A stretch of 64,000 nt of DNA, taken from positions 1-64,000 of the IMG/VR virus record IMGVR_UViG_3300018063_000012, one strand, 5' to 3'. The position numbers and the translations under genes were made by a program. Below are positions 1 to 64,000 of the stretch, one piece after another. This DNA is from a virus. The notes below the pieces were generated by a model that did no database searches, had not been told where the DNA came from, and was given only the letters and a program-made list of their open reading frames with translations. Within the stretch, counting starts at the first letter, position 1. Each line of letters starts with the position of its first letter.

Positions 1-17
1 GCACAAGAAAGTAACGT

Positions 18-752
18 ATGAAGTCAACAGGCAGAAACTTTAGAGTAGGATTCAGGTCTATCTGGCCTGAACAACACGCTTTTAACGAGGACGCCCACGT
101 CCCAACAGGGGAGATTTTGAAACCTAATGAACCATCAAAACCATTGCCTGAAACAATGGAAGAGTTCGTTGCCCAGTATAGCATCAAAATCAAAGCTATC
201 ATTCATCGGCTTGGGGTCCGCAATCAACAGGATGTAGAGGACTTGGAGCAAGATGTTTATATCAAGATGATGAAATATGGTCTGCCGGGCAAGCGCACCA
301 ACGCACAGGGCAAAGTATTCAAACCAAACTACGGACTGATTGTCAAATCGGTCGTCCTAAACTGGAAGAAAAAACAGACTACTGACTCATTATCCTCTGC
401 AGGGAGCATTGACCAAATAATGGAAACTAAGACTGGTAAAAAGATTAAAGTCGTTGAGAAAGAACATCCGGTAATGCCAGAGGACGAGAAGGTAGATATT
501 GAGGAGTTCCTGCAGAAGTGGGATGCAGAATTGGCACAGAAGGCACCCTGGTCTAAACCGTCCCACAGGGGTAATGAGGCCAAGTGTCTATCGGATGTTA
601 TGCATATGCTTGCATCAGGTATGAAAGCAAATGCAATAGCAAAGCACTTTAAAGTCGCACCCCAGACCGTAAGTGTATGGAAACAGAAGCTTTACGAGTC
701 GGCACGGGAGTTGCATAACAAAGGGCTTGATGAAGAAAACAGAAATGACTAA
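18..752 (+). CDS. Phage RNA polymerase sigma-70/ECF-like factor
   Basis: Region-2-like DVEDLEQDVYIKMMK and C-terminal region-4-like HTH GMKANAIAKHFKVAPQTVSVWKQKL. Confidence 0.7.
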   Translation: MKSTGRNFRVGFRSIWPEQHAFNEDAHVPTGEILKPNEPSKPLPETMEEFVAQYSIKIKAIIHRLGVRNQQDVEDLEQDVYIKMMKYGLPGKRTNAQGKVFKPNYGLIVKSVVLNWKKKQTTDSLSSAGSIDQIMETKTGKKIKVVEKEHPVMPEDEKVDIEEFLQKWDAELAQKAPWSKPSHRGNEAKCLSDVMHMLASGMKANAIAKHFKVAPQTVSVWKQKLYESARELHNKGLDEENRND

Positions 753-772
753 GTCGGGGAAGAAAGGATAAA

Positions 773-952
773 ATGAAAGTCAAAGCGATAGTTAAATCGG
801 AGCTCGTCGGATTCGGGTATCATTACCTCTGCGAAATCGACGGAGAGGAATATCAACTCCATATCGGTATCAACGATGCGACTACTTTGGATAAGCTTTT
901 TACAGATGCGGGTAAAATGCTTAGGCAGATATTTCCACACAAAGTAATGTAA
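773..952 (+). CDS. Hypothetical 59-aa protein (not in ORF track)
   Basis: SD (gaaagga) + ATG at 773; MKVKAIVKSELVGFGYHYLCEIDG...KVM*, fills gap between neighbours. Confidence 0.6.
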   Translation: MKVKAIVKSELVGFGYHYLCEIDGEEYQLHIGINDATTLDKLFTDAGKMLRQIFPHKVM

Positions 953-970
953 TTGAGGAGGAGACATTCT

Positions 971-1282
971 ATGCCAAGCAAGACTAAATTTAAAAAGAAG
1001 AAACTGCCAGATAGGTTCGTAGAATTGATTCAGTTCCTGAAGGATTTGTCTGAAATGCTAACTGAACACGGATTGTCTTATCCATCGCTATGGGAACAAG
1101 TCAAACCAAAGTATCGAGCTGAATTCAAATCTTGGGTTGAAAATTATAAGTGCCAGACCTGGGAGGATAATTGGAGGAGAGCCTGGGAGATATATCAACT
1201 CGATTTTTTCCAATTCCTGATTTATAACATCACTGGCGGACAGACGAATTGCCACGAGGAAGCAGAGTCAAATGCCGATTAA
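971..1282 (+). CDS. Hypothetical protein
   Basis: ORF with strong SD (gaggaggag) before MPSKTK. Confidence 0.6.
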   Translation: MPSKTKFKKKKLPDRFVELIQFLKDLSEMLTEHGLSYPSLWEQVKPKYRAEFKSWVENYKCQTWEDNWRRAWEIYQLDFFQFLIYNITGGQTNCHEEAESNAD

Positions 1283-1538
1283 ACCTAAGATACTTGGAAC
1301 GTCCCCAAATAGACCTTCATATGAAAAGGAAGGGCCGAGATGTCAATACTGCAAAGAATTACTACCATATACTTATTATATATTTGATGGGAGCTACGGG
1401 CCGAAGAAGAATGGCCTACATAGTAGTGACGAATGTATGAGAAATATGTTGAAAAAAATAACGGAGCAGAGTACTGAAATAATGAAACTTATTGAAAGGA
1501 TAATATGTCAACTAAAACACGGAATCGCAGAGAAGTAA
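1272..1538 (+). CDS. Hypothetical protein with CxxC motif
   Basis: CQYC...H..EC; overlaps neighbours in typical coupled fashion. Confidence 0.5.
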   Translation: MPIKPKILGTSPNRPSYEKEGPRCQYCKELLPYTYYIFDGSYGPKKNGLHSSDECMRNMLKKITEQSTEIMKLIERIICQLKHGIAEK

Positions 1539-2125
1539 AACCACCGGTAGTCGGACGGGAGTATTATGTCGTCAGCTCACGACACGGATCCTTCCGAGGC
1601 ATCTGCACTGAATCCGGAAAGGAGTGGGCGGACTTTAGAATTACTGACGGAATGGTCAAGTATATGACCCAAAGCGATAGTATGGTCGGAGAAGTTTGTA
1701 GATTCCGGCTGGACCTGCTTTATGGATTCTATGATGTTATAGAAACATTGGAGCAGGTCAAGCAAGAGAAGAATATGTCTCTGATGGCGCGGCTTGAGAT
1801 GATGGATAAGCGTGCCCGTAACTTGCTACTATACTTCTGGGCCCGGGCGGTAGACCATGCCGGCAAGGTTGACGTTCGGCATATGAACGAAGAGGACTTT
1901 CAGTTTGCTTTCGAGATGGACTTTAAAGGATTGATTCAATTCCGGCCGATTGATCCGAAAGGAAAACATAACCACGTCTGGGGTGAGACAGCAAGTGAGA
2001 TGGGCGTTAACACTACCTACTATGTGATACTCTCTAAAGAGGCCTGGGACTTGGCAAAGGCTGAATATATCGCACGGTCACGCAGGATGTTCTTTGACCC
2101 ACAGCGATGGGACGAAAATTTATGA
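1505..2125 (+). CDS. Hypothetical protein
   Basis: 206-aa ORF with SD. Confidence 0.6.
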   Translation: MSTKTRNRREVKPPVVGREYYVVSSRHGSFRGICTESGKEWADFRITDGMVKYMTQSDSMVGEVCRFRLDLLYGFYDVIETLEQVKQEKNMSLMARLEMMDKRARNLLLYFWARAVDHAGKVDVRHMNEEDFQFAFEMDFKGLIQFRPIDPKGKHNHVWGETASEMGVNTTYYVILSKEAWDLAKAEYIARSRRMFFDPQRWDENL

Positions 2126-2556
2126 TGAACATTCAAACTACTATTCCTTGTCCGGGATGTCAATCATTAGTTCGGGCAACAGGTTCCAGTCAAGAAGGGC
2201 TTTTCTTTTTCTGTCCTAACTATGATTGTGACTATCTTAACCTAACTACAAACGATGATATGGTTGAATGTCTGAATGCTAAAATACGGGAAGAACTTTA
2301 TTTTGAGCTCGACTTTGTGAAAGCACAGGAAGAACAGGATAGAGAAAATCAACTAAAGAACGAGGCTGAACAGAATAAGCTAGCCATTAGCGATAAGTCA
2401 TTAGACTTCTCACCATTTGATTATGGAATAGCTAAAATGCCACCTCTCGCCGGATATCATATGCCACCAAGTCTTTATGCATCCGGCAAAAATGATAGAC
2501 TGACTGATTGGTCCTTTGGCGGTATGATATTTAAGACTATAACGAGGAAAGGATAA
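2122..2556 (+). CDS. Zn-ribbon hypothetical protein
   Basis: CPGC...CPNYDC; ATGA overlap with upstream stop suggests start at 2122. Confidence 0.55.
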   Translation: MMNIQTTIPCPGCQSLVRATGSSQEGLFFFCPNYDCDYLNLTTNDDMVECLNAKIREELYFELDFVKAQEEQDRENQLKNEAEQNKLAISDKSLDFSPFDYGIAKMPPLAGYHMPPSLYASGKNDRLTDWSFGGMIFKTITRKG

Positions 2557-2558
2557 AT

Positions 2559-3814
2559 ATGGCAGAACTAACATCCGGACAGAAAGTCAAAGCACAGATA
2601 CGCGATGCCGTGCATGCATTTAAGATGGAGACTAGTTATTTTCCTGACTTGATTCTGATTAAGCCAGACACATTAAAAATGCTGGAGAGTGGGGCGACCT
2701 CTATTGATCCAGTTTGTTTCTGGGAAGGCGGATGTAAACTGTATCGACTCTTTGGAGTTGAAGTGTTAGTGTCACCATATTTGAAAGTTTCTTTTAAATG
2801 CGTACTTCAGTACTTCAGTACCACAATGAGAGGAGAATAAAAATGAAAACGGAGGAAGAAATGAGTGAGGTAATAGAGAATCTGGAGCGGAAGGTAAAAA
2901 TATTAAAAGAACGAATTGACCAAGCTCTGCTAGAAGGGTTTAATTGGCGTGAGGATGATGTAATTTTGAAAAGAATGGAAGCTAAGATTGCACAGAAAAA
3001 GGCGCTCCTAAAGGAATTTGAACCACTGACATGAAAGAGAGGTTAGATGAGGCGGAGGGGAAGGAACTTGTTGGTAAAACTGGAGAGGAAGAGAGGAGAA
3101 TAAAAGTGGCAACCAAACAAATTAAAGGTGAATTTAAACTCCGACTACATAAACAGCAACCACCTGGAACCCTGTTTTTAGCAGTAACACATCCAGAACA
3201 CGGGACTGGCGGAGGCACATTTTTTTTGAAGATTGAACTTCCTTTTTTTATGACTGAAGCTGACTTCCTTAAAGTACTTGGTGAAATAAATGTAAGGCTT
3301 TGTGAGACAGAATAAGAAACGAATAAAATGCGCAGTATGCCGAAAGATGCGCAAACCAAATAGGCCCGATGGGGTGTTGTGTACTAAATGCTATAGCATA
3401 GTTATCCAACCAAAAGAGGATGATAGGGACGCAGTCAAATCCGATGGCTATATTATGCTGGTCAAAGGAGTTGGGCCGAAGGGACTTTTTAAACAGCTAA
3501 CAGTATCAGTATTTAAATGTGCTGTTAACGATGTGTTATATCCACCAGCCGCGTATGAAGATGAACTGGGATGGAGAGCCTCACTTAGCGATGACGATGA
3601 TGAAGACAGTGACAGGTGGAAGAAAGCCGCAGGATATAGCGGAATAGCTCAGCAAAGATTTATCGTTCTGGCATATGCTTCTTGGGGTAATCTGGGTATG
3701 AAGAAAATTTATGATACTGTGCGATATACTTATCTGTATCTCTTCGCACCACGATTTAAGAAGCTGGTAGATGAGTATCGAAAGAATCATGACTATTTGA
3801 GCGACGGGGATTAA
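2559..3814 (+). CDS. Run of four small hypothetical ORFs (2559-2840, ~2843-3034, 3031-3315, 3302-3814 with CxxC)
   Basis: Translationally coupled ORFs with SD sites; no recognisable family. Confidence 0.5.
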
Positions 3815-3815
3815 A

Positions 3816-4457
3816 ATGGAAGAAGGAGAAAAAATACAGCATAGTATCTTCTATAAAGAGGGATTCGATAAAGCGGTTCGGATCCTTGCACGGATTCAGA
3901 CAGTAGTACCGGAGGCCATTCTGGCTGGTGGAGCGCTTCGGGATATAGACTTTGGAATACTGCCTAAAGACTTGGACATCTGGATTAACGTAGATTCAGA
4001 GGATGCTTTTGATAGGAAGCTTCGACTGATTGCCGACCTTTTTGGAATTCCTTTTGAATCAGAAGGAGAAGGTAACTATGACGGTATCAGTGAACGCATT
4101 TTCATTTCCCAGTATCACTTGCCTATGAAGAACGGCATAGACTTGAATATCATCGGTGTCAATCTGGCCGATAATTTTACTGTCCAACGACTAGTGCAGG
4201 AGTTCGACTTTGGTATCTGCCGCATAGGATACCACTCCGGGAATCAGGTTTATGTTTCGGCAGAGTACCTGAAAGACAAACAAAATGAAACCTTCTCTCT
4301 TGACTTAAACGATGTATGTGTAGATAGGGAGAGGTCTATGGGACGCTGGGACAGATTGCGGTTTAAATATCCCGGGTTTACTTTGAAAATAATCGGACAC
4401 GGTGGGAACGTATATGTGAAGGAAGGGGAATTTATATTTAAGAAGAAAGGAACATAG
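3816..4457 (+). CDS. Nucleotidyltransferase (tRNA nucleotidyltransferase/poly(A) polymerase head-domain-like)
   Basis: AILAGGALRD...PKDLDIW (GG..RD..DxD) and FDFGICRI motifs. Confidence 0.75.
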   Translation: MEEGEKIQHSIFYKEGFDKAVRILARIQTVVPEAILAGGALRDIDFGILPKDLDIWINVDSEDAFDRKLRLIADLFGIPFESEGEGNYDGISERIFISQYHLPMKNGIDLNIIGVNLADNFTVQRLVQEFDFGICRIGYHSGNQVYVSAEYLKDKQNETFSLDLNDVCVDRERSMGRWDRLRFKYPGFTLKIIGHGGNVYVKEGEFIFKKKGT

Positions 4458-4458
4458 G

Positions 4459-6588
4459 ATGCCACTTCATTTAATTGAAAGCACCGAGAATACTAATATA
4501 CTTCGGCTTGTATTAGAAGTTGGTAGTTTTATAGTAGAAGAAACAGTGATTGCAGAGATAGAAATAAACGCACATCTTTCTCAGGAAGAAAGAGATAGAA
4601 TCAAAGGTGTACTGAAAAGTAAGTTAGATGGATACTTCCTCTAAAAGGAGAACTCATTGCCACCTAAAGGGTTTATAGAACGTCGTCAGTTCGCCGCACA
4701 GCTTTCAGGGCTTAGAATTGAGGCCAGTACTTTAGGTCTTTTTCGAACTATGCACGCTATTGACAATGCACTAAAGATTATTGGATATGAGATAGCAGAT
4801 ATAGCTACAGGGAAACAAGCTGACTTATCACGAATTGGTATAAATATAGAGACCGGTGTGGTAAAGTGTAAAAGGCACCTGCGATATAAAGCACTGCGAG
4901 CTCCCGAGGGATGTACTGATTGCTGGAGTATGTTTCTGAACCGAAAAAATTCAATAGAACAGGCCAAGAAAGCCTAAGGAGAACTAATGGCACTAAAAGT
5001 AACTGTTGGAGCATTGGGTGTTAGCCTGCGGGCCGACACAAAGAGTGAGATTATGTACTATCTACGGGAGCGAGGGGTGAAGGTAAGTGCAGATGAGATT
5101 ACCAAAGAAGGACTGACCGGACAATTCAAATTTTTTAAGATGGGTAGGGTCCCAGAGAAAGGAAAAAAGGGTGGTAAGTAGAATCCAACGAGGTGCCATT
5201 GAATCTTTGGTAGCCGGCATTGTATTTGGTTTCTGGATGCATAGCTTTCTGGCCGGGATATTTATGATTTTCGCACTATCAATGTTTATTGTGGACAAAG
5301 AATGAAGCCGAATAAGAAGCGTTGTGTATGCGGACACCGACTACACCGCAAAGGTCGCGCCGGTGGTTTTCTGGTTGTGAAATGTTCCACATCCGGATGT
5401 CCGTGCCTAACATTGAAACCAAGGCTTCCAAAACCTTCTCTTAACCTGGAGGGGGTATGAAAGCTTTCGAACAGTCACAATTCAGACCTAGTAATGGATG
5501 TGAGACTCTGGTTTACTGTCCTCTATGTCGTCAACGGGCAAAATATAAACACGAGGAAAAGGATTTTAATCACGACTGTTTCGACCAAGTGTTTGAATGT
5601 ATTAATGATGAATGTGAGATGCAGACTTTTATATTGCAGAAACAGAAAGGATAAATACTATGTGTGTAATTTGCGTAGAAACAATAGCAGTAGGAGTTGC
5701 GGTATGCACCATTGGAGCAGGATACTTAAAAATTCATATTGACAAGAAGAAGTTAGAGAAGGAAGAATGCAAGAATGAGAGTAATCAAGAGAAGAAAAAT
5801 TCATAATGGAAATATTTAAGAAGGATCCAGAATCCGGCGCACCAATCTGGTCAGTGACGTGTCCGAACTGTACTAAAGTTCATAGCTTTCCACTCGACTG
5901 GAGCCGGATGCCTTTTACAATAACACTCCCTTGCGGATATAAACTAAGCGGATATAAACCAAACTTTGTTGAAATGAAAGCGATACCAGAGATATTGAAA
6001 GATGGACATCCTGTAGGTGTGCAGGATTGTGTTTATCTGAATGGGACGTGTATTTTCTGCCATATACCGTGGAAAAGAAACTAACTAATCCAGTTCGATT
6101 GGTGATGCAATGCACTGCCTGTAAGAACGCCCAGTTTGTAGATGTGATTGCAGAGACGGATACTATAGTGGATTGTGTGAAATGTGCCAAGCCAGTAACC
6201 CTTCTCTGGCGCACGATCCCACTACATATTCAGAGTGAAATTATTAATAGGTCTAAATCAGGACCGCCAAAGAGAGGAACAGATGAGATTACCAGCACTA
6301 CATAAGTTGATGGAGTTGTTGAGTCAGTTGCCAAGATTGACTGAGCAGTTAGTTCCAGATGAGGACTTACAAGCCGCGAAAAAGGAACTCGATAAGACAG
6401 AAATTCTTGTAGAGGCCTGCTATAGAGCTGAAACTGCACACGATTGGATGGATACGGTTGATCTTATGGTAGAAGCGATGGAAGAGTTTGAATATGATGT
6501 TCCAGATTCTACTGATACTAATATAACTTCCAAAGGATCTTCAGTAAGCGGGGGATGTAACAATTCAGAAGAATTAATCCCTGACTAA
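4459..6588 (+). CDS. Run of small hypothetical ORFs, several Cys-rich Zn-finger-like (4459, 4657, 4987, 5302-5460, 5457, 5806, ~6050-6305, ~6283-6588)
   Basis: CxxC/CxCGH motifs, e.g. CPLC..C, CPNC, CTAC/CVKC. Confidence 0.5.
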
Positions 6589-6614
6589 ACAGCCCAAGAA
6601 TTGTATAACTAACG

Positions 6615-7733
6615 ATGCAGTATCTTGGCAATAAAAATAAGCTACTTAAAGTCATCTGGGATGTCATCGATAGCAAAGGAATTGGCGGAGATACCTTTTT
6701 TGACTTATTTTCCGGAACAGGGACTGTAGGTGCATCCGCCAAGCTTCGCGGATATCAAGTAATCAGTTCAGACTTGCTTTACTTATCATATATCCTGCAG
6801 AAGACTTACATAGGATTAAATTCATATCCAACTTTTGAAGGATTACTCACATGGCGAGGAAGTATTGGTAAGGTGCGACGCATAGAAAATAATCCAGCGA
6901 AAGATCCAGCTCGGCGAGTGATTGACTATCTAAATCAACTGGAAGGCGTGGAGGGGTTCATATTCAAAGAGTATTCTGAAGAAGGCACAGCATCGGGTCC
7001 CTTCAAACGGAAGTATTTTTATGGAATTACAGCGAAAAGGATTGATGCTATCAGGTTACAGATAAGAGAGTGGGATAATAAGGGTTTACTGACTATCAAT
7101 GAGAAATGTTTTCTACTTGCTTCCTTGATTGAAGCGGCATCCGAAGTAGGGAACAGTTGCGGACACTTCTCATACTTCTTGGATAAAGAAGGAGATAAAT
7201 CATTTGAAGAACTCGACTTATTAATTCCAGAATTAAATACTAAAGAATTGATACTCGGTAGAAAGGATTATGGACATTATGCTTATCAGTGTGACGGTGT
7301 TAAAGTACTAGAGATGTTGCCGGCAATGCTTCCGCAGGGAGTAGATATACTATATTTGGATCCACCGTATAACGGGGCGCAATATTCACGGAACTATCAC
7401 GTGATTGAAACCATAGCTAAGTATGATAACCCGAAACTGTATAATCAAACTGGGATGCGGCCGGATATTGCTAACATCAGTTCGAGCTTCTGTAGTGCCG
7501 AAGGGGCATACGAAGGCCTGCGAGACATTCTGGAAATAGGCGGTTTCAAACATTTGCTGTTAAGCTATAACAGCGAAGGTGTAATGAAACACGAGAAGAT
7601 TATGGATGTACTATCGATGTGCGGTGAAGTGGATTTCGTCCAAGAGAAGTATAAACGGTATGTGACTAATCAAGCGGCTAAAGCTACAGCTGGCAAAGTT
7701 TATGAAAGGGTGTACCATCTTCGAGTGCGATGA
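6615..7733 (+). CDS. DNA adenine methyltransferase (alpha/D12, FokI-like)
   Basis: YLGNK, DLFSGTGTVG (motif I), YLDPPY (motif IV), LSYN. Confidence 0.9.
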   Translation: MQYLGNKNKLLKVIWDVIDSKGIGGDTFFDLFSGTGTVGASAKLRGYQVISSDLLYLSYILQKTYIGLNSYPTFEGLLTWRGSIGKVRRIENNPAKDPARRVIDYLNQLEGVEGFIFKEYSEEGTASGPFKRKYFYGITAKRIDAIRLQIREWDNKGLLTINEKCFLLASLIEAASEVGNSCGHFSYFLDKEGDKSFEELDLLIPELNTKELILGRKDYGHYAYQCDGVKVLEMLPAMLPQGVDILYLDPPYNGAQYSRNYHVIETIAKYDNPKLYNQTGMRPDIANISSSFCSAEGAYEGLRDILEIGGFKHLLLSYNSEGVMKHEKIMDVLSMCGEVDFVQEKYKRYVTNQAAKATAGKVYERVYHLRVR

Positions 7734-7735
7734 TA

Positions 7736-7817
7736 TTGCTGGGTGACCTATGCTCGCCCCGAGTGGGAGAGTGTGGGACGGACTATCCAACCCGTGCGGG
7801 AACGCGAAGCCCAGCAA
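7736..7817 (+). ncRNA. Putative structured RNA element
   Basis: GC-rich intergenic island closed by TTGCTGGGT/GCCCAGCAA with internal hairpins including GCG-GGAA-CGC. Confidence 0.35.
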
Positions 7818-7839
7818 ACTTTTATAACAGGAGAAAAGA

Positions 7840-8244
7840 ATGTTACTTTCTAACGCAATTGTAGTTGACTTTGATGGCTTTCTGGTTGAGCATAGCTTCC
7901 CAGAGATAGGCACACTAAAAGAAGGTGCCCAAGAGTTCCTGGAAGGACTGCGATCTGACGGGTATAAAATCATAATCAGCTCTTGCCGGAACAACAAAGA
8001 GCTTCGCGCAACTGATACTGAAAACCGCAACTATCTAGAAGAGATACGGATTTTTCTGGAAGCCAAGAATTTGCATTATGACTGGATTGATGATGGACAG
8101 AATGGCAAACCAATAGGCAGAGCGTACTGTGATGATAGAAATGTGCCATTCTTTAGTACGGACGATTCACATAGGGACTTTGAAAAGATGAGGAAGTATA
8201 TTCAGATCCGATTCCCAGCATCTACTTTTAAGAGAGAATTTTAG
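7840..8244 (+). CDS. HAD-superfamily phosphatase (capless, phage type)
   Basis: IVVDFDG motif I, ISSCR, KP...YCDDR. Confidence 0.8.
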   Translation: MLLSNAIVVDFDGFLVEHSFPEIGTLKEGAQEFLEGLRSDGYKIIISSCRNNKELRATDTENRNYLEEIRIFLEAKNLHYDWIDDGQNGKPIGRAYCDDRNVPFFSTDDSHRDFEKMRKYIQIRFPASTFKREF

Positions 8245-8324
8245 CTGGTGTAGCTTAAGACAAAGCACTGCGTATGCATACAATAAAACGAGAGCAGAGT
8301 TCCGGTGAAAGTCCGGCACCAGCG
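8244..8324 (+). tRNA. Degenerate tRNA-like element (no assignable anticodon)
   Basis: Acceptor GCTGGTG/CACCAGC, TA at positions 8-9, D-arm GCTT/AAGC, CTGC/GCAG stem with 22-nt loop, T-arm CCGG-TGAAAGT-CCGG. Confidence 0.5.
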
Positions 8325-8522
8325 ACTGTTTTAGTAGGAGAGCTTCTATGGGCGGTCCTCAAACTTTTCTGGATATTGTTTATCACAGTTGGGTACTACA
8401 TATTTATTGTAGTGCCAGAACTGTTTTTCCGCACGATTCAGTATGCCGCACTGCAGGCGATTCATTGGCTTTATACAGGTGAATTCTGGAAGGACGATAC
8501 TAAAGATAAGGAGATTAGATGA
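8274..8522 (+). CDS. Small membrane protein (start uncertain)
   Basis: Hydrophobic LLWAVLKLFWILFITVGYYIFIVV segment; 5' part overlaps the tRNA-like element. Confidence 0.45.
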   Translation: MHTIKREQSSGESPAPATVLVGELLWAVLKLFWILFITVGYYIFIVVPELFFRTIQYAALQAIHWLYTGEFWKDDTKDKEIR

Positions 8523-9268
8523 GCAAAATCAAATTGAGTGAAATGGAGAAGAAAGTTTTTGGCGACAGATTACTGACGCTTACTGGTAAGACCGATATTA
8601 AGACCTTAACTAACAAAGTAGTCAATCAAGACTTGTTCCTGCAACTGGTTGCTAACTATCTGCCCGGAAATTTTGCCGACCTTCTGATTTTGGATCCACC
8701 ATATAGCCTGATGAAGTTGCAGACCGGAGAAAATGAGCGACAGGTAGAAAAGTATGCCCGCTGGCTGGACTTCTGGCTTCCAAATTTGATGAGGACTCTA
8801 AAGAAAGACGGAACTATTTATATATTCGCTGACTGGAAATCATCCTCTGCAGTGCATCAAGTAGCAGAGAAATACTTGAAGGTTCAGAATAGGATTACCT
8901 TTATAAGAGAAAGGCGTAAATTAGATAAGAACTATGCCGACTATCACGAGGATATCTGGTTCTGTACTAAAAGTGATTCATATATGTTAGATACCAGATT
9001 CGCACTGTCGAACTGGATGGAGATAAAAGAGAATGACTATCAGTATCACCCATCCCAAAGAAAAGTTAGCCTGATGGAGATTCTGATTTTATCGAGTACT
9101 AAAAAAGGCGACTTTGTATTCGACCCATTTATGGGATCTGGAACTACTCTTGTGGCGGCTAAACAACTCGGACGTAAGTATCTGGGTATAGAACTTGACC
9201 GAGACTACTGTATGATTGCTGAAAAACGTCTGGAAGAGTTGGACGGAATAAGGTATGGACTGAAGTGA
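8519..9268 (+). CDS. DNA N6-adenine/N4-cytosine methyltransferase (beta class)
   Basis: DPPY precedes HP...DPFMGSGTT, YLGIELD. Confidence 0.9.
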   Translation: MSKIKLSEMEKKVFGDRLLTLTGKTDIKTLTNKVVNQDLFLQLVANYLPGNFADLLILDPPYSLMKLQTGENERQVEKYARWLDFWLPNLMRTLKKDGTIYIFADWKSSSAVHQVAEKYLKVQNRITFIRERRKLDKNYADYHEDIWFCTKSDSYMLDTRFALSNWMEIKENDYQYHPSQRKVSLMEILILSSTKKGDFVFDPFMGSGTTLVAAKQLGRKYLGIELDRDYCMIAEKRLEELDGIRYGLK

Positions 9269-9453
9269 TTGGATTGTATATACTCTTTGCGGTCATACTT
9301 TGTTTTACGGGCGCTTGGGTGATAGAATATGGATTTCCACAGTTGTACGCCTGGTGGTTAGTGCGAAGAGATAGAAAACGGGACGCAATGCTGGACGGCA
9401 AATTATTAAGGGATGCCCAGTTTATAAAGGAGCAACGTCGCAGAAGGAGTTAA
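9265..9453 (+). CDS. Small membrane protein
   Basis: N-terminal TM segment, basic tail. Confidence 0.5.
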   Translation: MIGLYILFAVILCFTGAWVIEYGFPQLYAWWLVRRDRKRDAMLDGKLLRDAQFIKEQRRRRS

Positions 9454-11355
9454 TTGAGTAAAAAATATTATATTCGTCATATCGCCGGAGATGATTCGAA
9501 TAGCGGACTATCACCATCAACAGCTTGGAGGACCTTCCTCAACGTCAATAAGTCCGATTCCCCACTCATCCCCGGCGATACTGTTTATGTAGGTTCCGGA
9601 GCATATCACGGAGATAACGTGATAGATACTAATGGCCAGATATATCCAACGAAGATATTCGGAGGAGCGGTTCATTTTATTGCCGACATATCAGGAGATT
9701 TTACAGGGGATGGCGGAGAAGTATCAATCCAGCAACTTAACTATATTGACTATCTTACATTCGATGGATTTACTGTGCAGTTTCAATCAGATAGCACTGC
9801 CGGAGGAGGGTCGGGAACGGCTATAGATTTAAAGATTGAGAACTGTATTTTTATTAGCGGGATACGCATAACCCGCCCAACAGGGATAGCTACATTTAGA
9901 AATAATATAGTTGGATTAAAATTCGCCTTCGGATCTATCGCTGCAGGAGATAGCTTAGCAGTGTCTTTTCTAGGTGGAAACCGTGCCATTGAGGCAGAAA
10001 AACATTATTCAGAAGATCCAGATGCCGGTAAATTTATATGTGAATTTAATACTATATACTCACCGAGCGAGAATACCGGACGAGCATTCAGTTGCTTTGT
10101 TCAAACAAATAATAAATATATAAATCCAGATGGGATGTGGTTTAAGAATAATTTGATAATTAACACAGCCCCAGCCAGGACAGCATATATGATGTTTTGG
10201 GAACCCCAAAGAGCAGAAGACTGGGACTGGAACTGGCACATTGATAATAACTTCTACGCATATGGAAATTTTAATGGTAAGTTCGCAGAGCTGTTATTTT
10301 TCTTTGAAACCTCACCATTTGACTTTACATTTGCCGAATTTGATGATTGGCAGTTCGCTACCATAAGTCCCGATAGTTACGGATTTGTAGGAACCGGGGA
10401 TTCAAATGGAAGTCAAGGAGACCCTTTGTTTGACTCGGATGGGCGTCATATAACAATTAATTCACCGGTGATTAATGAGGCATATATAGTTGGAAATGCG
10501 AAAGATTTTGAAGGAGATTCACGAGGGAACGATTTTCAAGATATAGGAGCAGATGAGTTCTTAAATGAACCGCCAGGAGATAACTATATCTTTACATCAA
10601 AGATTTACGGACATATTTCGGATAATTTTGTTCCTAACAAAGCATACTTTAAGTTTGATTTCTTTGTGTATCCTAACGACTGGATTCGTCTATTAGCTTC
10701 TTGGAATGGCGGATATCGATGGTGGGAAATTGTAAATACTAATACTAATAAATTCTTGCTTGAAGAAGAACTTACGATTCCCGGTAGTGTTAGAGGGCGG
10801 AACTTTATATTTAAGGTAGAGATATTCCAGCACGCTTCTAACAGAGGGATTCCTGATTTTGGTGTAGAGGATATGTCTAAGCTACGCACAGAGCTAGTCA
10901 CGCAGGAAGATATCCAGGAGAACCTAAAGCCTGGGATGGAGTTGGACTTCTGGTCTATTCAATTCCCGGGAGAACGGGCCGCAACTGTAATAGTAGATAA
11001 GTATGGCAACTTTCGCACCTACGTATGGCCGGGTAGCTATCGGGTGAAAATGGTCGGCGGAGGTAAGTTAGCAGGGAAGGAAGTCATAGTTGCTAAAGGA
11101 TTCTCTGATACCTTTGCACGATTCGGCCAACCGAGTTGCATGCATCCCCAGCAATATAATTGGTCAGATTTTGAGCAACAGTTTATGGGTATCGAATGGG
11201 CGCAGTTCGGAGTGATGGAGCTATTTAATAACGAAGACGGTCGATTGAATCCTGAACCAGCACCTCTGCCAGCTTTGGTCCGGTGCGGTAAGGTAGTGAA
11301 AGGGCAGACAGGTAGTCGAATGGTCTTCATGGCGTGCAATCCAACTCTTAAATGA
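9454..11355 (+). CDS. Putative virion protein with pectin-lyase-like beta-helix (paralog 1)
   Basis: YY...GDDSNSGLSPSTAWRT...PGDTVYVGSGAY; F.NN repeats; SP.IN...DIGADE. Confidence 0.65.
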   Translation: MSKKYYIRHIAGDDSNSGLSPSTAWRTFLNVNKSDSPLIPGDTVYVGSGAYHGDNVIDTNGQIYPTKIFGGAVHFIADISGDFTGDGGEVSIQQLNYIDYLTFDGFTVQFQSDSTAGGGSGTAIDLKIENCIFISGIRITRPTGIATFRNNIVGLKFAFGSIAAGDSLAVSFLGGNRAIEAEKHYSEDPDAGKFICEFNTIYSPSENTGRAFSCFVQTNNKYINPDGMWFKNNLIINTAPARTAYMMFWEPQRAEDWDWNWHIDNNFYAYGNFNGKFAELLFFFETSPFDFTFAEFDDWQFATISPDSYGFVGTGDSNGSQGDPLFDSDGRHITINSPVINEAYIVGNAKDFEGDSRGNDFQDIGADEFLNEPPGDNYIFTSKIYGHISDNFVPNKAYFKFDFFVYPNDWIRLLASWNGGYRWWEIVNTNTNKFLLEEELTIPGSVRGRNFIFKVEIFQHASNRGIPDFGVEDMSKLRTELVTQEDIQENLKPGMELDFWSIQFPGERAATVIVDKYGNFRTYVWPGSYRVKMVGGGKLAGKEVIVAKGFSDTFARFGQPSCMHPQQYNWSDFEQQFMGIEWAQFGVMELFNNEDGRLNPEPAPLPALVRCGKVVKGQTGSRMVFMACNPTLK

Positions 11356-11492
11356 AAAATAAAGAAGACTTACGAGAATTGTGTAAATGCGGACACCAAA
11401 AACAAGACCATCACTATTACGATGGATTCGGTTTCTGTGATTGTGGAAAGTGTTTCTGTTTTAAATTTAGACGACTAAGGAATAAAAGATGA
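11352..11492 (+). CDS. Small Zn-finger protein (46 aa, not in ORF track)
   Basis: CKCGH...H...CDCGKCFC; coupled by ATGA overlaps on both sides. Confidence 0.55.
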   Translation: MKNKEDLRELCKCGHQKQDHHYYDGFGFCDCGKCFCFKFRRLRNKR

Positions 11493-12085
11493 CTTACAAC
11501 CCTATTCAATTCTGGCATGAGAAGGCACGCTGGTATTTAAGTCAACTAAATCTTTGGGATGTGCAGGATCCCCATAAAGACGAAGAAAAAAAGTTCCTGT
11601 CTGACTTAATGAAAGAAAGGAATAGACAAACTGTTTTAGAAGTTGGGTGCGGGGTAGGAAAGAATATAGCATACTTAAAGCGATACAATAAAGAGGCGAC
11701 TTTCACCGGGATGGATATATCCGCACCGATACTAAACCAAGCACGACTAGGATTAAACGGAAGTGGGATGTGTGTCAATGGGATTAAGCTAGTGCAAGGA
11801 GATAGCCGGTCTCTTCCGTTTAAGAGTGGGAGCTTTGATCTGGTCTTCACAAGGGTATGTTTTATGCATATCCCTGCCGATAATGCAGAAATGGCACTAA
11901 AAGAATTGCTTAGGGTAGGAAATAATTGTATTATGATAGAAACCATAGGAACATTTGAACACGATTTTACTATAAATCACGACTATAAGGAATTAGCCCA
12001 AAGAGTAAATGCGTCATTAATTGAGTACGCAAGACGAAAATTAGATAAAAATTTTGAGAGAGTGATAATGGAGATTGTAAAATGA
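11489..12085 (+). CDS. Class I SAM-dependent methyltransferase
   Basis: VLEVGCGVG, GMDIS, GD..SLPF..GSFDLVFT...MHI. Confidence 0.88.
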   Translation: MTYNPIQFWHEKARWYLSQLNLWDVQDPHKDEEKKFLSDLMKERNRQTVLEVGCGVGKNIAYLKRYNKEATFTGMDISAPILNQARLGLNGSGMCVNGIKLVQGDSRSLPFKSGSFDLVFTRVCFMHIPADNAEMALKELLRVGNNCIMIETIGTFEHDFTINHDYKELAQRVNASLIEYARRKLDKNFERVIMEIVK

Positions 12086-12492
12086 TTAAAAAGTGCGGTG
12101 AGTGTGAAAGAGAGTTAGACGTTATAAATTTTTCTAAAGATAAAACCCGTTCAGATGGACTACAAAATAGATGTAAGCAGTGCCAATCTGAAATTGGAAT
12201 TCAGACGAGAGCAGGAGAATTATATAGAGAGAAGAGATTCCTAATGAAATTTGGAATAAACTACCAAACTCAACTTAAAAAACAAAATGGTATCTGCGAT
12301 GTTTGTCATCAACCACCAGAAGAAAATGAACGACTAGTAGGTGACCACGACCACTTGACTGATAATTTTAGAGCATTGATACATAAAAGACATAATTCAG
12401 TATTAGGTTTTGCGAGTGATTCATTATCCGAACTTAGACTATGTTTAATTTATCTTGAAAAGTTCGAGCGTGTCATTATGGAGATTGGATGA
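12082..12492 (+). CDS. HNH endonuclease, endonuclease VII-like (free-standing homing endonuclease)
   Basis: N-terminal CxxC..CxxC, Q.G.C.VC, DHDH...RAL....N..LG. Confidence 0.8.
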   Translation: MIKKCGECERELDVINFSKDKTRSDGLQNRCKQCQSEIGIQTRAGELYREKRFLMKFGINYQTQLKKQNGICDVCHQPPEENERLVGDHDHLTDNFRALIHKRHNSVLGFASDSLSELRLCLIYLEKFERVIMEIG

Positions 12493-14300
12493 GCGTATAT
12501 TATATTACACTAACCGGAGATAATTCTAACGACGGACTGTCTATCGGAAATGCTTGGCGTGATTTTAATCCTGTCAATAAAGTAGCATCAGTAGTCGTCG
12601 CTGGAGATACTGTTTATGTAAAGACAGGAGATTATACCGGGCAGGCAGGTACGGACGGATACGCGAATCCTCGTAACGCAGGAACATTCGGAAGTCGAAT
12701 TACTATCTGGGGAGATAAGAATGGGATTATCTTCGGAGGCGCTGGCGGGGACGCTATAGTGACTGGCCACGATGACAGTAGCGGTGGGTCCCCAAGCTAT
12801 ATTACTTTTGTTGGACTAAAATTTACTAATACTATTAGCTGTGTTCATAATGAGCTTGGGATTATCGCCAAAGCTTGCGAGATAAACCTGCGATTTAACA
12901 GCAACGGTAATTTTAAACTCATCAGTTGTGTAATTGGCAAAGGGCAAACAACCAATACTACAGTGATAGATTTTACATTATATCTTAGTCTGGAAGCTGA
13001 GATATATAACTGTACTATTTACTCAAGTACTAATAGCGGCACAAGCGCAGATATGATAAAGGAAATTCCTACTGGTGGAGCACCGGTATCTAACTTTATT
13101 AAATTCTATAACAACATTTTAATTCGGCGTAATAATAGATATGTATTTAATTTCGATATTCCTATTGAAGCTGACTGGAATGCGAACTGGTTCTGGGACT
13201 ATAACTTTTATCAATATGAAAACCAAGTATTCGACTTAGGGACAATTTTTATTGATACCCCAATTCAAACTTTTAATGTGCAGACTTTAGAAGATTTGCA
13301 GAATGGGATAAATAATATACTACCAAAAGATATACTTGGCCAGAAGGGTGACCCTTTCCTCGATCCAGACGGGATTCATTTACTGACTAATTCACCCTGT
13401 TATAATACAGCATTGGAAATTGCAGATGTAAATGTCGATATTGATTTGGGTCCGCGCAATGTCTTCTTCGTTTCAGACCGTGGCGCAGATGAAATAAAGC
13501 CAGATAGTGCCGACTATACTTACTACGGATTTACATCAGTTGTCTATCCTACTTGGACAGATGGGGCGGGAAATCCAGAGAGATGCACTATTGTATTAGA
13601 TGCCTTTCCGGATATAGCAGATAACGTAAGAGTGAAAGTATCCTTTAATGGTGGATCCAGCTGGCTAACTTTGGTAGATGCTCTGGAAGGGATAAGTTAC
13701 GTAGGAAAGACATTTCCGATTCCGGCACCAGATAGAGGTTCCTCATTGCAGTTTCGATTGGAGATAGGTGTATACATAGGGAATGCGACAAAAGGTGATG
13801 TCGGGACTAACTTTAATGTTGATACTGAAACCTTTAACGAGGACATAATTCGGGAACAGTTTCCACCTGGCACAGAGTTAGACGTGTTTGATTTGGGCGG
13901 TAATCTGATGGCTAAATTGACATCGGGGAGTATTCGGCAATATAAGGTCTTCCTGCCACCCGGAAGTTATACTGTAAGAGCAAAGGGCGGAGGATTCTTC
14001 GGCGAGCGTATTCGGCAGATAACACTTGGACATAGCTCTTGGTTCGGGCGATATGCTTTCCGGGTATCCGAAATCTGGAAACAGTTCTACAGGAGCCGAG
14101 GCTTGGCAACCTTTAACGGAGTGAATTGGACAACATTCGCTTGTGAGGATACTTTTGATGACCAGACAAGGCGGACACTTCCAGATTCTTATTATGGGAG
14201 CAATCTTCTAGTGGTAAGAGAAGGCAAATTATTGAAGTCACATAGTGCTATCGACTATATAATGTTAATGACAGATCCTTCGGTGATACAAGGACTATGA
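12489..14300 (+). CDS. Putative virion protein with beta-helix (paralog 2)
   Basis: GDNSNDGLSIGNAWR...AGDTVYV; GDPFLDPDG.H...SP..N; DRGADE; collinear with 9454-11355. Confidence 0.65.
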   Translation: MSVYYITLTGDNSNDGLSIGNAWRDFNPVNKVASVVVAGDTVYVKTGDYTGQAGTDGYANPRNAGTFGSRITIWGDKNGIIFGGAGGDAIVTGHDDSSGGSPSYITFVGLKFTNTISCVHNELGIIAKACEINLRFNSNGNFKLISCVIGKGQTTNTTVIDFTLYLSLEAEIYNCTIYSSTNSGTSADMIKEIPTGGAPVSNFIKFYNNILIRRNNRYVFNFDIPIEADWNANWFWDYNFYQYENQVFDLGTIFIDTPIQTFNVQTLEDLQNGINNILPKDILGQKGDPFLDPDGIHLLTNSPCYNTALEIADVNVDIDLGPRNVFFVSDRGADEIKPDSADYTYYGFTSVVYPTWTDGAGNPERCTIVLDAFPDIADNVRVKVSFNGGSSWLTLVDALEGISYVGKTFPIPAPDRGSSLQFRLEIGVYIGNATKGDVGTNFNVDTETFNEDIIREQFPPGTELDVFDLGGNLMAKLTSGSIRQYKVFLPPGSYTVRAKGGGFFGERIRQITLGHSSWFGRYAFRVSEIWKQFYRSRGLATFNGVNWTTFACEDTFDDQTRRTLPDSYYGSNLLVVREGKLLKSHSAIDYIMLMTDPSVIQGL

Positions 14301-14301
14301 T

Positions 14302-14742
14302 ATGAATAAAGTGTGTTCAAAATGTAAGGAAGAAAAGAATGTTATTAATTTTGATGTCAATAACCTCGGTGGTAAATTAAATAGACATTCTATTTGTAAA
14401 GAATGCAAAAGTAGATATATAAAACAGTATAGAAAGACACACGATAAAGAATTTAAACGCAGGAATCAAGAGTATAGAATAAAACTAAAGTTAGAAGTAT
14501 TAACTCATTATTGTAATGGAAAACCTTATTGTCAGTGTATAGGATGTAATATTACTGATATAGAGTTCCTGACTATTGACCACTGTAATGGAGACGGCGC
14601 TAAACATCGAAGAGGTATGACTGTGAATTTTTATAATTGGTTAAAAACGACAGGGTATCCAAAAGAGTATAGAGTATTATGCTGGAACTGTAACTGTGTG
14701 CGACGGTTTAATAATCAATGTCCACATCAGAGAACCAGATAA
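14302..14742 (+). CDS. HNH endonuclease-like protein
   Basis: CSKC..CKEC, LTIDH..GDG..HRR, VLCWNCN. Confidence 0.75.
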   Translation: MNKVCSKCKEEKNVINFDVNNLGGKLNRHSICKECKSRYIKQYRKTHDKEFKRRNQEYRIKLKLEVLTHYCNGKPYCQCIGCNITDIEFLTIDHCNGDGAKHRRGMTVNFYNWLKTTGYPKEYRVLCWNCNCVRRFNNQCPHQRTR

Positions 14743-14755
14743 AAAGGAGAGTAAG

Positions 14756-15280
14756 ATGAATATTCACGCAAAGATTTTTTCCTTCTCCGCAGTGGAAACT
14801 GCGGCTTTGGCTTTATGGCTGTCGATACTTGGTCCGGTTGGATTACTGATAATGGACATTGGATTATCAATCGAACACTGGATGAGCTACAATACTAATC
14901 GAGGTAAGAAGCTGTTTAATTTGAAGGATGTGCCATTCGGAAAGATTATCGCCTTTTCAACCAGTGAGACAGCAATCTGGGCCCTTTGGTTACTAGTTTT
15001 CCAAGCATACGGATTTATCGCCGGAGCTATATTCCTAACTGCATTACTGATTCCACAGCATAAGATTGAATTGAATGTTGTAGAGAAAAAACCATTCTTC
15101 CATCAGCTTTTGTCAGGACGGACTGTGGTGATTTCAGCTATCGAAGGAATTGGCGGGACTCTCTGGGGAGCAGTGGCACAGCAAGCTGGAACGATAGCAG
15201 AGAAGGTTGCGGCCGTATTAGTGTTATTGATAGTGATGCAGGTTGAACATGAAGAGCAGGCAGAGGAGATTCGGACGTAG
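14756..15280 (+). CDS. Integral membrane protein with internal duplication
   Basis: Repeated FS..ETA..ALWL...G motif and EH motifs; SD aggag before MNIHAK. Confidence 0.6.
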   Translation: MNIHAKIFSFSAVETAALALWLSILGPVGLLIMDIGLSIEHWMSYNTNRGKKLFNLKDVPFGKIIAFSTSETAIWALWLLVFQAYGFIAGAIFLTALLIPQHKIELNVVEKKPFFHQLLSGRTVVISAIEGIGGTLWGAVAQQAGTIAEKVAAVLVLLIVMQVEHEEQAEEIRT

Positions 15281-15281
15281 T

Positions 15282-15677
15282 ATGGCACTATTTCCTCAAC
15301 TTCCTATCTGGACAAAGACAGAAGAGCACTTCTATGAGAAGATTGCTAGATCCGGACTATCAATAGCATTTGCTATAGAACAAGCACAGATGAATGGATA
15401 TCCTAAACGCTCTGATGAAGAGGTAGAGCGTCATTTTATATATAGACGACTTCCGTGGAAGTTGATTGCCAATACTTCGTATATGCCATATAAAGATGAA
15501 GAAGTCGAAGTGATGGATGACGCACCCAGTCTGGAACAAGGAGTAGATTTGACTGGCGGAGTTACAAGAGAGAGTAGGGAAAACTTCGACGGGAATATGG
15601 GTAGTAGTATTAATATGGGTAATGACCCGAGTATGGGAGAAGAACCTAACTTCGGAAATAAGAGGCGCAAGAAATGA
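15282..15677 (+). CDS. Hypothetical protein
   Basis: ORF starting MALFPQ right after upstream stop. Confidence 0.55.
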   Translation: MALFPQLPIWTKTEEHFYEKIARSGLSIAFAIEQAQMNGYPKRSDEEVERHFIYRRLPWKLIANTSYMPYKDEEVEVMDDAPSLEQGVDLTGGVTRESRENFDGNMGSSINMGNDPSMGEEPNFGNKRRKK

Positions 15678-15982
15678 CTTGGACAGACGAAGCCCGTAGA
15701 GCATCCGCTTTAGCACGTAGAGGTATAAAGCTAAATCCAAAGACCCCAAAACAAAATAAAGGTTTATTCCAACGAAAGCCATTTATTAATCCTCCGGGTC
15801 AGAAAAGGAAAACTTGGAAGCAGAGAAATACAGATGTTCTGAGAACTATGAAAACAAGCACTGTTAGGGGAGAAGTAAAAAGATTAAAATCAAAATATCC
15901 AAAACCCAGTAAATATGTTAAAAGAAATATTAAAAGATGGGAAAGAATTCTGAGGATAAAAGAATCAATAGGAGCTAAATAA
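15674..15982 (+). CDS. Basic 'MAW-tag' family protein (dispersed copy)
   Basis: MTWTDEARRASALARRG + K/R-rich body. Confidence 0.75.
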   Translation: MTWTDEARRASALARRGIKLNPKTPKQNKGLFQRKPFINPPGQKRKTWKQRNTDVLRTMKTSTVRGEVKRLKSKYPKPSKYVKRNIKRWERILRIKESIGAK

Positions 15983-18743
15983 TGACTTGTATTAAATGTA
16001 AAAGAGAAGGAGCGGTGCGACTATCCCAATCATAATTCAACGTGTAGACCGTTCATTTAAAAAGGTTAAGTTAGATACGGAATTTATAGCACAGCCGGAT
16101 ACTCTGCAGACAGTTACGACTAATGGGAACTTCACTGATGAGAGCATTTTCGTCGAGGATTTGTATCTAAACCAGAATGGGCCGGATGCAACATCTAATA
16201 TATTCTTTTGGGACGGATCCGCCCAAGCCGGACAATATTTGCGTTGGCTGGACGCCGCATCACGATTTGAATTTAGCACTAAACTTCGGGCGCTCGGTGA
16301 ACTTGAAACCAATGCAAACTTAGCACTTAACATCGATGCAGGAGATGCAGATTCTGTAATTACTTTCTATAAACCTACATCCGGAACGCAGACACTTCGA
16401 TGGGATAAGACCAATTTTTACTTCAAATTCGACGCAAAACTTTTTATTGATGGGGATTTGGAAGTTACAGGTGATTTGACCGTAGGTGGAAGCGGACTAA
16501 CTCTACAGGCAGTAACGGATGCAGGAAATGAGACAAATCACGATGTCAAGATAGAAAACTTATATATTAATTTTAACGGTGGAATATTTAATATTTCAGA
16601 TGTCGGATATAAGTCTAACGATACAACTCCACCATCAGGTGGTCCTACTTCTTGGGGATATACTGGAATGCACGATGGGGATTTAACTACTCAAGTTATT
16701 GCCGCCGGGGCTGATAAAGATTCCGTATATATTGATTTAGGTGCCGCACAACTTGTTGATAAACTTCGGCATTATGATAACCGATCGGAAGATGGGATAT
16801 ATGGCGGCGGTGGATTTGACCACTACGCAGTTTACTATAGTGCAGACGGAACTACTTGGACATTACTAGAGGATTTTAATCCAGTAACCAGAACAGCAGG
16901 AACTGGATACCACTATGTCGAAGTTACACTATCTACACCTACGAGTGCAAGATACTGGAAACTGCATTGTCCAGAAAACGCTTTAGCTGGCGGAGTAGGC
17001 ACACAGTTAAATCATACTGAAGTTAGGGCATTAGGATCCGGAGGATCTGATTCTGATTCATATATTTACTTTTGGGAAGGTGATTCCCAAACTGGAGCTT
17101 ATTTGCAATGGGATAATACTAATACTAGATTTAAGATGAGTCATGGGTTGTATGTTACTGGTCAATTAAGAGTAAATACTGATGCATATTTGAATGCGTT
17201 GCAAGCTAATGCAGATGTCGTTCTTAATTTTGGCAACGGTGACGGCGGTAATTCATCTTTGTATTTACAGAATTCAGACCATACCTTTCATATGTCTAAA
17301 TCATTATTTGTTAGTGGGTCCCAACTTGAACTAAGCGGTGCAGGATTCGCCGTAAATACTGACCATTCAAACGTTGATGTGAATCTTTCTTTGGGTGTAT
17401 TCCCTTCGGGATTCGCAACATTAAGGTGGGATACAGCCCTCTCAGCATTTAGAATTTTGAGCGGCTCAAATTTATATTTTGACGGCGGACTATTTCAATT
17501 GAATCATGGTGCAGGCGCAGGCGATGTAACTATACAGTTTCAGAAAACATCAGGTAGTCAGAATTTTAAATATAGCCAAGCAAATTCACGTTTTGAAATG
17601 GATGCTAATTTTGCTACTGTAGGAGACATAGTCCTGAATTCAGACTCCGGGAACGTGGATGTAGTACTGACATTTACTAAATCATCCGGTTCGGAAACTT
17701 TGAAATGGGTAGCGGCCAGTACTTACTTCAAATTCTCTAACAAGCTTTACGTGGCAGGAGATATACTATCAGACGGGAACCTTGAACTAAACGAAGATTT
17801 GACTGATGCGAACGTTCTGATTACTTTCTGGAAAGTCGCCCAGACAGCAGTTAACACAGGTGCATTCGCTCCTACTGCTACAGATACAGGCACCTGGACA
17901 AATGGTGCGAATGTCAAAGTCTCTGATGATGCTTGGGCGACATCTGCCGGCTTTAATCAGATAATGACATCCTCTATTTATAATCTTCCAGCGATTCCAT
18001 TTGGTTCTGTTATCGTTGGAATAGAAGTTATATTAGAAGGACAAGCATATGGAACTACAGATGCGGGTGTGGCTAATGTTGGTGTTGAACTTTCTTGGGA
18101 TGGTGGAACGTCTTTTTCTACTGGTATTAATAATGCATTCACGAATACAACTCCGGCAACAACGGCACCAACTGGAGCTAATGATTCAAATTTGACTTAC
18201 GGCGGACCTACAACTTTATTCGCCGGACATACTTGGGTTTATTCCGATTTTACCAATACTAATCTTTTTGTTAGATTTAGAAATAACGGAAATTCAGCCG
18301 CTACAACGTCCGCCGTTGATTATGTAACTATAAAAGTATACTACAAACCGCCAGCGTCCCAGGTTTTGATGTGGGATAAGACAAACCTGTGGTTTAATAT
18401 GGATAGCGCCTTGCAAATCCAAGGATCCTTTCAGGTACCATTCTATACTCGAACACAAGCAGACTATTCGACATATACACTGAATGCGACCGACTTTACA
18501 GTTTATGCGGATACGACCGCCGGGAGTATGACCGTTACTTTACCAACCGCAATCGGAATTGCCGGACGAATTTATGTAATAAAGAAAAAGGTAGCGGCAA
18601 ATACCTTGACTATAAATACGACTTCATCCCAAACAATTGATGGAGCTACTTCCTGGGCGGATACTGACCAGTATGCAACTTTAATGGTGCAGAGTGATGG
18701 GGCGAACTGGATTAAATTGTCATCGATTGGAACCTGGCTCTAA
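15982..18743 (+). CDS. Long repeat-rich tail fibre/virion protein with F5/8 (discoidin)-like domain; 5' end apparently frameshifted or non-canonical
   Basis: Repeats N.D.G..DV.LTF.K.SG..TL.W; IDLG...YS.DG.TWT...ARYWKL; C-terminal TVTLP.A...GRIYVIKK; frame open from 16002, upstream of the called TTG at 16161. Confidence 0.7.
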
Positions 18744-18796
18744 ACTGCAGAGTGATAATCCTTTGGGTATAAACAGATAACAAAAGGAGAGATAAA

Positions 18797-19072
18797 ATGG
18801 AAAAATCAGAAGCTATAAAGGTTGTAACACCAGGAACGACTCCAATGGTGCCGGGTCCGGGTAGTGCAAGAGCTGTTATGGAAACAGAGAAGGGGCCGAG
18901 TGTTAAACCAGCATCGACTAAACGCTCCGTTACGCTTATTATTAATGGAAACGAACTTGCCATGCACGTAGAGAGTATAGGGTCGATGTTCGAAGTCTAT
19001 GGTGTGTTAGTCAAAGCACTACAGGCCGTAGAACAGGAGATTAACGGCGGCAACAGTACTAAAAAGGGATAA
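18797..19072 (+). CDS. Hypothetical protein
   Basis: SD aggag + ORF. Confidence 0.55.
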   Translation: MEKSEAIKVVTPGTTPMVPGPGSARAVMETEKGPSVKPASTKRSVTLIINGNELAMHVESIGSMFEVYGVLVKALQAVEQEINGGNSTKKG

Positions 19073-19077
19073 CTATA

Positions 19078-19512
19078 ATGGCAGATAACTTCAATCTGGA
19101 AAAAGGCGGAGTAAAGGATGATAAGGAAAAACTTCGCTTCGATTTGATTCCAGTAAGGCCGCTGTTAGAAGAAGCTTGGGTATTCACGACGGGTTGCCGT
19201 AAGTATGACGACAGGAATTGGGAGAAAGGAATGCGGTGGGGCCGAGTTTTTTCTGCTCTTATGCGCCATAGCTGGAAATGGTTTTGGGGCGAGAAGTTTG
19301 ATAGAGAATGTCAAAACCCGAATTGTAAAGAGTTGCTCCCTAAAGCGGCGGCGCAGGATGCATACTTTCCTTGTCAACACTGTGGTAGCGTGATTCGTCG
19401 ATTTCATCATTTGGCCGCAGTGGCTTGGTGCGCACACGTGTTAATGGAGTATGAATTGACTCGGACGGAGTTTGATGATAGACCAAAATCAGAGGGTGAC
19501 TTGGAATGGTAG
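19078..19512 (+). CDS. dATP/dGTP diphosphohydrolase-domain (DUF5664-like) protein with Zn-ribbon insert
   Basis: G.K.D..KLRFDLIP...G..KY.DRNWEKG......AL.RH...W..GE...HL..VAW. Confidence 0.8.
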   Translation: MADNFNLEKGGVKDDKEKLRFDLIPVRPLLEEAWVFTTGCRKYDDRNWEKGMRWGRVFSALMRHSWKWFWGEKFDRECQNPNCKELLPKAAAQDAYFPCQHCGSVIRRFHHLAAVAWCAHVLMEYELTRTEFDDRPKSEGDLEW

Positions 19513-20315
19513 AGTTGAATAAAATTTACTGTGGTGATTCGGCAGAAGTAATGAAAGCAATACCAGACCGGTCAGTTGATATAGTGATAACAAGCTGTCC
19601 ATATAACTTCGGTCGCCCGTACGCGGACACGCATGACGGGTATAATTGGCCGGAGTATTATGCACTGATGGGAGCAGTCTGGGCGCAATGTATGCGGGTA
19701 TTAGTAAAGGGTGGACGTCTCTGTATCAACATCCAACCACGACTTCAGCATAAAGAACCGATACACAGGAAATTTACCACTCAGTTACTGGGTATGGGAA
19801 TGCTCTGGTTAGATGAAATTATATGGAATAAAAATAACTCCGCTCTATTTATGTTAAATGGTAAACCACATCCAGCAGAGCCTATGCTTCGATACACTTG
19901 GGAGTATATCGATATCTATTGCAAAGAAGCGTATAATAAACCAAGCCGCCGTAAGTTCGGCGACTTGGGTGCAGGGAGTGCAGGAGTAGATATTACTGAA
20001 GAAGAGTTTAAGAAATGGGCAGGAGCTATATGGACGATGGCACCAGAGAATCAGATGTCAACTAAATTTGACCATCCGGCAATGTTTTCTAAAGAACTGC
20101 CTAAGCGACTGATGAAGATGTATTCATATGTCGGCGATGTAGTTTTGGATCCTTTTAATGGGTGTGGAACTACGACTCTGGTAGCTAAACGTTTAAAGCG
20201 TAGATATATTGGGATTGATATATCAGAGCAGTATTGTCAAACAGCAAATGAACGTATGGAATCTGACGAAGGAATAGATATCGTTTGCGAACTAGTGAAA
20301 GAGGATGAGGTGTAA
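19506..20315 (+). CDS. DNA methyltransferase, N4-cytosine-like beta class
   Basis: VITSCPY (SPPY variant), HPAMF, DPFNGCGTT, YIGIDIS. Confidence 0.85.
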   Translation: MVELNKIYCGDSAEVMKAIPDRSVDIVITSCPYNFGRPYADTHDGYNWPEYYALMGAVWAQCMRVLVKGGRLCINIQPRLQHKEPIHRKFTTQLLGMGMLWLDEIIWNKNNSALFMLNGKPHPAEPMLRYTWEYIDIYCKEAYNKPSRRKFGDLGAGSAGVDITEEEFKKWAGAIWTMAPENQMSTKFDHPAMFSKELPKRLMKMYSYVGDVVLDPFNGCGTTTLVAKRLKRRYIGIDISEQYCQTANERMESDEGIDIVCELVKEDEV

Positions 20316-20316
20316 G

Positions 20317-20616
20317 ATGACTGAAGACAGGAAATTTGAACTGGTAATTATTCTCTGGGAAGATGCACACGAGGATTCGGATTGGATTGAGTATAATGAT
20401 ATACAAAGACTGGTAGGAACACCAACTATATGCAGACGAGTTGGGTGGCTTCTATTTGATGACGATGATGCAGTTATAGTTGCATCTGAAAGAGATGAGA
20501 ATAATAAGTTTTGCGATATAGTACGTATTCCACGCGGTATGATTAGAGGAAGGAAATTACTGAAAGCTGAAGCTATATGGTTACCCGGTCAGGACAAATT
20601 AAAATTAGAAAATTGA
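20317..20616 (+). CDS. Conserved-looking phage hypothetical protein
   Basis: V.I.W.DA....W...VGWL...IP.GMI pattern. Confidence 0.55.
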   Translation: MTEDRKFELVIILWEDAHEDSDWIEYNDIQRLVGTPTICRRVGWLLFDDDDAVIVASERDENNKFCDIVRIPRGMIRGRKLLKAEAIWLPGQDKLKLEN

Positions 20617-20656
20617 ATCTGTGCGCTAAGCGCAGAGATGTGAATGGCGTTATTGC

Positions 20657-20894
20657 AATGTCATATCCTCTTGTAGAATATTGGCTACGGTTAAAAAAAA
20701 TAACCTGTAGAGAAGATATTGAAGATATTCAACAGGATGTAGCAATGGAGATATGGAAACGTTTTACAGTAGGGACTGAAATTATTCAAGACCCATTCAG
20801 CTTGGAATTAGAGGCAATGACACAGGTGAAGACTTTACTACATCTTCATCTATTCAATAACGGACAAGTTTATGTGGAGGGATTATGCAATTGA
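20657..20894 (+). CDS. Sigma region-2-like small protein
   Basis: EDIEDIQQDVAMEIWK resembles DVEDLEQDVYIKMMK of ORF 18-752. Confidence 0.4.
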
Positions 20895-21550
20895 AATTAC
20901 CAAGTTTTTTCCAAGGACTAAAATTCACAGTAGGAATGGGGATCGCGGTTATCATCGCCATTTTTGTTCTACGGCTGGAATGCGAGAACCAACGACTGCG
21001 GAAACAAGTAGAGAGAGGGGACACCACACAGGTAGGCATAGTGATTCAGCCACCAGCAGTGAATAATGAGAATGCTGATTCTACTAAGACCAAGACTAAG
21101 ATTGTAAAGAAGAAAAAGACACTCCCTGATTCTACGCAGGTACTGGAGATTCATCATTATCCGTATGCAGTGACATACATTCACCAACCATTATTTGACT
21201 TGGAATTGCGCATCAATACAATGCCAGTAGATTCTACACGGGACTCCATAGATGTGAAATTTGACATTAAGTATGCACGGTGGAAGTTGATATTGAGATT
21301 CAGTGACCGATATAACTTCAAAAATGGTTTTAGGATAGAGACAGACCCGGCCGGAATTATAGGACAACCGGTAGTGGATTGGGGCAACTATACAGCAACT
21401 AAAAAGCCGAGGTCATTTGGTTTAGCCGCTGGGGGCGGAGTTTTCTTTCATAAACCGGTAGTCGCTGGCGGATTGCAAATCAAGAAGTATACTTTTATCT
21501 ATGTTCAAGGAGATAAATCTAGGGGGTTTTTGATTCTTCGGAGTTTTTAA
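20885..21550 (+). CDS. Membrane-anchored protein (spanin-like?)
   Basis: N-terminal TM, coiled segment, C-terminal beta-strand-rich FGLAAGGGV. Confidence 0.5.
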   Translation: MQLKLPSFFQGLKFTVGMGIAVIIAIFVLRLECENQRLRKQVERGDTTQVGIVIQPPAVNNENADSTKTKTKIVKKKKTLPDSTQVLEIHHYPYAVTYIHQPLFDLELRINTMPVDSTRDSIDVKFDIKYARWKLILRFSDRYNFKNGFRIETDPAGIIGQPVVDWGNYTATKKPRSFGLAAGGGVFFHKPVVAGGLQIKKYTFIYVQGDKSRGFLILRSF

Positions 21551-21610
21551 ATGAAATTAGAGGTGAACAAATGATGATGTTGATTAAAAAGATTATAGAA
21601 GAGGAAAATA

Positions 21611-21862
21611 ATGCCTAATTACAGTTATGTATGCAGTCGACATGGTATTTTTGATTTGTTGCGTCCGATGAAGGAATGCAGTCAAAAAGGTGAATGCCCA
21701 GAATGTAAGGACTTATGTGAAAAAGTTATTGTAGCACCCAATGTAAACATTCCGCTTCAACACCAATCATCCCCTAAAACTAAAGGGAAATCAATGGACT
21801 GGATTCAGAAAAATTACGCCGGTAGTGCGGCCGACCCTAACTATGGCAAGAAGAAGGGATGA
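21611..21862 (+). CDS. FmdB-family zinc-ribbon protein
   Basis: MP.Y.Y.C..HG.FD......CPEC. Confidence 0.75.
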   Translation: MPNYSYVCSRHGIFDLLRPMKECSQKGECPECKDLCEKVIVAPNVNIPLQHQSSPKTKGKSMDWIQKNYAGSAADPNYGKKKG

Positions 21863-22038
21863 GTTTATCTAAACCGTTACTAAGAATTGCCGAGGAACAA
21901 GGACTAAAAGAGACTCCAAAAGCGATTAGAGAGTTTCTGATGAAACTAAAGAATCAGGGGTATAACTGGTCAGAGATAGCCGTGATTTGCGGAGTATCGA
22001 CTAAAAGTTTATCAGTATGGCGGAAGATGTTAAAATGA
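21859..22038 (+). CDS. Small HTH protein (59 aa, not in ORF track)
   Basis: QGYNWSEIAVICGVSTKSLSVWRK; ATGA overlaps on both sides. Confidence 0.65.
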   Translation: MSLSKPLLRIAEEQGLKETPKAIREFLMKLKNQGYNWSEIAVICGVSTKSLSVWRKMLK

Positions 22039-22664
22039 CGAAAACAAAAAGACTATTGACAGAAGAGCATACAAAGTATGCACTGAAAAGGGGCTGGGCA
22101 GAGAGTGAGCTAAAAGCCATTGGTGTTTATTCCGGAACGGGTCCGATTATTGGTAAAATATGCTTTCCTCTGACTACATTTACTGGCGCAGAGATTGGAG
22201 TAGTGGCCCGAAATATAGAAGGTAAAAAGGAGTATGTCTTTCGTTTCTGGGAGCAGTTTTGGTCCTACTTTGTCTGGAAACCTAAAGATAACGATAAAAC
22301 AATAGTTCTCTGTGAAGGGCCTTTTGACTTGGGATGGATACTATCAAATGGATTTAATGGGGCCGCATACTTAGGGTCCGGACTGAATCAGGCGCAGGCT
22401 AAAGTGATAGCCAGATTTTATGATAATGTAATTTTCATTCCTGATAATGATGCGGCCGGACTGAATGGATTTAAGCGGTCAGAGATTATGTTGGAGAGAA
22501 TGGGTGTGAATGTCTTCTCCCTGCGCACGATAGGATGTAAAGATGTCTCTGAGCTTTGTGAGACTTACCCTAAAGAGGCAGGCACATTTTTTGCAATACT
22601 AAGAGATAGAATGCTGAAGATTAAAACTGCAGATTTATCAATTGAATTTTCAGGAATGGATTAA
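22035..22664 (+). CDS. DNA primase, TOPRIM domain only
   Basis: LCEGPFD, PDNDAAG, KD motifs; no Zn-binding domain. Confidence 0.8.
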   Translation: MTKTKRLLTEEHTKYALKRGWAESELKAIGVYSGTGPIIGKICFPLTTFTGAEIGVVARNIEGKKEYVFRFWEQFWSYFVWKPKDNDKTIVLCEGPFDLGWILSNGFNGAAYLGSGLNQAQAKVIARFYDNVIFIPDNDAAGLNGFKRSEIMLERMGVNVFSLRTIGCKDVSELCETYPKEAGTFFAILRDRMLKIKTADLSIEFSGMD

Positions 22665-23917
22665 TGAGTAGTGAGAATCTAAGAAATAAATGGCGTCCGC
22701 AAACCTTTGAAGAGGTTGTAGGACAAATAGAAGTTGTGAAAACACTTAAAGCTCACGTTGCTAAGAACCAAGTATTGAATACTCACTATCTAATTGTCGG
22801 ACCGTACGGAACCGGTAAAACTACAATAGGTAAAATCCTTGCAAAAGCCATGATGTGTCCAGATAGACCTGAAGGTGGAACAGACGGGTGCGGAAAATGC
22901 GAAACGTGCAGAGGGGTATCCGAAGGTTTCGCTACGGACTACGAGGAATTAAACGCCGGCGCTTTCGAAGATGTAGCAATTGTTAAGAGGAAAATAAAAG
23001 ACGCACAGTTTTTCCCAATGGGTAACGCCAAGTGTAAGGTCTGGATTATAGATGAATGTCATAAATTAACTAAAGGTATGGCCGAGGCATTACTCCAACT
23101 TTTAGAAATGGAGAATCTTCCAACACGATTTATTTTCCTGACTACTGAACAACATAAGATACTAGATACAATTAAGAGTCGATTGGATTATTTTGAATTA
23201 AGCCTGATAGACCAGTATGAAGTCAAACGTCAATTAATTAAAATTTGTCAGTCAGAGAATTTCCAGTATGAAGATAAAGCTCTCGATTTGATTGTCACTC
23301 GGTCGCGCGGGCATATGCGGAATGCCGTAGGTGCCCTTAATACATATGCGGGTAACCTAACATATAAAGAACTGCTTGATAAGATGGGCGACTCTGACGA
23401 TGTATATGTTGAGCACTTTCTCAAAGCAATTAAAATGGGGGTTCCAGCCGTGCAAGAGCTAGTTATTAAGTTTAACTCAGAAGCTCGGAAGGATAGAAGT
23501 GAAAATGAGGCAGTTATCAAGTTGGAAAAAAAGCAAGGCGAATATATTACAGAGAAACTTAGAACAGATAGACAATTCATACTACTCGCTGAAGCTGTAA
23601 TGAACTATGTGGGATTAGCAATTCTGAATGTACCGGGTAAAAATAATTGCGGATTCGGGACTGAACAGCTCCTAACTATCTTCAAGACATTTGATAATTT
23701 GAGAACAGAGTTTAATACTGGTGGCGGTCAATGGGTAAGACTGTTAGGCGCGCTTATGGAATTAGCACGCGCGTACGAGCGCAAGACACTCGGGAGCGAG
23801 AGCTTCTATGTCTCCGCCAAACAGAGAGACCAAGCATTACAGACAGGTAAGATAAAAGATGAGAAGTCAGAATTAACTGTCCTATATGCTGGTGCTAAAA
23901 AGAAAGTGACTGAATGA
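22664..23917 (+). CDS. dnaX: DNA polymerase III gamma/tau-like clamp loader ATPase
   Basis: KWRPQTFEEVVGQ, GPYGTGKTT, Zn module C..C..C..C, IIDECHKL, TIKSR, G.MRNA. Confidence 0.88.
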   Translation: MSSENLRNKWRPQTFEEVVGQIEVVKTLKAHVAKNQVLNTHYLIVGPYGTGKTTIGKILAKAMMCPDRPEGGTDGCGKCETCRGVSEGFATDYEELNAGAFEDVAIVKRKIKDAQFFPMGNAKCKVWIIDECHKLTKGMAEALLQLLEMENLPTRFIFLTTEQHKILDTIKSRLDYFELSLIDQYEVKRQLIKICQSENFQYEDKALDLIVTRSRGHMRNAVGALNTYAGNLTYKELLDKMGDSDDVYVEHFLKAIKMGVPAVQELVIKFNSEARKDRSENEAVIKLEKKQGEYITEKLRTDRQFILLAEAVMNYVGLAILNVPGKNNCGFGTEQLLTIFKTFDNLRTEFNTGGGQWVRLLGALMELARAYERKTLGSESFYVSAKQRDQALQTGKIKDEKSELTVLYAGAKKKVTE

Positions 23918-23949
23918 GAATAAATACAAAACAAACGGAGGATTGATAT

Positions 23950-24393
23950 ATGGCTACATCATTTTATGGCAAAGGTAGAAATGCTTTTGCGTTCGGGGAT
24001 ATTGTTTGGAAAGCTTCGGGTGGGTCTACAATTAAGATGACATTGATTGATACCGCTGATTATGTAATTGGTGCCAATATTGATGTTCATCAATATATGA
24101 ATTTAGATACTGTCGTAGCGGCGGCTAAAATTGCTACAGCAACATTGACTTTGATTGATGGCGCACTCGGTGTATTAGATGCCGCAGACGGGGCATTCGC
24201 ATCCGTTTCTGGAGATTCTGTAGAAGCAATTATTATTTGGAAAGATGGGGGTGGTGGTGGAACATCACAAAGCGGAACTACTGATTTATTGTTAATGTAT
24301 ATTGACAATTCGAACGGATTGCCTATTACGCCAAACGGACTCGATATTAATTATGCGTTTGATAATGGCGCAAATAAACTAGCCAAGTTATAA
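23950..24393 (+). CDS. Probable virion structural protein
   Basis: Beta-rich, ends LL.YID...LPITPNG.DI...D. Confidence 0.55.
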   Translation: MATSFYGKGRNAFAFGDIVWKASGGSTIKMTLIDTADYVIGANIDVHQYMNLDTVVAAAKIATATLTLIDGALGVLDAADGAFASVSGDSVEAIIIWKDGGGGGTSQSGTTDLLLMYIDNSNGLPITPNGLDINYAFDNGANKLAKL

Positions 24394-24416
24394 TTTGGTT
24401 CAAATTTCACCACATT

Positions 24417-24438
24417 AGCCAGCCAAGTGCTGGCTTTT
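24417..24438 (+). terminator. Rho-independent terminator-like hairpin
   Basis: AGCCAGC-caagt-GCTGGCT followed by TTT. Confidence 0.5.
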
Positions 24439-24457
24439 GGTGTTTAGAGGAAGGTAA

Positions 24458-26212
24458 ATGGCCGCTCCTACATTACAAGCTGCAGGTGCTACAATTGCTA
24501 ATACAACTGGGACTTTAACAGTTGTTCTTCCTGCACATCAGACAGATGATATTCTGATTCTGTGTCTCTCTATATGGGCACCAAATTCAACTTTACCTAT
24601 CGCTGACATTCCAACACCAACGGGTTGGACTCTAATTGAAACTTTAACCAATGGACTAGAATCTGGTTGGATAGCTGTCTTTTGGATAAGGGCAACTGTC
24701 GCCGGAGTTACGAATCCGATTTGTTTGAGAGGTGCGCTTTGGGATACTGGAACGGATACCAATTTTGGGGGCAGAGCTTATGTGATTCGTGGCTGTATTG
24801 TAAGTGGGGATCCTTGGGATGCAGAAATATTTGTGGGACCTTACACATCCGCTAATCAACCTTTTGCCGCAATAACTGTTTCAGGTTCTGAAAGATTAGT
24901 TATCCATTTTGGACTGATAACCGATAATTTATCTTTCTCTATGGCTTCCTCAGGTTGGACTACGGGAACGGAAGACAATGACCCAGCCGGAACCGATTGT
25001 TCTTTTCAGACTGCACGGAAAGATAATGTTTCTTCAAGCACTTCTGCTGATACAGCCACTGTAACGGCTCCTGGGCAAGGATTTTATGGATTCTTAGGTG
25101 CTTCTTTTAAACCACCGCCAGTTGTCCAAAATATTACTAATATTGGTGCCATCGCCTCTGGCGAAGCAATAGGAACCTTATCTTTAACTCAAGAACAAAT
25201 AATTACCGCTATTGGTAATATAGCGTCTGCTGAAGCAATTGGCATTGTAACTTTAACACAGATTCAATTAATTACGTCTATTGGCGGTATAGCGTCCGCA
25301 GAAGCTCCCGGAACTTTATCACTAAATTTGAATTTAAGTACCATTGGTGGAATAGCTTCTGCAGAAGCCTTCGGCACTTTAGCCCTACAACTTAACTTAT
25401 CCTCAATTGGTGGAATTCCTACAGGAGAATCCTTTGGTTCCGCCCAGTTAACTCCTGTTCAATTATTATCCTCAATTGGTGGAATCGCCTCTGGCGAAGC
25501 CATCGGAACAGCGTTACTTACTCTTAATTTATCTGGAATCGGCGGCATCTTTTCAGAGGAAGGATTTGGAGTACTAACTTTAACTCCTGTTCAATTATTA
25601 AGCTTAATCGGCGGAATCACCACAGGAGAAGCCGTTGGCACTGCCCAGTTAACTCTTAATTTATCTGGAATCGGTGGAATAGATTCCAGTGAAGCCGCAG
25701 GGATATTATCCCTTAAACTAAACATATCGATTATCGGAGGAATTAATTCTCAAGAAGATATAGGAATATTGTCCTTGACTGGAGAAGGGCAAGGATTAAC
25801 CAATATTGGCGGTATAGCGTCTGGAGAGGCTATTGGAGTACTAACTTTAACTCCTGTTCAATTATTAAGCTTAATCGGCGGAATCGCTTCTGATGAATCT
25901 GTCGGGACTATTAGTCTTCGACTTGATTTAAATAGCATCGGCGGCATCCCTTCCGGGGAGGTTATCGGCCAATTAAACCTTATTCCTATTCAACTGGTTA
26001 CTAATATCGGAGGTATCGAATCGGCAGAGATTGTTGGTATTATATCATTAGGGGAGGGAACTGATATCACTAATATTGGTGGTATAAGTGGAGAGGAGTT
26101 AATTGGTACTATGACTATAAAATTTAATGTTACTAATGCCGATAGATTGAGGATTAGAAGAATGTGTATGAAAAGGGCTAGGGTTCCGATACCTACTGGG
26201 GGGGGGGAATAA
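24458..26212 (+). CDS. Virion fibre/stalk protein with ~25-aa tandem repeats
   Basis: Globular N-terminal domain, then more than a dozen IGGI.S.E..G.L.L repeats. Confidence 0.65.
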   Translation: MAAPTLQAAGATIANTTGTLTVVLPAHQTDDILILCLSIWAPNSTLPIADIPTPTGWTLIETLTNGLESGWIAVFWIRATVAGVTNPICLRGALWDTGTDTNFGGRAYVIRGCIVSGDPWDAEIFVGPYTSANQPFAAITVSGSERLVIHFGLITDNLSFSMASSGWTTGTEDNDPAGTDCSFQTARKDNVSSSTSADTATVTAPGQGFYGFLGASFKPPPVVQNITNIGAIASGEAIGTLSLTQEQIITAIGNIASAEAIGIVTLTQIQLITSIGGIASAEAPGTLSLNLNLSTIGGIASAEAFGTLALQLNLSSIGGIPTGESFGSAQLTPVQLLSSIGGIASGEAIGTALLTLNLSGIGGIFSEEGFGVLTLTPVQLLSLIGGITTGEAVGTAQLTLNLSGIGGIDSSEAAGILSLKLNISIIGGINSQEDIGILSLTGEGQGLTNIGGIASGEAIGVLTLTPVQLLSLIGGIASDESVGTISLRLDLNSIGGIPSGEVIGQLNLIPIQLVTNIGGIESAEIVGIISLGEGTDITNIGGISGEELIGTMTIKFNVTNADRLRIRRMCMKRARVPIPTGGGE

Positions 26213-26216
26213 ATAA

Positions 26217-27026
26217 ATGAGAATAGTTAAACAAAATCAAATAGCTTGGGTAGCTGTAGTTTTATGGAATGAATTTGATGGTATTTCCCCGATAGAAGGT
26301 AAGACGTATACTAATTTTACAGTTAAGTATGCGAAAGAAGGAGCAACATCTTTAACTACTAAAGTTTTAGCCGACACAGATTTTCGTGAAATTGGACGGG
26401 GTATTTATGAGATTAGATTTACTGCAGTGGAGTTAAATACTTTAGGAATAATAAAAATATCTGTAGATGTATCTGGCGCAGTAACTTATCATACTTTTTT
26501 AGATGTATCTAGAGTTCCATTTACTGATATGGTGAGCAAAGTTACAGATTGGGATCCAGAGGTATCAGCCGAATCAGACCATAGGTCTTTAACGATGACC
26601 ATTCAACTGAATGGCGTTTTCTATAATTTGGTAGATAAGGCAGTCGTGTATGATAAGTCACTCCTGACTAAAACTTACTTTAAACAGAACGAGAAGAAAG
26701 TATCATTTGTAGCGACGATTTCAGGACTGGATTATGACGCTACTGGCAGTACTGTTTTATTTACAATGAGGCGACAAAGTGACCCACTTAAAGCGAAGAC
26801 ACCTAAGATTGATTCAGCCGCAGGGGAATTAATAAGTTCGACAGACTTGGGTAACGGACTATGGGAGATAGTCCTAAAATATACCTTTGATAATACAGAC
26901 CTGTCAGAACTGGGAGCTTTCTGGGGTGAGTTTGAAGTAGATACCAACTCCGGAACATCGGAGATAATTAACTTCTTCCCTGACGAGGTCGAGGGCTTCC
27001 CGATTAACGTAATTTCATCTATCTAA
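26217..27026 (+). CDS. Probable structural/baseplate-associated protein (BppU-like)
   Basis: G.TV.FTMR.....I.....Y.F...D....G.FWGEFEV pattern. Confidence 0.5.
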   Translation: MRIVKQNQIAWVAVVLWNEFDGISPIEGKTYTNFTVKYAKEGATSLTTKVLADTDFREIGRGIYEIRFTAVELNTLGIIKISVDVSGAVTYHTFLDVSRVPFTDMVSKVTDWDPEVSAESDHRSLTMTIQLNGVFYNLVDKAVVYDKSLLTKTYFKQNEKKVSFVATISGLDYDATGSTVLFTMRRQSDPLKAKTPKIDSAAGELISSTDLGNGLWEIVLKYTFDNTDLSELGAFWGEFEVDTNSGTSEIINFFPDEVEGFPINVISSI

Positions 27027-27040
27027 ATAAAGGAGAGAGA

Positions 27041-27490
27041 ATGTTTACAATTTACCTAGCTCATCCGATGACAGGGCTAACTACAGAGGAAGTTACTGAT
27101 TACTATTCAGAGATTAAACGTATACTTGCAGATATGGGATATTGCGTTTTACATCCTATGGTAGCTAAGGGAGTAGATTTAAATGGTGTTATTCGACCAA
27201 CAGGAGAAGTGAGCTCTGTGTGTAATAAGCACGCTGTAATTGAACGGGATAGCTGGATGGTTAATCAAGCCGATGTTGTGTATCTGGACCTGTCCGGTTC
27301 ATCACAGATATCAATTGGGTGTATGATGGAGTTAGCTTGGTCTTACATACTTAAGAAACATACTATTGTTGTGATGCCAAAAGGTAATATTCACGAGCAC
27401 TACTTTTCTTTGGAGGCATCAGATATAATCTTCGAAACGAATACTGAAGCGATAAACTATTTGAAGAAATTAGCGATGCAGGAGATATAA
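27041..27490 (+). CDS. Nucleoside 2-deoxyribosyltransferase-like protein
   Basis: IYLAHPMTG, RD...V..AD, S.G.MMEL. Confidence 0.8.
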   Translation: MFTIYLAHPMTGLTTEEVTDYYSEIKRILADMGYCVLHPMVAKGVDLNGVIRPTGEVSSVCNKHAVIERDSWMVNQADVVYLDLSGSSQISIGCMMELAWSYILKKHTIVVMPKGNIHEHYFSLEASDIIFETNTEAINYLKKLAMQEI

Positions 27491-27760
27491 ATGACTTGGA
27501 CAGACGAAGCCCGTAGAGCATCCGCTTTAGCACGTAGAGGTAAGAAAGTAGTCATTCCTAAACAACCTACTCATAAACAAATGGTAGGTCAACTTTTAAA
27601 GTGGAAACCGGAAAATTTATTTACAGCCCACTATCGGGCAATTGTGCATAAGATGGGGGGTCCCCCATGGAACCCAGCACAACTAAAAGCAATCAAAACC
27701 GCGTTTAATAAACGTTGGCCGGAATATCATAAAAAATGGCCGAGGATGTATCCGAAATGA
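27491..27760 (+). CDS. Basic 'MAW-tag' family protein (dispersed copy)
   Basis: MTWTDEARRASALARRG; first 52 nt identical to 15674. Confidence 0.75.
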   Translation: MTWTDEARRASALARRGKKVVIPKQPTHKQMVGQLLKWKPENLFTAHYRAIVHKMGGPPWNPAQLKAIKTAFNKRWPEYHKKWPRMYPK

Positions 27761-28335
27761 AAAAAGTAAGAGACGAGATACTTAAACTGGTTCTATCTGA
27801 AATAGAACCAAAGGGTAAGTCCCCAGTAGCACTATCGCCGCATTTCGCAGAGATTATCGCCCGGGTGCTCTGTGGATTCTCTTGGAAAGAGATTGCGACT
27901 TGGCTAAAGGAATCATATCAGGAAGAGATAAAATGGGAAGATATTCGTCTTTACTATGATAGATTCCTACGGGATGATTATAGAGACTTACGAAATAATG
28001 AAAGAGACCTTGTATTAGATACCTTGCAGGAGATGAATAATCGTTATCACGAGATTCGGAAGTTGAATAAGGATTGTGCCACTGACTTAGTAGCGGCAAA
28101 GATTTCATGGAGTAAAGAACTACAGGAAGGACTAAAGCTGGAGATGATGTTTCTTAAGAACATACGGGAGATACAGAAAGAAATGGGAATGTTAAAACAA
28201 CCCGAAGTTGAGGCACCAACCCCAGAACAAGCATTAGGTTTTCCTATGGAAGACCAAACTTTAAACCAGATCGAGAAAATACTCATGGACACAATTAAAC
28301 AGGAGATGAAATCTGGGACAATTGAGGAAAGGTAA
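27757..28335 (+). CDS. Probable terminase small subunit
   Basis: HTH-like GFSWKEIATWLKE + coiled coil, immediately upstream of terL. Confidence 0.55.
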   Translation: MKKVRDEILKLVLSEIEPKGKSPVALSPHFAEIIARVLCGFSWKEIATWLKESYQEEIKWEDIRLYYDRFLRDDYRDLRNNERDLVLDTLQEMNNRYHEIRKLNKDCATDLVAAKISWSKELQEGLKLEMMFLKNIREIQKEMGMLKQPEVEAPTPEQALGFPMEDQTLNQIEKILMDTIKQEMKSGTIEER

Positions 28336-29847
28336 GTGCCCATTGCGATTACAGACGCGCAGATTAAAAAAGCTACAATATTTGTTGCAAAGAGAAACTA
28401 TCTACTATTCTTTAAATTCGTGCTTGGCGCGGATATGGAGGAGTTTCACCTTGAGTGGTTAGGATGGCTTCAGAATCGATATGTAAATATCCTCGCACCA
28501 CGTGACCACGGAAAGAGTCACTTTTTCACCGTTGGATATGCCATCTGGAACGCATACTACAAACGTCATAAATCAATTTACATTTTCTCTGCATCCGAAC
28601 GCCAGGCTGGAAAAATGCTTGCACGTATTAAAGATGAGATTGAAGAACGGCCCGACTTGTTATGGTTAAAACCACTTAAACTGGAACAGTGGAATAGACT
28701 AAGTATTAAGCTCTCAAATGGTGTTGAGATTCATGCCCAAGCAATCAACTCGCGCACACGCGGCCCGCGCGCGGGACTTATTATTTTGGACGATATTCTG
28801 GACGAGAAGAATTGCGCTACTAAAGATATGCGTGAGACAATGGATAACGTAGTGTTAGAGAAAATTTTACCTATGTTGAATAAGGACTTTAAGGACCGCC
28901 AGTTTATCGTAGTTGGAACTCCACAGCACTACAAAGATACACATCATACGCTCCTGGCTAATCCACTGTTTAAAGGGAAGAAGTATAAAGCCATTATCGA
29001 CGAGAATAACAAAATAGTATTGTCACCACGACGTAGACCATACGAACGTCTTATGGAAGAAAAAGCGGCGATGGGATCCGTACTTCGATTTACTAAAGAA
29101 TATCAGTGTGAACCTGTAGACGAATCAAGTACCATATTCCAGATGAAACTATTGGGGATGGCAAAGGATATAAATTCCATAGCACCATTATCATACAACG
29201 GGACCGGTATCTGGAGAACATTTATGGGTGTAGACTTTAGCGTGCCAAATGTAACGAAGAACTGGACAGTCATCTGCGTGATTGGCGTTGACAACGTCGG
29301 GCGAATAACGCTTTTAAATCTGCACTGGTCCCGAGGACACAACTTCACAGCTCAAATGGCTATTGTAGAAGATGCCTGCACACGGTTTAACGTGTCATTG
29401 GGATTCCTTGAGGCAAATGCTTTTCAGGGTATTTATGCGGATACTATAAATGATAATACTGCACTGCCACTCAGAAAGTATGTGACTACAGGAAAAAATA
29501 AAAATGACCAGACTTGGGGACTACTCGGACTTGAAAATATGTTTATTACTCGCAAGATACTATTGCCGTATCATCCCGACGATGCACGAGGTAAGGCAAT
29601 GACGGATAGACTATGCCTTGAATTGAATCAACTACGGCTGGTAGATGGCAAAGTTAAGTCGGCGGGAGAGCATGATGATTGTGTTATGGCTTTCTGGCTT
29701 GCATTGTGTGCGGCGAGATCCGGTATCATAACAGCAGGAGCATCATCTATGCAGACTAATCCTTTCTTTAGAAGAGGGATGGAGCCAGGTAGTGGTAGAG
29801 GTCAGATAGGAAATATAGAGGGAAATCGAGGATGGAAAAAGTCTTAA
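28336..29847 (+). CDS. terL: Terminase large subunit
   Basis: APRDHGKS Walker A, IILDD Walker B, VGTP, MGVDF, E.NAFQ, HDDCV. Confidence 0.93.
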   Translation: MPIAITDAQIKKATIFVAKRNYLLFFKFVLGADMEEFHLEWLGWLQNRYVNILAPRDHGKSHFFTVGYAIWNAYYKRHKSIYIFSASERQAGKMLARIKDEIEERPDLLWLKPLKLEQWNRLSIKLSNGVEIHAQAINSRTRGPRAGLIILDDILDEKNCATKDMRETMDNVVLEKILPMLNKDFKDRQFIVVGTPQHYKDTHHTLLANPLFKGKKYKAIIDENNKIVLSPRRRPYERLMEEKAAMGSVLRFTKEYQCEPVDESSTIFQMKLLGMAKDINSIAPLSYNGTGIWRTFMGVDFSVPNVTKNWTVICVIGVDNVGRITLLNLHWSRGHNFTAQMAIVEDACTRFNVSLGFLEANAFQGIYADTINDNTALPLRKYVTTGKNKNDQTWGLLGLENMFITRKILLPYHPDDARGKAMTDRLCLELNQLRLVDGKVKSAGEHDDCVMAFWLALCAARSGIITAGASSMQTNPFFRRGMEPGSGRGQIGNIEGNRGWKKS

Positions 29848-29910
29848 ATATTCGGACAGTCCTAACTGGTTTCTGTATGAAGAGATGGAGATATAAGCAC
29901 AGGAGACTAA

Positions 29911-31473
29911 ATGCCAGTAGATAAACCTAAAAGTGAAGTTGGAACATCAGTAGTTCCAGAATTACCAGCAATAAAAAAAGAGTATATTTCCGCTACTTTT
30001 GATACCGATATTCGACGGACAAAATTAAAACTACTTCGGAGATATATAGATTCGACCAATAAACCACCTTTTCCGGGATTGGATAAAGAAGACTCGGATG
30101 GTGTAAAACGTCGAGTAGCTGAAGGTATTGCAAGAGGAATTATAATCGAAAGAGTAGGTCTCCTCCTTGGAAGAGCTAAATTCGCCGGAGCAAAAGCTAT
30201 TGAGATGACTAACGATTCGGTAGAAAAATTAGTCAAAGACGTATGGGAGAAGAATAAATTATCTAATCAGATGAGACTGTTTCATCGTGCCGTTCTTTGG
30301 GCAGGTTGTTGTGGCTGGAAATTTGTTGTTGATCCAACTCAAGAGCTGAAGTATAGATTCAATTTAATTCCCCCAGAGCAGATATTTCCAAGATTTAAGA
30401 ATAAGGATGACCAGACCGCGTATAATATATCATACTGGGATATTATGTATAAACGGATAGACGGTTCATACTACTTGGAGCGAATTGGACCGGATTATTC
30501 AGTTGTGTATGAAGGTATACTTATGGATGATAAAGCCGTCCAAGATAACGCTGTAGCTACTCTGGGGATTACAAATCCTATTGAATTTGTTCCGGTTATC
30601 GTATTTGCACATCAGTTAGGGATATTTCCTTTTGTCTTTATGGCAAGAGACGCAGATACAAGTATTTTTGGCGAATCATTGATAGAAGGAATCATTGACC
30701 GTATTGACCGAGTGAATGAGATATTAGTCAATTCACTTTGGGCGATGAGAAATATGGCCGACCCCATTATGGTTATTCGAGGGGCTAAAAAAGAACATCT
30801 CTTTAAAGATTCAGATGCCATATGGTTCTTGCCTAATAAAGACGGCTCCGTCCAAATATTAACTTGGGAAGGTGTAACCGATGCAACGTATAAAATGATT
30901 GAATATTTAGTTAAGCGAATGCATAAAGAATGCGCCGTGCCTTTGATACTTAATTCTTTTGACCAAAATATTCCAGATCTATCTTCAAGAGCTCTTGAGA
31001 TTATATATACAGATGCTGTGAATGCTATCGAAGGAGAGCGTGATGACTATGAGACGATGTTCAAACAGATATTTAATCTGATTGTAAAGGCCGCACAAGT
31101 TACTAAAGAAGAAAACATTCCCACAGATGAGAAAGCGGCAGAACTTAAAGAAATTAGATGGGGTAGTATCCTTCCTGTAGGAGCGGACAATATTGTAACT
31201 CTTACAATTCAAAAGTATAGTTCCGGTCTGATTGACCAACAAACCGCACTGGCTGAAATGGGATACCAGGAAGAAAAGATTAAGGAAATTATGCAACTAA
31301 CCGCCGCTCAAGCCGCCTCACAGAACGCTCCGGGAATGGATGGTGGCGGTGGCGAGACTATGACTTGGGCTGAACTGGCCCCGGAAGACCAGCAAGCATT
31401 AACAGATGCCGGAATTGACCAGACACAATGGGAAACACTTACATTAGACCAACAGAAAGGTATACTCGGTTAA
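29911..31473 (+). CDS. Portal protein (SPP1 gp6-like)
   Basis: Follows terL; H.LG.FPFV, GES.IE..ID, LS.RAL, W..ILP. Confidence 0.8.
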   Translation: MPVDKPKSEVGTSVVPELPAIKKEYISATFDTDIRRTKLKLLRRYIDSTNKPPFPGLDKEDSDGVKRRVAEGIARGIIIERVGLLLGRAKFAGAKAIEMTNDSVEKLVKDVWEKNKLSNQMRLFHRAVLWAGCCGWKFVVDPTQELKYRFNLIPPEQIFPRFKNKDDQTAYNISYWDIMYKRIDGSYYLERIGPDYSVVYEGILMDDKAVQDNAVATLGITNPIEFVPVIVFAHQLGIFPFVFMARDADTSIFGESLIEGIIDRIDRVNEILVNSLWAMRNMADPIMVIRGAKKEHLFKDSDAIWFLPNKDGSVQILTWEGVTDATYKMIEYLVKRMHKECAVPLILNSFDQNIPDLSSRALEIIYTDAVNAIEGERDDYETMFKQIFNLIVKAAQVTKEENIPTDEKAAELKEIRWGSILPVGADNIVTLTIQKYSSGLIDQQTALAEMGYQEEKIKEIMQLTAAQAASQNAPGMDGGGGETMTWAELAPEDQQALTDAGIDQTQWETLTLDQQKGILG

Positions 31474-31893
31474 ATGGCCGAACCATTAGTTCCTGAGACC
31501 ACCAAAGAATTACCCGTAGCAGAGACTGAAAAAGTCGAAATGCTCCGGAAGAATGTAACAGACTTCGTCGATTTAGACACGGAACTGGAAAATAAACTAC
31601 AAGCTAAATTGGCTGTAGCCCTAAATAAGGCACTGGCCGCTCTACGCAAGGAATTAAAGAAGATACTCGAATCACCCGAAGGTCACGATTATAACTCAAA
31701 GAAATCTAAACTGATGATTGAAAAGGCGGTAGCACAGTTCAATGAGGAATGGGTGATAGAAGCTAATAAAATATTGGGTCCGGAAATTGAGGCTTCCGTT
31801 TCACGCGGTATACTCCAGAGCAAGGATATGATCGCGGTTGTTGAGGGAGATAAGAGTCAACTAAGAAAATATACGAAGAGCGAGGCTAAATGA
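31474..31893 (+). CDS. Hypothetical helical protein (possibly N-terminal part of minor head module)
   Basis: ORF after portal. Confidence 0.5.
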   Translation: MAEPLVPETTKELPVAETEKVEMLRKNVTDFVDLDTELENKLQAKLAVALNKALAALRKELKKILESPEGHDYNSKKSKLMIEKAVAQFNEEWVIEANKILGPEIEASVSRGILQSKDMIAVVEGDKSQLRKYTKSEAK

Positions 31894-33227
31894 GTAAGAG
31901 AGATTGGACAGCGGAAGAAGAAGCTTTTTATAGGAAACACGCACGTAAGAATTGCTTATTGAGAGATACTATTGACGAGGCAGTATCCACCAAGTTACCA
32001 AGACGCACCCCTAAACAAGTAAAAAGTCATTTTGAGAATACTGGTGAGTCGTGGACTGGAATGGGTGGGGCATCCGCACGGACCGCACTTAAAAGTATTC
32101 CAGATAAAAAACCAATATCGACATCTGAAAAAGTTGTATATGATAAGCAGATTCAAACTCTAAAGTCACAGAATGCTGAAGTACTGTCTAAGTATAAATC
32201 AGTGCTTCAACAAGTTGGACGGAAAGAATATATATCAGCATTGATTAGCGAAGCCTGCACCAGATTGTCCAATGATACTCTGGAGATAGGAAAATTCAAC
32301 CCGCCGAAGAGAGATAATAAAGGAGTCATAGACGAGACAATGGTGATGATTCTCAGTGACTTGCACGCGGGTGAAGCGGTGAGTGAAACGGATACTATGG
32401 GATTTGGAAAGTATGATGAAATCCTTTTCCAACGACGAATGGAGTATTATGTTGATATTGTAAAATTATATGCAAGAGACTTACTGAGTAATTATCGATA
32501 TCGAAAGCTACATATTTTCTGTCTGGGTGATATGATTACTGGACTGATTCACGAGGAGCTGATGCAGTATCAGACATTGTCTCTTGTTGAATCGGTTATC
32601 CTATGTGTCAAAGTAATGGAGAGAGTCATTCTGGATTTACTTAATACCTTCGAGACAATTGAATTGGACTGCGTAGTTGGCAATCACGGTAGATTAAAAC
32701 AACAGTATGTGCATAAAAAACGGGCGATAGATAACTTTGATTTCATCTGCTATAAGATGCTCGAGGCTTCCTTCGCAAGTGAGAAGCGGGTGAAGTTTGT
32801 GATAGCTGATGCACCGCATTTGATTGTAGATGTTGAGGGCTGGAAATGGTTCCTAACTCACGGAGATAATATTAAATGCTTTAATGGAATTCCGTACTAT
32901 GGCGTGATGCGGGAGATTAAGAAATGGGGAGATTTAATGGCTGCCCAGAATTGTGCATTTGACTATGTCTGCCTAGGACACTTTCATACAGCGTATACTT
33001 TTTCACGGGCGAATAACGGTAAAGTATTCGGGAATGGTTCCTTGATTGGGCCGACCGAGTATTCATTAGACGGTTCATTCGATCCGGCTTGTGCATCCCA
33101 ATGGCTACTGGGCGTGCATAAAGAGATAGGTGTAACACTGCAGATTGACGTATATCTACAAGACCCAAAAATAAAAGAAGACTATAGATATAACTTTACT
33201 GTAAAAAAGAATAACCAGAAGGCCTGA
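31890..33227 (+). CDS. Calcineurin-like metallophosphoesterase with N-terminal HTH/coiled coil
   Basis: SDLH, LGD, GNHG, THGD, GHFH motifs. Confidence 0.85.
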   Translation: MSKRDWTAEEEAFYRKHARKNCLLRDTIDEAVSTKLPRRTPKQVKSHFENTGESWTGMGGASARTALKSIPDKKPISTSEKVVYDKQIQTLKSQNAEVLSKYKSVLQQVGRKEYISALISEACTRLSNDTLEIGKFNPPKRDNKGVIDETMVMILSDLHAGEAVSETDTMGFGKYDEILFQRRMEYYVDIVKLYARDLLSNYRYRKLHIFCLGDMITGLIHEELMQYQTLSLVESVILCVKVMERVILDLLNTFETIELDCVVGNHGRLKQQYVHKKRAIDNFDFICYKMLEASFASEKRVKFVIADAPHLIVDVEGWKWFLTHGDNIKCFNGIPYYGVMREIKKWGDLMAAQNCAFDYVCLGHFHTAYTFSRANNGKVFGNGSLIGPTEYSLDGSFDPACASQWLLGVHKEIGVTLQIDVYLQDPKIKEDYRYNFTVKKNNQKA

Positions 33228-33228
33228 T

Positions 33229-33852
33229 ATGGCTGATTTATCCCGGATTAAACTAAGCAAACGTCTAAGAGGAAAACTAGACTTTTATAGAAAGGCTGGA
33301 ACACTTAAAGCGGCTGGTTTTAGTGGTCGAGAGATGCAACGGATTACTAACTTCCTACGAGAGACCTCATCTAATAAAATCACAGCAGTAACGGATTTAG
33401 TACGGTCCCAGATACAACGCACGCTTGCAGATGCGCACGCTAATCAACTACCATTTATTTCGGTAGTGAACAGACTTGTAGCTGAGACTGACTTAAATAG
33501 AGGGATATACTCCACTGTGAGAAAGAGGGCCGCGGTGATAGCAACTAATGAGTTACATCGCGCGCGTACGGCCGCTATGTTCGCGCACGCGGTAGACCAA
33601 GGATATACTTATTTTGTCTGGATTTCGGTGCTTATGCAGTCTACTTGCCCTATCTGCCAGCGAAGGCACGGACGTAATAAGACTTGGGAATCTTGGTTAA
33701 AGATTGGGATTCCACCTGCACCACATGTAAATTGTAAATGCACATTGGTGCCCGGACGGGGTATACCTATTCCGCGAGAGCCCATTCAAAGGACAGTGGT
33801 TAGAAGATTAGGTATTATGACTCGAATGCTAAGACAAGCACCGAATGTTTAG
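33229..33852 (+). CDS. Minor head/head morphogenesis protein (SPP1 gp7/Mu gpF-like)
   Basis: RA.VIA.NE..RA, TCPIC, PP.PH.NC.C. Confidence 0.8.
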   Translation: MADLSRIKLSKRLRGKLDFYRKAGTLKAAGFSGREMQRITNFLRETSSNKITAVTDLVRSQIQRTLADAHANQLPFISVVNRLVAETDLNRGIYSTVRKRAAVIATNELHRARTAAMFAHAVDQGYTYFVWISVLMQSTCPICQRRHGRNKTWESWLKIGIPPAPHVNCKCTLVPGRGIPIPREPIQRTVVRRLGIMTRMLRQAPNV

Positions 33853-33893
33853 ACTATATCTCTATAACAATAGATTGATTGAGGAGGTTCGAT

Positions 33894-34133
33894 ATGGCGA
33901 AAGCTAAAAGGTTAGCAGTAAGAAGGAAAGCCCGTAAAGCATATGAACGGGCAGTAAAGAAAAGTAAACCAGGTGGCGGTGCCAGATTCCGCACATTAGA
34001 GGCCTCTGCCGCTAAAGGTGGAGCTAGCAATCCAGCCGCTGTAGCTGCCACCGCAGGACGTATGAAATACGGTCGTGAAGGAATGGCCAGACTTAGCGCG
34101 ATGGGTAAACGCGGCGGGAAGCGGGGTAGATAG
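33894..34133 (+). CDS. Small very basic Gly/Ala-rich protein
   Basis: SD gaggagg; MAKAKRLAVRRK...AGRMKYG.EGMARLSAMGKRGGKRGR. Confidence 0.65.
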   Translation: MAKAKRLAVRRKARKAYERAVKKSKPGGGARFRTLEASAAKGGASNPAAVAATAGRMKYGREGMARLSAMGKRGGKRGR

Positions 34134-34526
34134 ATGGGAGTTAAAACGTCGTTGACAGGACAATTCCTTGTTATAGAACAAGTTACCCAGGGTCAGAATA
34201 AAGTCGCCAAACCATTTGATTTTAAACTAACAGAACAATCTAAGTATTTCAGCGTTAATGTCGCTCTGGATAGATTTACCTTAAATCAGGCTGTGAATCT
34301 GAATATGGGTGTTGCCACTAGTCTATACGTGAGCGCTAAGAAAGTTAGCGATGGGTCTAAACTTCCTATTCGTATAAATATTTCAGAAACAGCCGGGTCC
34401 GTTTCAGTTGTTGATAACGATATCAGAGCTTCCGTATTAATTCTTATGGAATGTGATGTAGTGAGTCTATCGTTAGATAACGATACGACTGATGACTGTG
34501 AGGTTGAGATAATTGCGGTCGGCTAA
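34134..34526 (+). CDS. Probable structural protein
   Basis: Beta-rich 130-aa ORF. Confidence 0.5.
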   Translation: MGVKTSLTGQFLVIEQVTQGQNKVAKPFDFKLTEQSKYFSVNVALDRFTLNQAVNLNMGVATSLYVSAKKVSDGSKLPIRINISETAGSVSVVDNDIRASVLILMECDVVSLSLDNDTTDDCEVEIIAVG

Positions 34527-34532
34527 GATAAA

Positions 34533-34712
34533 GTGCCTGTAAGGTCTAAAGACCAGTGGAGATTTGTACTAAGTCAAAGGAGTAAAGGCGCGACTTGGGC
34601 GAAAATTCCCGACTGGAATCTAAAAGGTCGTTTTAAACGACTGCCGGAGAAAGTAAAAACAGGAAAGAGAACTAAGCGTGGAAAACAAAAGAATAAAGCA
34701 GGAAAACGATAG
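34533..34712 (+). CDS. Small basic protein (59 aa, not in ORF track)
   Basis: GTG start; MPVRSKDQWRF...WAK...W....KRLPEKVK...GKR. Confidence 0.55.
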   Translation: MPVRSKDQWRFVLSQRSKGATWAKIPDWNLKGRFKRLPEKVKTGKRTKRGKQKNKAGKR

Positions 34713-34937
34713 TTACGCCACGGAATGGGATGCTCTGCGTGCAGGGATGTTGGTCATCGCAAGAGAAGTTGAAGTAGATTCTGAAAAGGGTGATCCAGTA
34801 GAGCCGGGGGCTAAATTTGTAATAGAAAAAGTTCAATTTAAGACATATCCATTTCATAAATGGATTATACACTATTTGCCAGCAGTGGATAACTGGCCGT
34901 GTAAGAAATGCCAAGCAAGATTAGATAAGGAAAATTA

Positions 34938-35954
34938 ATGAGAATCTTAATTGCTCACGGTTATGGAATGTCGTGGGATCCGGATTCACCACACGGCGGC
35001 GCTGAAGAATTTACTATACAACTTGCAACAAGATTAGTACAGTATAATGGGAACCAGGTTACTGTGGTTAGAAATCCACTCAATTTAGTTAATGTTCGGG
35101 CAGGCGTTTATTGGATTGGACCTGGTAGTTGGATAAAAACACAAGAGTACGATGTACTAATTTCTGTTAAAGATTTTGATGCTATTCGCCAAGTAAAAGC
35201 CACTAAGAAGATTTTAGTATATCCGCAATTTTTTGTAGCACCCTCCAACATAAATAAATTAGTTGACCTGCATTGTGTTATGACTGAAGCCCAGAAAGAT
35301 TTGCTTATGGGTAAGGGGATTGAAGAACATCGAATAGTTGTCACACCGAATTGCTATGATTCAGAAACATTAGATTATAACTATGGATTAGAACGAGATA
35401 CATATCAAGTAATGTTTGCCGGAGCTACAGTACTGAAAAAAGGTATTGATTTGCTCCTGATAGCCTGGAAGGAAATACTTGATTACGAACCTGAAGCTAA
35501 TTTAGTCATCGTTGGATCCGCGAGTCTCTGGGGACAAGCCAATAAGGAAATTGAAGGATATGGAGTTCACGAGTTACCAGAAAGAGTTACATATAAAGGA
35601 TTCATATCTAAAGACGATGTATTTACCACGATGTGGGAATCCGGAATGTTTGTGCATCCATCCATAAATGACTGCGCCCCAACTACTGTGATTGAGGCAC
35701 AGGCGGCAGGGTGTTATGTCGTGGCAAGCAGAGTAGGTGGAGTACCAGAATATATGGCAGGCGGCGCAATGTTTGAACCAGGGAATCTGTCCGAGTTAGT
35801 GAAATCATTAAAATTTTATTTCGCGAATATAGCTGTATGCCAAGAGAAGGCTAAACGAGGACAGAAGATAGTTGAAGAAATGTATCGTTGGAGAGATAGA
35901 ATATGGGATTGGAGTCAATTAATTCAAGTGCCGTATGAGAAACGAATTAAGTGA
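34938..35954 (+). CDS. Glycosyltransferase GT4 (GT-B)
   Basis: GGAE, KG.DLL..AW, PS..D..P....EAQAAG..VVAS.VGG.PE. Confidence 0.9.
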   Translation: MRILIAHGYGMSWDPDSPHGGAEEFTIQLATRLVQYNGNQVTVVRNPLNLVNVRAGVYWIGPGSWIKTQEYDVLISVKDFDAIRQVKATKKILVYPQFFVAPSNINKLVDLHCVMTEAQKDLLMGKGIEEHRIVVTPNCYDSETLDYNYGLERDTYQVMFAGATVLKKGIDLLLIAWKEILDYEPEANLVIVGSASLWGQANKEIEGYGVHELPERVTYKGFISKDDVFTTMWESGMFVHPSINDCAPTTVIEAQAAGCYVVASRVGGVPEYMAGGAMFEPGNLSELVKSLKFYFANIAVCQEKAKRGQKIVEEMYRWRDRIWDWSQLIQVPYEKRIK

Positions 35955-35977
35955 ACGCACATATTTAGAAGGAGTGT

Positions 35978-36694
35978 ATGAACCAGACCATATGGGTTGA
36001 GCTATTGCTGGATAAAGATAATGAGAAGTTCCTTCAAGACTATCTAATGAATATAGTAGGATATGCCTTCGGGTTAGTATGTATCGGACATCGAATTACA
36101 CCAGCGGCACTGAAGATATTGAAACAGGCACCATTACCCGTCGTGTTACACGAGTATCGTGACGAATTTCATGAAGGATTGATGCGTAGTAAAGCTTTGG
36201 AGTTAGCTAAAGAACAGAAAGCTGACTATATTCTTATTCAAGATGCAGATGAACAGATGAGTGAACAATTTTGTAAAGAGATTGTAGAGTACCTTTCACA
36301 ACCAAATCCACCAAATTGTATTACTTGTCCTTGGGTAAACTTCTGGAATACTAAAAATAAAGTTCGAGTAGATGGATATTGGTTCCCTGAATGGCGGAGA
36401 CGTATTAAAGTTATGAAGACAGATAAGGTTTTGAGACGTCCAATGGGCAAAGTTCACTATGGGCCGGTCATAGAAGAAGGTAATAAATTTGACTCAAAGT
36501 GGTTTTGTAAACACTACGGGTATATGTATGAAATGGACAGAATACGGAAAAATGGTCGCTGGCAAGATTCTGGTATTAAGTTTTTCGCTGATTATTCTTA
36601 CCACGTTGGTGGCGTTCCCGTCCTTATGGACTGGATTGAAGAAGAAACATACGAAAACTTTTTATCACGAGCAAAGGCGACACTGAATGGATAA
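35978..36694 (+). CDS. Glycosyltransferase GT2-like
   Basis: R..AL......DYIL.QDADE, KHYGY. Confidence 0.8.
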   Translation: MNQTIWVELLLDKDNEKFLQDYLMNIVGYAFGLVCIGHRITPAALKILKQAPLPVVLHEYRDEFHEGLMRSKALELAKEQKADYILIQDADEQMSEQFCKEIVEYLSQPNPPNCITCPWVNFWNTKNKVRVDGYWFPEWRRRIKVMKTDKVLRRPMGKVHYGPVIEEGNKFDSKWFCKHYGYMYEMDRIRKNGRWQDSGIKFFADYSYHVGGVPVLMDWIEEETYENFLSRAKATLNG

Positions 36695-37628
36695 ACCATC
36701 CATTTTATTTTTAATAGATAATACTACTATCTATTCGCATGGTAAAATAATATCATGTGCGTTTACTCAATTAGGATATCGTACTCGAGTACTTGATTTT
36801 AATTCTAAATGGAGTATGATTGAGGATACAATTAAAACATTTAAGCCAGATGTAGTTTTTAGTATTGGTGTCCGGCATACGTGGATGAGTAAGCGGATAA
36901 AAGATACTGGATGTAAATTAGTATACTGGTATCCAGATGCGTATTTTATATTTGATAATAGAACCCGAGATGGAATTTTGGAAGTATTGACTAACTGTGA
37001 TAAATTTATTACTACAATGAGAGGACATGTAGAAGCGGCTAAAAATATTACTAATAAAGTAGTATGGATTCCAGCATTCTTCTCATATGATTACTATACA
37101 CTTACAGGTAATAGGCCAGACCATCCGGCGATTGATATTTGTTTTATAGGTAATAAGCATAGCGCCTCACCGCAACGAGCGCCGTATATGGAGACAATAC
37201 GTAAATTAATTCCCGCTAATATTTGGTGGATTGGACACGGGGGATGGTATAAACCCATCTTGAATGGTCCTAAGGTTGCCCAGATTTTACAAGAATCAAA
37301 GATAGGACTAAATTTTATATCCGGAGGTCCCTTGAATTGTGACTTACAACATTCAGTGAGAATTTTTACCGTAATGGGTTGTGGTGCAATGCTATTGACG
37401 GAACGTATTCCAAATATGGATGATTTGTTTATTGATGGGATCCATTTAGTGCAGTTCGATGGGGTGACTGATTTAGTGGATAAGTCTGTGTATTATTTAC
37501 ATAATACTGATGCACGAGAAAAAATAGCAAAAGTAGGACAGAAGTTAGTATTGCAGAAACATACATTGAAGAATAGACTAATTGAATTTGAAAAAGTTAT
37601 TAATGAGATAGTCTGTGTTAAAGCTTAA
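36687..37628 (+). CDS. Glycosyltransferase, CgeB/Glyco_trans_1_2-like
   Basis: FKPDVVF, DICFIG, SKIGLN, RIF..MGCG.MLLTE, YYL.....RE.IA..G......HT...R. Confidence 0.85.
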   Translation: MDKPSILFLIDNTTIYSHGKIISCAFTQLGYRTRVLDFNSKWSMIEDTIKTFKPDVVFSIGVRHTWMSKRIKDTGCKLVYWYPDAYFIFDNRTRDGILEVLTNCDKFITTMRGHVEAAKNITNKVVWIPAFFSYDYYTLTGNRPDHPAIDICFIGNKHSASPQRAPYMETIRKLIPANIWWIGHGGWYKPILNGPKVAQILQESKIGLNFISGGPLNCDLQHSVRIFTVMGCGAMLLTERIPNMDDLFIDGIHLVQFDGVTDLVDKSVYYLHNTDAREKIAKVGQKLVLQKHTLKNRLIEFEKVINEIVCVKA

Positions 37629-38091
37629 TCTTGGATGCGGCAGTGAAGAGATATTATCCGGATACATCAATGTTGATATTCGACCAGTGCATACAGCAGT
37701 GAGAATAGATGATATTATTTATCTTTCAACCTTTGAATCTAATATAGTAGATGAAGTTCGGGCGAGCCATTGTATTGAGCATATTCCAGTTGAACATATT
37801 CAGACTGCAGTTAATAATTGGGCCCGAGTATTAAAACCAAGTGGGGTGCTATTTGTGTATTGCCCAGACGGCCATTTGATCGCCCAGGACTTAATAGACA
37901 GTAGAATTAATATTAGAGATTTTTCTTACTATATTTTTGGTGCCCAGACATATAATGAAAATTTGCATAGGGCCGCATTTGATTATGAGCGGTTAGTAGA
38001 TGTCGTCCAAAAAGCAGGATTAACTGTAATTGGTCCCGCGAAACGTCCTAAATGTTATAGATATGAACTCGGGATTCACTGCATAAAATGA
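37615..38091 (+). CDS. SAM-dependent methyltransferase (type 11-like)
   Basis: KLNLGCG...GYINVD, ASHCIEH, RVLKP.G. Confidence 0.85.
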   Translation: MLKLNLGCGSEEILSGYINVDIRPVHTAVRIDDIIYLSTFESNIVDEVRASHCIEHIPVEHIQTAVNNWARVLKPSGVLFVYCPDGHLIAQDLIDSRINIRDFSYYIFGAQTYNENLHRAAFDYERLVDVVQKAGLTVIGPAKRPKCYRYELGIHCIK

Positions 38092-39098
38092 AAGTTGGAA
38101 TTGTTGGCTACGCCAATACCAGCGGACTGGGACAGCTGATTTTTAATTTGAAAGAAATGATATCAGAAATTGCCGGGCAGTTTATTGTAAGTCATAAAGT
38201 GAAAGATAGAGAAGTGAATTACTATCCAGCCGAATATGATTATAGGTCCCCATATTCCTGTGCATTTCATTCGGATGACTTTATGACTTGGTTTAATTCA
38301 TTTAAACCCGGTGTAATAATTTTACTCGAGACCCCTTTTAATTGGGAGATTATTCCAATATTAAAAAAAGAAGGGTGTAAGATAGTATTTATGCCGATGC
38401 TTGATTCTGTACCTCTGTCGAGAATTACTCATAGTAGTTTAATCGATTGCTGGATTGTGTGTAATCAATGGTCTAAGGATTTACTTAATAATTTAGAAAA
38501 TGTTTTTTTAGTGGGAGCACCAATTAATACTAAAAAGTTTTACTATAAAACTCGAGGACTTGGCAGTGGATTATTATTACATCATGCCGGATATGCGGGT
38601 ACGCGCGGGCGTAAGGGAACACAGGAGATACTGACGGCATTTGAATATATGAAGAAAATGCCAGAATATAAAGACGTTCGATTAAAGTTGTATTCCCAAA
38701 CACCATTGAAGATTGATAATAAAGATATAGACTATCATATCGGAGACGAACCGAATCAAATAACAATGTTTGAAGAAGGAGATGTATTTTTAGCGCCATC
38801 AAAAAGAGAAGGGGTAGGAATGCATATTTTAGAAGCGATGGCATCTGGATTTCCAGTTTTAACGACTAATTATCCACCAATGAATGAGTATGTAAATTGT
38901 CCGAGACTGTTAGTTAATGCAAATATTACGATTAATAATATGAGTATAGATATTGCAGAATTATCAACTAAGATGGGGTCCGCCGCACTATCATCTTTGT
39001 CTCTAATTGGAGAATATAATCGAAAGAGGATTGAAAAGTTTTGGTCTTATGATGCTGTGAGACCTGTGTATAAAATGATACTGGAGAGCTTAGTTTAA
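38088..39098 (+). CDS. Glycosyltransferase GT4-like
   Basis: RKG...L.AF, PSKREG.G..ILEAMASG.PV.TT..PPMNE. Confidence 0.88.
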   Translation: MKVGIVGYANTSGLGQLIFNLKEMISEIAGQFIVSHKVKDREVNYYPAEYDYRSPYSCAFHSDDFMTWFNSFKPGVIILLETPFNWEIIPILKKEGCKIVFMPMLDSVPLSRITHSSLIDCWIVCNQWSKDLLNNLENVFLVGAPINTKKFYYKTRGLGSGLLLHHAGYAGTRGRKGTQEILTAFEYMKKMPEYKDVRLKLYSQTPLKIDNKDIDYHIGDEPNQITMFEEGDVFLAPSKREGVGMHILEAMASGFPVLTTNYPPMNEYVNCPRLLVNANITINNMSIDIAELSTKMGSAALSSLSLIGEYNRKRIEKFWSYDAVRPVYKMILESLV

Positions 39099-39102
39099 TA
39101 AG

Positions 39103-39723
39103 ATGAAATTTGAAAAGTTGATATTACCATTTGCACCTGATGTATATTGGACTCGGGGATACTCTCACGCTATATCGAAACTTTCCGATAAGATTTCCTG
39201 TAGTGATTCGCAAGCAGAGTTACTATACAATCTGGCGTTACAATTACCTTTTCGTTCAGTGATAGTCGCACTGGGTATATGGACTGGAAAGTCGACTATT
39301 GCAATGGGAGAAGCTGCCAAAGAAAAAAGCCATCGCATATATGCAGTTGACCATTTTATGGGGAGTCCCTCTGATGAGACTAAAGACTTGTCCCAACAGA
39401 GAGATATTGCTTCCGAATTTCAGGCCAATGTTGATAAATTTGGACTAGGACATTGGATTAGTACTATTCATTTTCCCTTTAATGAACTACTCTCTTGTTG
39501 GACAATTCCGATTGATTTAATTTTTATCGATGGAGACCACGAGTATGCCAGTGTAAATAATGATATAAATGGATGGGCGGGATGGGTTAAAGTAGGCGGG
39601 ATAATAGCGGGACACGACTACGATATTCCGGGAGTAGAGCAAGCAGTTAAAGAAAGTTTCTCAGAGTTTACGGTAGAAGATAATATCTGGATTGCTAAAC
39701 GAGTGTATGACCAAAAGGTATGA
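39103..39723 (+). CDS. SAM-dependent methyltransferase (type 24-like)
   Basis: LG.W.GKST, AVDHF.G, IDLIFIDGDHEY..V..D, GGIIAGHDY. Confidence 0.88.
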   Translation: MKFEKLILPFAPDVYWTRGYSHAISKLSDKISCSDSQAELLYNLALQLPFRSVIVALGIWTGKSTIAMGEAAKEKSHRIYAVDHFMGSPSDETKDLSQQRDIASEFQANVDKFGLGHWISTIHFPFNELLSCWTIPIDLIFIDGDHEYASVNNDINGWAGWVKVGGIIAGHDYDIPGVEQAVKESFSEFTVEDNIWIAKRVYDQKV

Positions 39724-40430
39724 TGTATAATTTTTCAGTAGTGATTCCAACATATAATAGACCACACACTTTACTTCGAGCGATAGGTTCGGTATTATCC
39801 TGCGATAAACCACCAGACTCCGAGATTGAAGTGATTGTAGTTAATGATGGCGGAAACTGGGTAGATATCGGAGGTATGACTAAAGGAAATGTAACTATTA
39901 TTAATTCCCTTTCTAATATTGGAATATCAGCCGCACGGAATGTTGGGGTGCAAGAAGCTAAACATTCGTGGATTTGTGTATTGGACGATGATGACTGGTA
40001 TCAACCAAACTATTTTAAGTTGTTAAAGAAAGCAATTATCGAACAAAGTGATAAAGAATTTTTCTATACAGCCTTCTGGGACTGGAACTGCGGAGATGAG
40101 ATATACTGTTATTTTAGACAAGCACAGTCCTTTCAGCCAGAGAAATTATCAAGAGCGATATATCGAAAGGATTTTATAGGCGCATCAACGATGAGTTTTA
40201 CTAAACATGCGTGGCAGAGCGTAGGCGGATTTGATGCGGACTTACGATGCAACGAAGATTGGGACTATAAGATTAAAATGTGTAAGATGTTCGGGGCTGG
40301 AATTGTAGAGACAGCAGTAGTGAATATTACTACTCATGAAAATGGGATATATAAACAGTGTGTGAAGTCTGGTCTGGCAAAGCAGACAGAGCGCATTGTG
40401 AAAGAAAGATATAAGGAATTGGCAGAATGA
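39720..40430 (+). CDS. Glycosyltransferase GT2
   Basis: SVVIPTYNR, VVNDG, G.SAARN.G, LDDDD, EDWD. Confidence 0.92.
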   Translation: MMYNFSVVIPTYNRPHTLLRAIGSVLSCDKPPDSEIEVIVVNDGGNWVDIGGMTKGNVTIINSLSNIGISAARNVGVQEAKHSWICVLDDDDWYQPNYFKLLKKAIIEQSDKEFFYTAFWDWNCGDEIYCYFRQAQSFQPEKLSRAIYRKDFIGASTMSFTKHAWQSVGGFDADLRCNEDWDYKIKMCKMFGAGIVETAVVNITTHENGIYKQCVKSGLAKQTERIVKERYKELAE

Positions 40431-41176
40431 CTACGATTATAATATGTGTATTCGGTAGGTCAGAACTAACTCGAAAGTCCCTGCAATCACTGATTGATAA
40501 TACCGATGGATCCAGATATCGTCTGATTATAGTAGATAATGGTTCTGGTCCTCAGACACAACAAGTTTTACGAGACTTTCAAAACCGTATCAATTTATTG
40601 ATCCTGTCCAGCCAGAATCACGGGAAACCATATGCGTGGAATCTGGGATTCCAAGCGGCAGAGACTAATTGTATTTTTCATTCAATATCGCCATCCGAGA
40701 TTTATGTGTTTGCAGATAACGATGTCGACTACAAAAAAGATTGGCTAAATAAGATGGAGAGAGTATATGAAAGACTAAGACAGAGGAAAGAAAAAATTGG
40801 GATAATGTCAGGATTCGCATCACGGGGTGCCAAGATATTACGAGAAGAATTACTGCATTTTACTAAGGATGGACAGTCGTTGATTGATGATGCCAGCAAT
40901 ATACTGGCCCCAACGACTGATAGGATAGAGACTATAAAAGTGCAAATGGTAAAGTATCCGGCCGGATGTAACTTTATGATTGGCCGAGACATACTACTAA
41001 ATGAAGGACTGTTTAATACTGATAGACTAATTCGAGCCGTGGATACGGAGTATGCTAAATTCCTGACCTTGAAAGGGTATAGGCATTTTATAGTGCCAGG
41101 AATGGTTAATCATCTGGGAGAACATCAACGCACTTGGAAGATAGGTGCCCAGAATGAAGTGACTTTATATAACTGA
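40427..41176 (+). CDS. Glycosyltransferase GT2
   Basis: IIVDNGS, N.G...AWN.G, DNDV....WL. Confidence 0.88.
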   Translation: MTTIIICVFGRSELTRKSLQSLIDNTDGSRYRLIIVDNGSGPQTQQVLRDFQNRINLLILSSQNHGKPYAWNLGFQAAETNCIFHSISPSEIYVFADNDVDYKKDWLNKMERVYERLRQRKEKIGIMSGFASRGAKILREELLHFTKDGQSLIDDASNILAPTTDRIETIKVQMVKYPAGCNFMIGRDILLNEGLFNTDRLIRAVDTEYAKFLTLKGYRHFIVPGMVNHLGEHQRTWKIGAQNEVTLYN

Positions 41177-41228
41177 AGATTCTCAAATAGACGATAACTT
41201 ATTGTATAAGAAAGGAATGGGGTAGAGT

Positions 41229-41408
41229 ATGGGTAAGACTTTTAAAGACCGTAAGGAGTTTAAGAAAAAAGTAAAACAAAAGGAGACTAACGAGAGGGAT
41301 AAAAAACCAAGCCGATTCGATTGGCGCAGAGTAGTATCTGATGAAGACAGTATAGATTTAGACGATGTTGACGATAACCAGATAAACGAAGGAGATTCAA
41401 ATGCATGA
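41229..41408 (+). CDS. Small bipolar (basic N-terminus, acidic C-terminus) protein, 59 aa (not in ORF track)
   Basis: MGKTFKDRKEFKKK...DEDSIDLDDVDD. Confidence 0.5.
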   Translation: MGKTFKDRKEFKKKVKQKETNERDKKPSRFDWRRVVSDEDSIDLDDVDDNQINEGDSNA

Positions 41409-41617
41409 ACCGAAAGAACCAATCCAGAAATTAATAGTAGAGGAAGTGGGCGACTCAAATATGGAAAACCGTAAATTTAAGGTGCTCTCCTGCACTAACT
41501 ACTTTCCTCCTCAAGAGATATTCACATTGCAGGAACTGAAAGACATATTTTCTAATGGTGTCCAATTGCAGATGAAGTATAGGAATTCTAAAGGGCTGAT
41601 ATAAGAACGGAGGCTGT

Positions 41618-42439
41618 ATGTTTAGAAAGTTAGCGAGAGTCATAGGACTATTTGCCTTGTTGTGCTTAGGGTGCGCGAATACATCCTGCGATACTTTTAA
41701 AGAACGGATAACGATGAAAAATCCGGATATTAAAAAAGTATACGTTGTTCACATCACGGGTAGAATATCAACAGAATGGATTCGTAGAGCAGACAGTGCT
41801 TTACGAATAGCTAATGGGGATCCCGTAATTTTCCATATTAACTCGCCGGGCGGCGGAGCATCAGAGAGCTTCCTGACAGAACACGGACTTTCACTGTTAA
41901 GGAAGAAGTATATGTCGCCAGTATATGTGTACTCAGATTACGGAATTTACTCCGGAGGATATCTAGCGGCACTTCCACTGGGCAAGATAGTTATCGCACC
42001 GGCCGGTGGGGTAGGATCCATTGGTGTAATTAGTGAGGTTGATATAATCGTAAAGTCAGATTCTATGCGGGGAATTAAACGTATTCTATTTCGTTCAGGT
42101 AAGATGAAATGGGTAGAAGCTGGGTATTATGAATTGACACCCGAACAGACTAAGTACCTACAGAGTATCGTCGATAATGTGTACTCAATGTTTATAGATA
42201 GGATTATTGTGAATCGTCACGACGCTGTCTTTAGAGCAGTGGCTAACAGATTACATAAACAACCATCAATTGCACAAGTAGACTCTGTATTACGAGTTGT
42301 TTGTGATGGACGGGAATACGCACCAACCCAAGCACTTGCACTTGGACTAATAGACGGGGTTGCATATTTTGACGAGTTGTTAGAAGTAGTCAAGTATGAG
42401 AATATAATTCCGAGTGCAATGGTAGTCGATATTTATTAG
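41618..42439 (+). CDS. S49 (SppA-like) serine peptidase with lipoprotein-like signal
   Basis: INSPGG, SGGY, VGSIGV, SG..K, A..LGLIDG; N-terminal LLCLGC. Confidence 0.85.
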   Translation: MFRKLARVIGLFALLCLGCANTSCDTFKERITMKNPDIKKVYVVHITGRISTEWIRRADSALRIANGDPVIFHINSPGGGASESFLTEHGLSLLRKKYMSPVYVYSDYGIYSGGYLAALPLGKIVIAPAGGVGSIGVISEVDIIVKSDSMRGIKRILFRSGKMKWVEAGYYELTPEQTKYLQSIVDNVYSMFIDRIIVNRHDAVFRAVANRLHKQPSIAQVDSVLRVVCDGREYAPTQALALGLIDGVAYFDELLEVVKYENIIPSAMVVDIY

Positions 42440-42452
42440 AAAGGGCGAGGAT

Positions 42453-43313
42453 ATGTCTATTTGGATTCTTTACCACAGAAACTGCCCGGACGGTTTTACA
42501 GCCGCTTGGGTTGCTAAAAAGGCACTTAAGACAGAGGACGATTTCGGATTTGTAAAATTTAAAGCTATGTCTTATGGTGATGATGTCCCTTCACAGATAG
42601 AAGATGGGGATAGGGTGTATATACTGGATTTTTCATTCGCCAGAGATGTGATTGATAAATTAGCTAAACGTTGTAGTGTTAAGATTTTAGACCATCATCA
42701 AACATCAGAGAAGATACTTAAAGGACTGCCATATGCATTTTTTGATTCTAAAAAATCAGGAGCAATGATGACTTGGGATTACTTTTTCCCCGGAACTGAA
42801 CCACCTCAGATTGTTAAGTATGCACAAGATAGAGATCTGTGGACTTGGGAGTTGAATGAGAGTAGAGCGATATCGGCCGCGATGCGCCTGTATGATTATG
42901 AGTTCGCTAAGTGGGATACTATTCACTGGAAGTTAAATAACGACTTTAGTGGAATGGTGCGAGATGGAGAAGTGGCACTTTTGCTAACACATCAAACCGT
43001 ATCAATGATGATTAAGAATTGTCTTTGGGCGAAGATTGGAGATTATATGGTGCCAGCAGTAAACTCAGCCTGCTTTATGAGTGAGGTGGGTAATCGACTT
43101 TTAGATGAATATCCGGATGCACCCTTCTCAGCATACTTTTTTCTGACCGGTAAGGGACAGGAACACTGGGGCTTGCGAGCGGACGGGAAAGTAAACGTTG
43201 CACAGGTGGCGGAGAGATATGGGGGCGGTGGACATAAGAACGCGGCCGCATTTATAGTTGGGTGTAATACGATTGATGTGTATTCGTCCGAAGAGATGCA
43301 AGAGTTTGCATAG
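42453..43313 (+). CDS. DHH-family phosphoesterase
   Basis: YH.NC.DG, ILDF, DHH, SGA, DRDLW, GGGGH.NAA.F. Confidence 0.9.
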   Translation: MSIWILYHRNCPDGFTAAWVAKKALKTEDDFGFVKFKAMSYGDDVPSQIEDGDRVYILDFSFARDVIDKLAKRCSVKILDHHQTSEKILKGLPYAFFDSKKSGAMMTWDYFFPGTEPPQIVKYAQDRDLWTWELNESRAISAAMRLYDYEFAKWDTIHWKLNNDFSGMVRDGEVALLLTHQTVSMMIKNCLWAKIGDYMVPAVNSACFMSEVGNRLLDEYPDAPFSAYFFLTGKGQEHWGLRADGKVNVAQVAERYGGGGHKNAAAFIVGCNTIDVYSSEEMQEFA

Positions 43314-43322
43314 TAAGTAGGG

Positions 43323-43354
43323 ATTGCAATTTGCATAAAATATTGCAATTTGCA
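43323..43354. promoter_or_regulatory. Tandem ATTGCAATTTGCA operator/enhancer-like sites
   Basis: Two exact 13-nt copies at 43323 and 43342. Confidence 0.55.
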
Positions 43355-43407
43355 AAGGGTTTAGTTTTCGATGGCGTGTAAGTCATTGCCCCGGTGATGG
43401 GCAGAAC

Positions 43408-43423
43408 TGGCACGCCATCTGCA
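43408..43423 (+). promoter_or_regulatory. sigma54-type -24/-12 promoter
   Basis: TGGCACG-ccat-CTGCA upstream of SD and ORF. Confidence 0.6.
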
Positions 43424-43452
43424 TTCTGTAAGGGGTGAAAGGAAGGTGTCAA

Positions 43453-43650
43453 ATGAAAGAGCTGACTATAGAAGAAATCGTCGAGATTGACGTCATACTT
43501 AAAGAAAAGAAAATGGCTGACTTTCTGGACGAGGAGTTCCGGATCCGGATTTCACCGGAAATGGCAATGAGGATTGGGATTGATACTGCCAGGGCAATCT
43601 ATATGCAGGGTGTATGGGCTGGGGTCCGGGTGGCCAAAAGGATGAAATAA
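43453..43650 (+). CDS. Hypothetical protein
   Basis: SD gaaaggaagg before MKELT. Confidence 0.55.
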   Translation: MKELTIEEIVEIDVILKEKKMADFLDEEFRIRISPEMAMRIGIDTARAIYMQGVWAGVRVAKRMK

Positions 43651-43751
43651 CAAATAAAGAAAAATTGGATTCAGGCAATAAAGTATGGGAATAATCGCAT
43701 AGTTTTTGCACAGTCATAGGTGTAACTTGTTGTGTCCCTTAGGGCAGTGAT

Positions 43752-43767
43752 TGGCACGGGTATTGCA
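43752..43767 (+). promoter_or_regulatory. sigma54-type -24/-12 promoter
   Basis: TGGCACG-ggta-TTGCA, exact consensus, ~30 nt upstream of ATG 43798. Confidence 0.7.
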
Positions 43768-43797
43768 GTAGTATAGGGTAGAGAAAGGAAGGTTGAT

Positions 43798-44334
43798 ATG
43801 GCAGGCATAACAGAAAAGCAATGCAGTCCAAATACCGGATGTGGGCAGACCAAGCCCATTAGCGCATTCTTCCGGTCATCCAAAAGTCCGGACGGGTGGT
43901 ATTATAAATGCACGGCGTGTCATAAGGCCGGTGTCGGTAGCCGTGGTCCGCGGAAGGCAAAGGCCAAGATTCAAAAGGTGAAACTGGAAGGGCTGTCTGG
44001 ATTGCAGAAACAGATTGCTACGGAATTGGTGGAAGGTACTAAAGATTACGGGATCCCACCGATGCCTACGGAGTGGACGTTAGAAACCATTCAGAGGTAT
44101 GTGCGTAATCTGATGATTCAGGAAAGGGCGCAGGGTGGTGCATTTCATCCGTTTACTAAACTGTCCATGATCGAGTGGAAAAAACGGCTGGTAGATAAGG
44201 TCGGCAAGGATGAGGCCGACAAGTTTATCAGCGAGGTGCAGGCTGGGCTGGAAGTGGCACAGGAACCAGTACCGGTAGTCGTTAGTCCAGTGGTGGGCAA
44301 GCACTCAGTAAAACGTAAAGGATTTAAACAGTAA
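43798..44334 (+). CDS. Zn-finger-containing hypothetical protein
   Basis: KQC....C...K....F......DG...CTAC. Confidence 0.6.
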   Translation: MAGITEKQCSPNTGCGQTKPISAFFRSSKSPDGWYYKCTACHKAGVGSRGPRKAKAKIQKVKLEGLSGLQKQIATELVEGTKDYGIPPMPTEWTLETIQRYVRNLMIQERAQGGAFHPFTKLSMIEWKKRLVDKVGKDEADKFISEVQAGLEVAQEPVPVVVSPVVGKHSVKRKGFKQ

Positions 44335-44354
44335 ACCAGAAAGGGTGGACTGAA

Positions 44355-44754
44355 ATGAAACCGTGGACAAAAGAAGACTTCGATCGGGCCGGGTATAACG
44401 AAGGTACGCCAGTTGTAGTGCATCCAGAGAACGTGATTGTGGTACCCGAACCAGTTCTGGAAGGACAGGACTTGGTGCAGGGGGCAGTCGAAGTGTCGTT
44501 TGAGGATTTTGAACTGGAAGGTCGTAAGATGCAGTGGCGCGTAGAAAGGCACAGGTATTAAGATGAAAAAAGAACGGCAGTGGAAGACGTATAGGATTAC
44601 GATTGAAGAGCAACTGAATCAGGTCAGTAAGACTGGCTGGCGGGTCCGGGCAAAACGATATGTATATACTAATGGGGGGTGGGTATCAGCAATTTATGAG
44701 GCATTCACCCTAACTAAGTATATTCTCTTAGACCAACTCAAAAAGAAAGGATGA
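44355..44754 (+). CDS. Two small hypothetical ORFs (44355-44561, 44563-44754)
   Basis: SD-led coupled ORFs. Confidence 0.5.
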
Positions 44755-44758
44755 CTGA

Positions 44759-46315
44759 ATGGGTATGAGAAAGGCAGGGATAGGCGACGTGAAAACGATG
44801 CAAGGTGCCGCACAGTCGCTTCTCACAGGTATCAAGCAGAAGATGGGCATCTTAACTACGTGCAAGCATAATTCAGTTAATTGGGTAATCACAACGGAAA
44901 GAGTCATCTGCGTGGACTGTGAACGGTCGATGCAGAGGGCATATAAGATGTGCCTAAATGTTGCTAAGCTTCTTTGGGTCCTTTTATTTTTGGTGAGTGG
45001 ATGCACCAAACGGATTACTAACGTGATGTGTAATCCACAGGAAGTGTTCACGGTTGTAGCCTCACTGCCATCCGATTCATTGACGGATGCGGCACCGGGA
45101 CTTCAGACCGCAATCAATTCCTTGCCAGCGACTGGTGGTGAAGTTCGGATTGAAGATGGGGTGCATTTAATTGCCAGCAACTGGTCAGTGAATAAATCCA
45201 ATGTATCACTACGTGGAACCAGTATGTTTACTTGCGTACTGAAAGTAGCGGATAGCTCTAATCTGAATGCTGTCAATATTGCGAATCACAACCGGAACAT
45301 TGAGCTCAGTGAGTTTCAAATAAATGGTAATAAAAATACACAATCAAGTATCTGGTGTGTAGGTGTGAATGCAAACGGTAACGATATTTATGGTGTCAAG
45401 ACCAAATATTTGTGGATTAGGAATACTAAAAACGCAGGTATTATCTTCGCTAATGGTGCATCAGATGGGGAAGTGTATCGGTGTAGGATTGATTCAACTG
45501 GACCGACTGGGAATACAAGCGTAAATACAGGTTTTGGTGTTCACATTATATCCGGATGTAAGAATATCTGGGTGCAGGAAAATACATTTACTGGCACATC
45601 AGCTACGGCCTGCGTGAGGGTGAATAATGGGTGCAGAGTAATTCGCATTCTGGATAATGGATTTTATAATAATGACCATTCAGGATACGCAGACCGTCGG
45701 GCAGTATTTGTGGATGGCCCCTTAACACGTTGCTGGGATGTGATTGTGTCAGGTTCCAAGATTAAAGGGATGGACGAGAATGGTCTCTTCTTGAATGATA
45801 TCGATGGGCTGACTGCAGATGATAACGATATAGATAGTACCGGGTATAACGGTATAGAAGTGAATGGTTCTACAGATATAAAGTTGCGCCGCAATGATAT
45901 GAACAGGTGTCGTGGGGAAGGAATGTCCTTGAACCAGAATAAGGGCGCACTGTTAGAACAGAATACGAACATCAACTGCGGCAAGCGCGGGATCCACGTG
46001 TACGCGGCAGGGAATGATTCAACAACGGATATCGTACTGAACGATAATCATTGTTATAGTAATAGCGACAGCATACTGAACACATGGCACGGGATTGAGA
46101 TTGGTGTGTCATATCCGGCCATAGCGCGTCGAATAACGGCAACTAATAATGATTGCGTAGACCAGGGGATTGTGAAGTCCCAGAAGTATGGGATGCAGAT
46201 TACGAACGACGTTGATTACTATATACTGAAGGATAATATCCTGAATCCGAATGCGACGGGTGGGTTGAATGACGGTGGTTACGGAACGCATAAAACGGTT
46301 GAGGGGAATCAGTAA
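44759..46315 (+). CDS. Right-handed parallel beta-helix protein (pectate-lyase/depolymerase-like), probable lipoprotein
   Basis: D....LQTAINSLPATGG.V.I..G, I.GNK, many N..I..N..GI repeats; hydrophobic LLWVLLFLVSG-C after Met at 44948. Confidence 0.75.
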   Translation: MGMRKAGIGDVKTMQGAAQSLLTGIKQKMGILTTCKHNSVNWVITTERVICVDCERSMQRAYKMCLNVAKLLWVLLFLVSGCTKRITNVMCNPQEVFTVVASLPSDSLTDAAPGLQTAINSLPATGGEVRIEDGVHLIASNWSVNKSNVSLRGTSMFTCVLKVADSSNLNAVNIANHNRNIELSEFQINGNKNTQSSIWCVGVNANGNDIYGVKTKYLWIRNTKNAGIIFANGASDGEVYRCRIDSTGPTGNTSVNTGFGVHIISGCKNIWVQENTFTGTSATACVRVNNGCRVIRILDNGFYNNDHSGYADRRAVFVDGPLTRCWDVIVSGSKIKGMDENGLFLNDIDGLTADDNDIDSTGYNGIEVNGSTDIKLRRNDMNRCRGEGMSLNQNKGALLEQNTNINCGKRGIHVYAAGNDSTTDIVLNDNHCYSNSDSILNTWHGIEIGVSYPAIARRITATNNDCVDQGIVKSQKYGMQITNDVDYYILKDNILNPNATGGLNDGGYGTHKTVEGNQ

Positions 46316-46487
46316 TGACTCAGGCACAGGCACTGCAGAAGTTAGAAGATATGTCGGACGAGGACTTTATGTCATTCCTAAATAATCTTCCTATGAGGGT
46401 TCAGTTGTGTGTTAAAGGTGGATTGGTGGACTGGAGAGAGGTCTTACCAGGATGGTATATCAAACAAAGAAAGGAAGGTAAAGTAAA

Positions 46488-49077
46488 ATGAAACTGATTT
46501 ATGAATGCGGAGATAAGGTTAAGATTGAAAAGAATCATTCGCACTGGGCCGGTCGAGAGGGGTATATTACCCAGATTTTACAGAGAGCCGGAAATGAAAC
46601 CGAATATTCTGTAAAATTGGATGATGTTATTCTAAAGTTGACATTCTACAAATGGGACTTTGAAAATGATAGTCCGAACAGAGGGGGATATCAGGCGAAG
46701 TTTTACCACATTGATGTGTACCGGTGTATTCGGACTGAACTGAAATCCTCTAAATATCTTCTGGACTCCATCTTCTTGAATAAGAAGCTGGAAGCCACCA
46801 GTGAGCGCGCAGAAAACTCGATTGAATTCCGGGTGAATAACAGTATCTACGGAATTGAATTCGAAGAAGTGAAGTAGTATGTCAGAACAGAAAAACATAA
46901 ATATGTTGGCGAATGCACTCGGTAAAATACGAGAGGCCTGTGCCGAGCTTGAGAAATTAGCTAAGACGGACTTTCAATTGATTGATGTATCACTGACTGA
47001 GACATATGAAGTGACTAATGCACTATCATATTGTGTTGCAGTTTTACGTAGGGATAGGGTAACGATTACACCCGGCACACTCGGTAACACATTTATTAGA
47101 CCAGAAAAGAAAGCACCAGAAGATAAGACAAAGGTTTACGGTGGTCCGGCTTGGGTGAAGGGTCAACACTATCGCGCCATAGTTCGGGTGAGATTCGATA
47201 AACAGGCAGTAGACGCACTTAAACCATATCAAGTACGAGCATACTACTTTAAGAAGTATTATGCAAAGACCGGTAATGAAAAGGAACTGGAAATTGCTAA
47301 AGAGATTGGACAAGTGTACGTGTCAAAGTATACCCATAGCGGAGAAGGGGATTATATAAAAGTGCAAGTAGTTGATACAGACCCGGCTTGGCAGAGCGGA
47401 CAAGAACCATATACGGAAGGTGATTCGAAATGAACGGTAGATGTGGCTGGTGTTATGCAGATGAAGAAGATGTGCGGATGGTGCAGTTGACTCATAGCAC
47501 ACGGTCAGGCATCTGGCAGGAACATAAACCGGTAGGCAAGGACTGTCGTGTGCATCTACGTGGATTTTTTCGCTATGTGAGAAAGGTAAAAGTGACCAAA
47601 TGAAAAAGGTAAGAGAATGTCCGGGATGTCATCAGCCATCGCGGCGTATGATGACTCATTCACCAAGAGGCGAAAAATTGCAGTGCAAGATATGCTCTAA
47701 ATGCTGGTGCAAGGTTTATAATGTACCAGCACACTATAAGATAGCAGGTCAATCTAAAGCGATGCTGAAACTAGAAGGCATCTCGAAAGGATAAGATATG
47801 CGTAGGTGGTGGATGATACAGGTACTTGACCATATTGGATTTAAGAAGTACGTAACCAATCTGGTGAAGCGAACTAACTGTTATGAAGTTGGATTCAGTG
47901 GCCACGGGAAATCCGGACTGGATGACATACTAATTAAAGAACATCAACTGAAACCACTGAATAAATTCGAGAAGTGGCTGATGGCGAGATATATTATTGA
48001 GATTAAAAAGTTCCACGCTAAAGTATGGCAGGAAGTATGCTTAGAAGTACTTGGCGAGGATCCGGAGGATTGGTATTAAAATGGAAGTCGGACGTGTCGA
48101 GATACGAATTGAACCAAATGTCAGCAAGACTAAACTGAAGTTTATACTGACCATCTACGAAGGCAAGATAGACGTTTCATATGAATCCGGAGTTCACCAT
48201 AAGCGAATACTGCTAACTGGACAGCATATCATCTACGAGGGTGCAGAGAGCCAACAATGGGTAGAGTACTGGTAGAGATTGCTAAATTAATTAGGGAGAG
48301 TTAAGATGGAGACTAATCAGGGTATGGCGATAGCGGTTGATATGGCAAAGAAGAAAGGATTGATGCGGGTCCGTAGAGAGACATTGATTGGATTTAAGAG
48401 ATGGTTAAAGAGTAAAATGACTACTGTTATAGCCGATACGCAATCAACAGAATTGAAGTTTGACTATGAAGATGTGTTACTGATTGTAGACTTCGCACTG
48501 GAACAATCGAAAGATATCAAGCAATATAGAAAGGCACTAGAAGAGAATCTTTACTTGTTTAAAAATAGTTGCGGATTCTTTGGACGAGGTGCCAGCAGAG
48601 AAAGGGCGGAGAGAATTTGCAAAGTTTTATATGGTCACGAGGATGTTGGGATGATAAAATGGGGGAAGAATTAGAGTTAGTAGATTCCACTATTCGGTAA
48701 TCACTAAACGGGTGACTGTAGACCTAAAGAGAGACGATAGGAAGATGATAAAGATACTAAAAGTTGAGGATGGCACCGAAATGAAAGAAACTGAAGTGAA
48801 GGGTGTCCTGACTAACTATCAGATACTTTTGGTGCAGAAACAACTCCAGAAAATAGTTGACTGCGAAGGCGGCGAGTTTGAGAAAGGGTGGGATACTGTA
48901 ACTCTGGTACTGAAAATGGTCGGCGGGATCCCGTTTGATTGCTGGTGTCCAGACTGTATGAAAAAGTTGGCAAATGTCAATGACTTAATTCAGAGACTTA
49001 TGGCGCTTAATGTTAAGTCGAGAGAAAAACTACTTGCGAAATTCTCCCTGAAAGTTTTGGTTCCAACTAATGGATAA
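46488..49077 (+). CDS. Run of small hypothetical accessory ORFs (46488, 46879, 47600, 47798, ~48081, 48306, ~48745)
   Basis: Coupled SD-led ORFs; 46488 has a KOW/SH3-like start (GDKVKI...GR.G.I). Confidence 0.5.
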
Positions 49078-49156
49078 GACTTCTTCTTATAAGTCTATGT
49101 GCCATAAAGATTATTCTGTATCATTATTCTGTATGATAGAACGGGAGGGTGACTAA

Positions 49157-49396
49157 ATGGCTTGGAGTGAAGCGGCAAGAGCCGCATCGGCGGCAGTTAG
49201 ACGACAACGTGGTAAGAAGATTACACCCATGCGACGGAAAGAGCCAGCATATGCTCGAGTAAGCAGGGTGCTGAGAAAGTTGCATCGGGAAAAAACGAAA
49301 GCGGACATCCCTTATCCCAATGCAAAAGAAACAAGTCGATTTAGAACTTTGCAAAAAAGGATTCGTAAAGTTAAGAGTTATACAGTCAAAAGGTAA
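49157..49396 (+). CDS. Basic MAW-tag family protein, array member 1
   Basis: MAWSEAARAASAAVRRQRGKKITP. Confidence 0.8.
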   Translation: MAWSEAARAASAAVRRQRGKKITPMRRKEPAYARVSRVLRKLHREKTKADIPYPNAKETSRFRTLQKRIRKVKSYTVKR

Positions 49397-49398
49397 AG

Positions 49399-49632
49399 AT
49401 GGCTTGGTCAGATGCGGCACGAGCCGCCAGCGCTCAAGTTAGACGTCAGCGGGGTAAGAAGATTATACCAAAAAGACAAATAAAGAGATCGCTAACTAAA
49501 AGGTATACTCCAGTTCAATTGGAACGCATTAAAGCTGGTCGCCCCCATAAGGGTCGTGAAGGTGGGCTAACAAGACGAGAACATAAAAAAGGTATTAATA
49601 GATATGTTCAAATTATGCGAGGACAAAGATAA
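49399..49632 (+). CDS. Basic MAW-tag family protein, array member 2
   Basis: MAWSDAARAASAQVRRQRGKK...RGQR. Confidence 0.8.
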   Translation: MAWSDAARAASAQVRRQRGKKIIPKRQIKRSLTKRYTPVQLERIKAGRPHKGREGGLTRREHKKGINRYVQIMRGQR

Positions 49633-49922
49633 TGGCCTGGAGTGATGAAGCGAGAGCGGCGGCGTTAGCTAAAAGAAAGGCGAGTCCTAAAAATCGTCAG
49701 AGTAATAGGAAACGGGTGCTAAGTCCATATGGGAATATGAAACGTAAACAGACAGCAGGAATTCTATTCAAACGCAAACAAGCGTATCAAGTAGTGCAAG
49801 GGTTAAAGAAACAATTCACTAAAGCTTTAAAGACGGGTAATGAAGCCCGCGTAAGGACATTACGTAAAAGATATCAACGAGTGAAAGATACTGGATTTTA
49901 TATTAGTCGGGGAGGCAGATAA
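49632..49922 (+). CDS. Basic MAW-tag family protein, array member 3
   Basis: MAWSDEARAAALAKRK...RGGR. Confidence 0.8.
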   Translation: MAWSDEARAAALAKRKASPKNRQSNRKRVLSPYGNMKRKQTAGILFKRKQAYQVVQGLKKQFTKALKTGNEARVRTLRKRYQRVKDTGFYISRGGR

Positions 49923-50264
49923 ATGGCTTGGTCAGATGCCGCAAGAGAGGCTTCAGCAAGAGCACGTAAAGGGGGATTTGGTAGATTACGTGCGGCAGTA
50001 GATAAAAGACGTAAACAACAATTAGAAGGGAGTAGTGTACTATCCTTAAAAAATATTAATCAACTTAAACGGATTCGTAATCGTCAAGCTCGTCGAATTG
50101 AATCTAAAGTTAAAAGTTTACGAGCTAAAGCTACTGGCACATATGCCGGACACCCATCAGATAGACGAGCGCATAGAGCAAACTTAAGACTTCGTAAATT
50201 ACAAAGCTCTAAATCAGGAAGTATGGCTGGAGTTAATTGGCATATAAATAGAGGTGGACGGTAA
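49923..50264 (+). CDS. Basic MAW-tag family protein, array member 4
   Basis: MAWSDAAREASARARK...RGGR. Confidence 0.8.
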   Translation: MAWSDAAREASARARKGGFGRLRAAVDKRRKQQLEGSSVLSLKNINQLKRIRNRQARRIESKVKSLRAKATGTYAGHPSDRRAHRANLRLRKLQSSKSGSMAGVNWHINRGGR

Positions 50265-50587
50265 TGGCTTGGACAGACGAAGCCCGTAGAGCATCTGCTT
50301 TAGCAAGAATTAATCGCGGACCTAAACGTGCTAAATATGAACGTGTTATCCGTAAAGTTGATAGGGCGATTAAGAATGACCGTCAAACTATTAATAATAT
50401 GCAAAAAGTTATTGCTGGAATGCGGAAGGTTAGACCGGCGATAAGGGAAGTTCAGAAAGCACAGAAACAGTTAGGTAAATATTCTAAACGGTTCCAAATA
50501 AATAAAAAGAGGGCATTGAGAGTGAGACTACGATATCCCGGTTTTTCAGGTTATAAAGGAATTGATATAGCTAAAGGAGGCAGATAA
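50264..50587 (+). CDS. Basic MAW-tag family protein, array member 5
   Basis: MAWTDEARRASALAR...KGGR. Confidence 0.8.
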   Translation: MAWTDEARRASALARINRGPKRAKYERVIRKVDRAIKNDRQTINNMQKVIAGMRKVRPAIREVQKAQKQLGKYSKRFQINKKRALRVRLRYPGFSGYKGIDIAKGGR

Positions 50588-50908
50588 ATGGCTTGGTCAG
50601 ATGCGGCACGAGAGGCCTCAGCAAGAGCACGTAGAGGAAACAGACGGATTAACCCTACTGTAGCAGTAAGTAGAAGTAAAGGGATTTCGTAAGCTTCCGA
50701 AGGACAAAGAGAGGTAACTATAACTGGACGCCGTTCCTGGAAGGCAAAGATATACCATCCGGGGAAGGGGTCACTGAAAAGACTTAGAAAACTTATTAGA
50801 GCAAGTAAAAAGAGTGGAAATGTCAAAAATGAGACACGGAGACCGCTGCGATACACAAAAGGAGCTACTAAATTACATACATTTTTTCTAATTAAAGGTG
50901 GTCGTTAA
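50588..50908 (+). pseudogene. MAW-tag family array member 6 with in-frame TAA at 50690
   Basis: MAWSDAAREASARARRG...KGIS*ASEG...IKGGR* in a single frame. Confidence 0.75.
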
Positions 50909-50967
50909 AAAGTGGTATCAGAAAGAGTAAAAGATACCGAACATTATATTATTAGAGGTGGACGATA

Positions 50968-51240
50968 ATGGCTTGGGGACCTGAGGCAAGAGCGGCTAGT
51001 GCTTTGGCTAGACGAACGAGCAGAGGATTTGCAAAATTAAATAGACAGAAACGTTTAACTCTTAAACATGCATCCAAATTGACAATGTTACATAAGAAGC
51101 TTTCTGGCATAGGTAATGTAATAGGTAAAAATCATCCTATGTATAAGATCGCCCAAAAACGGTCAGCAAGAGTGTTTCGTAAATTACAATCACTGAAAAG
51201 TAAACGTCCAGAATATTTTGTGAGTAGAGGTGGACGGTAA
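50968..51240 (+). CDS. Basic MAW-tag family protein, array member 7
   Basis: MAWGPEARAASALARR...RGGR. Confidence 0.8.
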   Translation: MAWGPEARAASALARRTSRGFAKLNRQKRLTLKHASKLTMLHKKLSGIGNVIGKNHPMYKIAQKRSARVFRKLQSLKSKRPEYFVSRGGR

Positions 51241-51572
51241 TGGCTTGGTCAGATGCGGCACGAGCCGCCAGCGCTCAAGTTAGACGTCAGAGAGGTAAGA
51301 CTCTAACTGGATCTAAATTAACACCGGCAGGTGCTAAACCATTACAGAAACAGTTAGCGCGACTACGCGTCACAAGACAATCCCAGCGGAGAAACGCATT
51401 AGCAGATTTTAGGCTTAAACATGTCACCAAAACTTCACCCGGAATGCGAAAAATATCATTTGCTGAACGCAGGAAATTTTTGAGAGGATATAGAGGGACT
51501 AAAGAGAAAATAAGTAAAACATTGAAACGATTGAGATTCGTTAGAAATGCATCTAAGAGAGGGGGCAGATAG
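51240..51572 (+). CDS. Basic MAW-tag family protein, array member 8
   Basis: MAWSDAARAASAQVRRQRGK...RGGR; first 51 nt identical to 49399. Confidence 0.8.
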   Translation: MAWSDAARAASAQVRRQRGKTLTGSKLTPAGAKPLQKQLARLRVTRQSQRRNALADFRLKHVTKTSPGMRKISFAERRKFLRGYRGTKEKISKTLKRLRFVRNASKRGGR

Positions 51573-51573
51573 T

Positions 51574-51876
51574 ATGAAGGGACGACCAATTAAATCATTT
51601 ACCGGAGCGCAATCAAATGTTCCATTAGCCGCCGCAGGTGAAAAGTTTTTGTTATATGGTTTTACATATGTTGGTACTGGAACCGGAAATTTAGCGGGAT
51701 TAAACGATACGTTTTATTTCGCATCATCTACAGCAGGTGATATGAGATCGGAAAATTTTGAGGAACCTATTGAATTAATTGGTCCCGTTCTTTTAACTAT
51801 AACTACAGGGGGTAATTTAACTCTTGTGGGTAAAGTACTTAAGGAGATTGCGACTGGTAAGATAGGAACAAACTGA
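51574..51876 (+). CDS. Probable small structural protein
   Basis: Beta-rich ORF starting MKGRPIK. Confidence 0.5.
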   Translation: MKGRPIKSFTGAQSNVPLAAAGEKFLLYGFTYVGTGTGNLAGLNDTFYFASSTAGDMRSENFEEPIELIGPVLLTITTGGNLTLVGKVLKEIATGKIGTN

Positions 51877-51885
51877 GGATTAGTA

Positions 51886-52254
51886 ATGAATGGGAAGGAT
51901 ATAAAATCACTGGAAGAACTGGTAGGACATTTTATCGAGTTTAAAGAAACAGTGAAAGAAAGATTAGATAGGATTGAAAAGAAGGCAGATAAAGCGGCAA
52001 ATTTAGCAGAGTCAATAGCTACGACTGTTAAATCAGATATGCAAACCCTGAAAGATAGTATTAACTCTACAGAGACTGAATTAAAAAATCAAGGAAAGAC
52101 ATTTACCATATTAGCACAGATTCCTAAAGTCGCACGTATTATCATATCAATCTTCGTTGCATTCGGCGGATTGGCTGTGGTAGCATTCCTCATTAATAAT
52201 TGGAGTAAAATAATCTTCTGGTTTAAAGGTAAGCTTGGAGCTGGGGGTCTATAA
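51886..52254 (+). CDS. Holin/antiholin-like membrane protein
   Basis: Coiled coil + C-terminal TM, upstream of endolysin. Confidence 0.55.
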   Translation: MNGKDIKSLEELVGHFIEFKETVKERLDRIEKKADKAANLAESIATTVKSDMQTLKDSINSTETELKNQGKTFTILAQIPKVARIIISIFVAFGGLAVVAFLINNWSKIIFWFKGKLGAGGL

Positions 52255-52536
52255 ATGGAACTGATGAACAATGTAATAAAGGCCAAAGAATCCTTTAAAC
52301 GACTGGAGTTACATAAATCTATCAGAGAAAACTACAAGAGTAGGAAGTTTATTTCCTTCTGCGTAGTCTGGTCCTTCGGAAGCTTGATGTTTTATATGAA
52401 AGCGATGACCGCCGCTGAATGGATCGGATTCTCCGAATGGCTATTAGGTATATTTTTCTTTTTCAATATCGCCGACAAATCGGGGTTACTGGGGATGATT
52501 AAGAAACAGGATAGCGATACTGAGAGATTGAAATGA
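52255..52536 (+). CDS. Holin
   Basis: SRKF + two TM helices + N...K, in lysis context. Confidence 0.65.
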   Translation: MELMNNVIKAKESFKRLELHKSIRENYKSRKFISFCVVWSFGSLMFYMKAMTAAEWIGFSEWLLGIFFFFNIADKSGLLGMIKKQDSDTERLK

Positions 52537-52994
52537 AGTCTATAATTCAGATAGAAAAAGATAGGGAGTATCAACGACTTTATAAAATAAAGAAGTCTAT
52601 AATTCAGATAGAAAAAGATAGGGAGTATCAACGACTTTATAAAATAAAGAATAGAGATAAGATTAATAGTCAAGTCCAAGCGTGGGTTAAAAATCATCCT
52701 GACTATTATCCCGAATATAGGTGTCAGTATAAGTACCAAATATCATTTAAAGATAAACAAGATATGCTGATTAACCAGAATTCTGAATGTGCTATCTGTA
52801 GACAATTACTACAGATAGATAAAGCGTTTATTGACCATGACCACAAATCAAGTAAGATACGAGGATTACTGTGTTATAATTGTAATATGGGGATAGGTCA
52901 TTTACATGATTCTATAGTTGTTCTTGAACAAGCTATTGAATATCTAAAAATATATGCTACGGATACTTCTACAACGACTAAAGATAAAAGGTAA
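52533..52994 (+). CDS. Endonuclease VII-like HNH homing endonuclease
   Basis: Q..ECAIC, IDHDH....IRGLLCYNCN.GIG. Confidence 0.85.
   Translation: MKSIIQIEKDREYQRLYKIKKSIIQIEKDREYQRLYKIKNRDKINSQVQAWVKNHPDYYPEYRCQYKYQISFKDKQDMLINQNSECAICRQLLQIDKAFIDHDHKSSKIRGLLCYNCNMGIGHLHDSIVVLEQAIEYLKIYATDTSTTTKDKR
52535..52651 (+). repeat. Perfect 57-bp tandem duplication
   Basis: KSIIQIEKDREYQRLYKIK twice, identical DNA. Confidence 0.9.
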
Positions 52995-53607
52995 TTCCGC
53001 ATACATAAAAGTGGATCCAACCGGTTTTGTGGTGCCAGAGAAGGCGCTGCTTTATCCACCGGCCGCAAAAGCATTCAATCAATACTTAGATTGGATGGCC
53101 GCAGAAAGAGAACTACACCCATTGGTAAATGACTGCTTTCGTAGTCCACAGGAGCAGATTGAAATTAAGAAAAAGAAACCGACTCTGGCATACTTGCCCG
53201 GTCAATCAGGTCACAATTGGGGGATCTCTGTAGATTTATCTACGGCATTACTACGGCAAGAGGCGACTAAGAATGGGATTAAATATGCGACTATGAGAGA
53301 AGACTTAGCACGCTTCGGGTGGACACCATCACCTAAAGAGGCGTGGCATTTTAATTTTCTAGAAGGACGCGCTGGAATTCAGGATTGGGTATCCTTTAAA
53401 TACGGGACGGCCTGGGACGGTGCAGATGATTTACCGGCGCATGATCTTCAACAGGCATTGCAGAAGTTAGGATACTATAATTTCGATACTATTAAAGCTG
53501 TTCAAGCATTCCAGAAAGACTATATGTTAGATATCGACGGTAAGGTCGGTCCTAACACCCGTAAGGTTTTACTAATAGCTACGGCAGAACTCTCTATCAT
53601 TTCCTAA
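52954..53607 (+). CDS. Endolysin: M15 peptidase + peptidoglycan-binding domain
   Basis: FRS..EQ, PG.S.H..G.SVD, E.WHF; C-terminal AVQAFQ.....DG.VGP.T. Confidence 0.88.
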   Translation: MLRILLQRLKIKGNSAYIKVDPTGFVVPEKALLYPPAAKAFNQYLDWMAAERELHPLVNDCFRSPQEQIEIKKKKPTLAYLPGQSGHNWGISVDLSTALLRQEATKNGIKYATMREDLARFGWTPSPKEAWHFNFLEGRAGIQDWVSFKYGTAWDGADDLPAHDLQQALQKLGYYNFDTIKAVQAFQKDYMLDIDGKVGPNTRKVLLIATAELSIIS

Positions 53608-53744
53608 GCTCTAACATACTATATTTTTAATTATTCTAAATTAGACATCGTTTCCTAAGTTATACTTCCTATTTTTACCAGAATCCTAAACGGGACTCTG
53701 TATATAGTTATGACAATCACTTAAATAACCCATGAGGAGGCTTT

Positions 53745-54569
53745 ATGTCACAGACAAAAACTGAAGACGAATTGAAGAAAGAGGCGGAGGAAAAAGCACA
53801 GGAAGAGGCGAAGGCTAAAGCCGAGGCTGAAAAGAAAGCTAAGGATGAGGCAGACGCGAAGGCTAAAGCAGAGGCAGAGGAAAAAGCTAAAGCAGAAGCC
53901 GAGGTTAAGAAACAGCTTGATGATTTAGTTAAGCGTGGAATTTTGAAGAAAGAGGGCGGGGTATTAGTTGAGGCGAAGTTTGACCCAACTTTGACACCAG
54001 CCTACAAAGAGTTAAACACAACGGTAGTTCAGAAAATAAGCGCCGCAACAGATAGAGTTGCACAACTCGAGAAAGAGTTGGAAAAGACTTCAAATGTCCT
54101 TAAATCAAAAGAGGATATGGAAGCGGCAGACAAACAGCGGATGACCGAGGAGTTGAGTAAATTGAAAAGTGACTTGACGATTGAAAATCAAAAGGCTCGC
54201 GAAGCCGGGATTCAATTGCTGAAGACGCAAACTGCGGTAAAAAAGGGATTGCCCTTTAACTTCTTGGCGTATGTAACTGGAGAGACGGCCGAGGCGATTG
54301 AGGCCTCAGTTGAGAAAGTAATGGGAGATTTCGCTCTTCAAGCGAATAAATTTACTAAAGAACAGTTACAAGCCGCAGAGGCCGCGGCCGCAGAGAAGGC
54401 AAGCAAGGAGACCGAGGAGAAACTAAAACCTCGGGGTAAATCAACCCAGAATGCCGCTGAACCGGGACATATCTTTACTCGCGAAGAGATTAGAAGAATG
54501 ACCTCGGCTGAATTTGCTGCAAACCGAGTCGATATCCTGCGCCAACAGAGCGAAGGATTAATAAAATAA
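53745..54569 (+). CDS. Capsid scaffolding protein
   Basis: A/E/K-rich coiled coil, C-terminal FTREEIRRM...F, directly before MCP. Confidence 0.75.
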   Translation: MSQTKTEDELKKEAEEKAQEEAKAKAEAEKKAKDEADAKAKAEAEEKAKAEAEVKKQLDDLVKRGILKKEGGVLVEAKFDPTLTPAYKELNTTVVQKISAATDRVAQLEKELEKTSNVLKSKEDMEAADKQRMTEELSKLKSDLTIENQKAREAGIQLLKTQTAVKKGLPFNFLAYVTGETAEAIEASVEKVMGDFALQANKFTKEQLQAAEAAAAEKASKETEEKLKPRGKSTQNAAEPGHIFTREEIRRMTSAEFAANRVDILRQQSEGLIK

Positions 54570-54584
54570 ACGGAGGATTAGACT

Positions 54585-55877
54585 ATGCCCAGTTCATTAG
54601 GTAGTCAGAATTTAGCACCCAACATTGCGGAAGCTTTTGGTAAACTTGTACCAGAAGTGTTTTCGCAGGAAATCGAGTTGAAGACTCGGGAATTGGGGTT
54701 TACCCGATTTCGGGATTTTGTAGTTTTGAAAGAGGATCTGCAGAAAGATCCAGGGAATTCTCTTCACATTCCTAAAGTAGCTGAATTGCGTGGTGCGCAG
54801 AGCCTCGGTCAGACTAAAATTCTGGCTGGGTCCGGTCAAGCTATTAACACTGGCTTTTTGACCCTGACTCCGACTGAATTTGGTGATGAGATTCAAATCA
54901 CCCAGTATGCTGGCCTTGTATCGCCATCTGATTTGGTAGATATGGCACGTGAACTGTTAGCCCGTCAGGCTCTGAAGTCTGAAAATTTTACAGTTCGTGA
55001 CGTTATGTTCGGAGCTTCCGCTAACCGGCGTTTCGCTGGTGGTGTGGCCGCGAAGACTGACGTTACCGCAGATTTAGACAAGGATGATATCGACGCTGTA
55101 GTCGAGAACCTTGAGAACAACGAGTCTTTGAAATGGGCAGGAGAAACCTTTATGGGTTTCATCCATCCGTTTGCGAAAACGGTCATTTTGAATGATGTTG
55201 TGAGCGCCGCTGTGTATCAGGCCGCAGTCGGTGGACAGCTGTATGCTGGTGAGATTGGTATGGTAAATAGATGCCGGTTTATCGAATCTTCCTACGTTCC
55301 TCAGGATGCATATTCTGCGGCTGGGTTGGCTTCGGCCGGTTCCTCCGGTATTACGATCGCTGATGCCAATGGTTATACTTTGGCTCCGAATCTGTGTCGA
55401 GCGGAGACGATTACCTTTACGTATACTGCTTCTGGAGATTCTTGGGCCGTGTCCGGTTCCAAATCCGGAGCGCGTAAAGCCGCTCTTTTTACTTCGACTG
55501 ATAACCCGAACGATGCTACGAAGAGTCCTGTGGTGGCGAAAGCCGCGTCATATACTGACGGTAACGCAACGACTTATAAAGTGGCGTTGGCTGTGGAAGA
55601 TGAAGATGGGAATACGATCGGCTACGATGTTGTACTGAACGCTGGCGCTATGACTGGCGCGGCCTCTGATGACACCGCTACATTGCTGATTGTGGTTCAT
55701 ACCTTGACTTCTATTTTCGGTCAGAGACATCTGGCCTTCGGTGTGATTAAGCCAGTTACCTTCTTGGGTGCTGAGGCATTTGACTATGGACGTATCGTGG
55801 GCATAGCTTGGAACGCGTTTTGGGCATGCGACTTTCTTCATAAATCATATGGATATGTCATGCAGGCTCTAAGGTAA
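54585..55877 (+). CDS. Major capsid protein (N4-gp56-like HK97 fold)
   Basis: PEVFS, G..L.IP, GFIHP, GEIG...CRFIES, DYGR..GIAW. Confidence 0.85.
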   Translation: MPSSLGSQNLAPNIAEAFGKLVPEVFSQEIELKTRELGFTRFRDFVVLKEDLQKDPGNSLHIPKVAELRGAQSLGQTKILAGSGQAINTGFLTLTPTEFGDEIQITQYAGLVSPSDLVDMARELLARQALKSENFTVRDVMFGASANRRFAGGVAAKTDVTADLDKDDIDAVVENLENNESLKWAGETFMGFIHPFAKTVILNDVVSAAVYQAAVGGQLYAGEIGMVNRCRFIESSYVPQDAYSAAGLASAGSSGITIADANGYTLAPNLCRAETITFTYTASGDSWAVSGSKSGARKAALFTSTDNPNDATKSPVVAKAASYTDGNATTYKVALAVEDEDGNTIGYDVVLNAGAMTGAASDDTATLLIVVHTLTSIFGQRHLAFGVIKPVTFLGAEAFDYGRIVGIAWNAFWACDFLHKSYGYVMQALR

Positions 55878-55915
55878 TTGAATAAGGATAATTAAGTAGT
55901 TAGTTGTATACATAT

Positions 55916-55947
55916 TGGCCGGGCCGGTTAAACCGGCCCGGCCATTT
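55916..55947 (+). terminator. Strong GC hairpin after MCP
   Basis: TGGCCGGGCCGGTT-a-AACCGGCCCGGCCA then TTT. Confidence 0.75.
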
Positions 55948-55968
55948 GTGTTAGAAAGGAGAGATAAT

Positions 55969-56154
55969 ATGGATACGAATAAACCAAACCAGAATATAGG
56001 TAACGCTAAGAAACATAGAGTATTGGTAGTGAAGGATGAGTCCTTTGAATATGGTCAGACAAAGAAAAACTTTTTTCGCGGACAGTTAATCAATATTGAA
56101 CATGAACTATATGATAAACTTAAGACAGCGGGGATTATAGTAGACGCTCCGTAG
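55969..56154 (+). CDS. Small head-associated hypothetical protein
   Basis: SD aggag before MDTNKP. Confidence 0.55.
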   Translation: MDTNKPNQNIGNAKKHRVLVVKDESFEYGQTKKNFFRGQLINIEHELYDKLKTAGIIVDAP

Positions 56155-56163
56155 GAGTTTTAA

Positions 56164-56685
56164 ATGCGTGTTTTTGAAGCCAAACAAGGCGATACCATCA
56201 TTCTGGAAAAGATCTTCGTTCGTAATGACCAGTTAAAGATAGCTTCGTCCGATGTATTAGTTTTTGTATTTGCATTACCAAGCGGATTTGAGCAGGCACC
56301 AATAGAAACATACGGAAATTACATAGGAGAGCCTTTTATAATAGGTGAGAAGGCGGTACTAAATACTGTGACTAATCGATATGAATATAGTTTGCAGGTC
56401 GGACAGTCCTGGGGATTGGGAACATACTTAGTCCGCTGGAATGCAACCATAGAGTCCGGAAATATATTTGAATGGGACCGCCTAATGATTATTGGAGCGA
56501 CAACTCAGGATATAGCGGACGTGATGGCGATGCCTAATTCTGTAACTGCTAATGGAATATCAGTTGATTATAGTCAGAAATTAGATAATCTAACAAGCCA
56601 AAGACCAATTGATGTTGGACAAATATCCAAAGATAGAGCCAGAGCAGTTCCGGATATTAGAAACAAGGACTATAAGAGAAAGTAA
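56164..56685 (+). CDS. Probable head-tail connector/structural protein
   Basis: Position; C-terminal SVTANGISVDYS. Confidence 0.5.
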   Translation: MRVFEAKQGDTIILEKIFVRNDQLKIASSDVLVFVFALPSGFEQAPIETYGNYIGEPFIIGEKAVLNTVTNRYEYSLQVGQSWGLGTYLVRWNATIESGNIFEWDRLMIIGATTQDIADVMAMPNSVTANGISVDYSQKLDNLTSQRPIDVGQISKDRARAVPDIRNKDYKRK

Positions 56686-57113
56686 TGGGAATACAGTATT
56701 TATCGGAAAAACAAATACGGCAGATGAAGATAGACTTTGAAAAGTCTGTTTTGATTGCCGGTTTTGATATTACATATAAGAAGTTCGAGAACTTAAATGA
56801 ATCGGATCCTCTATATGATGGAGAACGTAAAAAGAAGGATTTAATATATCGGAATGTCAAGATTAAAGCCCTTGTGAATCTGAACCCTCGGGCGTGGGTG
56901 ACAGATGACTTGGGTAATAGGAAAGATATAGATGCACAATTTACTATAGCTGCAAAGTCATTTGAGGATTTGCAGTTGGACGCGGTGGATGCAAGAGATA
57001 GGGTTGAGTTTGGAGACGAGGAGTATATTATAATACAGATAAGAAAAGGTCCGCTTCCGATGGGAGAGGTATTATCATATATGTTATCCTGTAAAACAAT
57101 GGTGGGAATCTAA
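56685..57113 (+). CDS. Head closure/neck protein
   Basis: DPLY.E, DA.FTI, DRV.F....Y.I. Confidence 0.6.
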   Translation: MGIQYLSEKQIRQMKIDFEKSVLIAGFDITYKKFENLNESDPLYDGERKKKDLIYRNVKIKALVNLNPRAWVTDDLGNRKDIDAQFTIAAKSFEDLQLDAVDARDRVEFGDEEYIIIQIRKGPLPMGEVLSYMLSCKTMVGI

Positions 57114-57613
57114 TGATTAAAGTCACCATAGAAAAAAATGACCTTGATAAACTTAAATCATTATTTTCTGCATTAGGGGAGAATGCTCCAAGAGCCGCCG
57201 ATGGACTTATGCAGACTATAGCATCAGATTTGAAGTTCGCCTTTAAACAGAATCTATGGGAACGTAAACTAAAATTGGAACCACTTAAACCATCATACTT
57301 ACAGAGTAAAGTTGCAATGGGTAGGTTTCCACAAATATTGATTAGCACAAGTCAAATGGTAGCGTCGGTAGAATCTCGAAAATTAGAGAACTTTGTATAC
57401 TTTATTGGAGTACCATCAGGGAAGGTGCATAAAAAGACAGGTATTAAATTGAGTGATTTGGCGATGATACATGAGTTCGGTTCAATTGCAAGAGGTATAC
57501 CACCACGTCCAGCTTGGACATTGACAGCAGTGCGATTTGAGAAACAGGTGCCAAAGATAATTGATAAGTTCCTAACTAAGTTCGCTAAAGATTTACTAGC
57601 AGGTAAAGTATAA
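57113..57613 (+). CDS. Neck/virion morphogenesis protein
   Basis: LI.T.Q..., A.IHEFG....IPPRP. Confidence 0.7.
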   Translation: MIKVTIEKNDLDKLKSLFSALGENAPRAADGLMQTIASDLKFAFKQNLWERKLKLEPLKPSYLQSKVAMGRFPQILISTSQMVASVESRKLENFVYFIGVPSGKVHKKTGIKLSDLAMIHEFGSIARGIPPRPAWTLTAVRFEKQVPKIIDKFLTKFAKDLLAGKV

Positions 57614-57936
57614 TGGCTTGGACAGAGGCCGCAAGAGCCGCGAGTGCATTAGTTAGACGACAGCGTGGTAAGAAGATTACTCCAATAGGAGATAAGAAAT
57701 TTGCCGGACTTAAACTAAAAGCAACTGGAAAATCACTAACGAAAAGAGTACCGTTCGGTATTAATAGAGCGGGGAAGACTGTATATACAAGAGTGCCGAT
57801 AAAACCAAACCTGAAGTATAAGAATAGGAAATCTAATCAACAGAAACCCTTTGTTCCAAGTGGTAGATTTTATAACGTGGTAGGACGCCACGGCTGGAAG
57901 AAGAGGATTAAAAATACAATAAAGTTGGGCGGATAA
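57613..57936 (+). CDS. Basic MAW-tag family protein (dispersed copy in neck operon)
   Basis: MAWTEAARAASALVRRQRGKKITP. Confidence 0.8.
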   Translation: MAWTEAARAASALVRRQRGKKITPIGDKKFAGLKLKATGKSLTKRVPFGINRAGKTVYTRVPIKPNLKYKNRKSNQQKPFVPSGRFYNVVGRHGWKKRIKNTIKLGG

Positions 57937-57937
57937 G

Positions 57938-58555
57938 ATGGCGGACTACGCTGATATTTTAAATATATTTGTAAAAGTTGACCAAGCTATCAAAGACGTT
58001 GTTCACGAGAAATTGATTATCCTGCAGGGAACTAATATGGAGACTAAGATACCAGCACGGATCCTTGGGGTAGAAGAAGAATTTAACTCCGCCAGCTATC
58101 CATCATTTATAGTTAATCCCTTAGATGTACGACTTGACCTAAGGAGGTTTAATGATGAACGTCAAATCGAAGATGCAACATCGCTGACTAAAAGAGTGAA
58201 AGCACCAAAACAACCTTATCTGGCGACTTACATTGTGTCGGGATTTGCCCAAAATATGCGAGTCCTCAGAGAGATGCAGTTTTTTCTTGCGTCGGCCTTT
58301 CCGGTAAATGGATTCATAACTATAAATGGAACGGAGGATATCAGGATTGACTTAAAGTCACAGGATAGTAATGTGGACTTTCCGAATAAGGAATTTGTGT
58401 CCAGAATGATTCTGGATGCTTGGATACTACTTGATGTTGATGTCACAGGAGAATTAGTGAAACGAGTATATAATACTATTACTATTTCATTCCATAATCA
58501 AGACGGACGGTCAGCAGTAGTTGATACAGAAGACTTTAGTTGGGATGTATCCTAA
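57938..58555 (+). CDS. Tail terminator/completion protein
   Basis: Position before sheath; YPS......D.R.D..R, P....Y. Confidence 0.6.
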   Translation: MADYADILNIFVKVDQAIKDVVHEKLIILQGTNMETKIPARILGVEEEFNSASYPSFIVNPLDVRLDLRRFNDERQIEDATSLTKRVKAPKQPYLATYIVSGFAQNMRVLREMQFFLASAFPVNGFITINGTEDIRIDLKSQDSNVDFPNKEFVSRMILDAWILLDVDVTGELVKRVYNTITISFHNQDGRSAVVDTEDFSWDVS

Positions 58556-58569
58556 GAGGAGATTCTAAT

Positions 58570-58833
58570 ATGTTGAGTCGCAGAAAGAAAAAAGATGTAG
58601 CCATAGAACGAGCGAAAGCTATTAAAGAATTGAAGGTCGATGTGCCAGATGTGATACTAAATAATCAGGCATCGCCCATAGATATATGTGGCAAGAATGG
58701 AAAATCTATTCTTGTGCTTGAACCTTACGGGAGTGTCACTCTGAGTGATAGCTTGAAGGAAACGCTGAATAACAGCGAACAGTATAGAAACCTAATAGCC
58801 AGAGGAATTTTGGCAAAGGTGAAATACCAGTAA
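58570..58833 (+). CDS. Hypothetical tail-region protein
   Basis: SD gaggag + MLSRRK. Confidence 0.5.
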   Translation: MLSRRKKKDVAIERAKAIKELKVDVPDVILNNQASPIDICGKNGKSILVLEPYGSVTLSDSLKETLNNSEQYRNLIARGILAKVKYQ

Positions 58834-58847
58834 CGGAGGAATGACTT

Positions 58848-60356
58848 ATGACAATTGGGATTAACATAACAGAGTTGGTGTCGCAAGGTTCACCGGTCTT
58901 AGAAGGTGATAACGAACTGACTCCGGGATTCTTGGTAGTGTCTAAACGAGGCCCGGCTGACTTTCCAATACTGATTACCAGTATGAATCAATTCAAAAGA
59001 CTATTCGGTGAGCATACTACTGCCGGATACGGAGCTTATGTTTTGGAAGGTTATTTTTTGAACGGCGGAAGAAAAGCTTTTGTGAGTCGTATAGTTGGCT
59101 CCGGTGCCGCGGCTTCCGCGGTTACATTGGTCGATAGAGCCAGTACGCCATTGGACACATTGACGATTGAAGCTGGATATAAAGGACGACTTGACAAAGG
59201 AACTTGGGGGGATAATCTATCGGTAGCTATTACTGATAACGTAGACGATACCACTCTGTTTGACTTAGAAGTACTTCTCTCCGGTGTGACTAAAGAAGTA
59301 TGGCGAGGAGTGACTCCTGCGACAGCTGTCACAGCAATAAATGACTCTGTATCAGGTTCCGAATATATCAAAGCGACTAACGAGAACTCTACTTCAACAG
59401 CACCGGATAATAATCCAGCAGTCGGAAGTTCAAACTTAAGTGCCGGTGTCGCAGGTTCCGCCCCGGCCGTTACAGCATATAATGGAGTGCAGGCTGACTT
59501 TACAGGGGTGTATGCTTTCGATGCACTTGATATTAGTCATCTGGCTAATGCGGAGTCGACTGATGCAACGCATTTAGATAATCTGCGAGATTATTGTTCA
59601 GCGAGAGGAACCATTCTTGGAGTGGCCTCTATTCCAGTTGCATCAACTGTGTCTTCCGCTAAGACATTCGGACAGGCATTGCAAATTTCAAATGCTTATA
59701 TGGCACTGTATGGCGGATGGGTTTTGGTGAGTGACCCAATTGGTTCGGGTCCTAATCCACTTAAATGGGTGTCCCCGGTTGGACATGTCCTTGGAGTATA
59801 TGCCAGAACATTGCGTGACCGTGGAGTGCATAAAGCCCCGGCTGGTGTAACAGACGGCCAGCTAAAAGGAGTTTTTGATATTGATATGGATGTGAATAAT
59901 GATACAGACTTGACAGACTTAGCCACTAATGGTGTGAATACGCTTAAGGCAGTGCCAGGTTATGGTAATTGCGTTCTGGTGTCCAGAACTCTCTCCAAAG
60001 ATGTTCGGTGGAGATTCGTGAACGTTCGGAACTTGTTTAACTATGTAAAACGGGCGCTGAAGAATGGATTGGCTTTCGTTCAGCAAGAACCGAATGATGG
60101 GGTGCTAAGGGCGAAGGTTAAGAATAACACTGTCCTTCCTTTTATGCGCACTTTGTTTCAGGCAGGAGCTTTTGGGTCCGGTAAATTTGAGGACTTGGTA
60201 AGTATCATTTGTGATGAATCTAATAACCCGCCAAACGAGATTGAGTTGGGAAATTTCCATCTGGATATGACTTTCTTCCCAAGCAAACCAGCGGAGAGTA
60301 TTTTCATCTCTGTAGCCCAGCAACAGACAGGTAGTTCAGCCGCGTCCGAGACTTAA
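58848..60356 (+). CDS. Contractile tail sheath protein
   Basis: RGP..P..ITS..QF...FG, YF.NGG, RGVHKAPAG, RTLS....WRFVNVR, EPND. Confidence 0.93.
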   Translation: MTIGINITELVSQGSPVLEGDNELTPGFLVVSKRGPADFPILITSMNQFKRLFGEHTTAGYGAYVLEGYFLNGGRKAFVSRIVGSGAAASAVTLVDRASTPLDTLTIEAGYKGRLDKGTWGDNLSVAITDNVDDTTLFDLEVLLSGVTKEVWRGVTPATAVTAINDSVSGSEYIKATNENSTSTAPDNNPAVGSSNLSAGVAGSAPAVTAYNGVQADFTGVYAFDALDISHLANAESTDATHLDNLRDYCSARGTILGVASIPVASTVSSAKTFGQALQISNAYMALYGGWVLVSDPIGSGPNPLKWVSPVGHVLGVYARTLRDRGVHKAPAGVTDGQLKGVFDIDMDVNNDTDLTDLATNGVNTLKAVPGYGNCVLVSRTLSKDVRWRFVNVRNLFNYVKRALKNGLAFVQQEPNDGVLRAKVKNNTVLPFMRTLFQAGAFGSGKFEDLVSIICDESNNPPNEIELGNFHLDMTFFPSKPAESIFISVAQQQTGSSAASET

Positions 60357-60357
60357 G

Positions 60358-60831
60358 ATGAAGATTTGCTCTAAATGTAGAATAGAGAAAGAGCTCTCCG
60401 ATTTTGGATTAGATAACAGAATGAGACTGGGGAGAAGATCCGCCTGTCGGGAATGTAATGCTAAATTTAAACGAGAGCAGTATTCTAAAAATAGAGAACA
60501 AATTTTAATAGACGTTAAAAAATACCAAGCAAAATATCCAGAAGTGGGATTAAACGCCACTTTGAAACGGTCATATGGAATAATGAGTAAAGATTGGGAT
60601 AGGATGTTTAATACCCAAGAAGATATGTGTGCAAGATGTCATAAACTAATGGATAGAAATAAGAGAAGAGAAATTCACGTCGACCATAATCATTTAACTG
60701 GACAAGTGCGAGCTTTAATCCACCGCAGGTGTAACCTTTTGATTAGTGGAGTAGATGATAAGGATGAACTAAAGTTGTCGCTAGAATACTTGAAAAAGTA
60801 TGATAGAGAATGGGCTATGGAGGTTAAATAA
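60358..60831 (+). CDS. Endonuclease VII-like HNH homing endonuclease
   Basis: CSKC..CREC, YGI, C.RC, VDHNH.TG.VRAL....CN. Confidence 0.82.
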   Translation: MKICSKCRIEKELSDFGLDNRMRLGRRSACRECNAKFKREQYSKNREQILIDVKKYQAKYPEVGLNATLKRSYGIMSKDWDRMFNTQEDMCARCHKLMDRNKRREIHVDHNHLTGQVRALIHRRCNLLISGVDDKDELKLSLEYLKKYDREWAMEVK

Positions 60832-60833
60832 TT

Positions 60834-61292
60834 ATGACAGAGAAGTGGAAAGGTAATCATTTCGTAGTAGAGATTGACGGGATTCAGTCCCCAACTATAG
60901 ATGCCGTGCAGGGATTGTCAATGGGATCCACTACGGCACTTGAAATCGTGGATGCGGGAACTAATTTAATTGATAAGATTAGCTCCGGGATTGTAAAATT
61001 CGCACCACTTATTTTGATGCGTAATATGGACGGTTCACCGGCTGACCAAGCTTTTATTGACTGGTTTAAAGAGATGTTTGATTTGACTGACCCTATTGCA
61101 TCACTGGGGAGTAATACCAGACGGAATGGTGCAATTGTTAAAAGGGAATTCGGTCAAGAAGTCCTACGCATAGGATTTGTAGGTGCATGGATTCGTGAGA
61201 TGACACTCGGCGACCTGACTTCAAATGCCGAAGATCTGTGGAAAAGAACTATTACATTAGAACACCAAGGATTATTCGAAACAATATCGTAA
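60834..61292 (+). CDS. Tail tube protein (T4 gp19-like)
   Basis: F.VEIDG....V.GL, F.DW, RRNG.I, GAW. Confidence 0.82.
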   Translation: MTEKWKGNHFVVEIDGIQSPTIDAVQGLSMGSTTALEIVDAGTNLIDKISSGIVKFAPLILMRNMDGSPADQAFIDWFKEMFDLTDPIASLGSNTRRNGAIVKREFGQEVLRIGFVGAWIREMTLGDLTSNAEDLWKRTITLEHQGLFETIS

Positions 61293-61311
61293 ATTAAAAC
61301 AGGAGGAATGT

Positions 61312-61530
61312 ATGGAAAATTTTACAGGTAGTAAGATGGACGATTCCGGAAAGTTGCCCCTTAGTCAAGCCGGTGACGGGAAAAATATGAGTCCAGAGGC
61401 TGGAAATCAGGGAGACCCCTCGAGCGCCGGACCGACTAAAGAAGCCGCCGCATCCGGTAATCTTGATAGTGTTGTTGGTAATAAGGGGGACGAGTCAAGC
61501 AATAAACCATATAATAAAACCGGTAATTAA
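61312..61530 (+). CDS. Small low-complexity hypothetical protein
   Basis: SD aggagg; G/S/N/D-rich. Confidence 0.5.
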   Translation: MENFTGSKMDDSGKLPLSQAGDGKNMSPEAGNQGDPSSAGPTKEAAASGNLDSVVGNKGDESSNKPYNKTGN

Positions 61531-61602
61531 GATTCGGAAGACTTGTGTCCAAAAAGAATAAGAAACGCAAAAGGAAATCACTTAAATAAAAGGAGAACTA
61601 CA

Positions 61603-62361
61603 ATGGACTTTACATTACCAATCGGTGTTCAGAAAGACGGAAAGACGATTAAGAGCATGGAAGTTAAGGAACTGGATGGATATGCCAGAAGGATCCTAAC
61701 GGACATCAAGAAGAATAAGAATGCGGCTAAAGTTGTGACCGGTCTTCTAGGGCATTGCCTTATGGTAGATGGAAAGTCTATTGGTGATGTATTAGCACAG
61801 AGGATGTTTGTTGTAGATAGGAATGCGGCACTGGTCGCCCTGCAGAGGGAGTCTAACGGAGATAACGTGGTCGCGCATTATAACTGTGTATGGTGCAATC
61901 AGGGATTTGAATTTGAGGATAATCTGGCACTACTTGACTGTCAGATACTTCCTGAAGGAGAACTACTTGAAACTGTAACAGTGCAACTCGATAAGGGATT
62001 TAAAGATTCTGAAGATAATGTCCACAGAGATGTAACGATGAGAGTGCCGACTGGACAGGACGAAGAGGTAACTGCGCATATGTTTTTGGAGAGCTATCAG
62101 CAATGGTGCTCGACTATTATAATTCGACTGACTACTAAATTCGGTGATTTAGATATGGATAAATTCGCTGGACTCGGTGTTAAAGTTATCGACGCAATAT
62201 CCGCCCGGGATATTGATAAATTGATTGCGGCAGTGAATACCGAGCTCCCGGGGTATAAAACTAAGCACGATGTCATTTGTGCTAACTGTCAAAAAGTTGT
62301 GACAGTAAGTCAGGATATGTCAAGTTTTTTCTTGCCGAATCAAATGGTGAATATGCGATAA
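61603..62361 (+). CDS. Tail assembly chaperone / baseplate-hub-like protein
   Basis: FTLP.G, DR...L, CxxC..., MR.PTG.DE, CANC; ends at slippery TTTTTTC. Confidence 0.7.
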   Translation: MDFTLPIGVQKDGKTIKSMEVKELDGYARRILTDIKKNKNAAKVVTGLLGHCLMVDGKSIGDVLAQRMFVVDRNAALVALQRESNGDNVVAHYNCVWCNQGFEFEDNLALLDCQILPEGELLETVTVQLDKGFKDSEDNVHRDVTMRVPTGQDEEVTAHMFLESYQQWCSTIIIRLTTKFGDLDMDKFAGLGVKVIDAISARDIDKLIAAVNTELPGYKTKHDVICANCQKVVTVSQDMSSFFLPNQMVNMR

Positions 62362-62519
62362 ACGAGGTTATATATTTGCTGGCCAGTAAATATCACTGGG
62401 GCTACGAGGAGATCCTGCGAATGCCATATCAAGCAATTGATTGGCACTTTAATAGATTGATGAGAGATCTGGACGCAGAGAAACGCGCAGTAGATGAGAT
62501 TAAGAGTAAAAACCGGTGA
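62325..62519 (+). CDS. -1 frameshift extension of tail chaperone
   Basis: -1 frame reads FLAESNGEYAINEVIYLLASKYHWGYEEILRMP...KNR*. Confidence 0.7.
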   Translation, partial: FFLAESNGEYAINEVIYLLASKYHWGYEEILRMPYQAIDWHFNRLMRDLDAEKRAVDEIKSKNR

Positions 62520-62525
62520 TGAGGA

Positions 62526-64000
62526 ATGGCTACAGGACAAGAATTCGGATTTGGCTTTAAACTGACGCTCAATGACCAACTAACAAATTCATTAAAAACT
62601 GCGGCCGCTGGAATTAACCAATTTTCAGGTCAATTCAACGGATTTATTAGTTTAGTGAAGTATGCAACAAGCGCACTAGTTGGCTTCTACGCAACATCAC
62701 GAGTAATTCAACAGATTCGCCAATTGCTATACTTCGGTCAGGATCTGGAACAGAAACAAGTTCAGTTGCAAGCACTGACTGGTTCCTTGAAAGAGGCCAG
62801 AGGTCTCTTTGAGTTCGCCCGGAAGAAGGCGGAGCAGTTACCATTCGGAAGTATCACAGAGATTCTCGGTGCAATCAAAGCTATGAATCTTTTCGGATTT
62901 AGCGCCCAAAAGCATTTTGATGCTATAGCTGGACTTGCCGCTGTCTCCGGTGAATCACTTGAATCAGTCGTATATAATCTGAACTTCTTTACACAGTCCG
63001 GATTTGCACGCGGGCTTGCGCGTATGGGCGTGAACGTAAAGGAACTGCAAAAAGCTACCCATGGATTAAGGGCAGGTACTGATGAATTCAGAGAGGCAAC
63101 TATCAAATTCATTGGAAGTCAAGAGAAGTTTAAGAATGCAGTCAGTGTGCAGAGAAATACTCTGGCCGGTCTACGAGATGATATTCAAGATGTCTTTGAA
63201 GCGTTTAAATTAGATATCATAGGATTGAATAAAGAAGGTGGATTACTGGGTGGGTATAAGAGATTCCTGCGACAGATTAGAAACTTTCTGGTAGAACATA
63301 AAGAAGGATTGAAACAAATAGCAGTATCTATCGGTCGAGTCCTTGGCGGTGTATTTGATATACTTGGACAAGCATTTACAAGAATGACTAAGAGTTTTGG
63401 TGGGTGGATTGATTCAACAGGGAACATGTTTAAGACTAATCAGGACTTGATTACTCAATTTTTATTTTGGATAGGACTGATTGAGTTGAGAATCGAGGGC
63501 ATAATGAAAACAGCATGGGAATGGATGAATAAAATAGCTGATGCTCTGGGCGGCTGGAAAGCAGTTAGTGCTGGACTGGCCGTAATGGTTGCCGGAACTG
63601 GCATAGCGACTTTAGGTTCCTCCATGGTAACACTGGCATCTGCATTAGGGTTATCCTTAGGACCTATGGCGCTGTTAGCGGCCAATTTGTTTATATGGTC
63701 CGATGTTGTAATTCAATGGCAACACTTAAAAAAGTCAATGTCAGATATGACTTGGGGAGAGATTGCTCAGTCAATAGGATACTACAGTAATTTAGGCGGA
63801 TTAATGGAAAGTGTAAAGGGCATTCCTTCCGCCGGAAAACAAAGTATTACTCCAGCTGAATCAACCGCCGCTACAGAACGCATACATGAAATTACAATCG
63901 GAACCGTGCATAATCATTATGATAATGCCGACCCGAATAAAGCACCAGCGCATGCAACTAAAATGATTGATAGCCTAAAAAATAAACGTGGGGGAGAACA
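62526..64000 (+). CDS. Tape measure protein (runs off window)
   Basis: ATG 62526 after SD gagg; MATGQEFGFG...L.ALTGS..EA..LFE.....A..LPF; open to window end. Confidence 0.85.
   Translation, partial: MATGQEFGFGFKLTLNDQLTNSLKTAAAGINQFSGQFNGFISLVKYATSALVGFYATSRVIQQIRQLLYFGQDLEQKQVQLQALTGSLKEARGLFEFARKKAEQLPFGSITEILGAIKAMNLFGFSAQKHFDAIAGLAAVSGESLESVVYNLNFFTQSGFARGLARMGVNVKELQKATHGLRAGTDEFREATIKFIGSQEKFKNAVSVQRNTLAGLRDDIQDVFEAFKLDIIGLNKEGGLLGGYKRFLRQIRNFLVEHKEGLKQIAVSIGRVLGGVFDILGQAFTRMTKSFGGWIDSTGNMFKTNQDLITQFLFWIGLIELRIEGIMKTAWEWMNKIADALGGWKAVSAGLAVMVAGTGIATLGSSMVTLASALGLSLGPMALLAANLFIWSDVVIQWQHLKKSMSDMTWGEIAQSIGYYSNLGGLMESVKGIPSAGKQSITPAESTAATERIHEITIGTVHNHYDNADPNKAPAHATKMIDSLKNKRGGE

Follow-up and report, generated by a model that had tools for sequence, protein, structure and literature searches.

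Inspection of the window, a stretch of 64,000 nucleotides from an uncultured freshwater-sediment phage, revealed 11 small and very basic proteins whose sole common part is an opening helix of 16–20 residues, referred to here as the tag. Most of the genes form an array on the plus strand at 49157–51572, for which a first-pass annotation had described eight tagged open reading frames arranged head to tail. The ORF listing and the sequence support seven intact genes beginning with MAW, while the eighth is broken by a TAA codon and followed by an orphan 3′ remnant, and three further copies lie outside the array. Unit 1 (49157..49396, 79 aa, net charge +21) carries the tag MAWSEAARAASAAVRR and precedes unit 2 (49399..49632, 77 aa), whose first 51 nt are identical to those of unit 8 before the two diverge completely. 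The start of unit 3 (49632..49922, 96 aa, C-terminal YISRGGR) overlaps the stop of unit 2 (ATAATG), unit 4 (49923..50264, 113 aa) has a body weakly similar to that of unit 7 (z 4.9), and unit 5 (50264..50587, 107 aa) has a full-length orthologue, P0011, in another metagenome. The broken unit 6 (50588..50908) comprises 34 codons, the in-frame TAA at 50690–50692 and 71 codons in the same frame ending in KGGR; this second part has no start codon permitting separate translation. The remnant (50909..50967), 18 codons ending in EHYIIRGGR and a stop, matches the 3′ end of unit 3 and holds the ribosome-binding site of unit 7 (50968..51240, 90 aa, tag variant MAWGPEAR), and unit 8 (51240..51572, 110 aa, net charge +29) closes the array.

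The dispersed copies, on the same strand, were located at 15674..15982 (102 aa, tag MTWTDEARRASALARR), 27491..27760 (89 aa) and 57613..57936 (107 aa, orthologue P0009). The second overlaps the start of a 199-aa gene preceding the large terminase, and the start of the third overlaps the stop of the Neck1/tail-completion gene (TAATG), and copies are translationally coupled to both. A degenerate DNA pattern for the tag matched the 101-kb genome eight times forward, never in reverse and never in a reversed control, and a tag HMM returned exactly 11 matches (27–46 bits) with no other above 5 bits. Lysine and arginine account for 22–33% of every copy, with net charges of +16 to +29, in line with the hyper-basic composition noted at first pass, and the 24 K+R against 4 D+E counted for unit 2 were reproduced. 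The (R/K)GGR C-terminus reported for most members is found in six of the eight units; as its codons (AGAGGTGGACGGTAATGG or GGAGGCAGATAAATGG) double as the Shine-Dalgarno site and the next gene's start, this likeness is at least partly a dual-coding effect. A promoter and terminator scan of 47.5–54 kb yielded fewer sites than shuffled sequences did, and contigs from two freshwater-sediment runs, compared with the array, gave no variants and differed only in that the assembly broke wherever tag DNA is repeated. Among the sequencing runs listed, none was an RNA run with this sequence.

The surrounding genes, likewise on the plus strand, include a block (28336..33852) with the large terminase (28336–29847), portal (29911–31473), an exonuclease and a MuF-like head-morphogenesis protein (33229–33852), followed by an SppA/S49-like head maturation protease (41618..42439), the scaffolding protein (53745–54569) and an N4-gp56 family major capsid protein (54585–55877), whose closest cultured relative is just 26% identical. 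Of the 42 tag-bearing loci, 22 contain TerL, portal or MuF genes, and tagged genes are placed directly between these, while other tagged genes sit among neck genes; at one locus (L014), immediately before the major tail protein gene, tags and small genes follow one another in alternation. Tagged genes are found within head and neck morphogenesis modules, both here and in many other phages, while in one complete tag-bearing genome no Phage_Mu_F domain was detected.

Alignment of the tags yielded the consensus (M/K/N)-(A/T/G)-W-(S/T)-(D/E)-(A/E)-A-R-x-A-(A/S)-x-x-(A/V)-R-(R/K), in which Trp, three Ala and only two Arg are best conserved and positions 5 and 6 are acidic. The conserved positions W3, A7, A10 and A/V14, spaced 4-3-4, form a heptad-like stripe of small residues, and with a helix predicted for it the tag may be regarded as a short autonomous alpha-helical module. 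Codon-pair comparison over codons 1–16 counted 294 synonymous against 266 non-synonymous differences, Ser11 being encoded by six codons, drawn from both of its codon boxes, and Arg8 by AGA, CGA and CGT; because of this extensive synonymous variation, the tag is, judging by its codons, kept by selection at the protein level. The bodies behave differently from the tag. Aligned pairwise against shuffles, only two of the 55 pairs exceeded z = 3 (units 1/3 and 4/7; mean z 0.33), which agrees with the earlier remark that they show no obvious alignment and means that, with 53 of the 55 pairs at z ≤ 3, they do not make up one full-length family. Similarly, 168 distinct tagged small proteins fell into 142 BLAST components, 123 of them singletons. 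The bodies are nevertheless real and constrained, since two have full-length orthologues from a related phage, P0011 with 74% identity to unit 5 and P0009 with 65% identity to the copy at 57613. Identical blocks of 43–51 nt occur between units 2 and 8 and between unit 5 and the copies at 15674 and 27491, and the assembly graph collapses there. On these comparisons the tag is a separable module joined to unrelated bodies, and a selected module of this kind, with homology breaking off right after it, upholds the first-pass view that ordinary gene duplication is inadequate as an explanation.

Neither the tag nor any whole protein matched a Pfam, PHROGs or NCBIfam model, the tag profile had no match among PDB sequences at E ≤ 10, and a full-text search of the literature with motif strings retrieved nothing relevant. 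The ESM Atlas gave no feature match, the structural neighbours of unit 5 there being nothing but generic helical hairpins, and the window proteins (77–113 aa) contain no known domain, including known effector domains, in the family-library search. When tag-repeat proteins were compared by tblastn with 50,697 phage records, cultured or deposited, the search returned a DUF2213 domain only, or nothing, a 16-residue alanine-rich motif being of poor sensitivity in such a search. The proposal that the element is undescribed is consistent with these results, and none of Pfam, PHROGs, NCBIfam or the PDB describes the tag helix.

A profile search for similar tags, as suggested at first pass, retrieved 661 cluster representatives at E ≤ 1e-3 with a profile of 30 residues, so that the tag is not private to this phage. 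Most of the best matches are small, basic and tagged from residue 1, while about a third are proteins of 200–1948 aa with two to six internal copies; among the best 148 representatives of the 661, 49 carry internal copies only, and 126 internal copies were counted overall. The internal copies lack Met and are preceded by a conserved (V/T/L)-x-(K/N)-(A/T/G), and on these grounds miscalling of gene arrays was rejected as the origin of the long proteins. Direct scanning of IMG/VR with a DNA pattern gave 56 loci, whereas a short-motif query for related loci produced 60 pattern matches and no tblastn-confirmed one, short motifs limiting tblastn. Among 185,579 species genomes scanned, most matches were due to chance and only three contigs had real tags. 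Three complete phage genomes hold four to six copies each, and the range across genomes is 4–11. Mean tag identity reaches 67% (up to 94%) with phages whose TerL and portal lack BLAST similarity to those found here, and the peptide is conserved, written in different codons, from phages at about 40% GC to contigs that are visibly GC-rich. Tagged proteins at two of the loci (L022 and L063) attain net charges of up to +51.

Elsewhere the tag is joined to recognisable domains. Among the payloads is an ADP-ribosyltransferase (ART) fold, with a weak ART-PolyVal match and an AlphaFold model (pLDDT 74.6) whose top 20 Foldseek matches are Tpt1/KptA/Arr proteins, and further payloads are ParB-like, 2H phosphoesterase and HExxH zincin-like (zinc-peptidase-like) domains. 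Two tag-repeat proteins begin with a DUF2213/prohead-protease-like domain, and a prohead protease must enter procapsids. Judged by domain matches, this payload set corresponds to the domains that Iyer et al. 2017 (PMC5512222) predict to be packaged and delivered with phage DNA.

Taken together, we tentatively propose, at slightly less than even confidence, that the tag is a portable handle on virion-internal cargo that works like the capsid-targeting sequence (CTS) of T4 but outside the T4 system. The helix would be the handle that proteins produced late in infection, together with the virion, have in common, and the 11 polycationic proteins of 77–113 aa would be head-internal proteins. It may dock them on a conserved feature of the assembling procapsid or of the packaging vertex, so that the variable basic body would enter alongside the helix, help to neutralise the packed DNA and probably exit with it. 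In other phages the helix carries enzymes (ADP-ribosyltransferase fold, ParB-like, 2H phosphoesterase, zinc peptidase), and in the long multi-payload proteins it recurs ahead of each segment. A broader version, which we find possible but rather doubtful, makes the AW(S/T)DxAR helix a cross-clade address label that loads protamine-like proteins and enzymes (ART, 2H phosphoesterase, ParB-like nuclease, peptidase) for co-injection in many unrelated uncultivated tailed phages, with the long multi-tag proteins as strings of cargo units. A label common to phages with unrelated capsids would have to bind either DNA itself or some universally conserved element at the packaging vertex.

Several observations speak against a loading handle. 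The mean tag identity of 67% despite BLAST-dissimilar TerL and portal proteins is unusual for docking on fast-evolving capsid proteins, the two to six internal motifs in a third of the best matches are unlike known N-terminal targeting propeptides, and no conserved cleavage motif was found after the tag. Predicted complexes of the 30-residue tag and the major capsid and scaffolding proteins scored 0.00, a value that weighs on neither side. A ligand present in every phage, nucleic acid for example, would account for the conservation across phages no less well than a capsid protein, and with whole proteins of such basic character, binding to nucleic acid can be explained with no reference to the capsid. 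The main alternative, which we consider somewhat unlikely while giving it real weight, is that the tag itself binds nucleic acid, as a helix whose face of small residues (A6, A7, A10) is flanked by arginines. The proteins would then be protamine- or histone-like binders in the infected cell that condense or protect phage DNA for packaging, or hit the host nucleoid or RNA, and capsid targeting by the tag would be unnecessary. Conservation alongside unrelated terminase, portal and capsid families, the body charges of +16 to +29 here and their still higher values at L022 and L063, the multivalent repeats of the long proteins, which suit avidity on a polymer, and the ParB-like and ART-fold (Tpt1/KptA-like) payloads, which act on nucleic acids, all argue for it. 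The best-conserved residues, however, are Trp and three Ala with only two Arg, next to acidic positions 5 and 6, no solved DNA-binding chain in the PDB matches the profile, and such a role does not require the tight embedding in head and neck operons. The basic region of bZIP proteins is a helix, N-x2-AA-x2-(C/S)-R, followed by a leucine zipper, and the tag core (S/T)(D/E)AAR with its small residues presumably resembles it; on inspection, however, W3 and S/A11 stand in place of the base-contacting Asn and Arg, and the tag does not lead into a zipper.

It is improbable, in our estimate, that the tag is a self-association module, in which the alanine-rich helix would hold paralogues together in a bundle, or the repeats within one long protein, and so form an internal core or a body resembling a scaffold. 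The heptad-like stripe, the predicted helix and the occurrence of several copies per genome and per polypeptide would suit such a role, but the AlphaFold2 model of the three-tag protein P0030 contains no packed bundle, albeit at low confidence (pLDDT 54, pTM 0.19), and bundled cationic chains are electrostatically unfavourable without a polyanion. Still less probable is an ordinary fast-evolving paralogue family whose N-terminus merely changes more slowly than a disordered basic tail and whose tag has no separable function. Residual similarity in two body pairs (z about 5) and positional counterparts between TerL and portal with faint common patterns point in this direction, but fusion of the tag to unrelated folded domains, its repetition in long proteins, the sharp homology breakpoints directly after it and the 123 singleton bodies among 168 proteins do not, and a separable, selected tag on unrelated bodies is not what an ordinary duplicated family would be. 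We assign the lowest probability of all, a very small one, to the junction (3′ end, ribosome-binding site and first ~50 nt) being primarily a DNA recombination site for cassette shuffling with the peptide as by-product. While the identical blocks with their collapsed assembly graph, the broken unit and the orphan 3′ end are what shuffling would leave, the tag varies extensively at synonymous positions, its peptide is conserved across the GC range with different codons, and internal copies occur in long proteins where there is no gene junction. Recombination at the tag probably takes place, but it would be a consequence of the tag and not its purpose.

To our knowledge, the choice of proteins that tailed phages package in their heads with the DNA has been worked out in detail in very few model phages. 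In the present case, one short motif marks hundreds of protein clusters in environmental phages, with payloads that include classic counter-defence enzymes. If the tag is a loading handle, it would supply a rule by which virion cargo and injected effectors of metagenomic phages could be predicted from sequence, as well as a small tag for putting foreign proteins into capsids; if it is a nucleic-acid-binding helix, it would define a large family of phage protamine-like proteins.

Comparison with known systems revealed partial parallels. Adenovirus VII, V and Mu are small protamine-like core proteins with 25–40% K+R, presumed to neutralise the charge of packed DNA; the tagged proteins resemble them in size and composition, but the adenovirus proteins are non-homologous, belong to a eukaryotic virus and lack a common modular leader on unrelated bodies. 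Short signals sufficient for cargo entry into an HK97-fold shell are the C-terminal encapsidation tail of the HK97 prohead protease, encapsulin cargo-loading peptides and the coat-binding C-terminal helices of scaffolds, and the two tag-repeat proteins with a prohead-protease-like start provide a link to them, whereas those signals are C-terminal and lineage-specific. MuF polymorphic toxins, reportedly the subject of work by Jamet and colleagues in 2017, fuse an N-terminal MuF domain to a C-terminal toxin. Like these and the phage polyvalent proteins, the tagged genes adjoin the terminase-portal-MuF block, but the tagged proteins have no MuF domain or portal fusion, MuF being a separate neighbouring gene. 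Polyvalent proteins, with 2–15 effector domains per polypeptide according to Iyer et al. 2017 (PMC5512222), overlap in payload (ART, ParB-like, 2H phosphoesterase, zincin peptidase) and resemble the long tag-repeat proteins, and a term search of that paper found no tag helix. The window proteins differ from them in being single small units, and only distant tag-bearing relatives, for example P0020, P0144 and P0027, approach the multi-domain form.

The closest functional parallel put forward is that of the T4 internal proteins, which are diverse, share only a capsid-targeting sequence (PMC3012670) and enter the host along with the DNA after being loaded into the core of the prohead (PMC3012670; PMC5512222). 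The first-pass annotation had read the tag as an N-terminal sorting signal of this type, and this holds in part. It is weakened by the internal repeats, by the protease, which is SppA/S49-like here and gp21-like in T4, and by the absence of a cleavage motif, no (L/I)xE cut site following the window tags. The tag also has no sequence similarity to the T4 leader, is common to phages with unrelated head genes and, with about a third of the best matches bearing it as an internal repeat, would not require a free N-terminus. What stands is the shared leader on unrelated bodies, the head and neck gene context and the effector-type payloads: like the CTS of IPI-III and Alt, the tag is a short common leader on unrelated, mostly basic small proteins, encoded several per genome in a variable locus and with an ADP-ribosyltransferase among the cargo.

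The array of small basic genes described in the first-pass annotation (49157-51572) is real and belongs to a larger set than claimed, although only seven of the eight proposed reading frames are intact MAW-starting genes (77-113 aa), whereas the eighth (unit 6) contains an in-frame TAA (50690-50692) that breaks it. An orphan 3' end of 18 codons (50909-50967) is similar to the end of unit 3. Three dispersed copies carry the same N-terminal motif (the tag), one at 15674, one at 27491 that overlaps the gene in front of the terminase gene, and one at 57613, whose ATG overlaps the stop codon of the Neck1 gene. An HMM of the tag gave exactly 11 matches on the genome, comprising the array and the three dispersed copies, with 27-46 bits and nothing further above 5 bits.

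The first 16 codons are conserved as a peptide and not as DNA, with 294 synonymous versus 266 non-synonymous codon-pair differences, six codons from both serine boxes used for Ser11, and AGA, CGA and CGT all used for Arg8. Past approximately residue 20, the remainders of the proteins (bodies) are unalignable; the proposed dissimilarity was borne out by pairwise comparison, in which only 2 of 55 body pairs scored above z=3, and the noted basic character holds in all bodies (22-33% K+R). The shared (R/K)GGR C-termini are present, but their codons double as ribosome-binding site and start of the following gene, so that their likeness is largely a dual-coding effect. Full-length orthologues in other metagenomes, 74% identical for unit 5 and 65% for the 57613 copy, indicate that the bodies are not junk. 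In some copies (units 2/8 and 5/15674/27491), an opening stretch of 43-51 identical nucleotides is followed by sudden divergence, a pattern that suggests recombination at the tag.

Scanning IMG/VR with a degenerate DNA pattern returned 56 loci; once an unrelated family of 266-aa proteins and a handful of stray matches without a basic body had been set aside, ~61 distinct small basic ORFs were left, which start MAWSDAAR(A/E/R)AA(A/L)E(A/V)RR, are each preceded by a ribosome-binding site and often number 3-7 per contig. Three complete genomes contain 4-6 tag copies each. The suggested profile search of phage and metagenome proteins revealed a widespread tag, as a 30-residue profile retrieved 661 proteins (E<=1e-3) from 1.84 billion representatives. 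Among the best 148 of these 661, the tag lies at residue 1 in 97 (46-180 aa), occurs as 2-6 internal copies in 49 (200-1948 aa), and does both in 2. Internal copies follow the consensus (V/T/L)-x-(K/N)-(A/T/G)-W-(S/T)-D-(E/A)-A-R-x-A-(A/S)-x-(E/A)-A-R-(R/K) at a median spacing of 139 residues, close to the length of a single small tagged protein. Two tag-repeat proteins contain, beside the AW(S/T)D tag, another short repeat, (D/N)AGTSEGA(R/K)K(A/G)(A/W)x(T/S)R (three times in P0094, once in P0028); it has an S-(D/E)-x-A-(R/K)-x-A core in common with the tag and may be a sister module.

The bodies of 168 distinct tagged small proteins (median 100 aa; median net charge +0.17 per residue) form 142 BLAST components, 123 of them singletons, and the tag averages 67% identity between phages that lack BLAST similarity in terminase and portal. 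Real tags were found on only three contigs among 185,579 species genomes, placing the family in free, uncultivated phages and not in prophages. Sequence profiles from Pfam, PHROGs, NCBIfam and the PDB gave no match to the tag, and the motif strings turned up nothing relevant in a full-text literature search. We conclude that the tag is a genuine module, widespread and undescribed.

The phage DNA derives from freshwater sediment; the IMG/VR record, 101,317 bp long with an estimated completeness of ~82%, begins with the window (64 kb), and all genes lie on the + strand. Encoded are a tail sheath, an N4-gp56-family major capsid protein, a scaffolding protein, an SppA/S49-like head protease, a large terminase, a portal and a short MuF-like head-morphogenesis protein. 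At 54585-55877 and 58848-60356, this phage combines a capsid protein of that family (PF13252 in its homologues) with a tail sheath. The scaffold and capsid genes follow the protease gene (41618-42439) at a distance of 12 kb, and seven co-oriented ORFs of 158-338 aa (34938-41176) are flanked by the protease gene and the MuF-like gene. An HNH/endonuclease VII-like gene (52533-52994) begins with a perfect 57-bp tandem duplication (52536-52649), owing to which the 19-residue block KSIIQIEKDREYQRLYKIK is present twice; the assembly graph breaks at this duplication.

Of 42 tag-bearing loci, 22 contain a gene for terminase, portal or MuF, with tagged genes directly upstream of TerL, in the TerL-portal or portal-MuF gap, or just after MuF. 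The 57613 copy has its counterpart in one IMG/VR locus (L014), where the major tail protein gene is directly preceded by three tagged genes interleaved with small ones. Another (L022:3430-3651) encodes, between terminase and portal, an untagged 73-aa protein of net charge +24 whose opening alanine/arginine-rich helix (..AYALRRLAAARARN..) may be a diverged tag.

Several tagged proteins carry recognisable domains. A recurrent FHGT...YLTxS domain weakly matches ART-PolyVal, and the top 20 structural neighbours of its model (pLDDT 74.6) are Tpt1/KptA and Arr ADP-ribosyltransferase folds. Foldseek rank 21 was a weak match (probability 0.66) to 9k3a_B, a 1071-aa chain from the pre-ejectosome of cyanophage A4, which hints at a similar fold in a solved ejection protein. 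Further payloads include ParB-like domains, an HExxH zincin-like domain, a 2H/LigT phosphoesterase heading two giant tag-bearing proteins, and a DUF2213/prohead-protease-like domain followed by three tags.

The tag is predicted to be alpha-helical, and its invariant residues W3, A7, A10 and A/V14 would, from their spacing, form one helix stripe flanked by R8 and R15; a fold model of a multi-tag protein was of low confidence. We tentatively favour the tag as a portable handle that would bring late-made proteins into the assembling head, a head-loading role that is plausible but unproven; there, the polycationic bodies would lie alongside the DNA and leave with it. Alternatively, and rather doubtfully, the helix may bind a universal ligand, with nucleic acid as the simplest candidate, the main argument being the 67% average tag identity across phages that lack BLAST similarity in terminase and portal. 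Less likely than either are three further readings. A self-association module appears improbable, and an ordinary fast-evolving family slightly more so; plain gene duplication is, as initially argued, insufficient for a tag kept as a peptide, unalignable bodies and abrupt breaks. A pure DNA-recombination cassette, set against conservation at the peptide level, is very improbable.

The closest functional analogue of the proposed handle is the T4 capsid-targeting sequence, carried by diverse internal proteins (PMC3012670). The first-pass proposal of a T4-like sorting signal is partly supported, as a functional analogy in a head/neck gene context, but the tag is not a member of the T4 system, because the protease type differs (SppA/S49-like here), no LxE site follows the tag, the motif is also used at internal positions, and its identity averages 67% between phages without BLAST similarity in terminase and portal. 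Iyer et al. 2017 (PMC5512222) describe phage polyvalent proteins as predicted to be packaged and delivered with DNA, and domains of the types that are hallmarks of those proteins, ART, ParB-like, 2H and metallopeptidase, are among the payloads of the tag.
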